This document shows positions 1-64,000 of a stretch of 64,000 bases of DNA, piece by piece. The stretch is from Dipteris shenzhenensis. Its lineage: Eukaryota. Location of the stretch: NCBI GenBank assembly GCA_047967505.1, contig CM106538.1, one strand, 5' to 3'. Every line of letters begins with the position of its first letter. Within the stretch, counting starts at the first letter, position 1. The notes under the pieces are model-generated. The model was given only the letters and a program-made list of their open reading frames with translations, made no database searches and had not been told where the DNA came from. Position numbers and translations under genes: made by a program.

Positions 1-481
1 GACTTCACACGCAATTGTAGCTTGAATGAAGAGATCTTGGACTACCTTTTGATTAGCCTTCTCCTTTAGTGCTAGCCTTCATCATGGCTGAGTCTACCCT
101 TCAACTTCGGAGTGTCGACAAAAACTCAGCACGAAGACTTTGTATAAATGGATGCTCATGTATGTGTGGGTGTGTGGATTTATATGTGAGAGCATATTTT
201 TATACTATGGTCTACACCCACTGTTGGGCGCTAATGACGTTAGTGGGGATGTCATAGTAGCTAGTCCTTGCTATGCATGATGTAGTTTATGGTTTTCAAC
301 CTTGTGAGTGACTATCATGAGATTGAAACTGCACTATGTTGTGTTTTTAGAGGATGAGTTTGGGAATTCTTGGATTCATCTGGGTATATAACTCTTGAAA
401 AAGTCTTAATCCATAAGTTTGCTTTATGGAGGGCTTAATGAGACCATAGAAAAAAGTAGTAAATTATGTATTAGAACTTGC

Positions 482-485
<4 letters not shown>

Positions 486-528
<43 letters not shown>

Positions 529-531
529 CTC
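486..531. repeat. (CT)n microsatellite
   Basis: About 22 CT units with one interruption. Confidence 0.95.
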
Positions 532-985
532 ATAGTCTAACATCACTTTTTTGTATAGTGAAGTGCAAGGTTAGATGCTCAATCCAATTAGCTTACATAT
601 TTAGTATAATTGTAGACAATAATGTATCTTACATCTTTGGTATCAATTATAGACATTAATCTACAAATTTCATCATGAAAGTTGGATGAATCACTCTTGT
701 TTATTTGAGATTTCCTTTTCTTTCCACATGATGTGCCAAACTTTCTCATCAAACTCAAGTCCTTTTTCCAATAGAAATGTTTTTTTATTCAAGTAAGATC
801 TAAGTATTTGCATAGTTTTGAAAGATTCGAGCATTGTTCGTATGTAAGAGTTAAAGTCTCTATATTTTTTGACCATGCATGGGTGCATGAGTGTTTTAAA
901 TTACACATTGGTACGCTTATGCCTTACATGTATGTTTGATGGGCAGAAAACTTTGCACAAGCCCTATTTTAGGTAAGGACCATAT

Positions 986-1290
986 CCTTACAAGTTTGCA
1001 CAAGTGTTTAGGGTATAGGTTATAGTTTGGATTTTAGGGTTTAACGTTTAGCTTAGGACTCGGGTTTCAAGTTGGGGATTAAGATTTTAGGATCAAGATA
1101 AGATTAAGATTTAGGGTTTAGAGTTTTCTCTGTTAAAAAAAAAGTCTAGGGTTTAGAGTTATGATTTTAGGATTTAGGATTTTAGGGTTTTGAGTTTAAG
1201 GTTTATAGGGTTTAAAGCTTAGGGTTATGATTCTAAGATTGGTTTTATTTTTTCAAGTTTACGATTTATATACTTGCAAACTTTGTAAGG
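986..1290 (+). repeat. Degenerate interstitial telomere-like (TTTAGGG) array bracketed by a short imperfect inverted repeat
   Basis: Several exact TTTAGGG plus TTTAGGA/TTTAGAG/TTAAGG variants at ~1006-1240. Flanks CCTTACAAGTTTGCACAAGT (986) and ACTTGCAAACTTTGTAAGG (1272) are near reverse complements. Confidence 0.65.
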
Positions 1291-1825
1291 TTGAGGAATT
1301 GTTTATGTGGTGAGGGACTAACATTTCTATATACTACACTATCGATGATACAAGACTATTCTAAAATACACGCTATATGGACATTTGTTTAGTAAGGTCC
1401 ATATATCACAAAGTTTACATAAGTAAGGATAACATGTTTTTTTGAGAAAAAAAATAAGCATTACATATACTCATAGTTACATGCACTTTTTGTATGATTT
1501 ACATTTGTGAACATATTTTTCATGAAATCACATATGCAATGATGACAAAACCTTCTTGCACTAAAAAAGTAGAAAAACTACTATTTACCATTGATGCTAT
1601 GACTTTCTTCATCGGTCTAAAAAACATAAAGTAGACTACTACTATCGATAGTACTTGTTGATAAAGGCAATCATGGCGTAATAGGTATGACATGCCACCA
1701 CCTATTATTATCCACCATTGGTTGATAGACAACCTAATTCAAACACAAATACAATCATGTTATTTTCCTTGCATCGAAGGTATCAAATATTTAAAAGTGA
1801 GTATTTTTATATGTGTGTACAATAC

Positions 1826-3580
1826 CTATTCACATTGTTGCGGTAGTACTAGTGTGTCCTTCTTACTTTGCCAAAACTTTGTGGAGTCAATAGTTACAAA
1901 GCCATTTGCATGGTGTTTGATTGTTGCATTAGGGCCTCTTTCCACCACGTCCTTAAACCACTTGACATCCAAAACATACACAAAGAAGCGTCGAAAGTCA
2001 AGCTTAATAATATCTTGGAATTTGCCACAATAATCATCCATGGCTCCATTGGCTCCCTCAAAGCTAGCAATGACGCCGCAATCTTGTGTGTCTCTCTTAT
2101 CATCAATCCGTTGTGTCCGAAATGCCTATCCTCACACCATATACCATTGAACATAGTACACTACACCAAGATAAAATCAATTAAATAAGCAATCTAAATT
2201 GCTGAAAACCCCTAACTTATGCATAACATTCTATATACCAACCTTGCTCATGCATCCCCTAGCATACTTCCATTCTTCCATTGTGATATGCATCTCCTCG
2301 TCTCTCTCTGCTCTCTCCATTTTGTCAAGTAGCCAATCCACATGAATATCCTTTGGAAGTACTCTTAGATGCTGAGGGTATGGCACACGAGATCCGTGGT
2401 GTGTACGAAAGAGGGCCCTTTCTCCTTGTGTTCTGGCCTTTGCATCCTTGTATCTTGTCACCCATCTTTTCATCACATCACTATTAAGCATGCATTAAAG
2501 GTTGATATTATTAAGAAACTCCTTGTCTATTACTTTGCTCTATCCTTTTCCTTGAGGCACAATAGAGGTCATCCTTAGGTCTTCATCATCTCTCCATAGT
2601 CATGGGAGAGAGCTATCCACATCAACAAGAAACTCAGAAATATATACAAGTGACTCCTATACCAACCAACCCTCAGCCATGCTACCTTCGGGCCTTGCAT
2701 TTTGTCCCACAAAACCCTTCAAGGTCTTCATGAAGCACTCTAGGAAGAACAACCATTGTGCATGTACAATGCCGCATATAGCAATCTCATCCACCAAATG
2801 CACTATGAGATGTAGTTGGCTTGTGAGAATAGAATGTGGAAAAGTCTCCTCCACTAAACAAACCACCTCCATTGACATAACTCGAGCATTCTCAAGCCTG
2901 GTAGGATTTATTTCCTTTGAGCTCACATACCTAGAAAGGAAAAAGTATACCATATTAGCAATATAAAAACCTTGCATGGAGCATTAATACGCTTCACATT
3001 TTGTATCTTATAACGTATCTCACAAGCTCGCCCATCTTGTAAATACAATCCTTCACATCGTTTGATGCACTACAAGAAATGCTAGTGGGTAGTTTTGAAC
3101 TGAACACAAGAGGAATGGTCAATTAGTTGCTTCTAATTCACTCACAAATTTGGAAGAAAAAAGAGATTATGCACATAAAATACTTACTTGGAGCATCTTG
3201 TGCCAATCATGATATTTCAAGCCATATAATTGCTCTACACCTCTTTTCTTGCTCTTTGTGAAGGCCCCCTTTAAACACCTCATGCATCTAGTGGGAGTAT
3301 GAATTGTAGTGATAGCTCGCTTCACTACTACCATCTCTAGCTTTGATAATCTCCATGGTGCACAAGGTAAAAAGACACGCCCATTTGGCCTCTCGTGTGG
3401 CCAAGCTTCACACATCCTCCATGTGGTGCGTAGATCCTCCCTTATGCCTGCGGAATCTTGTGTCCCATTCAAATGTTCCCAAATGGTAGACGCCACATTC
3501 TTGAAGATATGCATGGGATCAAGTAGGTGATTGATCTTGAGGTGGGACCAATATGGTAGTCGATAAAAGATGGACTATCT
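1826..3580 (-). pseudogene. CACTA/En-Spm TnpD transposase, C-terminal half (DUF4218/DUF4216-type), diverged family, intron-containing and degenerate
   Basis: Peptides 'MHIFKNVASTIWEHL', 'GLKYHDWHKML', 'HLIVHLVDEIAICG..FLECFMKTLKGFV..ARPEGSMAEGW' and 'YCGKFQDIIKLDF..DVKWF' match En/Spm transposase motifs. Cut off just before the TIR at 3604. Confidence 0.9.
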
Positions 3581-4086
3581 AAACAAAAGCTGGTATTAGC
3601 ATGCACTACAAGGCATAGGTCCTTTTCTGGCAAAAATACCGACCTTTTTTACACTAAATTTTTTTTTTTGAGGGGTGCAAAGGTCGTTATTCACGTAGTG
3701 ATAAGCGTCAAAAAATAAACATCGCTATATAGCGACACTGGTAAACGTCGCTATATAACAACACTGGTAAATGTTGCTATATAGCGACGATTAATAGAAG
3801 CTTTAAAAAAACATTAGTGGGACTAAATAGGGCCACAACAAGCCATGTTTTGCCCCACTAATGTTTTTTATTTAGTAATTACAAAAGAATGTTTTTTATT
3901 ACAAAATTTTCCTTGTGGAAAGGGTGATACACAATCGCTGAAATGAACCGAGTGACATAAGCATATACATATTGAAGATATGCAACATTGTTTGTTACAA
4001 AATTACCCTTTCGAAAAGGGTGATACAAAATCGCTCAAACGAGCTGATATATAAAAGCATATATATGGCGAAGTATATGTAAACTA

Positions 4087-5681
4087 CTATTGCTCATCCA
4101 AATCATTGTCATCGTTGTCCTCATCTTGTTGGCCCGATCCTTGGCCCTCGTGAGCTGCGTCTGATCCCTGGCCCTCATGAGTTGCGCCTGATCCCTGGCC
4201 CTCGTTGAAGCCATGTAAGCCTAATCCCTCATCATCACTGCTCACCTCTGCTGATGGGACGTTTGAGCTTTGATTCTAAGAGTGAAACCATATTAATTGG
4301 AAATTAGATTAGAACGTAAAGAATAAGACAGTTTAAAAAGTGAGATTACAAGTAGGAGTAGACTTATACCATGCGAGCAGCCACCTTAGCCCAATTGACC
4401 GTCACTCCCAGTGCCTCTTGCTCAATAAACCATGGCTTTGTTCCTATGCAAAATGCACATCTCGTCTCTATGTGTGTAGGAAGGCGACCCATTATAGCTT
4501 GCTGTGGGCCCAATTTACAAGAGTTAGATAAAGTGCATGCAATATATAGTAAAACAAATAGAACAATACATTAAATGAGAAGAAGTAGACTTACCACGAT
4601 TGCCTCGAATGCCAACCGTCTGCCTGCACCAAAGTGCGAAGTACCTACGGAGTCCAGGTGTCTCCTCGCAGCCCTTCTCTGACCCTCGAACATTTCGGAA
4701 TGGTCCCTATTTTGCTTCTTGAAAAACTTCCAATCAGCTTTGTCTGCCTAGCTGGGTTTAGCCTTCCTCTTTGCGATGGAAGTATGCAAGGTTGACCTAT
4801 GATGCTTCAAGACCAAACCCATGCACTCTCGCATGTAATTCTCATTGAACTCCCAACTTGGGGGGTTAGGGTATTTTCTTTTCAATTCATTGATGACTGC
4901 CTGCTTCTTTTGGTCATCTTGGTACCGCCAGTCTAGTAGCTATGCCACTCTTGAAGTGGTGGCTCATCAACCACCTCATGGTGGCCATCACCGTTGCGCC
5001 CTTTTTATCTTCTATTATCTCTCCAGCAACCATGATTTGATAGGACAGGTCCTCGACCGGGTAAGGAGGACTCATGGTAGTGGTAGAGTCAGAGCAAGTG
5101 GTGTTTGTGCGAGCACTTCCGGAGCGAGGAGTAGTAGTGGGAGTAGGAGAGGGCAAGGGACCTGACTGGTACTGGGTCTCGGGACCAAGTGGAGACTTGT
5201 AGGGATGTGAGTGTGTTGACTCATCTACATCTCCCGAGTCAGCACAACATAAGTGACCCCTCCTACTCTTCCTTCCCTTACGATGGGCATGCCTAGGTGA
5301 AGGGGCTAGAGGGGACGACTGGACAATAGGTCCAACCATCGATGTAGGAGAGAGATTTGCTGAGGTCCTCTGGAATAGTAGAGAGAAGAATCTCGCTGCC
5401 TCCGCATCGGTCATCTGTGTAACAAACTCGTCAGGACTCCCGTCAAAGCCATGGGCTGCTAGCAAAGGAGTTCCCTGAGGGGTAGTCACAGTGCTATGTC
5501 AGGGGTAGTCGGGCCAGGGGTAGTCACATTGCTATGTCAGAGGAGTCAGGCCAGGGGTAGTCGTAGGGGTAGGCCCCTAAGGTGTCACCTAAGTGGAATC
5601 AAAGTCCTCTGGAGAATAGAGATCATGATGTCTCCTCTTACGAGGGTTTTCATACTCCTCGAACGTGCAACGTGATCCCAT
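4087..5681 (-). pseudogene. TnpA-like (Ptta/En/Spm Transposase_24-type) ORF2 of copy A
   Basis: Homologous to 17409-18962: 'PLLAAHGF..SPDEFV', 'GEIIEDKKG..VMATMR.LMSHHFKSGI', acidic tail. ATG at 5681 follows an AG acceptor; frameshifts and stops present. Confidence 0.7.
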
Positions 5682-5749
5682 GTCTTATTTGGGGGGATCG
5701 GACAAATGCAGACACAAACACGAAAACAAAAAACAAAAAACAAGAGAGG

Positions 5750-7300
5750 GAAAGCATATGCATAAGAGAAGGAGAAGCATAAGAGAAGCAAAAGAGAAGG
5801 AGAAGCATAAGAGAAGGAGAGGGGAAAAGAAGAGAAAGAAAAGGGGAAAAGAGATTGAAAGAGGGGAAAAGGAGCAAATATGCATAAGAGAAAAAAGAGA
5901 GAAAGCATATGCTTATGCTTATGCATAAGCATATGAGCATATGCTCATGCATAAGCATAAGCATAAGCATAGGCATAGCTATGCATAGGCATATGCTTAT
6001 GAAAAGAAGAGAAAGCATATGCGTAAGAGAAAAAGAGAGAAAGCATATGCTTATGCTTATGCATAAGCATATGAGCATATGCTCATGCATAACCATAAGC
6101 ATAAGCATAGGCATAGCTATGCATAGGCATATGCTTATGAAAAGAAGAGAAAAAGAGAGGGAAAAAGAAGAGAAGGAGAAGGAGAAGGAGAAGGAGACAT
6201 ATGCTCATGCATAAGCATAAGCATAAGAGAAGAAAAAACATATGCATAAGAGAAAAAGAGAGAAAGCATATGTTTGAAAGAGGGGAAAAGAGATCAAAGA
6301 GGGGAAAAAGAGATTGAAAGAGGGGAAAAAGAAGAGGGGAAAAGAAGAGAAGGAAGAGGGGAAAAGAAGAGAAGGAAGAGGGGAAAAGAGATTGAAAGAG
6401 GGGAAAAAGAAGAGGGGAAAAGAGCATAAGCATAAGAGAAGGAAGAGGGGAAAAGAGATTGAAAGAGGGGAAAAAGAAGAGGGGAAAAGAAGAGAAGGAA
6501 GAGGGGAAAAGAGATTGAAAGAGGGGAAAAAGAAGAGGGGAAAAGAGCATAAGCATGAGAGAAGGAAGAGGGGAAAAGAGATTGAAAGAGGGGAAAAAGA
6601 AGAGGGGAAAAGAAGGAAGAGGGAAAAAGAGATTGAAAGGGGGGAAAAAGAAGAGGGGAAAAGAGCATAAGCATAAGAGAAGAAAGAGGGCAAAAGAGAT
6701 TAAAAGAGGGGAAAAAGAGATTGAAAGAGGGGAAAGGAGATTGAAAGAGGGGAAAAAAGAAGAGGGAAAAAGAGATTGAAAGAGGGGAAAAGAAGAGGGA
6801 AAAAGAAGAGAAGGAAGAGGGGAAAAAGAAGAGAGGAAAAGAGCATAAGCATAAGAGAAGGAAGAGGGAAAAAGTGCATAAGCATAAGAGAAAAAGAAAG
6901 AAAGCATATGCTTATGCTTATGCATGAGCATATGAGCATAAGAGAAAAAGAGAAAAAGCCATATAAGCTAAAGACTTATGCATGAGCATATGAGCATATG
7001 CTCATGCATAAGCATAAGCATAGGCAAATACATATGCTTATGAAAAGAGAAGAAAAAGAGAGGAAAAAAGAGGTGAAAAATAAGAGAAGGAAGAGGGGAA
7101 AAGAGATTGAAAGAAGGGAAAAAAAGAGGGGAAAAGAGCATAAGCATAACAGAAGAAAAACATATGCATAAGAGAAAAAGAGAGAAATATTATGCTTATG
7201 CTTATGCATGAGCATATGAGGGAAAGAGGGGCGGAAAGAGAGAGGAAAAGAGGAAAAGAGGGGAACAAGAGGGAACAAGAGAAGAGAGGGGAAGAGAGGG
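5750..7300. repeat. GCATAA/TTATGC hexamer and polypurine minisatellite inside the putative TnpA 5'-UTR intron (7400 to 5684, minus strand)
   Basis: ~138-bp tandem duplication (~5885-6150) and ~120-bp purine-only units (~6310-6680). Minus-strand donor CCAG|GTAAGA at 7400 and acceptor AG|ACATGGGA at 5684. Confidence 0.8.
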
Positions 7301-7998
7301 TTTGTACACCCATCACTACAGCTAGCGCATAAGGCGCTAGCTGCAGGCCAATGCAAATAACGAAAATAACAAAATGAAAAAAGAGGAAGTACTTTCTTAC
7401 CTGGAAAAGTCGCGCTCAGTGTTTCATGGACTGGCCCTACAAAAGAGAGGAAACATACCATTTTTCAGATAACTAGTTAAAGGAAGGAGGAGTTTAGAGA
7501 TGCAACTTCTCAAAGGGATTGGATTGAGGAGACAAGCATAAGCCTACAAACAAGGAGAAAGCATAAGCCTACAACAAGGAGAAAGAGGAGGAAGAGAAAT
7601 ACCAAAAAGAGCAAGAGGTGAGTCTTCTTTCTTTCACCAAATCTCGTTTTTTGTCCTTAACCTCTGAAAATCAAGCATGAAAATTAGCACATAGCCTTAG
7701 CAATACAAGGAGAAACATGCTTCAACACTCACAGAACGAAATCTCACAAAAGATGAACCTACATTGCTTAAAGAGATTCACCCTCTTGAAAAACTTCCTT
7801 TCACACAAGCAGAGAGGGAGAAGGGTGGAGAGGGAGCACAAGTGTTGGGAGAGGGGATGGGTAGGGGTGAGGAGTGGGGAATAGAGAGGAGGAAAGCGAG
7901 GTCGTCGAATATAAGGTGGGAGGAGAGATTTTTACTTTTCTCGCAATAGAGATGTGAAAAATGGCATTGCGTGGGGTTTTGGGTTTAAGCCCCTAGTG

Positions 7999-8132
7999 TC
8001 GCTATATAGCGACGCTAGTCAATCGCTATATAGCAACGTTTATATCCACAAAGCGTTGCTATATAGCAATGGAACATGGCAAAGAATCGCTATATAGTGA
8101 CAGTTCAGGGCAAAGCATCGCTATATAGTGAC
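7999..8132. promoter_or_regulatory. Internal cluster of palindromic TCGCTATATAGCGA motifs (putative TnpA-binding sites)
   Basis: About 5 perfect or near-perfect copies of the motif that also flanks the TIRs. Homologous cluster at ~24942-25177. The binding role is inferred from maize En/Spm. Confidence 0.6.
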
Positions 8133-8245
8133 GGCGGTTCAGGGCACTTATTGTCAGAAGAGAGAAAAGGAGATCATGGATGGCTATTTTTTGGATCTTA
8201 ATAGATTTCCTTATAGCTCATGTTGTGATTTTGGAAGTGTGCAGA

Positions 8246-8832
8246 TGGAAGGGACGAGTGGAAGCTTGTTAGATGATGCGCCAATGCCCGAGAGCGTAGA
8301 GTGGCTTACGGAGAGGTTGTATTATCATTGCACTCATTGCAAGTGAGAAGTATGACATCAACGTCATATTGTCATGCGCCACTTGCGAATGTATGGGGAG
8401 GAGCCCGAACCAGTACCCACCATTGGTGTTGCATGTGGTGATGGATCATCGGTAAGTCAATGCTATTTAAGTTCGTGATGATTAATATTGGATACAATTA
8501 TGACACGAAACCTTGAGACAAGATCTTATATTGACACAAAATCTTGAGATAGGATGAGGAGGGTGGCGAGGGTGCACATATACCTTCACACTTTGAGCAA
8601 GACTATATGTGCCGGATGATGACGAGGATATGGCGGACATGATGGATTCTATTTTCAGGGGCACTACATCACATATACACGTGAGGTCAGAGTCTGAGGT
8701 CAATATGCGAGACTTGCAATCAACACAGTTGTACGAGGGTGCTAGGATGTCTAAACTACAGGCTTGTCTCTCAATCTTGAATCTGCAAGCAAAGTATGGG
8801 TGGTTGGACACAAGTGTCTCGGCCTTAATGAG
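8246..8832 (+). pseudogene. TnpD N-terminal exons of copy A (transposase-associated region)
   Basis: 'YHCTHCK..HIVMRHLRMYG', GT-AG intron 8452-8552, then 'QLYEGARMSKLQACLSILNLQAKYGWLDTSVSALMR', resembling the PLYxG..SKL..GWSD motif of TnpD. Internal stops. Confidence 0.8.
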
Positions 8833-9868
8833 GTTAGCTCCCGCATTAATTTGACTCATTACTTGGATATTGTTTGTTTTGAAAATCATCATTATTTGAA
8901 GCCTATGTATGTTTGAATTGTGACTCTCTTTTATTATTGTCTCTTTTATCCTCTCTTCTCGTCTCTTTTCTCCTCTCTTTTTCTCTCTTATCTCCTCTCT
9001 TTTTCTCTCTTTTTTCTCCTCTCTTTTCCTCTATTTTCCTTTCTTTTCTCCTCTCTTTCCTTCTCGTTTTTTCTCCTTTATCCCCACTTTTTCTCTTTTC
9101 ACTTTCTGCACATCAAACCTTCAAATCTCCAAGGTTCCTTAAAAAAGGCCACATGGTAGATAAGGTGGTCAAATTTAACTGTGGTTAGGTTCAACTGCCT
9201 AGGCTAGTTGAACCATGGTAAAATTTGTGTAACCTTAGGTTAACCAAACTAGGTTAAAAAGTCACCAGTGCCACCTAAGCACAAAGTCCCTTGCTAAGCA
9301 CAGTATGGAATTCAGCATGTGAATCCCTGTCCCACATCATCAAAGGCCCTCTTCTTTATAGAAAATTCGACAAGCCATAACTTGCAATCCAAGAAAAATT
9401 TGGCCATGCTGCAAAAAGGAAAAGTGATTGTCTTTTTGAGCTCTATGTGCCTGTTGAGTCAGAATCATTGTATGCAATTAGACACTGCCAATATTGAAAG
9501 AAATAAATTGGTAAGACCTTTGCAACAAATGACAAATCAAAGCATGAATGCACACATCATTGTCATAAGAATGCCAAAAGCACAAGTGCATGAGATGACC
9601 ATAGCACGAAGCATGGCATCCACACATAAAGCATCAAGGCACATGGAAGAACAAAGCATCATGCATGAAGCTACACAAGGAAGAAGATTGTAGATTGAAT
9701 AACCAGCAGGTCAACTACATAGCATCGTCATCAAGCCATGAGCCAAAAGATGACATCAATGGAATGTATTGAGAAACAAAAAACCTTGCCAACCTTGCCT
9801 ATATTTTGTAAATCAAAACCTGACCACCTGAGAGTAGCCATGTAGGCACCCAGGGGAGGATTTGATCT

Positions 9869-10273
9869 TGTAACTCACATTTGACCACCTTGCAGTTGCC
9901 AAAGGATCATGGCACCAAGGGGAGGTATTAAGAGTTGTGGTGCCATGAGCACATGTAGAGCAAAGGTATGAGTAAAGGGCAAGCTGTCACATGGCATGGA
10001 GGAGATATCCCACATGTGAGCAAGCATATGGATGTAGGTACACTCACCTATAAAAGGGAGGTTCATTTGAAGTAATATCAATCAAGCACTTTGCACTATC
10101 TCAAGATTCTCTTTATGAGTCCAAGCTAATCTATCTTGGAACCTAATTTACTTGAGGTACATGTCATGAGCACTCTCTTCATCATGTTTGCACTTAGATT
10201 GCATCCTCCTTAGATTAGTGTTGTATTAGGATGTTGTCTCATGACTAGGAGAGCTCGATCCCCCGATTTCACA
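9869..10273 (+). mobile_element. Candidate LTR (TG...CA) downstream of a purine tract
   Basis: AGGGGAGGA at ~9852, TGTAAC start, CCTATAAAAGG at ~10047, ends CCCCGATTTCACA. No partner LTR or TSD seen. Confidence 0.35.
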
Positions 10274-10299
10274 AAGCCACTTGAGCAACCTTACCCCCT

Positions 10300-10958
10300 T
10301 TAGAGGCTCGTCAAGTCTTCTTCTCTGCTTCCGAGTCAGACTCCTCTGTACTGGTTTCTTCAAAGCTCTCTTCGAAGATGTAAGTGTCTGAATCTTCATA
10401 GCTATTATCAAACTTCTTAGATTTTGCCAATTTCTTCTTGGCTTTGCTTTTTGAGGACTTGTGGTTCTTGGCCACCCTACCATGTAGAGATTCTCCTGCT
10501 CGCATTGCTTGTGCCACGACCGCCGTGTGTCCTGTTTGTGCCATGACTACTGTGTGTCCTATTTGTGTCCGATACACTATATCCAACACCGTTGCAATTC
10601 CTTGTACAACCCCAAAATGAAGTAGTTATTCAGCACCTACTGAGTAGGCCATTCCCTTGTGGCATACATTACATAAGTAAACTGAATTGGGATGCATAAT
10701 TCTCCACATCTTGATCTTCGTGATCCAACCACTACAGTCTTTCCAAAGTTTGGGTATTGTTTTCTCTTTATTAAACCACATACTCTGCAAGCCACCTTGA
10801 TGCCTTGCCTACCTAGGTTGATTTGAACACTCCCCCTATCATAGTGGTACCACGGGTGGCAGGTTGTTGAGCGCATACTTCTCAAGCTATCGGACATGAG
10901 CATTTGGGTCATCGGATTTTTTCCCCAAAAACTTGGCATACTTGACTTGATCCGCCAT
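10300..10958 (-). pseudogene. Degenerate Gypsy-like gag fragment
   Basis: 'MADQVKYAKFLGKKSDDPNAHVR*LE' resembles the KFxG..EDP.xH retrotransposon gag start; followed by K-rich and S/D/E-rich linker; many disruptions. Confidence 0.4.
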
Positions 10959-11978
10959 TACTACACCTCCAACTTTTAGTGCTCCTCCTCCTGATAGTAC
11001 TCCTTGACCGAAGAGTTTGCGCAAAGCAGCCGAAACTGCTATCAAAGATGAGGATGCATTCAACACCCTATGTCCATCCAAAGAGACTCGTACCCACTAC
11101 CCTAAATGCAACGTAGGTGGTGAGAGTGTGAAGGCATTCCTTGATGATGGTCAACTCCACCTAGGAAATTGTAGCCCTTCTTTCTTGGTATTTTAGTCCT
11201 TGTTGCAGTAAATATAAATCAGGAAAAAAGTACAATTTATTAAGTGAAAATTGAGCAAAAGAGATTACAATATACATCTACATCCAATAACAGGTTATAT
11301 ACAAATTATCAACTTATATCGAGCAAACATTAAACAAAGGATCTTCCATTTATTAAACTCGACATTTGTTGAGAGCCTTAAAGGCCAAAAGATTACAAGT
11401 AGTGGCCATAACCATTCAAATATATAAGTTAACAATAGTGCATACTGAGAGCCTCAAATTGAACAAAAAGAGATTATAAATGCCTTAGAGACCAAAACAT
11501 TACATCGAGTGAGCAAAAATATCATTGAGATCCCAAAAGATTACATCCAACCATTGCTAAGAGCCTCGTCTGAGCAAGATGGAATTTGTACAACTCAATT
11601 TTTTGCCAATCTAATTAGCATTCAGTCGGTTTATCAGGCTATAATAACAATAGTTTAGAATAGGAAATATTACAGTTATTACAACCTGATGAACCGACTC
11701 AATGCTAATCTGATGTCCTATTTGGATCTTGCCTTTCTTCAATTGACTATAATAACAATGACTTTGCATGAGGGGCCATCTAGTTCACAAGCCCAGATTA
11801 TCATTGAATAGAAATCAGATTGTAAGTACAATGACTTTTCATGAGGGACCATCTAATTCACATGCTTAGATTAGCATTAAGTTGGAGATAGACTGTAAGA
11901 ACATATCAGACTGTTAGTCTTTTTTGATGACCGAGAAACCATCTAATCGCACGTCATGAGCAACCACTAATTTCACCT

Positions 11979-12358
11979 CATGGCTAGATGATGATGTATA
12001 TGACCGGCCTATGCTAGGCTAGGAAACCAACAAAGATGGGTGTATGTGCCACCACTCCTCCCCCCTCATCCCATTGAATTATTATGATCTTGGCTCCGAG
12101 GACTGAGAAATTATCCCTTGGCAATCATATAATTGCTTGTCATGGCTAGACGATGATGTAAATGATTGCCTAGGCTAGGCTAGGCTACCAGCAAGCTGGG
12201 TGCATGTGCCACCGCTCCTCCCCCCTCATCCCATTGAATTATCATGATCTTGGCTCCGATGACCAAGAAATTCTAGCATGGCATCTATCTAATCACACTC
12301 CATGGTTACATGATGATGTAGATGATTGCCTACGCTAGGCTAGGCTATTAGCAAAATC
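11979..12358. repeat. ~160-bp tandem repeat, ~2.4 copies
   Basis: Units start CATGG(C/T)TA(G/C)A.GATGATGTA at 11979, 12141 and 12301; the two full units share CTCCTCCCCCCTCATCCCATTGAATT. Confidence 0.9.
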
Positions 12359-12385
12359 TAGCGGGTGGATTGTGTGCTCTTATAG

Positions 12386-13640
12386 TGATAGGCACCCAGA
12401 GTCGCACAAAATGACATAAGAAACGAAGGGGAAAAGAGTGGGAGGGCAGAAAGTCTTGTGGGGGTTAAAGGTCACTGTGCCTTAACCCCAGTTATGTACA
12501 ATACTCAAACACATATATAAATGAATGAAAAAGAAGATTAGGGTGGTTCTGCACCCACCAAACTTGTGTGGTTCTCTGTCTCTCTCTCTCCTTCTTCCGT
12601 TCTTGCTTCCGTTGAGAGCACTCTCAACTGGTATCAGAGCCCGGGTGATCTAGCTGAGCATGCGTGAATGCTTGGAAGCTCAGCAACTCTGTGGGAGGAA
12701 GGAGAAGCTCTGTGGGAAGCTTTGTGGGTGACTTTACTTGCATCCGAGTGTGCAGAGACCTTGGCGAAACCTTTGGAAAAGTCACTTTGGCTTTGCGAAG
12801 TGGTTTTGAGAGCCTGTTAAGTGGTTTCAAAGAAAAAGTCGTTTTTTGAGCTTTTCCCTGTTCCGTTCGATGACAGAGACACTGTATTGACTTGTAGAGG
12901 CAACTATTGCTTGCTTTTGGTGTCCACATTACTTCAGGAGCTTGGAAACACCTTCATTCTTGAATCCGGGATCATTTCATTGGATTTCTGGCTCTCTGTG
13001 TCAGTTTCTGCGTTTTTTGCCCGGGTGTTGGAACTCAAGTTTGGAGCAACCATTTGTAGATTTGTCAGTTCCGATGGACTCAGGAGGTCCTAAAACTGCT
13101 ATGTTGCTCATCATTCGCACTCCGATGGAGTTTACAAACAGCTCTGTTTCCAAAAACATTTTTCAGTCCGTGTGTTGGACCCAGTGATTGAGACCACGGT
13201 TTCCAAAACCGTCTGTCCCATTGCGTTCCGGATGCCCAAAAACCCCTACCTGTCAGTTCTTGTGCAATTCGGTGGAGGATTTTTAGAGTTATAGATCTCT
13301 GTGTATTCGATTTCGTCTCTCTGTTATGCATTTTTCATTCTAAGGTTTTGAAACCTTAGATTTATGCCACATGGCAGTGGATAACTGTTGACTCCCATTT
13401 CTCACTCATCGGTTGGGATTTTGGAGTTCTGGCAGAAGAGAGATACTTGCAGATTTTCTTGCTGAGTCCGATTATGCAATGGCGCCCATGTTTTGAGGCA
13501 TCTCAGGTTCTATTTTCAGTAGCGCTCATTACCGTGGGACTATGATTTCTTGAGCATACCTTATGTAGATCACTCTGGTTGCAGTTTGAGCAGTGTGCGC
13601 TCATTCGTGGTATGCATTGGGTTGCAGTGGATGATTTATA
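12386..13640 (+). mobile_element. 5' fragment of an LTR retrotransposon (LTR end, tRNA-iMet PBS, leader)
   Basis: TGGTATCAGAGC at 12629-12640, 2 nt after ...CTCTCA. LTR start is a guess. The leader is cut by the satellite at ~13640. Confidence 0.6.
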
Positions 13641-16600
13641 GCATGCATGAGCATGAGCTTATGCTTAAGTTTCCCCCTTCTTTATGCTTCTATTTCCGCA
13701 TAAGCTTATGCTTATGCATGACCTTATGCGGAAATAGAGAATGAGAGAAGCATAAGCTCATGCTTATGCTTCTCTCATTCTCTATTTCCGCATAAGCTCA
13801 TGCTTATGCATGAGCTTATGTGGAAATCGAGAATGAGAGAAGCTTATGCAGAAACTCATTCTCTATTTCCGCATAAACTTATTCTCTATTTCCGCATGAG
13901 CATAAGCATGAGCTTATGCTTATGCTTATGCTTATGCATAAGCATAAGCATAAGCTCATGCTTATGCTCATGCATGAGCATGAGCTTATGCTTAAGTTTC
14001 CGCATAAGCTTATGCTTATGCATGAGCTTATGCGAAAATAGAGAATGAGAGAAGCTTATGCAGAAACTCATTCTCTATTTCCGCATAAGCTCCTTCTCTA
14101 TTTCCGCATGAGCATAAGCATGAGCTTATGCTTATGCTTATGCTTAAGAATAAGCATAAGCATAAGCTTATGCTTATGCTCACTGCTTAAGTTTCTACAT
14201 AAGCTCATGCTTATGCATGAGCTTATGCGGAAATAGAGAATGAGAGAAGCTTATGCGGAAACTCATTCTCTATTTCCGCATAAGCTCCTTCTCTATTTCC
14301 GCATGAGCATAAGCATGAGCTTATGCTTATGCTTATGCTTATGCTTAAGCATAAGCATAATCTTATGCTTATGCTCATGCATGAGCATGAGCTTATGCTT
14401 AAGTTTCCGCATAAGCTCATGCTTATGCATGAGCTTATGCAGAAATAGAGAATGAGAGACGCTTATGCGGAAACTTATTCTCTATTTTCGCATAAGCTCC
14501 TTCTCTATTTCCGCATGAGCTTATGCTTAAGTTTCTGCATAAGCTCATGCTTATGCATGAGCTTATGCGGAAATAGAGAATGAGAGAAGCTTATGTGGAA
14601 ACTCATTCTCTATTTCCGCATAAGCTCCTTCTCTTTTTCCGCATGAGCATAAGCTCATGCTTATGCTCATGCATGAGCATGAGCTTATGCTTAAGTTTCT
14701 GCATAAGCTTATGCTTATGCATGAGCTTATGCAGAAATAGAGAATGAGAGAAGCTTATGCGGAAACTCATTCTCTATTTCCGCATAAGCTCCTTCTCTAT
14801 TCTCGCATGACCATAAGCATGAGCTTATGCTCATGCATGAGCTTATGTGGAAATAGAGAATGAGAGAAGCTTATGCGGAAACTCATTCTCTATTTTCGCA
14901 TAAGCTCCTTCTCTTTTTCCGCATGAGCATAAGCTCATGCTTATGCTCATGCATGAGCATGAGCTTATACTTAAGTTTCTGCATAAGCTCATGCTTATGC
15001 ATGAGCTTATGCGGAAATAGAGAATGAGAGAAGCTTATGTGGAAACTCATTCTCTATTTCTGCATAAGCTCCTTCTCTTTTTCCGCATGAGCATAAGCAT
15101 GAGCTTATGCTCATGCATGAGAATGAGCTTATGCTTAAGTTTCCGCATAAGCTCATGCTTATGCATGAGCTTATGCGAAAATAGAGAATGAGAGAAGCTT
15201 ATGCGGAAACTCATTCTCTATTTCCGCATAAGCTCCTTCTCTATTTTCGCATGAGCATAAGCTCATGCTTATGCTCATGCATGAGCTTATGCAGAAATAG
15301 AGAATGAGAGAAGCTTATGCGGAAATAGAGAATGAGAGAAGCTTATGCTTATGCTTAAGCATAAGCATAAGCATAAGCTCATGCTTATGCTCATGCATGA
15401 GCTTATGCGGAAATAGAGAATGAGTTTCCGCATATGCGGAAATAGAGAATGAGAGAAGCTTATGCGGAAACTCATTCTCTATTTCCGCATAAGCTCCTTC
15501 TCTTTTTCCGCATGAGCATAAGCATGAGCTTATGCTTAAGCATAAGCATAAGCATAAGCTCATGCTTATGCTCATGCATGAGCATGAGCTTATGCTTAAG
15601 TTTCCGCATAAGCTCATGCTTATGCATGAGCTTATGCGGAAATAGAGAATGAGAGAAGCTTATGCGGAAACTCATTCTCTATTTCCGCATAAGCTTCTTC
15701 TCTTTTTCCGCATGAGCATAAGCATGTGCTTATGCTTATGCTTATGCTTAAGCATAAGCATAAGCATAAGCTCATGCTTATGCTCATGCATGAGCATGAG
15801 CTTATGCTTAAGTTTCTGCATACGCTTATGCTTATGCATGTGCAGAAATAGAGAATGATCGAAGCTTATGCGGAAACTCATTCTCTATTTCTGCGTAAGC
15901 TCCTTCTCTTTTTCCACATGAGCATAAGCATGAGCTTATGCTTCTATTTCCGCATAAGCTTATGCTTATGCATGAGCTTATGCGGAAATAGAGAATGAGA
16001 GAAGCATAAGCTCATGCTCATGCTTATGCTTCTCTCATTCTCTATTTTTGCATAAGCTCATGCTTATGCATGAGCTTATGCGAAAATAGAGAATGAGAGA
16101 AGCTTATGCGGAAACTCATTCTCTATTTCCGCATGAGCATAAGCATGAGCTTATGCTTAAGTTTCCGCATAAGCTCATGCTTATGCATGAGCTTATGCGG
16201 AAATAGAGAATGAGAGAAGCTTATGCGGAAACTCATTCTCTATTTCCGCATAAGCTCCTTCTTTATTTCCGAATGAGCATAAGCATGAGCTTATGCTTAA
16301 GTTTCCGCATAAGCTTATGCAGAAATAGAGAATGAGAGAAGCATAAGCTCATTCTCTATTTTGGCATAAGCTCCTTCTCTATTTCCGCATGAGCATAAGC
16401 ATGAGCTTATGCTCATGCATGAGCATGAGCTTATGCTCATGCATGAGCATGAGCTTATGCTTTAGTTTCCGCATAAGCTTATGCTTATGCATGAGCTTAT
16501 GTGGAAATAGAGAATGAGAGAAGCTTATGCTTCTCTCATTCTCTATTTTCGCATAAGCTCATTCTCTATTTCCCACTCTATTTCCCCCTTCTCTCATTTC

Positions 16601-17230
16601 CCCCTTCTCTCCTTCTCTATTTCCGCATAAGCTCATGCTTATGCTTATGCGGAAATAGAGAAGGAGAGAAGCATAATAGAGAATGAGAGAAGCATAAGCT
16701 TATGCTTATGCTTCTCTCATTCTCTATTATGCTTCTCTCCTTCTCTATTTCCGCATAAGCATAAGCATGAGCTTATGTGCTCTCATTCTCTATTTCCACA
16801 TAAGCTCATTCTCTATTTCCGCATAAGCTTATGCTTATACTTCTCTCATTCCCCCTCATCTCTTTCCCCCTTCTCTCATTCGCATAAGCTTTCCCCCTTC
16901 TCTATTTTCGCACAAGCTTTCTCTTATGCATGAGCTTATGCGGAAATAGAGAATGAGAGAAGCTTCTCTCATTCTCTATTTCCACATAAGCTCATTCTCT
17001 ATTTCCGCATAAGCTTATGCATAAGCATGAGCTTATGCGGAAATAGAGAATGAGAGAAGCATAAGCATGAGCTTATGCTTCTCTCATTCTCTATTTCCGC
17101 ATAAGCTCATTCTCTATCTCCACATAAGCTTATGCTTATGCTTCTCTCATTCCCCCTCATCTCTTTCCCCTTCTCTATTTCCCCCTTCTCTCATTCTCTA
17201 TTTCCGCATAAGCATAAGCATGAGCTTATT
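13640..17230. repeat. Hairpin/palindromic satellite of GCATAA/GCATGA hexamers and a GGAAATAGAGAATGAG module in both orientations
   Basis: About 18-20 units of variable length (~115-215 bp), most containing GAGCTTATGCGGAAATAGAGAATGAG-17nt-CTCATTCTCTATTTCCGCATAAGCTC (e.g. 14219-14287). Confidence 0.95.
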
Positions 17231-17408
17231 CTCTCTAACTCTTCTTCTCTATTTCCCTTTTCTTCCTCTTCTCTTTCCTTTCCCTCTTCTTTCCTTTCCA
17301 TCTTCTTTCCCTCTTTCCTTTCCCTCTTCTTTCTTCTCGCCTATGCCTATGCCTATGCTTATGTTTGTTTTTTTGTTTTCTGTTTTCGTGTTTGTGTCTA
17401 TGTTAGAC

Positions 17409-18962
17409 ATGGGATCATGTCGCTCATCCGACGAGTACGGACAGCCTCGCAAGAGGAGAGCTCACAATCTATATGCTCCAGAGGACTTTGATTCCTCTCA
17501 AGCGACTACCTCGAGGACTACCCCTGGTCCGACTCCTCATGGACCTAGCACTACGACTACCCCTGGTCCGACTCCTCTTCCACGTAGCACTACGACTACC
17601 CCTCGGGGAACTCCTTTGCTAGCCGCGCATGGCTTTATCAGGAGTCCCGATGAGTTTGTAGCGTAGATGAGCGATGAGGAAGTAGCGAGATTCTTCTCTC
17701 TGCTCTCTCAAAGGATCTCAGCAATTCCTTCCCATACACCGACGGGTGGACGTACTACCCAACCATCCCCTTGTGCCCCTTCGACCACGGGATCATCACC
17801 TGCGCATGCCTCTCGCAAGGGAAGGAAGAGTAGGATGGGCGGCTCATGTGGTGCTGACTCAGGAGATGTAGACGAGTCAGCACACTCATGCTCCTTTAGG
17901 TCTCCACTTGGTCCGGAGACACAGTATCTCAATCAGGTCCCTTTCCCTCTCCTACTCCACTGCTACTCCTCGCTCCGGAAGTGCTCGCGCAGCTTCCACT
18001 CCTTCAGACTCTGCTACCGTCAATCCCCCTTACTCATCAGGGGATCTCTCCTATCAAATCACATTTGCCGGAGAGATAATAGAAGATAAAAAGGGCAAAG
18101 CAGTGATGGCCACCATGAGGAGGTTGATGAGTCATCACTTCAAGAGCGGCATAAATACCGATTGGCAGTATCAAGATGCCCAAAAGAAGCAGGTGGTGAT
18201 CGATGAGTTAAAACAAAGATACCCTAATCCACCAAATGTGGAGTTTATTTGACGATTATATGCGAGAGCGCATGGGTTTGGTCCTGAAGCATCGTAGATC
18301 AACCTTGAGTACTTCCATTATAAAGGGGTTGGCTAAACCCAGCTGGGCAAACAAAGCTGATTGGAAGTACTTCAAGAAGCAACATAGGGACCATCCCAAA
18401 ATGTTCGAGGGTCAGAGGAGGGTTGCGAAGAGATGGCTGGATGTCGTAGGTACTTCGCACTTTGGTGCAGGCAGACGGTATACGTTGGAGGCAACCGTGG
18501 TAAGTCTACTTCTTCTCATTTAATGTATTGTTCTATTTGTTTTACTTACATATTACATGCACTTTAGCTAACTCTAACTCTCGTAAATTGGATCCACAGC
18601 AAGCTGCGATGGGTCATCTTCCTACAGATGCAGAGACACGACGTACATTTTGGATAGGAACAAAGCCGTGGTTCATTGAGCAAGAGGCAGTGGGAGCGAC
18701 AGTCGATTGGGCTGAGGTGGCTGCTCGTACGGTATAAGTTTACTCCTACTTGTAATCTCACTTTTTAATTTAAGTTCCAATCTAATTTTCGATTTATATG
18801 GTTCACTCTTAGGGTCAAAGCTCAAGCGTCCCATCATTGGAGGCAAGCAATCAGCAGGGCCAAGGATCCGACGCAGGTGGCGAGGATGAGGGAGAAGACA
18901 CAGGTGTCGAGGACCAAGGAATAGGCCAACAAGATGAAGATGATTTGGATTCGGATGAGTAG
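17409..18962 (+). pseudogene. TnpA-like (Transposase_24-type) ORF2 of copy B, three coding exons
   Basis: TTAG|ACATGGGA start; T/P-rich N-terminus; 'DWQYQDAQKKQVVIDELKQRYP', 'KPSWANKADWKYF..GTSHFGAG'; GT-AG introns at ~18500-18599 and ~18732-18812; acidic tail. One stop (17664) and two frameshifts. Confidence 0.75.
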
Positions 18963-19739
18963 TGGTAGTAGCATTTTGTATATCCGCTCGTTTGAGCAAT
19001 TTTGTATCGCCCTTTCGATAGGATAATTTTGTTACAAACACTGTTGTATATGTCCGACATGTATATGCATTTGTTACTCATCATTTCACAAGAACAATTT
19101 TGTATCACCCTGCAAGCAAGGGAAATTTTGTTATAAAAAACTTTCTTTTGTAATTACAAAAAAAAAAAGGATTAGTGGGGCTAAACAGGGCCAAAAGGAA
19201 GCCCTGTTTAGCCCCACTAACCCTTTTTTTTTACTTCTGTTAATCGTCGCTATATAGCGACGTTTACCAGTGTCGCTATATAGCGATGATTAACAGTGTC
19301 ACTATATAGCGACGTTTTTAGTGTCGCTATATAGCGACGTTTGCCAGTGTCGCTATATAGCGATGCTTTATAACGATGGTCCTTTTCCGACGCTTTTAGC
19401 GACACTTATAGTGACATTTGCGCCCGTGAAAAAAAAAATTTAATGTAAAAAGCGTCGGTATTTCCATCGAAAAATGGCCTATGCCTTGTAGTGAGTGCAA
19501 GGGCTCATCGATTGGTATTTTATTCACCGTGCAGTGTTGTATTACATCGTGCGGTATATTCAGCCTAAAACTGCACAGTGTTATGATACATCGAGTGATA
19601 TTTAGCCAATCAACCGCTGGTTATTAAAAACATTTTTTTAATGCATTTTGAATGTCCACAAGCGTTTTAAAATTAAAAAAACGTACTTTTCTTTTAAAAA
19701 ACGTACTAAAAATATCCTAGTGGATTGGTTTAGGACACT

Positions 19740-20445
19740 GTCACAATTTCAACCACTGGGCTGGTTTAGCCTGATAGTCTCAACTTCACATATTAGACAA
19801 TAACAAGCATATTACTTTTCATTTCTGAATTTCACTATTAGAAAATAACTTTCTCAATTATAAAATAATTATATATTACTTTTCATTTTTGAATTTCACA
19901 ATTTCAATCAATAAAATATGTTTGTATCTTGAACCAACAGTGGGCTCGTTTAGAACATTCACATAAGTCCAAGCCATCCCAGTCTAGAAATTAAGTGGTA
20001 TATGAACCGAATAGTAGGAAATTAAATTTAACTAATTTAAGTACCAAGAAACACAGTAATTTCAACCAATGTCTATTCAACCACGTTGGGTCAAGACAAT
20101 CACATAATTGGTGATTGAGCTAAAGCAGCCACGGTTGCATGATGTTTCAACCACTAGGATGGTTTAGTAAAATAACAATATATTGCCATTCTATTGCAAA
20201 ATATATTGCTGTTAATTTTTGCTCAACCACGCCACTGGGTTGGTCAACACCTAATGTCTATTTAGCCATGCTAGTTCAGGACATTCACATAACTGGTGTT
20301 TTAACTGAACCAGCCAATGGTTGCATGATGTTCCAACCAGGTGCTAGTTTAGAACAATCACATTTATTCCAAGCCTAGTTTAAGAAATGAAACAAGTAAA
20401 CTATCCCAAAGCTTAATCACAAACACCCACTAGACTGGTTTAGGC
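19740..20445. repeat. Degenerate CAACCAC...GGTTT repeats including an ~185-bp-period duplication
   Basis: Motif at ~19750, 20078, 20148, 20224 and 20334; 20096-20172 resembles 20281-20358. Probably the subterminal region of another DNA transposon. Confidence 0.5.
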
Positions 20446-21355
20446 ACCACTGACCTACGTTGTATCAAGCATGTGTATGATGTGCTCATCAAACACATTG
20501 TGTCTCATCTACTTTTAACATATGTCCTTTCTTTTGGGAGAAACTCTCATATTTTTGTGCCAAAACTTCATCACTCTAGCAATGACTCCTGCTGCACTTA
20601 GGCTATCTATCCCTTTCTTGTGTTCTATTGAAGCCCACAGACTTCTCGAATGGGCATGATCATGCATTGCTTCTACTCTATGTTTAACCACCGCTAGAGC
20701 CATGTGACACCTTTTGATTAACAACATCTTCGACATTGTGCACCTAAGCGATTTCTCCTTTGTTTCAATGGGACACCAACATAGCTAATGTCACTCTCTT
20801 TGCCACTAGTTGATCTAAGATGTGTAGCCCTTTCACTGTCTATAGACAATTTCTCAAGCTAGAGAGCATCACCTCTTGGGTGTGCATCTCCCAGGGTATT
20901 GGAAGGGTTGTTATTCTATGAACTTTAGGGTGCATGATAAAGCTTGTGAAGACTCAAGAATATTATTCAGTTGGATGGCTTGATGTTGTTGTCTAGAATG
21001 TTCCCACCAATTGTGACTCCACAACTCGTGTTCTTCACTTCGATGGAAACGAGGATGGCAATGATCAAATTCATGCCTCTACAAACTGCTTCCTAGTGCT
21101 ACTTTGCAAGGATTCTTCTTTCTTCTCATTGTGTCTCCCTTTGAAAATGTAAGTTTCTTCCGTTGCCATTTCGATACCATGTCATTGCTTTCCTCTTAGT
21201 TCCTTGTGCCTTGATTAGGCTTTTCATATTTCGTGTGATATCACAGCCTCTATCTGCTTCTCTTGCAAGCCATGGTGAGCTACATGTTGCAATTGATGCC
21301 ATGGCCATGAATAGTCCAAAATAGACCTTGGGGGATTCACCTCATAAAATTTTAG

Positions 21356-21555
21356 TGTACCACGTGCATTCAAAAGGAGGGCTATTTGAATTTAACTTTT
21401 TGGAAAATTTTAACAGGTTTACAATAACAGGAGGGGTTTTCTAATTCACATTTAGAAAAAAATCATTTAGTTCATAAGTAAAGAGTGGTGTTTTTATTGG
21501 GGCTAAAAATTTAGTTGAGGGTTTTTTTTAATACCCCTTGAATGCACGTGATACA
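21356..21555. mobile_element. Candidate 200-bp MITE
   Basis: Ends TGTACCACGTGCATTCAA and TTGAATGCACGTGATACA (17/18 inverted match), AT-rich interior, no clear TSD. Confidence 0.5.
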
Positions 21556-22399
21556 TAAGGTTTCTAGGTAGTGCATCCCGCGAGGAATAGACTAGAGAAG
21601 CGCCGGCTCCTGCACAAAATTCCTCCAACCAACTTCGCTCGGCCCCTGCTCGACAAGTTCTTGCGCATTGCTATGATCACAATTCCCAATGGCGAGCTGA
21701 GTTTGTATGTCGATTATGCTGCGAGTTGTAATTTTCTAGTACTTTTAATCCGAGTTGTAGGAGTCGCTCAAATCATCAGGTTGGAATACAAAAACAGGGA
21801 TTGCCTCTCTCAGCATTAACTGACGGGAAAGCCTCTACTGGTACATAAATTATTCTTTCATTGTGAATTGAATACTTTCGTAGAGCTTTTCTTCCTCTCG
21901 GATGGTAGCTCCTAATAGTTGCTTTGCCGAGTCGAACCACGTAGGCCATGTTTTTTGGTCTCGAAGCTCCCATTGTAGAGAAATGCTAGAATCGAGGCCA
22001 AGGATTGTGGCCTACATGTTCCTCACCTGCTGCAATGCAACATGCGGAGTACTCTGATCTTAGTCTTGTTTCAAAAATACTTTATGTTTTGTTATGTTCG
22101 AAAGAGAAATACATGATTTTCAATGATTTCCTTTAGATTATGATATGTTTTAGATGCTTCTTTCTTACGCATGCACATTCATGTACACATGCATTACTTT
22201 GACATACTTAGATTCGTACGAGTAAAAGTAATAATGCACAACATCCTTCATGTTGAAATGGCATATCTCCAATGCATAGCAAGTTATCATTTCTTGTGCG
22301 CACTAATCTATTCGTCATATACCATCCTAATGGGTTGTTGTGAGCATCCATCATGTAGGTCCATCTATGGCGTATTATTTTCCTTTCTCCTTCCATGGA

Positions 22400-23000
22400 T
22401 TTCAAGTTAATGGTCCTCCCCATTTTCATAACCAATCACTACCCTTGCAAAGTGCCATGGCCTCACAAACTCCCTCTTCAATCTTGTGCTTAATGCCTCC
22501 CCAAATGTCCAACCTTCTGTGGCTTCCAATTGTCAATCTTAACATGGATTCACAAGAATCCTTCATGGACATAGTGCCATCATCCCAAATTGAGGAATTG
22601 CAACCTCCGCCATAGCCTTGTTCTACTACTCCAACCATTCCAAGATCCAATTCCATCATTTCGGAAGTGCCACAAACAAGTGAGATGAGTGCAAAATCCA
22701 AAGTCAGAACATCAAAAGTACTAAAGGAGAGTGATGGGGATGGAAAAATGATTTGGTCTATAGAGGATGTTGAGATTCTATACATGTGCAAGGCTACTTT
22801 TGATAAATGCCACAAAGAGGGTGGTCTCATGCGGAAGTTAAAAATGCATGAGGAGCAGTGGCAACGAATTGCCAGAGATTGCAGTGAGAAAGGGCTAAAG
22901 ATGACGTCTAGATGCAACCTGTGCCACAATGAAAGAAGGACAAGAGTGTCTTCAAATTGGATTTAGACACGCATAAGCACATCTTGGGTTGTCTTGGAGC
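22400..23000 (+). pseudogene. Myb/SANT-like (trihelix) DNA-binding protein remnant, likely the PIF/Harbinger accessory ORF
   Basis: 'IWSIEDVEILY..EEQWQRIARDCSEKGLKMTSRC' fits the Myb/SANT-like W..E..L / W..IA..G pattern; disrupted frame. Confidence 0.55.
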
Positions 23001-23180
23001 GATGAACGAGGATGAGTGAGATAGTACTAAGAAAATGTATGTAATCTCATTGCAAGGAAGTAATATGTCTACTTGTCCTACAAAATGGAATTTGTATTGA
23101 GATTGCTTCTTTTTAGTATATCCCAAACAACAACCGTGCTGGTTTTATTAAATTGTTTTTGTAAATCCCAAAAGGTAAAA

Positions 23181-26100
23181 CACTACAAGGCATAGGCCCT
23201 TTTCCGATGGTTACGCACTGATGTTTAGCATGCATGGGGCGCAAATCATCGGTATGCAAAGCGGGCTTAAAAAGTATCGCTATGTAGCGACACTTTTATA
23301 AACGTCGCTATATAGCAACGTTTATAAAGTATCGCTATATAGCGACAATTGCCAAACTTGTATAAGGTCATTATATAGCGATGTTTTATAGAGTGTTTTT
23401 CCCCATACCAACCTTTAAAGGTAGTTTTACCCAATGACAAAAAGATTTCTTTTCATACATGTTTGATCCTTTGAAAGAATAAAAGTACAAGAGCATGTAC
23501 ATCAAGTTTGAAGCTCATATATTCATGTCCACGTTTGAGACTTGGCTTCATCCTGAGCCAAGTCTAGTGTGCCAAGCAAGTATATCTACAACTCTATACT
23601 AAGTTGATCTCCTATGTCATCATCGTACTCTAGCATCATACGTTCACCATAGACTTGATTATCTTCTTCAATAAAGTCGGGTTATTCTTGATGATCGTCT
23701 TCTTCTTCCTCAATATCATGATCTCCATCTTTCTCCCATATGATGTCATTATGCACATCTTTCTCTTGGCTCATATTGTGATCGCCATCTTCTTCTCTAA
23801 ATTCATCTGGATCAATTGGATCTGGCATTGGTAGTGGCACTTCCATATCCACGTCTCTATCTTCAAAAATATGCTTACTTGGTGGTGCAACTTGGATCAC
23901 GTACCACCATCTTGGATCAGAATGATCTACATGACAAAACCACCTATATTGAAGATGGGTGCCAAATGCCATCAATTATATGAAACTATGCTTAAGTACA
24001 TGTAACAATTAATATGTAAAAACGAAAGATTCAATTAATTAAATCATTAGTATGCACCTGCTCACAATGCTCAGGAAGAACAAAGACCATCATAAATAGT
24101 TCTAAACCATTTTATACATATGAAAATACTAAATCATCTGAAATTAATTTCATAGATTTTGTGTATGGTCCCATAATAATCCAACTACGAGGAGAGAAAA
24201 TTGGTATCCGAAGCACTTGCTCGGCTGTCTTGTGTGAAGTTAGCCATGACTCCACAATCATACGCGACTCTCTTTGAATCGATGTGTTCTACACAAAAAT
24301 GTCATTGGTATGTCTAGGAGCTCTGGAAATATTAAAGACCCGTACTCTTATCCATAAGATCTATAACTCCTCTATCAAAGTTACCATGTACATAGCCTCA
24401 TACTCAGACATCAGTTGCATTGCCCCTAAAAATAGAATCCATCATGTCCACAATACCCTCGTTATCATCTAGCACATTTGGGAGACTATACTCCTTCTCA
24501 AAGTGTGAAGGTATATGGACACCACCCTCCTCATCCTGTCTCAAGGTTTTGTGTAAATATAAGATCTTGTCTCAAGATTTCGTGTCGTGTACGCATGCAA
24601 TATGAATCACGAACTCAAATAGCATTGACTTTCTGATGATCTATCACCATGTGCACCACCAATGGTGGGTACTGGTTTGGGCTCCTCCCCATACATCCTC
24701 AAGTGGCGCATGACAATATGGCATTGATGTCGTACTTTTCGCTTGCAATGAGTGCAATGACAATACAACCTCTCCGTAAGCCACTATGCACTCCCGAGCA
24801 TTGGTGCATCATCTGACAAGCTTTCACTCGTCCCTTCCATCTACACACCTCCAAAGTCACAACACAAAATGTAAGGAAATCCATAAAGATCCAAAAAATA
24901 GCCACCCATGAGCTCCTTTCCAGATCAAGTGCCCTGAATTGTCACTATATAGCGACGCTTTGCTCTGTTTTGTCGCTATATAGCGATGCTTTAGGAGTAT
25001 AAGTAAATAGTGAACTTTTAGGGTATAAGTGTCGCTATATAGTGATACTTAGGGTTAAAGATTGCTATAAGTATCGCTATATAGCGATACTTTTAGGATA
25101 TGAGTGTCGCTACCTAGCAATACTTTTAGGGTATAAGTGTCGCTATATAACAAATGACTAGTGTCGCTATATAGCGATGCTGGGAGTCTAAAACCCGAAA
25201 CACCGCACGATGCCATCTTTCACAACTCTATTGCAAGAAAAGCAAAAATCTCTCCTCCCATGTTTTCCTTCTCTATTTGGTGATCTCTCTTTCCTCCTCT
25301 ATTCCCCACACTCCTCACTCCTATCAAGCCCCTCTCCCATTGACACTTGTACTCCCTCTCCACCCTTCTCCCTCTCTACTTGTGTGAAAGGAAGTTTTTC
25401 AAGAAGGTGTGTTTCTTTAAGCAATGTAGGTTCATTTTTTGTGAGATTTCATTTTTTGAGAGTCGAAGCATGTTTCTCCTTGCTTTGCTAAGCCTATGTG
25501 CTAATTTTCATGCTTGGCTTTCAGAGATTAAGGACAAAAAACGAGATTTGCTCTTCTCTTTTTGGTATTTCTCTTCCTCCTCTTTCCCTTCCTTTCATGC
25601 TTTCTCCTTGTTTGTAGGCTTATGCTTGTCCCCTCAATCCAATCCCTTTGGAAAGTTGCTTCTCCAAACTCCTCCTTCCTCTAACTAGTTATCTAAAAAA
25701 TGGTATGTTTCCTCTCTTTTGTAGGGCTAGTCCACGAACTTTTCCACGTAAGAAAGTATTTCCTCTTTTTTCCTTTTTTTGTTTCCGTTATTTGCGTTGG
25801 TTTGTAGCTAGTGCAGAGATGGGTGTAGGAACCCTTTCTTCCTCTCTCTTCTCTTATTCCCTCTTCTTTCCCTCTTTTCCTCCCTCTTTCTCCCCTCGTT
25901 CCCTCCCTTTGTTATTTCCTCTTCTTCCTCTCTTCTCTTCTTTTCCCCTCTCTTTTTTCATTCTCTTTTCCCCTCTTCATTCCTCTTCCTTCTCTTCTTT
26001 TCCCCTCTTTTATTTCCTCTCTTTCATCCTCTTTTCTCTTCTTTTCATAAGAATATGCATTTGCCTATGCTTATGCATGAGCATATGCTCATATGCTCAT

Positions 26101-26340
26101 ATGCTTTTCCCCTCTCTTTTTTCTTCTCTTTTTTCCTCTTCTTTCTCTTCTTTTCCCCTCTCTTATTTCCTCTCTTTCATCATATTCTTTTCTCCTCTTT
26201 TCATAAGCATATGCATTTGCCTATGCTTATGCATGAGCATATGCTCATATGCTCATGCATAAGCATAAGCATAAGCATATTCTTTCTCTTTTTTCCTCTC
26301 TTTTCTTCTTTTCCCCTTTATTTTTTCCTTCTCTTTTCCC
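23181..26340 (+). mobile_element. CACTA family copy C: TIR, internally deleted TnpD (-), internal palindromes, start of the TnpA intron
   Basis: CACTACAAGGCATAGG at 23181; motifs at ~23277-23380; TnpD C-terminal and N-terminal pieces on the minus strand (~23540-24860); donor-like GTAAGAAAG at 25748; GCATAA repeats to ~26280. Confidence 0.9.
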
Positions 26341-26689
26341 CTCTTTCACACGAGCAAAGAGGGAGAAGGATGGAGAGGGAACATGTGTTGGGAGAGGGTT
26401 TAGAAAGGGGTGAGGAGTGTGGGAAAGAGAGAGGAGGTATTGGCTCTATTCCACAGCTTCTGTGGGAAGAGCAGGGTATTCTCAGTATGCAGGGCTTTGA
26501 GGCTTTTTGTCACCTACAAATATATTAGGGTTGTCATTTATAGTATATGTGTGGCGGGCTTAGGACCTCGAGTCATATTCTGGTGAGAGACGTAGGCTTA
26601 AATGTAGTGAGCAAACATAGTGCATGCATGTGTAAAAGGAACGTGTATCATCATGGTTGAGGTAATGAAGGCTTTCGCCTTCATTGGGG

Positions 26690-26832
26690 GTTGCAAGGTT
26701 TAGGAGTTTAAGGGCTAGAAGGAGGTTCCAAGGTTTAGAAGGATGTTCCAGAGTTTAGAAGAGGTTCAAGGGTTAGAAGGAGGTTCCAAGGTTTAGAGAG
26801 AGGTTCCAGAGTTAGAAGAAGGATTCAAGGTT
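26690..26832. repeat. ~19-20-bp tandem repeat GGTTTAGAAGGAGGTTCCAA
   Basis: About 6 degenerate copies. Confidence 0.75.
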
Positions 26833-26999
26833 CATGGTAGAGTACATGGTGGAGAACTTGTCTCCTCCTTGTCTCCCTCATAGATCATGGAGATTAAGGG
26901 TTGAGGAGCTAAGGGTTTAATGGGAGTATAGGAGTGGGAGAGGAAGAAGGTGTAAGAGCATGGGGGAAAGAAGAGAGAGGAGGGAGGAGGAGGAGGAGG

Positions 27000-29348
27000 C
27001 ACTACTACACATGGATCCTATTGGACCGTTTAAGTACCAACATTTAGTGCGTGCGGGGCGCTAATCATTGATATGAAAAGCACATCCTGTAAAGCATCAC
27101 TATATAGTGTCTTGAGGCAAACGTCACTATATAGCGACTATTATAAAAGTGACATTTTTCAGAGAGGTTTTTTACTCATATAGGCCTTAAAAGTTAGTTT
27201 TTTCCAATGATAAATTTTTTTAAATTTTCATACATGTTCGATCTTTTGAGAGAATAAAAATATGAGAGCATGTACATCAAGCCTTTGAAGCTCATATATT
27301 CATGTCCAAGTTTGAGATGAAAAAAATTCAATGAAGAGCATTTACATCAACTGTTTCATCTTGAGCCAAGTCTAAGATGCCAAACAAGTCTATCTCCAAC
27401 TCTATACTGAGTTGATCTCCTATATCATCATCGTACTCTAGCATCGTACGTTCATCTAAAAGTACTTGATCATCTTCTTCAATAAAGTGCGGTGATTCTT
27501 GATGATCGTTGTCTTCTTTCTCAATATTGTGATCTCCATCTTCCTTCTGTGTGATGTCATTATGCGCATCTTCCCTTTGGCTCATATTGTGATCTTCATC
27601 TTCGCTAGATTCATCAAGATCAATTGGATCCGGAATTGGTAGTGGCATCTCCATATCCACATCTCTATCTTCAAAATTTTGCTTACTTCATGGTGCAACT
27701 TGGATCACGTACCACCATCTTGGATCGGAACGATCCAAATGAAAAACCACCTATATTGAAGATGGGTGCCAGATGTCGTCAATTATATATATGAAATTAT
27801 GCTCAAGTACATGTATCAATGGATCTTTAAAGACGAAAGCTTCGGTTAATTAAATCATTAGTATGCACCTGGTCACAGTGCTCGAGAAGAACAAAAGTAT
27901 TACTTTCATCAATCCAATGTTTGGTGGAGTCTATTGCAAAGAAACCGCTACTATCTTTTCTCACTGTCGCATGGGGACCATTGTAAATAGTTCTAAACCA
28001 TTTTACATCAAGAATGAAAATACTAAATGGTCTAAAATCAACTTCATAGATTTTGCGTATGGTTCCACAATAATCCAATTATGAGGAGAGAAAATTAGTA
28101 TCCGAAGCACTTGCTCGGCTATCTTGTGTGAAGTTAGCCATGACTCCACAATCATACGTGACTCTCTTTGAATCGATGCGTTCCACGTGAAAATGTCATC
28201 CATATGACCATAATGCACTGTACTTTTTGTACTATAAAAGAGCATCATTAAAACAATGAAGATGCATCTATTTTATAGCGTATATTGCCACAAATAATTA
28301 CTTAATTATGTCAAAAGGTAAGAAACTTACATGCATCATACATCTAGATGATAACTCTCGCTCGTGCTCGTTTATTGCCTCTCCATCGCATTCGGCTTTA
28401 CGTAGAGCGAGTTGTAGCCAATCAAGTGAATGTGAGTGGGGAGAAGAGCCAAATCCCATGGATATGGTTGCGATGGCCTGTATATTACTCTGAATCTCGT
28501 CCTTGCATTTATTCTTTTTACTTTGGTCACTTCATATCTCTCAATCCACTTCTGCATCTCAGGGTTATTGAGGATACAAAACTTATTGAATTTCTCCATT
28601 TGCTCTTCGCTCATCTTTCTTTCGATCCCTTTTCCTTGGGGAACCTCGCCAACGATGCGATCATCATCCTTGTTATGCCAAGCCTAGAGCATATCGGGAT
28701 CCGTGGTCTGTGATATATACTAATGACTTGCACAAGCCATCCCTCTGCCATGCTTGCTTCTGGTCTTGCTCTTTTTCTTACAAATCCCTTCAAAGTTTTC
28801 ATAAACCGCTCGAGGAAAAACATCCATTGACTATGAACGGTACCTGCAATAGCCACCTCATCAACTATGTGCACAAGCAAGTGGACTTGAGTTGTCATAA
28901 TGCTCGAGGGAAAGTGCTTCTCAAGCAAGCATACGGCTTTGATGGATTCCACCCTAGCCTTCTCGATGCTTGATATGGAGATCTATTTTTGAGATATCCA
29001 CCTATTTCACATGTCCATGTAAGATATTTGAATAATCAGCCTACAGATTAATCAGCTTAAATTGAAGAAAATGCAATCAATGCGATTTGATAGTAAGCAT
29101 ATCTCACAATACCACATATCTTGAATATAGCATTTCTAACATCTTCTTGTAAGCACCCTTTTATTGTAATTGGGAGGATGAACTATCAAAGCAACAAAGA
29201 AGTCATGTCAATAATATAACATAATCATAATTATGCTAACGCATCACGATTATCAGCACACTAATTGTACAGCTTAGAATACCTATAAGACCTTGTGCCA
29301 ATCATGGGACTTGAGCCCAGTAAGCTTATTGTCCTTTGAAAATGCTCC
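27000..29348 (-). mobile_element. CACTA family copy D: degenerate TIR and TnpD C-terminal exons
   Basis: CACTAC at 27000; terminal region resembles 23181-23520; 'QVHLLVHIVDEVAIAG..FLERFMKTLKGFVRKRARPEASMAEGW', 'DYCGTIRKIYEVDF..DVKWF', acidic tail ending at 27328. Confidence 0.88.
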
Positions 29349-29670
29349 AGTGAAGATAGGCCTCGAGATAGGAGTGGGGTCACTTGCTATGAATGTAATG
29401 AAAAAGGTCACTATCGCCCCGAGTGTCCTAGATTGAGAAAGAAAGAAGAAAAACAAGTATCCTTGTTAGAAGCTTCTTCAGGGGATGAGGAAAGAGAGGT
29501 AATGATGGCTAAACGGGGGCATGGTAAAGCAAAAGAAGAAGAAGAAAGTAAGAAAGAAGTAGATGAGGAACATCAGGAAGAGGAACAGCGTAGTAAGAAA
29601 AAGAAGGCATCTAGAAGGAGAATTAGCTAGTCAGACTTTCCTTTAGGACAAGGAATTGGAAGCGAGTGGA
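29349..29670 (+). pseudogene. LTR retrotransposon gag fragment with a CCHC zinc knuckle
   Basis: 'VTCYECNEKGHYRPECPRL' followed by a charged linker. Confidence 0.7.
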
Positions 29671-30107
29671 GTAGTTGAAGGTTTGATGGAGAGATATCTA
29701 AAATGGATTTCCTTTTCGTATCTCATTGATGTTGAGTGGAGATCATGTATGGAGAGCACACTCAATTACCCATGAATTTTATTCTTACTCCCCATGTCAT
29801 GTCGCTTTCTTGCATTCTACCAAAGGGACTCTGATAAAAAAGGGTGTGAATCCACGCTTCACAATGACAGACAGCTTGAGAAAATGACTATTCCAATTGT
29901 TTATATTGCTAGTTTTCAAATGAGGCTCAAATGAGGGAATATGCAAAGGCAATTTCCTCCAACATCAAAATCATTTAAAATATTTTTGTTTTAAATTTTT
30001 TATGCAGGAAATAAAACCTAAAGATATATTTTTATTAAAGTAGGAGGCATGTGAAAGAATTTTTCTATAAGGTCCTTCTTCATAGAAATGCATGTATCTT
30101 CTATCTG

Positions 30108-32220
30108 TATGTTTGAGAATCATCATTATTCGAAGCCTATGTATGTTTGAATTGTGATAGGTTGCTCCAAAAGGTGTTTCCTGCACCAAATACCATCAAG
30201 AGATGAAGCAAAGAAGATGCTAATAATAGTGGGTATGGAATATGATACCATCCATGCTTACCGTAATGATTGTATTCTCTTTCGCCCACCATGAGCATGG
30301 AGATTTGGCTAGTTGTCCAAAGTGTGGGGAACAACTTTATAGAGATGACTTGCAAATAGATACCGATAAAGGTCTTGAGACACTTTCCCATCATTGCAAG
30401 AATACAGCACATGTTCCGATGCAAATCCATAGCGGAGTTGATGACTTGGCATGCATCTCATCAGTCCACTGATGACACATTGAGGATTCACACAGATTGT
30501 GCAGCCTGGAAGCACATAAACAATCAGTGGCCGGACTTTGTGAGGGAGCCACGCAACTTACATCTTGGGCTCGCCATGGATAGTGTGAACCCTTTCGGGT
30601 TACGCTCAACATCTTGGTCGACATGGCCCATAGTCTTGGTGAATTACAATATCCCACCATGGCTAACAATAAAGAAGGGACACCTCATGCTTGCACTACT
30701 TGTGCCAAGGAAGTACAAGGCCAAAAATATGGACATGTACATGGCACCTTTGATAGAGGAGTTACATAGCTTATGAAGAGGAGTGTGGGAATTTGATATT
30801 TCTAGAGCTCCTAGACATACCAATGACATTTTGGTCAGGGGTATCTTGATGTGGACCATGCATGACTACCCAGGATATGGAGAGTGCACAGGTACATGGT
30901 TGTGTCTTTACATGTATAATATAGGATTATGCTTTTATGACTCTCTTTTGCGTGCATATCTTATACTAACACATTCATGCATGCATGCAGGACTTGTTAT
31001 AAGTGGGCACCATGCTTGTCCTGTTTATGGACCAGGTTTGAAATCACTTGCACGATACTCCAAAGGAAAAATGTTTATGAAGGTCATGCTCGATACCTTC
31101 CATAGGACCACATTCTATGCGTGGAGGTGAGCTTGATCCACCACTGCCATATTTGAAGGCAAGTGACTGGATTCAAGCTTGGAGGGCGAATGGAGAGGAA
31201 CCTCCTCATGGTATGAAGAGGCTATCCATCTTCATGAGCTTCCTTATTGGGGTCAGTTACAAATCAATCATCTCTTGGATCCCATGCATATCTTCAAGAA
31301 TGTGGGGGCTACTATTTGGGCACACTTGGTTGGTTCCAAAGATTCGAGAGGAGTGCGAGAAGACTTGTGTGCTATGAATAGGATGTGTGTGCTTCGAGAA
31401 AAGTTGTCCTCCCGAAAGCAACATGGATCCTCTCCAAGAGAGAAGACGCAGCGGTCAAGGCAAACATTACCTCTTTTCGAACACCCACAAGATACATGCA
31501 TTGCTTAAAAGGAGCATTTTCAAAGGACAATAAGCTTAGTGGGCTCAAGTCCCATGATTGGCACAAGGTCTTATGGCAGGTATTCTAAGCTGTAGGATTA
31601 GTGTACCAATAATTATGATGCATTAGTGCAATTATGATTATGTTATATTATTGACATGACTTCTTTGTTGCTTTGATAGTTCATCCTCCCAATTACAGTG
31701 AAAGGGTGCTTACAAGAAGATGTTAGAAATGCTATATTCAAGATCAGTGGTATTGTGAGGTATGCTTACTTTCAAATCGCATTGATTACATTTTCTTCAA
31801 TTTAAGCTGAATTATCTGTAGATTGATTATGAATATTCTAATACGGGCATGTGAAATAGGTGGATATCTCAAAAAGATATCTCCATATCGAGCATCGAGA
31901 AGGCTAGGGTGGACTTCATCGAAGCCATATGCTTGCTTGAGAAGCACTTTCCCTCGAACATTATGACAACTCAAGTGCACTTGCTTGTGCACATAGTTGA
32001 TGAGGTGGCCATTGTAGGTACCTTTCATAGTTAGTGGATGTTTTTTCTCGAGCGGTTTATGAAAACTTTGAAGGGATTTGTAAGGCAAAGAGCAAGACCG
32101 GAAGCAAGCATGGCATAGGGATGGCTTGTGCAAGAGTCATTAGTATATATCACGAAGTTTCTTGCATCCACGTATCCCGATATGCCGCAGCCTTGGCATA
32201 ACAAGGATGATGATCATACA
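30108..32220 (+). pseudogene. CACTA family copy E: TnpD core (Transposase_21 and DUF4218)
   Basis: 'LRHFPIIARIQHMF', 'AAWKHIN..PDFVREPRNLHLGLAMDSVNPFG..WSTWPIVLVNYNIPPW', 'LMWTMHDYPGYG', 'LPYW..HLLDPMHIFKNV'; GT-AG introns; frameshifts. Confidence 0.93.
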
Positions 32221-32229
32221 TGATATGTT

Positions 32230-32350
32230 CATGCAAGCTTTAATGAAGTGGAAGGACAAATAATATCCATATAAGAAAAATGCTTACTTGCTCGTAGTGC
32301 GTGGGTAGCACGAATGTGTCAGTAAGGTCATCCCAAATTTTTGTTTTTTT
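32230..32350 (-). pseudogene. Small fragment of another CACTA TnpD (DUF4216-type end)
   Basis: 'TKIWDDLTDTFVLPTHYEQ|V' resembles 'STKHWIDESNTFVLLEHCDQ|V' of copy D. Confidence 0.55.
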
Positions 32351-35300
32351 GAGTAGTTGGATCGAATATGCTAACAAAATCGATGAGTAATTTGAGAGAG
32401 AGAATGATGTCTTTGGGATATATCTCACTCTAAAGACAAGATCATCATAGGAAGTCTCAAGCAACTGATCTGATTTCTAAGCAAAAAAAATAAGAATAGA
32501 TTATTATGCATCCTGATGCATGATCAGGACATGGATTTATGACTGCTTATGACAATGACTATGAGAGGTCAAAACCTTAGCAGTCGACAAGAAATTATTA
32601 TCAGACCTACTATTAACTAATCGTATTTGATACTTAACTAGCTTTTGAATAGATAAGAAGAAATAATGTAAGAAATTTGTGATAGTTATCTTTTAGTTTG
32701 TGGTCAATTGTTGAATGTTTATTAAACTTTGAACAGTTCTAATTATGGAGGAAGGGAACTTGTTGCAGTCTATAGTTTGTTACTTGAATTTGACTACTAG
32801 GAAGGAGCTAGATGCTCTAGAGAATAATAAATGTGTGGCAAATACTTGGAAAATGAAGGAGTGATACTTCAAGACAATGACTATAATATGGATAGCTTTC
32901 TGATTGCTAACTTCCTACTAGAACATCATTGGTAACAATTATGCATTGGCAATGAAGCCTACTTTCCCCATCTAACATGAATCATCCTAACTTTCTTTTA
33001 TGGTGGGATGGTGCTATGTTAGTCGGTGAATCATACTAACTTTCCTATATGAATCGCACTAACTATCTTTTCTACGCTAGGGTGGTGGAAGGTTAAACAG
33101 TGCATTTTTCTAACAGATATGCAGTTTGAAAAACATGGTGGACACATGGAGTTTAGCAAAGTTGCTACAGAAATGGAGGGAGAAGATCAAGTTAATGGAC
33201 TTATTTTTGGATTATTAGCAAGGACTTGAGTTCATTTTTGTTATTTTGACTAAGAACCTATGGATCTTAAATGAAATTTTGTATAGAAGAAACAAATATA
33301 TTGAAGTACTTTGAGTACTTATCAAGCAAGCCTACGATATCATTTTTGGATGGATTTGAAGTACATTGTTTTGTAAAAAATATATTTTAAAGTAGGTAAA
33401 ATAATCTAGGAACATCTACTCTAATTTTTCTAGAGTAATAAAGCTCAAGAATCAAAAAATAGAATGTATCAAGAAGAACTATTTACTAGAGAAAACTATT
33501 TTCATATACTTATGGTGTGGTTAAAAACCGTTGCATTATATGAGTATAGCAACTTTCTTAGCTAATCCTGATGGAGCCATAGAAGCATAGTACTACCATC
33601 ATGAATAACTTAGAAGAAATAACATTGAATAGGCCTTTTTGATAGTCAACTAGACTTATTTTGACTTATGGATTCTAATAACAAGATTAAGGGAAATAAG
33701 GAAAACTAAATAGGTTGTATTTTTTGAATATTGGATTTAGATACTCCTAATAATCCATGAAAAGGGCAAGACTAGCTTTGAATACTAATATGATTGCTTT
33801 CTAATAAAAAAATGAGGCTTCTTGAAATTTGTATATTACTTTAGTTAGTACTTTAGTTGAGTAGTACAACCACACACTGGTAAGCCCATTATAATATTTT
33901 TTTAAAAATTATGACTAATGGATTTAATTGATTTTTGTAAAGGCCTTGATTTGGCATGAGGACCTATAAAGGCTTTGGCTATGGAAATTCTCTACTTGCC
34001 CCTTCTCTAGGCTACCAAGCACTAATGAAAATGTTCCACAAAAGTATACATGAAGCTATTATTTCCCTGGATTCATGTAAACTAAAAAGCATCTAGATTC
34101 AAACAAACTAATAATAACACAATTTTACTTTAATGACTATGCAGAATACTAGTCTTAGGGAGGGGCAAGTATGAGTAATCACTTGATATTATCAAGCAAC
34201 CGGAATAGATCAGCTAATGGAGAAGGATAATACAGTTCTACTTGAGTGTGTGGAAAAGTCCCTTGCGATTATGACAAATTATTTTTCTATGCTCTAATCT
34301 TACCACCCCATGGGTCCTTTGTCACCCAACAACTTGGGTTTGAGATGTCTTAAATTACCACATCCATGGATCCTCTTCTAGTATAACACACCATAACATC
34401 TATGATATGGAAGGCTTATCAGAGGAGGGTATAGAAAACAATATTTTTCTATAACTTGATGATCGATTCTATGGTGGACCTCAAGAAGTGATAGATGCAA
34501 ACTTACACCAATCCATTTTTCCCACCCCTCAAGACTTGGAAGAGGAATTATTGACATGTGAACAAAACATGGGTTCTCCATGTCACCACCTTTTGCAATA
34601 GATACTAGAGATTTATTCGAGTCCTCCAAATCCATTAAATTTGAAGTTAAAAATTGTGATATAAATATTGTCCACAATTTTTACACTCTCTAACGTCTTC
34701 CTGATGTCATCCTTTACTATAGGGAGATGTCCATCTCCTGTAGGATATTTGGAAGATTTAAAAGTAGGATTTTAGAAACTAATAAGTGTACACCCAAGTC
34801 TATAAACAAAAGTTTCAATGTGGGATGACCCTATTTGAAGTGCCAATGCCTAGAGAGGAAATGAGGGAGAAATCAAGCTATGTGAGCCTTGCCCTTGTGG
34901 TTTGACCATGCTATCTTCTATATGGCTAATAGCCTCTACTATTTCTTCATAGGAAGACTCTTGAAATATTCTTCTTTCAATTCCTTCCTCTTATGCATGA
35001 AGACCAATGACATGGTAAAATTCATCAAAGCTTGTTTAACTTTCATGTATAAGAGCCCGTCCTAGTTCTCATGGCAATGAAAAATCTAGAAAAGAACCCT
35101 AATCTTTCATAATTTACTATCCCAACCCTCTCTAGGAGTTAGTCCTTATGGCAAAATAATGCTAAGAATGCCTAAAAAGTCTTCACCAAGAGCCATTGGT
35201 CCTGTTATTAAAAGAGGTCATTTTTCATCCAAGGCTGGCAATTTTTGTGGAAGAGGACATAATATGCCTTATGCACCAGTAGTACAAGTATCTAGTAGGA

Positions 35301-35904
35301 TGATTGACTGGAATCCTTTGTTGGAAAGAAAAGTACTACATCTAGATAGCATCAAATTGCAAGCACAAACCAAAAAAAATTTGAGAGATGGCAAGACTGT
35401 CTTGTACAAAAGAAATTAACTTTAGCCGTCTGGTCAAACATTTACTCTATGATGGCCCAAAGATTGATTTCTTATAGGTATGGAGTGTCTATAAGAGAGA
35501 GGTGGTTTTGTTAATGCATGATAGAATGCCTTTTTCCTTTTTTAAAAAGAAATTTATGGAAGTCACAAATGAAATTACTTCGGTCACATCCCACATCTTG
35601 ATCACTTCTACACAATCCTATATGAATGATGCATAGATATTTTGTTGGATAGAGCTACGAGTACATCCTCCATGCATAGTAAGCATTTCCACAAGTCATT
35701 CACCTACAACATATGTGTCCTCCTCCGTATGGACATCTTTGCATGTTTGTCTTGGTTCTTTATTGACTCTAGGTTCAACTTTATAGAAGTACATATGTCA
35801 CACTTTGAGAATGTTCTAGTTTTAGAGGGACTAGCTGTTTTGATTTTTGTATTCCACAATCAAGAAAACATTACTGTTGAAATCCCTTTATTATATCCCA
35901 AAGA

Positions 35905-36090
35905 ACTAGGAGATGCATTAACTTCATGTAAGATATCTATTTGTCTATACATTGTCAAGATAACTTTCTATGTGAAAGCACTTTATAACTAAGAGATGCA
36001 TTAAATTCATGTAAGATATCCAAAGAGCTAAGAGATGCATTAACATCATGTAAGATATCAACTTGTTAATAATACATTATCGATATAACT
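35905..36090. repeat. Short direct repeat GAGATGCATTAA..TCATGTAAGATATC x3
   Basis: Copies at ~35910, 35993 and 36032. Confidence 0.8.
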
Positions 36091-37102
36091 TCCTTCATCT
36101 CATGAGTTCCATGCATAGAAGTCTCAAATTTACAAGGAATCTTTTTAGCATTTTTATCTACAAAATCTTGTATAATTACCTTTAAAACCATATCCACATT
36201 GTTAAACCTCTTGAATGATGGTATTGTTCCCTTGTGTCACATTCCTTGATCCTTGAATGTACATTCTCTGGTACCTATGTAATAGACTGAAACAATGTAT
36301 CTTAACATAGATTGCAATTCAAAAGGGGAATGTAGTTATCAAGTCAATCAAGAAGATCGGGATCCTTGGTACATCAACAATGGTGCATCATCGCACATGA
36401 CAAAGCATCAGGAATGGTTCGATCGAGATGAATGCACGATCAGAGACAAAATCTAAAGGACATCAACTAGTAGGAAAAACAGTCAAGGACGGACGCTTGT
36501 TCAGAGTGCTAGCTTTAGTTCCAGATTTACATGCCATGTGAGCTCAACCGCAACAAATGCTATTTTCTGTAGTATGGCACAAGAGATATGGACATGTCAA
36601 TTTCAAAGGCTTGATATAGCTCAAAAATCAGAATATGGCAATTGGAATTCCGATGCTTCACTTTCTTGGAAAAGTTTGCGAAGCATGTTGCTTCAGTAAA
36701 CAAAAGAGAACCAATTTTGGTAAAAGCACCTCTTGAGCAAGTAGTATTTGTGATTTGATACACACATATGTATGGGGTTATGCATATACCCACAACATGA
36801 ATGGTTCACTCTACTACTTGACTTTCATTGATGACTACAGCAAATATTGTTGGGTCTACTTTCTTAAAGAGAAATCTGAAGTCTTTTCTAAATTTCTAGG
36901 ATTCAAAGCCATGGTTGCAGGTAGAAAGATCAAAGTCATGAGATCAGACAAAGGAGGTGAATACATGTCTTCAGCATTCATTAACTTTTGTACAAGTAAT
37001 GGCATTTGAAGACGATGCACTTGTGTAGATACACCTCAGCAGAATCCAAAAGCTGAAAGGAAGAATAGTACTTTAGCAGACAGTGCTAGAGCAATGCTCA
37101 AT

Positions 37103-37634
37103 GGATATCTTCCTAGTGACCATTTCAATCTTATCTTGCTCACCATTTTCTTTGCAATTGTTGTGCTTTGGGACACCTTTAGCCAATATGGTCATTGGCC
37201 ATTTGATAATACTACCAAGGGATTTACCCATAGTAACTAGCACCTGTTGTTAGAAATGGCAAACTAAACACATCCTCCAAGCTTTTTAGAACCTGAATGG
37301 AAATGCATGCATAACCAATTTTGCTAGTGCCAAGCAAATCTGGAGGATCACTGGAGAAGAAAGTGTTTAAATAACAAAATGTCAGCATCTTGTGTTCCTA
37401 CATCTAAGAAAGTGTTAAACCAACAAAATGCCATGACACAACCTTGTAATGGCATACATACAGGCTTATGTGATTGATGGAAAAATGAATCTACAAGCAG
37501 CAATTGTAAATGGGTGAAGGAAGGTCACAAAATCTCTATAAAAGGAGTCCTCCTCTACCTTGTTCAATATCTCTTCCACCATTGAGCCTGATGTTGTTGT
37601 AGCTCTAGTTTCCTCAAGCCTCTTCCATGAGCTC

Positions 37635-37665
<31 letters not shown>

Positions 37666-38630
37666 TGTAGATATCCTCTTATGTAGACTCCAGTGAGTCC
37701 ATATCTCTCTAGTTCATTCTCTTTCTATGAGTAGTCTTGGAGCTCTCGTTCCCTCTTGTATGTATGAAGCCTCTCTTCTCCCTTGTGTTTGTAGTATTTT
37801 GAGTTACATTTGAGTGGAGTCTCACTCTATTGGTAATGAAGCTCACTTCAGGTTCTCTCTTGAGTGTCTCTCTCCTTTTTCCATTGCTCTCTTCCAAAGT
37901 GCTCAAAAGTGTTGTCTATTCGGCCGATCATTGCACATACATGGTTTATCCATTTAACGAGCCACAAAGGGAGCTCTTCCTTCCCTCCTAGGTGACCTCT
38001 ATGGGACTTGGATCATTGATGAAGTCTGAGCATGGAGGGAGTATTCTCCCAAGTTGGCATCAGTAGAAGGAGTAGGGCCCCTTGTCAGTATTTTGCTCAT
38101 AATGTTTTACTTGGTGCTTCGATTTTGACGAAGCTTATATCAACGCGAATCTCTCTTCAAGGAGCATCATCCTATGTTTTCAGTTTCTATATTGGATGTC
38201 AGACCAAAAAGCTATGACTCTCTCTGTGTGATTGTTTCTTTTTCATATAGTTTTTACCCCCTTCTAGTAAAATGCTCATATCTTTCCGATTGCTTCTCTG
38301 TTTCTTATAAAAGTTATATCACCACCGCAAAGCCTATTTCAAGATGCATATCTATATGTGTTTAAATCTTAGATATTATATCTCTACTAAAAGTTACAGG
38401 CCTTTGTATTTGATAATAGTTTGCACAGTGTTTTAAGCTACTTGTAGAGGTGTCTCTGAAGGAGGTGCAATGTTTCCCCAGAACCTACTCATCTGAACCA
38501 ATCAGCCCCTTCAAACTCCTCGATATATATCAGTTCATGTTATATTAAGCTACAAGATCTTATGTATTGCTCTTCTCTTTGGTGCAGACTTCGGCTTGGG
38601 AAGATTATGGTCTCTACTGATCCTTTCCTT
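37103..38630 (+). mobile_element. ~1.5-kb insertion in the old Copia integrase, probably an LTR plus leader fragment
   Basis: The integrase stops after 'SARAML' and resumes at 'QYWAEA'. The insert has CTATAAAAGG, a (CT)n tract and ...CATACA followed by a PBS-like TGGT at 37942. Confidence 0.45.
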
Positions 38631-40626
38631 GTGAATCAGTATTGGGCAGAAGCAATTGCCACTGCAAACTTCTTGCTTAATCGGCTTCCAACCAAACTGA
38701 TCCAGGGTGTGATACCTTATGAAGCATTCACTAGATACAAGCCCTACATTGGGCATCTCCACATATCTGGTTGCATAGCATATGCCCACATACATGACGA
38801 TCATTGCAAAAAATTGGACGTGAAGTCATGTAAATGCATCATGGTTGGCTACAGTGAAGAAAGCAAAGCATACAAGATGCATGATCCCATCAACTGAAAG
38901 GTCATTATCTCTAGAGATGTAATCTTTGATGAAGACTCAGAATGGAAAACATCAAATTCTCAGGAGATGGACACACTGATTACTCATTCACCTATAGAAA
39001 AGGTTGATGAAGAAGAGCAAGAATTGCCATAGACACCTTGAGAAGACCAACAACAACTCAAACAGTCTGTAACTAGGGAAAGCATACTACCAGCCATATT
39101 GACATATGCTCAAAAAGGAAAAGCAATTCAGGTTGAAACTACCAATTATGCTCTTATGACTACCATCATGGCTACCGAAGAGCCAGTGTACTTCGAAGAT
39201 GCAGTAGACAAGCCGGAATGGCAAACTGCTATGAATGAAGAAATGGAAGCTTTGTACAAGAACAATACTTGGGAATTATGCAACCTTCCACTAGGAAAGA
39301 AGGCCATAGAGCAAACAAATGGGTTTGCAAAGTGAAGTACAATCCAGATGGAAGCATTAAAAGATATAAAGCCAGACTAGTTGCAAAAGGATTTGCACAA
39401 CAATATCATTAGGACTATGATGAGACTTATGCTCTAGTAGCAAATATGGATTCCATATAGTTCTTGATATCACTATGGACACTCAGTAGATGGAATGTGT
39501 ACAGCTAGATGTCAAGAATGCTTTTCTCAATGGCTACTTAGACGAGGAAGTCTACATGCAACAACCAGCAGGTTATGTTGAACCAGGGAAAGAGAAGTAG
39601 GTTTGTCATCTCAAGAAAAGTCTCTATGGCTTACAGTAAGCACCTAGAAGTTGGTATAGCATAATCGACAAGTATTTTGCTAATCTGGGATGCATGAAGT
39701 CCAATGTAGATCATACTCTCTACTACAAAGTTCAAGGGGAAGACGTCACTATTGCACTTTTCTATGAAGATGATTTGATTATGATCGGAAGTAAAGATAG
39801 CTTCATCAAGAATGTGAAACAAGACTTATGAGTCTACAGAGTTTGACATGAAAGATCTTGGACTTATGCACTATTGTCTTGGAATTGAGTTCTAAAGAGA
39901 CTTAGATAGCACCTTCATGATTCAACTAAAATATGTTAACAGTCTCCTAAAAAAGTTTCATATGGCAGATTGCAAGATTGCACCCATCCCATGGGATAGA
40001 GTTTGAAACTTACAAAATATCCAAAAAAGCCTACAATCAATGACAGATACTATTGGCAACTCATCGAATCACTTATATATCTGACTATGACAAGGCTAGT
40101 ATGCAGTTAGTTTACTTGCACGGTTTATGGCAAATCCGAAATAGTCTCACTAGAATGCAGCCAAAAGAGTCTTGAGATACATCAGAGGTACAAGATAGTT
40201 TAGAATGGAATACATAGGAAGTCATCCAAGATTGCATGGATACTATGACAGTGGGCTATGAAAGAGATCATGAGACTAGGAGATCCACACAAGGATATGC
40301 ATTTTTCCTTGGTAAAGGTGCTATAGCATGGTTGTCAAACAAGCAACCAATTTTTCTTTGTCTTCAAATGAAGTAGAATATAGGGCACTCACAACACGTG
40401 CATGTGAGGCTATATGGCTCAAAAGACTATTATCAGAAACAGATTACTTTGATGAACCAAAGCCAACAACAATATACTATGATAATCAAATGGCTCAAGC
40501 ATTAGCTAAGAATCCAGGACAAAGCACATTGATGTCATAGAGCACTTCATTAGAAAAAGAGTGTTACTTAGTGACATCACACTTCAACATTGTGATAGCA
40601 AGAGAATGTTGTAGGCATCTTTACCA

Positions 40627-40924
40627 TGTAAAGAATGAGGGAGAGAGATAGGAGACTCAAGTTCAGCTTTCTTCACAACACACAAAAGAGAGAGGACACA
40701 AAGTTGGAGGGTGAAGCCTTTCTTCACTTTTGCATACAACAACCATACAATAGAAGAGGGAAATACCCTATATGTCAAAACCTAGAATACGTGGTTCATA
40801 TGTGAACCCAAACCAAAAACATACGTGGTAGTCTAACTACACCACGAGTACAACTATCATAGGCGGTGACATAAATGATAGTCACCCAGGAGATATATCG
40901 GGGGTAGAGCTTGATATCTCAACA
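40627..40924 (-). repeat. 3' LTR of young Copia
   Basis: Identical to 45829-46126 except C40790/T45992. Confidence 0.97.
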
Positions 40925-43900
40925 CTCCCCCTCAAGCTCAAATCCATCTCACGTACACCAAGCAAGCTCCTAAATCTGCGAAGCTTCTCGGTACCCAATG
41001 CCTTCGTAAAAATATCAGCCACCTGCTCCTCAGTGCTGACATAGACAAGATCAATCTCACCAGCTAGAACCTTCTCTCTCACAAAGTGATAATGCACCTC
41101 AATGTGCTTCGTTCTAGCATGATAAACTGGGTTATTAGCAAGCATGATGCTGCTAATGTTGTCACAATGAATGACAACTGCTGCATGAATTGACTGTCCC
41201 ATATCTGCAAGTAGCTTCCGTAACCAAGCTACCTCACATGCAGCCATTGCTGCACCCCTGTACTCAGCCTCTGTGCTCGACAAGGCAACTGTTGGCTGCT
41301 TCTTGCTGCTCCAACTGATGGCACCACTCCCAAGGGAAAACATAAAACCACTAGTAGATCTCCTGTCTGAGACACTACCAGCCCAGTCAGCATCTGTGTA
41401 TCCATGTACCTGTAATGCACACCCAGCTTCATAAAACAGTCCATAATGCAATGTGGACTTCACATACCGTAGTATGCGTCTAGCCGCATCCAAATGTGGC
41501 TTCCTCGGTGCCTGCATAAACTGACTCACCAGCCCCACAGCATAGCTCAAATCTGGTCTGGTTATAGTCATGTAAATCAAGCTACCTACTATGCGCCTGT
41601 ACATAGTAATATCTTCAAGAAGCTCACCTGTCTCTGCATTGAGCTTCACATTCTGCTCCAATGGAACAGAAATAGGCTTACAGCCTGTCATCCCATATTT
41701 GGACCCCATATTTGGACAGCATGTCCAAACCGTATTGCCTTTGCAACAGCCATATCCCACTCGGGGATCTAATAACCTCAATGCCCAAGAAGTAACGCAG
41801 CTCTCCCAAATCCTTCATCTCAAATTTCTGCTTCAACAGCAGCTTCACTTCATTAATGTCTGCATCACTATCACCTGTAATAATCAAGTCATCAACATAG
41901 ATGACTATAAGCACAATCCCTCTGTTTGTCCTTTTCACATAAAGTGAAAAATCTGAATTGGAAATCTGAAATCCAATAGTGACAAGATATTGCCCTATCT
42001 TGTCTGACCATGCCCTCGGCGCCTGTTTTAAGCCATACAAGGCTTTGCGCAACCTGCATACAAAATCGGGGTGTGAATTATCCTCATAACCTTCTGGCTG
42101 CATCATATAAACCTCTTCCTGCAAATCACCATGCAAGAAGGCATTTTTCACATCCATCTGATGCAAAGACCATCCCTTTGCAGCAGCCATAGCAATTACT
42201 GCTCTCACGGTTGCCATCCTTGCAACTGGGCTGAAAGTTTTCTCATAGTCAATTCCATATGTCTGAGCAAAACCTTTGGCAACCAATCTTGCCTTGTACC
42301 TGCTAACAGACCCATCAGCATTGTGCTTTACTTTGTAAACCCACTTGCAGCCAATAGCCTTCTTATCATGAGGCAAAGGCATCAAATCCCAAGTGTGGTT
42401 TGCATCCAAGGCAGCCATCTCTTCATCCATAGCTGCTTCCCAATTTTTATGCCCTGCTGCATCCTCAAAACATGTGGGCTCTGGCTCCTCTAGAACCTTG
42501 ACCATATAAGCATAGTGATGTGTTGTATACCCATCATATCTCAGCCTATCAACTGGATACTTAATATGAGTGGACCTCCATACAACTGGATCAGTTGCAG
42601 GAGTCTTTAAATCATGCCTGCTTTTCCTTGCACCAGGTGTAACAACAGAAGGAATCCCAAGTTCCTCATCAAGGCTCATTTCAGAGCCGCTTGGCTCTCC
42701 ATCAACATGTGAGCTACCAGCAGACACATCAAACACTGGAACATGGTCTACTTTTTCTTTTCCCTTATGTGATACCTGCACAACACTATCAGGACTGCCA
42801 TGTGACGATTCACTAGATCTCAATCTCCCTGTCCATGCATTAGATCCACTAGTAGAGGACTCTCTGGGTCCACTCAAGGCTTGAGATTGCTGCTCTGCAT
42901 TTATTGCAGCATTCCCATTTCCTGCATCTGCATCTCCTACCATAACAGTTGGTGCATACCAGCTGCTCATTTCATCAAAAACAACATCTCTGCTCACTTG
43001 CATTTTGCGGGTGGAAGGGTTATAACAGCGATACCCTTTCTGGTGCAGAGCATATCCAATAAAGATGCATTTTTCTGCCTTTGGATCTAGCTTTGTTCTC
43101 TTCTCATCAGGAACATGAACGTAAGCTATGCAACCAAATACCTTCAAGTGAGAAATATCTGGTTTTTGGCCTGTATACATTTCTTCAGGCATCATGCCAT
43201 GGACAGCTGCAGTGGGGGTTCTGTTCATAATATAAACAGCAGTTGCTACTGCTTCAGCCCAAAAATAATCAGGCATGTTTTTCTCATTTAGGATCGCCCG
43301 TCCTACTTCTGCAATATGCCTGTTCTTCCTTTCTGCAACCCCATTCTGCTGAGGGGTAGACCTGCACGAGTACTTCCTTTGAATTCCCTGTTCTTTCAGA
43401 TATTCACAAAATTCTTCTGAAAAGTACTCTCCCCCTCCATCAGATCTTAGCACTTTAATATGCACACCTTTCTCTTTTTCAACCATGGCCTTAAAAGCCT
43501 TGAAATGGCTGAACACTTCACTTTTGTGCTTCATAAAATAAATCCACACCTTCCTAGTGTAGTCATCAATAAACGTCACATAATAATGGCATCCACCAAT
43601 AGAAGCAGCTTTGGTTGTCCAAACATCTGAATGGATCACTTCCAAAGGTCTTCTGCTCACCTTAGCATTTTTGGGAAATGCATGTCTGGCCTGCTTACCC
43701 ATTTGGCATGCTTCACATACCTTTTGCATTCCCTCAACTCTGAATTTAGGCAAACCTGCAACAATGTTTTTCGTTTGCATAGATTTCAGCCTTTGTATAT
43801 TCACGTGCCCAATGCGCTTGTGCCATATCTCAATATCTGCAATGACACCTCTCCCATGCGCAAACATAGCGGCTTTCACCTCAGGCATATCAACATCCAA

Positions 43901-44356
43901 GGTGAACATTCTGCCATTTTTGTTGCCTTTCGCAACCAAGCGGCACTTATTTTTCAAGTCCTCAACAAAGCATCCATCAGGATTAAATCTAACCTGCAGA
44001 CCTTGCTCAACCATTTGGCCAACTGAAACCAGGTTCTTAGTGATTTTTGGAACATGAAGTACATCTGCCAAGTACTTCGTTTTGCCATCCTGCATAGCCA
44101 ATGGCACTTTACCAACCTGCGTAATTGGGTGCGCAGTATCATCACCTGTTTCAACATAACCTGGCTTATCCAAATTTCTAACATCATGAAACCACTCACC
44201 ATGACTGGTCATGTGGTTAGAGGCACCTGAATCAACATACCAAACATCATTGCAAGCTGCAGCATCTCCTGACATGGAGTTAGCCATATGATGCATCACA
44301 AAAAGGTGCTCATTTCTGTCGTCACCATGCCCACTTGATGATGCATAGTTGCTTTG
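40882..44356 (-). pseudogene. pol: Copia Pol (PR, GAG-pre-integrase, IN, RT, RNase H), frameshifted by a 13-bp tandem duplication
   Basis: 'WYVDSGASNHMT', 'RSDGGGEY', 'QQNGVAERKNR', 'YVDDLI', 'YTDADWAG', 'ADIFTKAL'. CCCATATTTGGAC is duplicated at 41692-41717. The ORF ends inside the 3' LTR. Confidence 0.95.
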
Positions 44357-45250
44357 CTACAACTTCCCACTTTTGATGTCATTCTGCTTTTTATAGCATG
44401 TATTCTCCTTGTGTCCAGGCTTTCCACAATAATAGCATTCTGTGCTGCTATTTACTTGCTGGTTCCTTTGCCATGAACCACGGCCTCTTTGGCTCCCCCT
44501 GCCTCTAGAACTACCACGTCCTCCTCCATAGGACTGGTTTTCCTGTTGTTGCTGTTGGTTCTGATTTCCTGCACGGCCACCAAAACGGCCTCTTCCTCTA
44601 CCCCTGCCTCTACCTGTATTCGAGTAGAAAGCAGTCTCTTGAGAAGTTGAGGTGGCTGAACCACCATTCCTTTGCTCTTCACTCAGCAAGAGAGCAATAA
44701 GTTCCTGAAAATCAGGAAATGTTTCACGGACTCCAATGGATGTCCGAAACTGTGCATAATCTTTCCCAAGACCATTCAAGGTCACAGACACTAAGTCCTC
44801 ATCATCAACAGGTGCTCCAATGGAGGCAAGAGAATCTGCAAGGCCTTTCACCTTCAAGGAATACTCATTTATATTCATATTTTTCCTTTGCACATTGTGC
44901 AACTCCTGCTTTAGCTGCATCTTTCGTGCTTTGGTATTTGTGCTATACAGCTTCACCAATGTATCCCATGCCTCCTTAGGCGTCTCTACATCCTGTATAT
45001 GCACAATCATAGAATCTGAAATGCTAACAGATAGCCAATACAAGCATTTTCTGGCTTTTTCATGCCATTCTTTAAAGGCCTTCAATTCAGCAGGAGTGGG
45101 AGCAGTACCCAAAACTGGTTCTGCAGTTTCACCACTGATGTAATCCCAAACTCCCTTTCCCATAAGGAAGTTTGTCATCCTGAACTTCCATGCTTGGAAG
45201 TTGTTCTTGTCAAGCTTCTCACTGACAATGGTAGACAAATTCTCAGACAT
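44357..45250 (-). CDS. gag: Copia Gag (UBN2-type domain, RGG-rich linker, CCHC knuckle), ending at an in-frame TAG
   Basis: 'MSENLSTIVSEKLDKNNFQAWKFRM..', 'CYYCGKPGHKENTC'. Confidence 0.9.
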   Translation of the reverse strand: MSENLSTIVSEKLDKNNFQAWKFRMTNFLMGKGVWDYISGETAEPVLGTAPTPAELKAFKEWHEKARKCLYWLSVSISDSMIVHIQDVETPKEAWDTLVKLYSTNTKARKMQLKQELHNVQRKNMNINEYSLKVKGLADSLASIGAPVDDEDLVSVTLNGLGKDYAQFRTSIGVRETFPDFQELIALLLSEEQRNGGSATSTSQETAFYSNTGRGRGRGRGRFGGRAGNQNQQQQQENQSYGGGRGSSRGRGSQRGRGSWQRNQQVNSSTECYYCGKPGHKENTCYKKQNDIKSGKL

Positions 45251-45828
45251 TTTACAAATCACGAATTGCAACAGCAACCTGTAAACACAGCAAATGCCTC
45301 ACAAGGGCAAATAGCAAAACTTCTGCAAAAAGCCTCATAGGGGCAGATCTGCAACACTGACGAAAGTGGTATTTCACCACACAGTCACTTCCTAGTGACG
45401 ATTTTGCATCGACAGGCAACAGGCATGAATCTGCAACTCCCAATATCTTTGCACACAGGCATACGATGCAATTTCTGTGGCACCTTTCCACCGACTAGCC
45501 GCGCAGTGGTCGCACAGCGAAAAACAGGGCCTTTTTCTGAGCGCCTGCGAAGAACTTGTGCCTTCAAAACGGGCCCCGAAACGGACTCAAATCAAAAAAA
45601 TAAAGTCACCTAGGGCTTCGCCCTGTCCCGCAGCATATACTGTGCTCTCGCCACACCGCGAAGGGCCTCTCAATCTGAAACAGTGCACTCCTGCACTTCT
45701 GGCTGTGCTACCTGCAGAGGTTTGCTCCCAAACTCGAAATAGGAAAGCAACACTGGTCCTCTTACCAGGACACCACAAACTTGGCTTGCTTTCTTGAGCT
45801 CCTTACCACGAACAAGGCTCTGATACCA

Positions 45829-46126
45829 TGTAAAGAATGAGGGAGAGAGATAGGAGACTCAAGTTCAGCTTTCTTCACAACACACAAAAGAGAGAGGACA
45901 CAAAGTTGGAGGGTGAAGCCTTTCTTCACTTTTGCATACAACAACCATACAATAGAAGAGGGAAATACCCTATATGTCAAAACCTAGAATATGTGGTTCA
46001 TATGTGAACCCAAACCAAAAACATACGTGGTAGTCTAACTACACCACGAGTACAACTATCATAGGCGGTGACATAAATGATAGTCACCCAGGAGATATAT
46101 CGGGGGTAGAGCTTGATATCTCAACA
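45829..46126 (-). repeat. 5' LTR of young Copia
   Basis: Directly followed on the minus strand by the PBS TGGTATCAGAGC. Confidence 0.97.
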
Positions 46127-47735
46127 TACCAAACCACTTGGCAAATAGCTTTTTGATATAAGCACAAAAATGCTCTTAGTTTCACTCAGAAGAAGGACAT
46201 TCCCATTAAAGGGGTGTGATGGAATGTAATGTTCAGTCCTTCTTCGATTCCCCATAATCATCATCTTGAGGGAAGGCCTACTTCATGATGTTGATCTTGA
46301 GGGAAGGTGTTGAGGAACCATCTCAACATCATATGCTAAATATGTGCAAAGCACTAACCCAGTAGAGTGCTATAAAGGAAAGGGTTAGAAACCCTAACCC
46401 TAACCCTAAAGGAGTTTGTATATATTCATCATTTTCAACTAAATCTAGTGTACAGTTGTCATTTGTGGTGTGCTCTCTAGTTGTGCCCTCTCTCCTCATC
46501 CCCATTCTTCTCCTCTCCTCTCTCCATATTTGTTCAAGGTGGTGATGAGAGTGTGTAATGAGGTTTGTTATAGTGCAGCAGACTCGCCATGAGATTTGTC
46601 GGTTGCTTGTCATAGAGAGGTCGTGGGGAGTTTGGAAAATCCTTCACATGAGGGCTACACTTTAATCAAAGTTTATCAATTGATATGTCTCCCTAGTGAA
46701 TTTAGGGGGAGATTTAATTAATCCACTGCCCTGCACATGATTCATATGTGATTAACATAAGGTTTTTTTTACATTAGAAAAAATGAATTTTTTTAAATAA
46801 AAGGTTTTACAAGATAAACAAGGTTTTATGAAATTTTGTTAATAAAAGGTTTCACAATATAAACAAGGTGATAATTTTCAATGGGCTTGCCAAGCAGATT
46901 CTACACTCACAAGAGGAAGAGTGCTGCCACAAAACCATGCCACCAAATTTCCTTAGTAAATAGGGGCATTAAAAATCAAACATTTCACCCTCCCAAATTT
47001 TCAAAATCCATAGCAATGATCTTCTTATTGAAAGTTGTTGGATTTTTCCTGGCAACAATTTACTCACATGTGGCTAGCATATGATTCTCGACTCATAGCT
47101 ATTGCTTCCTGATAGTGGAAATTCATTGCTATCAGCCAAGTTGAGAAATTTATGTAGCCAATTGTACCCAATTTCACTCCTAATTTAATTCCTTAAGTAA
47201 ATCTAGGTGTTAAATATCCTCCCCAAAAGATCATCCATTTCACGAGTTTATAGAAATTTTCCCTAGCCATATTGTGTGCCACCAAAACATCATTATGCTT
47301 TGTTGCAAAAACAAGTTACAGAAGTAGGAATTTGAAAGGAGGGACCTCCCCAAACAGATGATGATTCTTGCATCTCTAAAATCTACATGAGTGTTACCCA
47401 AAAAAGCTAGAGCCTCCAAATCATCATGCTTGCATGGCACCTAACCCTACCATATATAGACAACCATGCATCAGTCTAGCAACTAAACACAATTGTGAAT
47501 CATGCTACATTGGACAACCCAAATACAAGCCACTAGGGGGCCTCTAGAAAGTGCCACCAACCTCCCACCAACAAGTGGACCAATACATACATGATCAAGA
47601 TGCAAAATAAAATTAAATCATAATTCTCTCTTTTTTGTTTGAGAAAGCAAGAATAATTACTAAGACCTTCCCAAGAGGGGCAGGCCAAAAAGAGTACTAA
47701 AACATAGCTCCAAGAGCTCAAAAGGCTAGATTGTA

Positions 47736-48030
47736 CTAAAGATTACAATTTACAAAATATTGTAGCAATTGAAGGATCTCAATCCGAACTAGACACAATA
47801 GATTTGGTGGAATGGGAATGTGGCAAAATACAAGAGAATCTTGATTGTGACAAATGCACTGAATAACCAATCCTTTGATGAGGTCCCACAAAATAATTTG
47901 AGGCTTCGATGATTTTCCCTTATCACCCATAATGCAACCTTCCATTTGAACGGCATTATGATTTGTGCTTTTGAGCAAATATTGCCAAATTGACCGAGAA
48001 ACCAAGCACTCCCAAAAGAGAGGGTGAGGG
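47736..48030 (-). pseudogene. LINE ORF2 3' fragment (zf-RVT region)
   Basis: 'HPLFWECLVSRSIWQY..LWDLIKG..HNQDSLVF' resembles H.F..C...IW / W..RN..VF of plant LINEs. Confidence 0.6.
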
Positions 48031-48802
48031 AGAGGGGGGCTACATGGAGGGAGAGGCAGCTGAGCGAAGGACAAGAGGGGGAGGGAGAGGCATGAACTGG
48101 GGGAGAGGTGTGAGGGAGGGGGAGGAAGGAGAGGGATGAGTCGAGGGAAAGAGTGTCATGAGCAGAGGGAAAGAGCAGCAAAGGAGCGACATGAGCAGAA
48201 GGAGGCATGAGCGAAGAGAGTGGCAAGAGAGAGGTATAAGGGAGAGTAGAAGGAGTGGGGGAGGCAGAAGGTTAATCATGTCAATAATCTCCTTACATTG
48301 AACTAATTGGTTAATCAATCCCTTACACAGATAATCAAGTTAATAATCCCCTTACACAAAAGCATTTTTTCCACCCAACTGTCACATGAACAAGCTCTAG
48401 AGTCTACATTATTCAACACCACATAATTCACAAGATGATGTTCAATTCTCTTATTTCTCAATGGCAATCTAGGTAAGTGAAAATAAACCCTTATTATTTA
48501 TCCACCATTAAGAAAAAGTTATTTAATTTCTTTTAGGCTTGACCTTAAGTTAGTCTTAAAAGGAACATTGTACCTATATTACACTTGAGTTTGATGGTCA
48601 AGCAATTTCATTAGGCTCAAAAAACCAAATATATATACAACTGCACATACAGTAATCCAAAATATGTGTTCACTTCGTTTGCTAAAAGGTTAGTACATTC
48701 ACGCTTAATTTTTCCCTAGAATAATAGAAGATTTTATAAGGAATTTTTAATTTGGTACTTGAGTAAGTGCAAAAATTCCTAAATTGCACTTTTACGTGTT
48801 AG

Positions 48803-50185
48803 AAAAGGGGATACCCCTAGGTACAAGCAAGATGATGTATAGCCAAAAGGGTTCCTTCTACCAACCTTGCTCATTCATTCTTACCAATTAGTCATCCGTA
48901 TATTGAAAAAGTCGCCACCTTGCTCATTCATTTCGGCCATTAGTCATCTGTATATTGAGAAAGTGGACAAGGAAAGAGTCCCCCCTCTGGACTGCATCAT
49001 CCCTCAAAATACGTATTCCTCATAGCAAGACAAGTGGGATTGGAACACCTATGATGTAAGAATCCTAGGAAGCTACATTTTCATAGTTGATAGGGATGGG
49101 AAGAAGTCCTTAAAACACATATCCCAAAAGCTCTTTTGGAAGGGGAATATGAATGGCCTAAACTCGATCATGTAGAAGCTGATGATGTCATACTCAAGTT
49201 GGCCACCTTGTAGACTTTGGGGCTTCATCCCAACTTTATGAGTGCACGTAAGATGATGCAACCCACAAACAACGCATTCTCACCATGTTTTCACTTCTTG
49301 ATCTAGAGAAATAATGTTGAACCAAAGAGAAGACTAAGATACTGGTATTCATTCGAGCTTGTTGCGTCCATGCATGGGCCAGAATGGTACCTTACATTCT
49401 ACTATTCTGGTCCCATTTGGAACCCCAAAGGCCATGGTCTCCCCATGTATACTAGCTTTTGAAACCATTATAATTTCACACTCTTCGAGTAGTTTATCCC
49501 ATAGGTTTTTTTTTTTGGTAAAGGGCATAGGACCCAATTTTGTGGGTCCATGGGATGTTATGGCATTACATAAAGCTTGGTCTCAAAACTTACCATCTAC
49601 ATAGCGTTTCAAACCATGCAAAAAATGCCTTCTAGAAGGAAGTTCGACCTTGCTAACTTTATGTCCTGCTTGAACTTTACTTGACGTGCACACTAGCAAA
49701 AGGGGATATACCTAGGTATAAGCAAGGTGATGTATAATGACACGGTTCCTAGTGGGCCCTCCTCTCATCTTTGGAGACCTCACTCATTCGTTTTCGCCAA
49801 TCAGTCCTCCATATGTTGTAAAAGCGGCCACCCTACTTATTCATTTCTGCCAATTAAACTCATCTGTATATTGAAAGAGTGGCCAAAGGGAAGGGTCCCC
49901 ATAGTCAACGGAACCATTTTTTAAAACGCTTCAAATGAGTGCGATATATTCCTCGTCCCCACTGGATGTGTGGAAGTAAGCATTCCTCAAAATTCAAATG
50001 AAGCCAATGCTATATTCTTCGTACCACCTACGGTGTAAGAAAGCTACAAGGGAGTGGTTGGAAGGCCATGGAACACGTAATCCCAAAAAAGCCATATTGG
50101 AAGGAGAATACGAACGGTGGAGATTCGATCATGGGAGTTGATGACGTTAGTATTCAAAGCTGGCCACCTTGTAGAGTTGCAGGGA
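48803..50185. repeat. Diverged local duplication upstream of BOR exon 1 (48803-~49225 vs 49698-~50185)
   Basis: Shared blocks AAAAGGGGATA..CCTAGGTA.AAGCAAG.TGATGTAT, CATCTGTATATTGA.A.AGTGG, TTGGAAGG.GAATA and TGGCCACCTTGTAGA. Confidence 0.75.
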
Positions 50186-50262
50186 GCTTTGTTTTTCGTT
50201 GCTCTCTCGTGAGCTTCCAGTCGCTCATCCTTCCCAACCTTCGTCTTCCCTGCCTTGCTACC

Positions 50263-50369
50263 ATGCACTACGCTCGCCTTGCTCCCTTTCGTGGCATCCG
50301 CAAGGACTTCGCAGCTCGCCTCCAGTTCTATAAGCAGGACTGGACCGCCGCCTTCGCCTCTCCTTCCAG
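50263..50369 (+). CDS. BOR1: Exon 1 of a BOR-family boron/borate transporter (SLC4-like); remaining exons not found in the window
   Basis: MHYARLAPFRGIRKDFAARLQFYKQDWTAAFASPS(R) matches the plant BOR N-terminus (PFxGIKxDxxGRLxCYKQDWTxG..R) and ends at a phase-2 AG|GT donor. Which paralogue it is cannot be determined. Confidence 0.85.
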
Positions 50370-51299
50370 GTTTTTCATCCACTCTTCTTGAATTCGTCTC
50401 TTCCTCGTTATTTTCATTAGCATCGGTACAACGTTTTCTCAAGTCGCGAACCGGTTGTTGGGTGCACGGTAAAGGGCTCCCGCTTAGCTAGCGGAAATGC
50501 TAGGAATCACTTACATGCAACGTGTCTTGCAAGAAATGAAAGATGGGCAATTATAACGTGCCTCTCCGCTTATTTCTTTCTGAGCTCCGCAAAAGTCAGA
50601 TCGATTTTCTGGGTTGTACTGCTACGGTCGGTAGAAGCTATCCCTTAACCTTCAAGTATATCAAGCTGCTTTCGTCCGATGTTTGATTGCAATACCACAA
50701 ATTGAAACGTCAATCTCAAGGATTGCTGTTTCTCAAACTATGAGAAGAAAGAAGAGCCAGTCGAACACAATTCTGCATCTTATCACGCAAGGAAACTTTG
50801 CCTAGCTGTAAGTATATATTCCCCTTCCCACGACACGTGTACGACACTTACATTCATGCGTCCACAACTACGATAGAATAAATAAGTCATCACGGGCGCA
50901 TCAGCAAATTTCGTACTCTCTAAAATCAGCGAATTGAGGATGGTTCTCTTGTTCTAAGCAAACGATTCTGTAGATTGTCAGGACAAGACGCCACTTCCAA
51001 TGCAGAGACAAATACGCGTCCACAATTAGGCGAGCATGATAAAATAAATAGGTCATCCCAAGTGCATTAGCAAATTTCGTATTCTTTATCGCTTTCTCTT
51101 TCTATTTTTCAGAATTTTACAAGGGTGGAAGTTTGCGTTCCCTTCACTCATTGCAGCTAACTTTCTCTCTAGGCTGCTTACTGTTTTCTGGAATAGTATG
51201 TCTCTCAATCTCACATCGGTACGTTTCATTAGTCTAAGCATTTATTTTACTTGTTTGCAAATCATGGGCCTTGAAACATGGTTACAAATGTTTTTAGTT

Positions 51300-53880
51300 C
51301 CAATATTTAAACCTTAACAAACCTTGGGCTGTTATGCATGGTTGCATGTGGCTAAAGCAGAAGGAGAACGCAAACCATCCTAATATAAAGAAGAATATAT
51401 GGACAGCTGCTACTGGCTCCTCCTCTGTATAGAAAGCCTTTGGAATCCTGATAGTGGCAGAGTAAGAAGGAATATGTGGCTTACAGATAGTAAGAGCCAT
51501 GAGATAGAGACCAGACGAAACCCGAGTGGCAATCAAAACAATACCACCTCTATGCAAAGCCCAATCAGAACAACTGTAAATCCTGGAATGGATGGGCCTC
51601 GAATGTCTGTTATTTGACCAGGACAATAGGAGCAATGGTGGCAAGGCATGAAATGCATCATCAATTCAACAATCTCTGCCTCTAAACTGAAAAATCAAGT
51701 CATCCCAGGAAGCTCTATCAAGAGAGTAAATGCCACATTCCATTCCTCTCTATATCTAAGGTCAAGACCACCATGTTGAAGCCACCTCCAATGATCCAAG
51801 AATCAGCTATAGGGGCCCAAGAGAACAACTCTTTGCAAAATAGAATCCGTTACGCCCTGTTGAAGTATAGATATTAAGGAAACCAATCTTAACCCCATCT
51901 ATCAAACCCAATGTTCTCTAGATGGAACAATAATTCCATGGCGAATTCCATAGAGGGAGGATGGTGGCTGAAAATGAAGTGCGCGTGTCTTCTCTAGGGC
52001 CAAATGCAGTATATCAAGAAGTGCAACTGCCAACTAGAAATGCATGTCCCTTCTCTGGGGCCCATACCAAAAACTGCAAGTGGAAGAAACGTGACTTGAC
52101 TTTTGCAATCCCTACTATCCAGTTTGCGCTCTTGGATACAAAGAATATCAATAGGTCCCCCCAAACCACTTTGAATCTGATCGCATATCATCCGTCTACA
52201 GCGGTGATGTGGTACACCATCTAAACCCTGAACGCTCCAGCTAAAAAGCTTCATCGATGAGATACGGTAGCCTAGAACTGCTTTCTTGACCTAGTGGTGA
52301 ACGCACTCACCCCATGTGACCTGAACTTAAGGCATAAGCAAGAGCCAGAAAATCCATTGAAGATGAGAGATCAATCCAAGGCTGAAGTTGAATGGCTTGT
52401 GGAGAATGTCTATCTGCAAAAGTAGGAGCAAACTCCAAAAGGTCTCTGCAATCAGATAGGACAGTAAAATTATTATGCTGCACAAGCTGAAATGAAGAGG
52501 CATAACATGGGAGGGCTTGACCATCATATAAAGTGGAGTGGAATGCGCTACCCTGGGTACGTCTGAGGGAATGGTCAACAAAGCATCTTCATAAGAGAGA
52601 GAATCTGCTGATGAGCATATGGAGAGAGAGTCTTAGAAAGAGCCGGCTGGTCCTGATCAAGCCACATGAAAGGAAAGGGTCGTATTCCACAGATAAAAAA
52701 TGAGCAAGGAAAACCTAATACAGATGAAGATGAACTTCGTGACAATTCAGGGCAGGATTTTGCATCACCTCTATGCCAAGACACCTTTATGGAAAATGAG
52801 ATCTCTAAAAGAAAAACCCGTCCTTTTTAACATCTATATGAAAAGCAAGTTTAAAAGAACTCAAACACTGGTGGGCTCCATGCTTTGATAATGCCCAGGA
52901 AGTGGAAGCACAAACTCTTCGTAGTTAATGAAGGGTATAAGCACAATGAGAGGGCTCAAAACGGTGATAAGAATTCCCCCCTAAATCAAGTGGTCCCCAA
53001 AAATTGTTTGATAGCAGCTCTGATTGTGTTGTATCCGTTGAACAACACTTAGTGTCACAGCCTCATCAATTTTCAAAAGGATATGATGGAGTGTACAATG
53101 GGGAGTCCAAAAGAAAGCTACCTCTCAATACAGATGCTGAGGTAATAGTTTAAATGGTTCTGACCTGGGGAGAAAGAGTACATGGAGTAGTAGTTACATA
53201 GCCAAAGTAATAAGTCTTTAAGGTTGTGTCCGGTGGACCTAGACAAGCAAATATCAGCAGCCACTGGCACAGCCTCAAAGTTCCTTAACATATGCAAGGG
53301 AGATGGTCCAATTAAAGGTTAGATTTAAAAATAACTTTAATCTTATCCTCCTAACAGAAAAAAGTGTAGACACAAAAAGTGTAAGAACAACCACCACTAG
53401 ACTAGTAAGTTACTATTCTGCAGTATGCAGGAGGCGCCTGAAGCTTTGAGTCTGGTGTTGGTGCCTGCCATCTTGGACTACTGGGAGGAGCATGGGCAAT
53501 AGTAGCATCTTGTTGAAACGAAAAATCATGCCTTCTTTGCCTTTTGGGGCATTTTCTTTCCTTGGGTAACCCCTAGCAAAATGCCCAAAGAATCTCCAAA
53601 TATGACACTGGTCCTAGCACCCCACAATATTATCCTCTGACTGAAAGGGAACCATCTTCATTCTGAAGGATGATAGGCGTGCTACGAGGGGGCAGGCAGC
53701 GTGCAGGTAAGGGGGGTCAGGATGAGGAAGAGGAGCAATAGGCAACAGGCTGAGGAAGAGGAGCAATAGGCAACAGGCTGAGGAAGAGGACAACATGGGG
53801 GGCTGAGGATAAGAGGGGGCAGACTGAGGAGGAGCAACAGGCAACAGGGAGGGAGAGCAGCCATTTTTGGCTCCCAGTCT
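51300..53880 (-). mobile_element. Older L1-type LINE, 5' half only (C-rich UTR, ORF1, endonuclease)
   Basis: 'MKLFSWSVQGL..IDILCIQERKLDSRDC' (start 52254) and 'PIHSRI..DWALHRGG..TIRIPKAFY' are homologous to 56378-57200. No RT domain. Confidence 0.85.
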
Positions 53881-53954
53881 TTGAAGCTTCTGTGGTCATG
53901 AATCATTCACAACATGCCTTTTGAATCTTCTGTGGTCATGAATCATTCACAACA
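53880..53954. repeat. 40-bp-period tandem duplication
   Basis: TTTGAA(G/T)CTTCTGTGGTCATGAATCATTCACAACA occurs twice. Confidence 0.9.
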
Positions 53955-54835
53955 CTTTGTCATGTTTGCAATTCTTTGGTCGCTCAGTGACTTCTCTATG
54001 GGTCAGTTTTTGCTTTGGCTTATGGTCCTTCCAGCTGATCTTCAATTGTTGTCTTCCTAGTTTTCGGCAGCTTTCTAGCTGATCTTTTATTTTGGTCTTC
54101 TCGATTTTGGCAGCATTTTGTTTTTTTTGCTGTTCGCTGTTTCGCTGTAATGTTGATAGTGCTTCTTTTGTGTAGATTCCAAAGCATGCATATGGGCTAG
54201 ATTCTTTGCCAATCTTCATATCAGTCAAAGATCTAGGTGAATAGAGATCTTCCCTCACCTTCAATTGATCTTCATTAGAATTTATTGGTGTATTTGCGCA
54301 AGAAAAGATATGTGCCAGAACAATACTTGACAGGCTGCTGCTCCTCCCGGCTCCCTTGCTGCACCCTCTCCCTCAGCCCATCCCTCCCTCTCTCCCTTTC
54401 CCTCAGCCCCTCCCTCTCCCTCAGCCCCTCCCTCCCTTCTCCTCCTCCCCTTCCAGCCCGCCCCCTTCCAGCCCGCTCCCTCTCCTCCCCCTCTCAGCCT
54501 GCTCCTCCGCCCCCTCCCTGCCTCTCCGCCCCCTCCCTGCCTCTCAGCCTGCCCCCTCCTCTCCCTCTCCTCCCCCTTCCCTTCTGCCCCCGCTCCCTCT
54601 CCTCCCCCTCCCTGCCTGCTCCTCCGCCCCCTCCCTGCCTCTCAGCCCGCCCCTTCCTCTCCCTCTCCTCTCCCTCTCACTCAGCCTCTCCCCTTTATTC
54701 CTCCCCTCCTCGCCCCTTCCCCCGCTCCCTCCTCACCTCCTTTCCCTGTTTTCTACCCCCCTTTCTCCCGCAGCATTTTTTGGAGCGGAAGGAGCCTCCA
54801 AATTGTCAGAGTCGGCCTCCTCACCTCGATTGGCG

Positions 54836-56381
54836 ATGGATACTCCGTCAGCCAATCCTACTCCACCTCCATCGGCCGCGAAAACTATTACCTTTTCTAA
54901 AGACGAGTTGTAGCAGCTCAAGAAGGATGTAGAGATTGAATGCTCTACCACGTTGCTAGCATGCATCTTCGGGTCTCACCCCTCTAGATCCCAAGCCAGA
55001 GACTGGATGCTTGCGGCTCTCCCCCCAGACCTCACTCCATGATTGTTAGATGTTCGTCTTCTGGGACGAGGTTTTTTCCAGGTTGTTTTTGACACTCCAG
55101 AGGCTGCGAGCACTGTGCTCAAAGCTGAGTTTTTACACCTGGGACACAGGAAGATCTTCTTTGAAGCCTTTCATATTGGTTTCGACCCAGTGGAGACAGA
55201 TAAGGAAATCTTTTCGCTCATCATCAGATTCCCCGGGCTTCCCCAGGTTTACCATCGACTTCTTTCTGTTATTGGGGAGCATTTTGGCGCAATTGCTGAG
55301 ATCCCACCCCTCCCTGGGTTGCCATTGACTGCAGCAGAGGCAACCAAGGCTGATGGGGTACCTAGAGTTAGGGTCCTCTGTAAGGATCCTAACCTCAAGA
55401 TGGATCATGTTATGATCCAGCTCCCGGATGGTTCCTTTTTTCGCCAGAGCGTAGAGATTTCAGGCAGACAGGACCAGTGCAAGATATGCAGGACCATTTG
55501 CCAGGGATTGCCCCAGGAAGAAGAAAAGGCCCAAGAAGCCCTCTGGTACAGCTACCGCCGCATGGCCTCGACAAGGGGGACAGGTGGGTGGTATAGGTCC
55601 AGCACTTGCTCCTCGGCCTCGACAGAGGGGTGGTACAGGTCCAACACCTGCTCCTCGACCTTCGCATGGCGGTCCTCCTCAGGATGGTGGTGGTACAGGT
55701 CCAGCACCTGCTCCTCGGCCTCGACAGGGGGGTGGTACAGGTCCATCACCTGCTTCTCGACCCCCACCTACCTCAGGGGCACGCGACGCTCTCCAGTGGG
55801 TTTCGGCACGTGTGCAGATCCCTCCTTCAGTTCACAAGGGTACATTAGTGGACTCTGCTTCACCTGGAGCTGTCCCTCCAGTCTCACCTCGCACAGTCTG
55901 AGACACTGAAGCTTCGACCTCCTCCTTGGTTGCAGCTTCTTCCCTAGATCCAGTGGTGCCAGACGCTCTTCTTGAGGCAGTAGAGGTCTCCGCGGCTGGG
56001 CAGACACAGGATAGAGAGCAGTCCTCACTTCCTTCCTTGGATAGGGGGAAGGGGATGGTTTACACTATTGATCCTCTTCCCTCAGAAGGGATCCTTCGCA
56101 CTCCGGTGTCTGGCTTGCTTCACAGGAACTCGTTTTTAGCCCTGGCAGATGGTTTAGATTTCCCAGAGGAGTCGTCTGTGCCCGCTACTTTTGGGGAGAC
56201 TGTGATTGGGTTTCCTGTTGACAGGGCTTCTTCTTCAGGTGGCAGGGTTCTTTCCCCTGTTGATTTTCCGCCACTTGGTTCCATTCCTCCCTCCTCGAGC
56301 AGGAGGTCTTCCCCTGTTGAGGGGTTTGTTTCCGCCACTAGGTCGGGTAAGGTGTTCCACTCTACATCCTCCCGTCGATGA
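54836..56381 (+). pseudogene. LINE ORF1 (DUF4283-type) with Gly/Pro repeats
   Basis: 'DVRLLGRGFFQVVF..FHIGFDP', 'CKIC', repeated GGGTGPxPAPRP (~55580-55760); stops at 54911 and ~55040; frameshifts. Confidence 0.85.
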
Positions 56382-59300
56382 GGATTATTAGTTGGAACAT
56401 ACAGGGCCTAGGTGGCGTCCCACATCGCCACCGTAGACAGCTGATACGGGATCAGCTTCATCCAGGTATTACTAGGGGTTCCATTGATATCTTATTTATT
56501 TAAGAACACAAACTGGATTCTAGAGATTGTGCCAAGTCAGACAAGTTGCTTTCTGGCCATACTTTTTGGTCGCCTGCCTTGGGCACCAAGGGGGGCACTT
56601 CTATTTCAGTTTCGCAGTCGGTTCTCCCCTTAGTTGTTGGACACTGAGTCATTATTCCCTCTAGAGCTCAGTGAATTATTCTTTTGATTGGAGGGCGTAA
56701 GGTTGGTTTCCTTAACCTGTATGCCTCCAACATTAGAGGGGAACGTGTCCTTATGTGGAAGAATTTGCTCTCCTTGGCCCCCATTGTGGATTCATGGGTG
56801 ATTGGAGGTGACTTTAACATGGTTGAGTTACCGTCAGACAAAAAAGGGGGTAGAGAAGACGGACTTCACTCCTTGGAGAGAGCAGCTTGGGATGCCTTTC
56901 TTTTTCACTTCTGTGGCAGAGATACTTGGTGGGATGATGCCTTTCTTATTCAGCCACAGTCCCTCCTGTTCTCTTGGTCGAACAGGAGGCAGCAGATGCC
57001 TATTCATGCACGCATTGACAGATTCTATGTAGATGATTGGGCACTAGACAGAGGTGGGTTGGTATGCATTGCTGCTGGGGTTTCCACTTCATACCACTTT
57101 CCTGTTGTGCTGGCTATCTCAGAGTCTCACCTGAGAGGCCGGTCTACCAGCATCAGGATTCCAGATGCCTTTTACATAGAGGAGGACCTTACAGAGGCAG
57201 ATTTGGGTTTCTCATGTCCAGGGTGGGCAGCCATATCCATCACATGTAGCCGCTGCCCTTTCTGTTGCTTGTACCAGGAGACGAGATATTCTCAGACGTG
57301 AGATTGGTGTTCGCCAGCAGTTGGCATCTTTGCAGAGGGAAGAGCAGAAACGGCCTTCAAATGCTTGGATTCAGGAGCGCCTTGCTGCAGCAAGGGCTCA
57401 TCAGAAGTTATTGCTTGATCAAAGAGCAGAGTATGCCTTTCATGCACGGGAGTCCTTCTGGATTCAGATGGGTGGTAGAGTCAATAAACACTTTTTCTCT
57501 ACTCTTGGCCCTAGACATAGTAGAGAGAGTTTATCCCAGCTTATTGACTCACATGGGGTTTAACAGACAGAGCCTGATGATGTCTTACGCATAGCTTATT
57601 TCTATGCCACCCTTCTTACTGCTAATCCTGAGACACATGATAGAGAGGATGCTAGACAGGCTATTTGGCAGAGCATCCCTGTGTTGGTGAATCCGAGTAT
57701 GCATGTTCTACTCGATGCCCTTTCACCAACACAAAGTTCAGGACTGCACTTTCAGCCCTTCACAAGGGCAAGTGCCGAGGTTCGGATGGCCTCACCCCCT
57801 CTTTTTTCATTGCATTTTGGGATATGATTGGAGACTTTATTACTTCAGCCCTGCAGGCCATTTGGGACTCTGGCGAGATGCCTGGGTCACTTACAGAGGG
57901 TCTCATCCACCTTATCCCAAAAGGAGGTTGCAGAAATTTAGTGTCCCAGTGGAGGCCTATCACACTTCTAGGGACTTGTTACAAGATTCTGGCCAAGGCT
58001 ATCAGCCTCCGATTGCAGCCCCTTCTCCCTGATCTTATTCATGACACTCAGATGGGATTTGTGCATGGCAGAAGCATTTTTTATAACATTTTCTCTTTCT
58101 GGGAAGCTTTAGAGTGGGCCATGCAGAGTGGCCAGAATCTTGCCATTCTACTTTTGGATTTTGAGAAAGCTTATGACAGAGTAGATTGGGGTTTTTTTGG
58201 AGGGCACCCTTCTACGCTTTGGCTTTACTGATGCTTGGATCAGAGGTGTTTCCTCTTTGTACAGATCAGCCCACAACGAGGTACTTATTGGTGGGGTAAG
58301 GGGTGAGAGATTTTTGAGATCAGTCCGTCAGGGATGCCCCCTTGCTCCTTTCCTTTTTTTGTTCATGGCCGAAGCTATGAGTATCTATGTTAGATCTCAA
58401 GCTGACATCTTTGGGCTGAGACTTCCCATCAGAAGGGAAGAGGAGCTACTTGACAGTGAGTTGGCAGATGACACAGCAGTTTACTTGGATGCCACTCCAT
58501 AGATGCTCACTTCCTTCAGGACAGCGTTGGATTTATTTTGCTTGGCGGCAGGGGCGCAGATAAATTGGCATAAATCCAATGGCTTTTGGATGAGTGATGA
58601 GGACACTCCAGTTTGGGGGCTTGACATAGGATTCACTTGGGTTCAGAGGGGTGAGCCTATCAGGTATTTGGGCTGCCAGGTCGGCTTGGATATATCTACC
58701 ACGCAGCAGTTTACTCTCGTTTTGGAGAGCATCAGGAGGAAGCTTCTTTTTTGGAGCTTAGCCAAGCTGGATCTTGCCTCTAGAGTGGTGGTGGTCAACC
58801 AGGTCCTCTTGGCCACGGCCTGGTTTGTTTGTTCATGCTGGTGCCGTTCTAGGGACTGCATCATTCAGCTCAGAAGACCGATCAGAAACTCTCTGGAGTG
58901 GGCTTGATGGCACAGCAGATGCCTTAGCCAGGGTGGCTAAGGAGACCCTCATCCTCCCTACACAGGAAGGGGGTCTCAATATTATTGATCCAAATTTACA
59001 GTGCAGAGCTTTACTTTGCAAGATGGTGGTGCGGGAACTTATGCCAGGGCAGGAACCGTGGAAGGACTTTCTTATTAGCAGCATACAGAGGTGCACACCT
59101 TCTTCAGGAGGAAACTGGATGAGCAGTGTTAGGTGGATCTTCACCACAGCACACCTCAGATCACCTTCGTCCCCTCTCATGGTTGCCATTCTGAAAGCTT
59201 GGGCTAGTTTCAGAAGCACTCTTCGGAGGATTCCTCCCTCCTCTCGGGAAGAGATTGATAGGCAATCCATCATGTGGAATGACAGTATTTTAGATGATCA

Positions 59301-60681
59301 TGGCAGACCACTGGGTGCCTCACTCTACATGCAGTGGTCCAGGTGGGAGAGGAGACCTGCATCATCTATGGGGTCTTGGAAAGCTTTCCGCAGGCTTCCA
59401 GAGGAGACCAAATCAAGGTTGACAGGACATCTCAGAGGGAGTGCAGCGAGGATCTTGCAGACTGAGGCAGCCCTTCCAGAGGTTTGGGTAGACACAGATG
59501 ATATGCCACTCACTTCCTCCACTTGGGCAGGTACTTTTACGAGAGGCAATGTTCCGCTTCAGGTTTTGGCCTTTCGAGATGCACAGGAGGATGCTTAAGT
59601 TTTTAGTGTCCAGGATGGTGGCAGATTGCTCAGGTCCACAGAGGACATCTTGCTTGAGTCTGCTTTTCAGCCTATCAGGGTTGTAGGTCTTTTGGTGCAG
59701 GGATCAGATTCAGAGTGGTTCCTAGACCCAGACCCCCGGCTACTCTCCACTGGGTCTTGGAGGCTCTGGCTCTATGGGGGAGTTCCCATCAGGTATTTGC
59801 AGTGGGACCCTAGAGAGTGGGAGTGGATTGACGCAGGGCATCGAGAGAAGAGCATCCCCCTCTTTTGTCACACGGTCAGTAATGCCAGGAGATATCAGCT
59901 CAGTAGTAGAGGTTGGAGACCTTCCAGAGTTCCTCATTGGGAGACATTTGATATCACTGCGGATCTGCAGAGGTGCTTCTGGAGGAGACTTTGGAAATCC
60001 CACAAGAATAGAAAGATCACTATCTTCTTTTGGCTTTCTATCCATGGTGAGATTGCAGTGAAACTTTGGAGGTCCAGGTTCGGAGCCGACCCTACTTGCC
60101 CTCGATGCCTCTCTGCTTCGGAGACTATTCAGCATTGCTTATGGGATTGCAGACAGGCGAGGATGATTTGGATGGGGGTAGCCAGGATTTTCAGTCACTT
60201 TGCCCACTCCCCATTTTTTATGACATGGGGCTCAGTGGCTTGGCTTTCTCTTACAGGGCCTCAGGTATTCTATGAGAGATCTGACTCCTCTCGGGCCATT
60301 TCGGTTCGACGTCATCGAACTGAGTCCTATTCGTTGGATGTGGTACCACACCTTCCTTTTACAGCTATACATGCCTCTGTGGATACTTCTTGGGAGATTC
60401 TAGCGAGCATAGCATCCTGGCATATCTGGAGAGCCAGATGACAGAGGCTTTGGAGGTTACTCAGGTTCATCCCTCGCACACATTGGCTAGTATCTGGATA
60501 GACACCGTACATACTTTGATGGCCGTATGGACGGGTATGTAGGGAGACTCCCATGTGCAGCCTCAGCTAGGAGGGCTTCTTTCTTCAGGGAATGGAAGGA
60601 TTCTCCTTTCTTCTCTGAGACTACTACAGGGTTGAGGTGGCACTTTCAGCCTCAGCCTTGGTTGTTTTCCACCTCACTCTG
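56378..60681 (+). pseudogene. LINE ORF2 (APE endonuclease, RT, zf-RVT)
   Basis: 'MRIISWNIQGL', 'NLYASN', 'GGDFN', 'RIDRFY', 'WRPITLL', 'LDFEKAYDRV', 'RQGCPLAP', 'LADDT', 'YLG', 'CPRC..ETIQHCLWDC'; several stops and frameshifts. Confidence 0.95.
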
Positions 60682-63210
60682 AGAGGGTTTTTTATTTATC
60701 CTCATGATTTCATGATGTATTCCGCTTTGAGCTTGCTCTCGCGGGTTTTCTCTCTTACTTAATAGAAGTCTCTTTCATGAAAAAAAAAAAAAAGAAAAGA
60801 TATGTGCAGTAGATGATGTTTCTGGATGTTGGGAAAATCTTACATGTCTCTTACAACTCCATCTCATACGTGAGTAATGGAAGATTACAGGTCTCTCTAC
60901 TTAACCTACCTATCTCCCATTGCAAGATCACCAAATGGAAACAGGAAAAACATTGTCCACGGACCAGGTTGCCATGGTAGGAAAAGAGAAAACCCAAAGG
61001 GAAAAAACATTAAGGGTAGAGAGAGAGAGAGCTGCCATAATTACTCGTTTCTTCCCAAAAAAATGGAGAGGCATACAAAGAAAAAGATCCATTTAAAATG
61101 GTAGTCATGTCCCCATATAGTTTCCTTTCTTCACTGTTCCCAAGAAACCTTTTATTTGAAGAGCATGCCGCTCTATTGTAAATGACTAGTTACGGAATAT
61201 GATTCATCTCTTTTAGCTCAGTTGTATCAGATGCTAAGTTAACTCCGTGTTGAAATGAGCAGTGTTCTTTTCTAAAGCTCTTATGCTATTCTGCCTGTTG
61301 ATATTACTTCCGCTTGTCTCTTTCAGCATTCCAACATCATTATCTGCAAGTTTATGTTCCAACTCATGTCTATTCTAGACAAGCGCCTCAATATACTTAG
61401 TTAATGTAAGAAAACCGCATTAACAAGCAAGGTACCCAGAGACTTTTTGAGAGGATATAGGGTACTCCTAAGTAAATTTGATGGAAACTTTAAGATTTTC
61501 CTCTAAGGGTTATGGTTGATTGTTGGAATTGAAAATTTCATGTGTCATGATGACCTTGCAAGCCCACATGTGTCCCCTTGTATCATGTTTGAGGATGGAC
61601 TTTCGGGGACTTTGGGGTTCGTCTACTTCTTTATGAAATTGTTCCTATTTCAAGGCCATGAGGACAAAGTTAGAAGCTTTATAAAATGAAAAGCTCTTAA
61701 ACTACGGCAAAAATGCAAAAGAAGACATAGAAAGGGATTACAAGCCCATGGTAATATGGGAATGCTATGTCCATAGTAAAAATTGTCAGGCCTATGGTAA
61801 GAGGTGCTAGGGCAAGTGCAAGTCAAGAAGAAGCTATGGCCAATAATTTCAAGGCCTTGGCAAGGGAAGGAGAGCCATGGCCAGGAGTTACACAGCGATA
61901 AACAAGGAAAAGAGGAGACTTGCTGAGGATTGCCAGCATGCACCATAGTAAGGAAGGCAAGGAGGATTGATCACTAGGAATACTAGTACTTATTAACATT
62001 TCTTTTAGGAAGTGCAGGCCCATAGTATGGAGTGCTAGTGCCATGGCAAGGCAAGAAGCAGCCATGACCCCATGAGTGCAGGGTAGCAGCAAGCAACTAT
62101 AAGGGCTACCAGATCTATGATAAGGTAAAGCCAAGGTAAGATATTTCAGTTGAAACCTGACAAGGTCATAATTACAACAGTATAGATCCATGGCAACTGA
62201 GACTAAGCCTAAAGAATCTAGGAACATTTAAGTAGATATGAAGCATGGATCAAAGTTTGGTACTTTCAAAGGAGTAAAGACAAAGTGTTGTAACTTTTGA
62301 CCACGGAAAAGATGCCACAGACTGATAGGGAATGACTGCCTGAAGGACTAACAAGCAGAGACCTCGTACTATAGAGAAAACAGAGAATCTTAGTATAGTG
62401 GGTGACCCCGCTAGGAGAAGTGGCCATCATAACTAGGCCACTACTGTGGAATAATGTGGAAGAGAGGTTCATGTGTGTATCCAAGGCACAGGAGGCCTCC
62501 TCCTAAGAAAGAGAAATAAGGAGCACAATACCTCCCCTTTCATTTCTATTTTTAATGACAGCATGGCCATACACCCTTGAAACGCATGAAACCACCATTG
62601 TGAGAGAGGGAAAGAACTATTTGTTATGTACAATGCTCTAGAGACGAATTTTTGGCCAGGTTCCTGTCCATGGAACAAACTCATATTTTCTTATCGCTTA
62701 TTCTTCTCTCGTGTACCATAAAACAATAGCCTCTGTTCTATTTTTACCTTGTCCTCTTCTCATTCAAAACTCTTTTTTGCATACACAAGTCAATTTCTAA
62801 CCACATAAGTAATCCTGTTCCTTCGTGTTCAAAGTTCTGCATTCTTTTGCACCCATTGAGCATTTCTCACCTGGGTGGGCATGGTGGTAATCTTCCAATA
62901 TTACTACTGTAAACTCCCGACAATAGCAGTCCTAGAGTGCCTTCTTACAAAGAATTAGATTTAAGTAAAGGAAGGGAGGTGAGGTGGGAGGGGGAAGGAA
63001 CATGTGTACTATGAATGTTGCATATAAGGAAGCTCCAAAGTGTGCCCATGGGAAAGTTCTTCCATCCATCAGACAACTACCCCTAAATTAACAGAGGCAT
63101 GGAATAGGCATGAAGCAGGATGGTACTGCCCTTCTCTGTCCTCTTGACTTTTTGTCAGGTAATCAGAGCAAAAGAGGCCAGCACGTGCAAAACAAAACAG
63201 TATCCTGTGT

Positions 63211-63223
63211 TGCTGCTGCTGCT

Positions 63224-63264
<41 letters not shown>
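63211..63264. repeat. (TGC)5-(CT)n compound microsatellite
   Basis: Direct reading. Confidence 0.95.
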
Positions 63265-63268
<4 letters not shown>

Positions 63269-64000
63269 AGCAGGACGAGGCGCAGGACCATGAGCACAGA
63301 GATAGCCCATCTTGCCAGAGAGCACCGATGGTTCCACCCCGAGGATGTACATATGACATGATCCGGCAGCACCGCAGGATGATCTTACACAGAGGCCGTA
63401 CCCGTCGCTTTATTTCTAGACGACGGAGGATGATGGCAGATTTTCGGAGGAGATTGCTCCATGGAGACTTGGCACCGCCAGCAGCCCATTTGACACTTGC
63501 CCAGATCTTCACACTCATGGCAGGAGGCATGGTCGATGGCCATGACTTCCATCATTTCTTTGGATCACAGACCCCTTAGGGAAGACGATGTTCCTCATAT
63601 TCCATATTTTACATTTTGTATCTAGGCAATTTTGGTACTCTATTTCATTTCATTTTGTATCTAGGATTTTTGTAGCCATTTTTGGCATCTTAGCGGTATT
63701 ACGATGAGGCCACCTAGTTGGCGCATCGTTGATGATGTATTTTCCTTTCGGATGATTTTGTGTCCCATAGGCCATGTATGGCCTTCCGTGGACCTTTAAT
63801 AAAATTTCTTTCTTTCTTTCTTTCTCTCTCTGAGCGAGAAGGGAAGCTTTTCGAGACAACATGCCTTAATTTTATAAGAGTTATCATTTATATGCAGAGT
63901 GAACATTTGACCATGCTTTCTCATCAATGTGAAATGTTTTTGCGTACCTCATACATAGCATATGTCTTGACTCTCCATGGCAGGATTCTCGCACCTACAA

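Follow-up and report, generated by a model that had tools for sequence, protein, structure and literature searches.

The window analysed here, a 64,000-nt stretch of a fern genome, appears to hold a group of ancient, damaged copies that all belong to a single CACTA DNA-transposon family. All copies are pseudogenes and are 79-89% identical. Ends of the CACTACAAGGCATAGG type were found at 3604 (+), 19493 (-) and 23181 (+), and the 19-mer pattern used gave these 3 matches against 0.02 expected by chance. A fourth, diverged end lies at 27000 (+), which brings the total to 4, each with at least 17/30 matches. The terminal inverted repeats occupy 3604..3633 (+) in copy A, where 24/30 bases equal those of the copy C end, 19464..19493 (-) in copy B and 23181..23210 (+) in copy C. 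Ends that start with CACTA and form inverted repeats (3604, 19493, 23181 and 27000) place the family in the CACTA (En/Spm) group. The palindromic motif CGCTATATAGCG has 20 matches in the window against 0.02 expected. It clusters beside the ends of copy A (3700..3790, two matches at 3723-3786), copy B (19248-19362) and copy C (23278-23344), and the copy D end has only a single match, at 27125. These clusters correspond to the short direct and inverted subterminal repeats that CACTA elements carry.

The ends of copies A-D sit at four different flanks and sort into two types, type 1 in A and B and type 2 in C and D. The terminal 30-mers of copies B and C agree at 28/30 positions, across the types. 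Beyond the terminal 30 bp (alignment columns 31-130), A and B are identical at 65/86 positions and C and D at 36/52, and comparisons of type 1 with type 2 gave 27-35 identities of 51-64, with 35-49 gap columns. None of the copies A-D is bounded by both ends; the triplets beside the four ends, where a 3-bp target-site duplication would lie, read ATG, AGT, AAA and AGG.

The accessory gene of copy A, ORF2, is a pseudogene of three exons on the minus strand (4087..5681), assembled from frame pieces, with its ATG at 5681 and its stop at 4087-4089. The first-pass annotation had a TnpA-like ORF running leftward from 5681 to 4087 near the end of copy A, and this gene was indeed found there as a spliced ORF2, 483 bp from 3604. 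In copy B, homology to copy A identified an ORF2 pseudogene at 17407..18962 (+) that reads rightward to its own end, with about 530 bp between stop and end. The earlier statement that this ORF ends beside a terminal repeat in both A and B is therefore borne out. The ATG context, two GT donors and one AG acceptor of copy A are kept in copy B. From the reading of frames, the damage amounts to one frameshift and one in-frame stop in A, and two frameshifts and one in-frame stop in B. The sequences A 4252-5854 and B 18836-17246 are 79.2% identical. Over 299 aligned codons, A and B differ by about 0.16, 0.17 and 0.21 at the three codon positions, and so there is little sign of constraint.

ORF2 had been taken for a Transposase_24-like protein, and this was not upheld. 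No Pfam family, Transposase_24 (PF03004) included, matched the ORF2 pieces of copies A and B in the window. A profile search with ORF2 returned 44 database relatives, and Pfam scans of these covered 43 different database proteins. PF03004 was absent from 29 of the 44 scanned at E<=0.01, from 12 at E<=10 and from 14 further ones at E<=1. Among the protein-language-model neighbours of residues 135-297 of the protein P0134, 24/30 were unnamed plant clusters and 6/30 were PF03004 clusters, the best of these at 0.90 with 129 shared features; a kinship between ORF2 and Transposase_24 is thus only a lead. The 44 relatives, and the 12 predicted proteins in which ORF2 occurs together with a TnpD stretch, show that ORF2 is a true accessory gene of CACTA elements; its family has no Pfam model.

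The transposase gene TnpD is represented in copy A by an N-terminal fragment on the plus strand (8176..8851; tblastn 8699-8836), which corresponds to about aa 1-200 and whose frames are broken. The segment 8702-8836 matched the TnpD-type proteins P0148 (E 6e-10) and P0178 (E 3e-9), and aa 155-200 of P0041 (E 2.8e-7). The first-exon region gave weak matches only (E 0.01-0.14), and within 3604-8922 the significant TnpD match is limited to the equivalent of aa 155-200. TnpD had been read rightward from 8246; the match at 8702-8836 confirms strand and direction, and the start was about one base off, the in-frame ATGs being at 8176 and 8245. About 200 residues' worth of the gene is left; at about 8880 the coding sequence breaks off against a segment of the central array in inverted orientation (8883..9185, inverted matches to 6559-7287). 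Neither a Pfam TnpD domain nor Transposase_24 was detected within 3604-8922 in a scan that covered the ORFs of at least 70 aa there (some of the 114 scanned in all), 74 ORFs of 35-69 aa and 8 further pieces.

The remaining TnpD pieces lie in the other copies. Copy C carries an internally deleted TnpD (23685..24992, -), in which the C-terminal part from about aa 918-980 onward is joined to the N-terminal exons; A 8081-8663 and C 24992-24421 are 83.0% identical. Copy D (27000..29354, -) combines the diverged type 2 end with the C-terminal half of TnpD (aa 619-1048 of P0041), including a DUF4218 domain at 28614-28982 (Pfam, E 1.3e-20). Fragment E (30196..32163, +) covers TnpD aa 214-772, is partly an inverted duplicate of D and contains a Transposase_21 domain at 30360-30773 (Pfam, E 2.1e-32). 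At the family level, copy D and fragment E thus provide the Transposase_21 and DUF4218 domains of a TnpD-type CACTA transposase. The C-terminal ORF of C stops at 23685, 500 bp short of the end at 23181, and that of D stops at 27331, 330 bp short of the end at 27000, as the first-pass annotation had it in placing the end of TnpD beside a terminal repeat in both copies. A type 1 end adjoins the 3' end of ORF2 in two cases and a type 2 end adjoins the 3' end of TnpD in two; none of the four ends found lies beside the 5' side of either gene.

Between the genes of copy A lies a central array (5690..7330) of repeats, purine-rich on the plus strand, interleaved with a palindromic GCATAAGC/GCTTATGC minisatellite. 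Its units recur in copies B and C, its purine polarity is consistent in all three, and its length ranges from about 0.45 kb (copy C) through about 1.6 kb (copy A) to about 3.5 kb (copy B). It is followed on the plus strand by a unique region upstream of TnpD (7330..8000) that is common to copy C (A 7250-8067 vs C 25882-25109, 81.3% identity). An internal cluster of four CGCTATATAGCG matches (8000..8130) then precedes the TnpD start by about 50-250 bp, and its counterpart in copy C has five matches at 24943-25176. No CACTA end was found adjoining the internal cluster, and on the upstream side of TnpD in A and C more than 1.3 kb, reaching into the array, is without one.

In copy B, an expanded palindromic minisatellite and then a pyrimidine-rich array stand directly upstream of ORF2 (13642..17400). 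In copy C, the internal motif cluster, the upstream region and an array that is pyrimidine-rich on the plus strand (24943..26340) are followed by an inverted duplicate of an upstream-region fragment (26343-26437). The repeat unit 5' of ORF2 in B (17224-17363) matches the C array on the same window strand and the A array on the opposite one, so that C and B tile into the divergent layout seen in A. What copy C has in common with copy A is limited to the 5' exons of TnpD, the upstream region and the beginning of the array. Copy C had been presented as a second, independent head-to-head junction; no ORF2 was found in it, and the full junction therefore exists once, in copy A. Copy A is the sole copy with both genes, and it is truncated and broken.

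The relatives in other ferns have a different order. In 12/12 predicted fern proteins with both parts, the TnpD stretch precedes ORF2 on one strand, which indicates that the related families are canonical. Of these 12 proteins, 11 are named Adiantum nelumboides (the exception is P0161), and 4/12 are near-identical paralogues. The Adiantum nelumboides CACTA has the same ORF2 family as the window copies (E down to 1e-62, profile A6), and its TnpD is 63-67% identical to fragment E. TnpD there stands upstream of ORF2 in one polypeptide, whereas the two genes of copy A are on opposite strands. ORF2 downstream of the transposase in the same element is thus found in all 12 relatives but not in copy A.

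MuDR and PIF/Harbinger DNA transposons, which belong to other superfamilies with unrelated proteins, carry two genes per element that are not always co-oriented. The fern family resembles maize En/Spm in its CACTA terminal repeats, its clusters of short subterminal motifs, its Transposase_21/DUF4218 transposase and a second, accessory protein encoded beside one end. In En/Spm, according to the available part of PMC13547354, TnpA and TnpD are made from one transcript by alternative splicing, whereas the genes of copy A lie on opposite strands. In addition, the fern ORF2 has no Transposase_24 match and the fern has an internal motif cluster in front of TnpD. In Arabidopsis, EN/SPM2, 5, 6 and 9 are described as having separate, non-overlapping TnpA and TnpD genes (excerpts of PMC13547354 and bioRxiv 10.1101/2024.04.02.587720). 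The ratio of the two proteins would there be beyond the control of splicing, as in the fern family; the Arabidopsis genes, in those excerpts, stand head-to-tail in tandem, whereas those of copy A are head-to-head across a satellite array. In the angiosperm CACTA "domain architecture type 3", the available text of PMC8978399 and PMC13438062 gives the order TAD, Transposase_21, DUF4218, DUF4216 and then Transposase_24 in ORF2. By that description, Transposase_24 holds the place of the fern ORF2 domain, but the fern ORF2 has no PF03004 match.

The gene identities, strands, ends, motif clusters and relations between copies in the 64-kb window favour, but do not prove, a divergent gene order in the family. 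We believe, with a probability of roughly 0.55, that the family is a lineage-specific inversion variant with this order. A full-length element would then begin with end type 2 and its subterminal motifs, followed by TnpD reading outward to that end, the internal motif cluster and the upstream region of about 700 bp, and would continue through the purine-rich/minisatellite array to ORF2 reading outward, subterminal motifs and end type 1. TnpD and ORF2 would have separate promoters and be transcribed in opposite, outward directions. Since the Adiantum relatives have TnpD and then ORF2 on one strand, the layout would most simply have arisen when the transposase module of a canonical ancestor was inverted. 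The motif cluster that was once subterminal at the 5' end would thereby have come to lie internally, in front of TnpD. ORF2 may bind the palindromic CGCTATATAGCG motif by analogy with TnpA in En/Spm, and the internal cluster may let ORF2 regulate TnpD. The divergent unit may itself have been mobile. The fuller scheme, in which a fern CACTA lineage stayed mobile after the inversion, with divergent genes across a satellite array, an internal cluster at the TnpD promoter that allows direct control by ORF2, and ORF2 as the fern counterpart of TnpA, is put forward tentatively.

The divergent layout draws on copy A, where ORF2 (-) and the N-terminus of TnpD (+) flank one array of uniform purine polarity. 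The first-pass annotation had proposed a divergent architecture for the whole family; the strands in A, the end types and the array polarity agree with it, but only copy A has both genes and no copy has both ends. Against the divergent layout, the junction sits in palindromic arrays prone to rearrangement, and the locus was singled out for its odd look, a selection effect. The canonical order in the relatives, the other inverted rearrangements in the same 30 kb and the decay of all copies, with little sign of constraint on ORF2, also count against it.

The strongest alternative, possible though less probable, is that the family is canonical, with TnpD and then ORF2 on one strand, that the head-to-head genes of copy A arose by local inversion, or by the joining of two truncated copies, within the palindromic array, and that C and D are a derivative without ORF2. 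The head-to-tail order in 12/12 fused gene models of relatives fits this, as does the order DUF4218, DUF4216 and then ORF2 in P0176. The TnpD fragment of copy A is bracketed by inversely oriented arrays (up to 7330 vs 8883-9185), exactly the pattern left by an inversion between inverted repeats. A deletion derivative of Adiantum nelumboides, P0148, joins TnpD about aa 95-211 to ORF2, near the break in A (about aa 200). Further inverted duplications lie nearby, and three other inverted rearrangements occur in the same 30 kb (8883-9185; 25292-25390 vs 26343-26437; 28659-29348 vs 32215-31511). However, a canonical family calls for a larger number of events: A-left and B must share a deletion, C and D must share the loss of ORF2, and an inversion and several truncations come on top. 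It also needs arrays of opposite polarity flanking TnpD, and none follows the 3' end of TnpD in C or D. Every one of the four ends would have to be a 3' end and none a 5' end, and beyond the arrays nothing is shared that could be the missing 5' region.

It is unlikely that two kinds of element which share their terminal repeats, one non-autonomous with ORF2 only (A-left, B) and one with TnpD only (A-right, C, D), abut by chance in copy A. The available part of PMC13547354 does describe Arabidopsis EN/SPM families with only a TnpA-related gene, ORF2 is confined to A and B and the N-terminus of TnpD to A and C, and the end types diverge past the first 30 bp. Yet no terminal repeat lies between the halves of copy A, both halves enter the same type of array with matching polarity, and no second end stands upstream of the gene for either type in any copy.

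Under the divergent layout, two separate promoters are more likely than one shared bidirectional promoter. The start codons of ORF2 (5681) and TnpD (8176/8245) are about 2.5 kb apart, about 1.6 kb of this is minisatellite and purine-rich array, and TnpD has its own upstream region of about 700 bp and motif cluster, which together point to two promoters. In a bidirectional promoter the divergent starts usually lie within about 1 kb of each other; the spacing in copy A is wider and mostly array. The compact central bidirectional promoter proposed earlier for both genes is accordingly improbable. The genes do diverge in copy A, with a motif cluster in the interval towards TnpD, but the array that fills most of the gap differs greatly in length between copies, and the motif cluster and conserved upstream region are on the TnpD side only. 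Expression of the En/Spm type, with both coding regions on one strand, does not fit copy A either.

A misjoin of the two halves of copy A in assembly, conceivable within 1.6 kb of minisatellite and purine-rich repeats, is very improbable, as the array keeps one polarity through the join, consistent with that in B and C, and the sequence shows no sign of a break.

The architecture had been suggested to be undescribed. Separate TnpA and TnpD genes beyond the control of splicing are already known in Arabidopsis, as far as the cited excerpts go; only their orientation would be new, if real. If the divergent layout is real and mobile, it would be a third CACTA mode of expressing two proteins, beside alternative splicing and tandem genes, and a natural test of whether gene orientation and the position of a binding-site cluster matter for self-regulation. 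If, instead, copy A was just rearranged locally, the region is an ordinary accumulation of dead, nested transposons. The firmer result is a CACTA accessory family without a Pfam model, in the place of TnpA, whose 18 named members (among 22 matches) are all from Adiantum ferns. This family is relevant to the published claim that TnpA-like domains are confined to flowering plants. The predicted CACTA proteins of Adiantum nelumboides include P0133, P0140, P0148, P0166, P0167, P0171, P0172 and P0176.

Self-comparison, a search for ends (CACTA terminal inverted repeats) and a TnpD map made with P0041, a database protein of TnpD type (1135 aa), showed that degenerate CACTA fragments of a single family are clustered over 30 kb. 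Copy A (3604 to ~8880) has an end at 3604(+), ORF2 (-), which is the accessory gene, a central array, the upstream region ahead of the transposase gene TnpD, and a short N-terminal fragment of TnpD (+). Copy B (~13642-19493) consists of a large array followed by ORF2 (+), with its end at 19493(-). In copy C (23181 to ~26440), an end at 23181(+) is followed by TnpD (-) with an internal deletion, then by the upstream region and the first part of an array. Copy D (27000-29354) pairs a diverged end with the C-terminal half of TnpD (-), and fragment E (30196-32163) carries TnpD aa 214-772 (+) and is in part an inverted duplicate of D. The identities in self-comparison were 79-81% between A and B, 80-83% between A and C, and 86-89% between C and D. 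Among named TnpD relatives, the closest belong to the fern Adiantum nelumboides and are 63-67% identical to fragment E, so the window is probably fern DNA. None of the window copies is bounded by two ends. Matches to CACTACAA at 3068 and 3311 and to CTCGTAGTG at 32291 were judged to be chance, as the surrounding sequence is coding or intronic and no motif cluster is close by.

Several observations concern the surroundings of these copies. A different CACTA family is represented at 1817-3574 (-) by the C-terminal half of its TnpD, corresponding to aa 521-1025 of P0041 with DUF4218 at 2660-2983, and this fragment stops 30 bp from the copy A end at 3604. The transposase gene it belongs to seems to have been the insertion site of copy A. 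Its 5' half is absent from the entire window, which indicates a large deletion after the insertion. Segments 28659-29348 and 31511-32215 form an inverted duplication (90% identical) that places the TnpD fragments of D and E head-to-head, ~840 bp apart, and a zinc-knuckle ORF (zf-CCHC, E 7e-5) lies between D and E at 29340-29627. P0018, a plant-type Transposase_21 protein 65% identical to fragment E, bears the NCBI label Enterobacter cloacae complex and comes from an 898-bp contig; it is probably plant DNA contamination in a bacterial assembly.

ORF2 of copy A is located as the first-pass annotation described it, on the minus strand, with the ATG at 5681 and a stop at 4087-4089 that ends an acidic tail. 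The ATG context is also present in copy B, and the splice signals (two GT donors and one AG acceptor) are kept between the two copies. ORF2 is a pseudogene in both, with one frameshift and one in-frame stop in A, and two frameshifts and one in-frame stop in B. A profile scan of the six-frame window found no further ORF2 copies. The differences between A and B at the three codon positions were nearly even (~0.16, 0.17 and 0.21 over 299 codons, with 2 of 9 comparisons left out as mis-registered), which points to mostly neutral decay of both copies; judged from sequence, nothing here is active. The TnpD exons annotated on the plus strand of copy A are real but small: matches were significant only at 8699-8836 (E 2.8e-7 to 6e-10), the first-exon region matched weakly (E 0.01-0.14), and no Pfam domain was detected in the fragment. 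Its identity as TnpD also follows from copy C, where the same N-terminal exons recur and run on into a C-terminal part homologous to D, which carries DUF4218.

Each of the four ends has a flank of its own, and two types of end can be told apart. Type 1 (A and B) adjoins the 3' end of ORF2, which stops 483 and ~530 bp from the end, respectively; the proximity claimed for a "TnpA" gene was thus confirmed, but its Transposase_24 identity was not. Type 2 (C and D) adjoins the 3' end of TnpD, which finishes 500 bp from the end in C and 330 bp in D, as had been reported. The array unit directly upstream of ORF2 in B matches the C array on the same window strand and the A array on the opposite strand, so that B and C tile into the layout of A, with one array and one polarity. 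The two end types share their first 30 bases (28/30 between B and C) and are barely alignable further in. No copy has an end upstream of either gene, and the region ahead of TnpD in A and C extends into the array for over 1.3 kb without meeting one. We believe, with a probability of roughly 0.55, that the divergent gene order is the architecture of this CACTA family. This architecture is most readily accounted for if the transposase module was inverted in a canonical ancestor.

That the arrangement arose from canonical elements by local rearrangement or as a chimera is possible but doubtful. The junction of copy A falls within palindromic arrays, its TnpD fragment is bracketed by arrays of inverted orientation, and two further inverted duplications lie within 25 kb. 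Copy C had been taken as an independent head-to-head junction, and this did not hold up: matches to ORF2 pieces are limited to A and B, and those to N-terminal TnpD pieces to A and C. The relatives also bear on this question. Among 58 database proteins matching ORF2 profiles, 12 also hold a TnpD-like stretch, which is N-terminal to ORF2 in all 12 (11 are named Adiantum nelumboides, and four are near-identical paralogues). A divergent element could not yield a fusion on one strand, so these relatives are canonical in gene order. It is improbable that two single-gene element types abut in copy A. Misassembly of copy A is very improbable.

The array of copy B (13642-17150, 3.5 kb) is composed of GCATAAGC/GCTTATGC-type units, each palindromic, with periods of 116-280, and is the expanded form of short minisatellite blocks of A and C. 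Such an array is likely to be especially prone to hairpins and inversions. Past the arrays, no sequence was found to be shared among A-right, B-left and C-right. An inverted duplicate of a TnpD-upstream fragment lies on both sides of the copy C array (25292-25390 and 26343-26437), and its right-hand arm is closer to copy A (85.6%) than to its partner (81.8%).

The proposal of a compact central bidirectional promoter fared poorly. The start codons of ORF2 and TnpD are ~2.5 kb apart, of which ~1.6 kb is array, the array length varies from ~0.45 kb in C to ~3.5 kb in B, and the conserved upstream region and motif cluster are confined to the TnpD side. A shared compact promoter is therefore unlikely, and separate promoters for the two genes are the better fit. 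In the window, the palindromic 12-mer CGCTATATAGCG has 20 matches, against 0.02 expected. It is clustered beside every end, with only one match at the D end, and forms a further, internal cluster in A and C, 50-250 bp ahead of the TnpD start. In En/Spm, TnpA binds subterminal motifs. By analogy with TnpA, the ORF2 protein might bind the CGCTATATAGCG sites at the ends and the TnpD promoter.

The second ORF had been expected to be Transposase_24-like, and the ORF2 pieces of the window gave no match to Transposase_24 or any other Pfam family. A 155-position profile from alignment A5, made of four frame pieces of A and B in unaltered form, was run against 1.84 billion representatives and retrieved 44 proteins at E<=1e-3, of which 12 reached E<=1e-10. 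Common to these relatives is a domain of ~150 residues after a disordered Ser/Pro-rich N-terminus. Pfam was scanned with 29 of the 44 at E<=0.01, with 12 at E<=10 and with 14 further relatives at E<=1, and none of them matched Transposase_24. The wider profile A6 retrieved 22 proteins (16 from Adiantum nelumboides, 2 from A. capillus-veneris and 4 without a name). With one ORF2 piece, a word-indexed search gave 884 candidates, none significant, and an atlas search gave bacterial clusters only, with scores below 0.9; the best E of the profile against PDB sequences was 0.37, nothing usable. The language-model neighbours of the domain of P0134, a family member, were unnamed plant clusters (24/30) and Transposase_24 clusters (6/30, best 0.90), a lead towards distant kinship rather than a test of it. 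Another member, P0176, carries DUF4218, DUF4216 and then ORF2 along one polypeptide. ORF2 thus occupies the slot that Transposase_24 has in angiosperm elements (PMC8978399 and PMC13438062). Taken together, ORF2 is an analogue of TnpA by position and may be distantly homologous to it, but it is not demonstrable as a member of the Transposase_24/TnpA family. No Pfam model covers the ORF2 family (P0121-P0178), whose 18 named members all come from Adiantum ferns. TnpA-like domains are confined to flowering plants according to a 2026 paper, and the ORF2 family may be their fern counterpart.

PMC13547354 and its preprint describe maize En/Spm and Arabidopsis EN/SPM3 and 7 as single genes with alternative splicing, and Arabidopsis EN/SPM2, 5, 6 and 9 as two genes placed head-to-tail. 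On that account, it is already established that splicing is not needed to set the TnpA:TnpD ratio, and this part of the suggested novelty falls away. No CACTA element with head-to-head genes turned up in full-text literature searches; judged by those searches, the gene orientation of this layout would be new, if real.

Outside the CACTA cluster, the window contains a copia-type LTR retrotransposon and LINE-like fragments, and Rfam and tRNA scans found no RNA genes. The copia-type element (40613-46126) has LTRs at 40613-40924 and 45815-46126 that are 98.7% identical, its long frames for pol (892 aa) and gag (313 aa) are open on the minus strand, and it looks young and nearly intact. The region 54000-60500 has a G+C of 0.49-0.55, against ~0.40 elsewhere, and carries LINE-like reverse transcriptase and zf-RVT fragments (+). 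A second, decayed LTR retrotransposon is represented at 36737-38894 (+) by partial integrase core (rve) and retroviral SH3-like domains.
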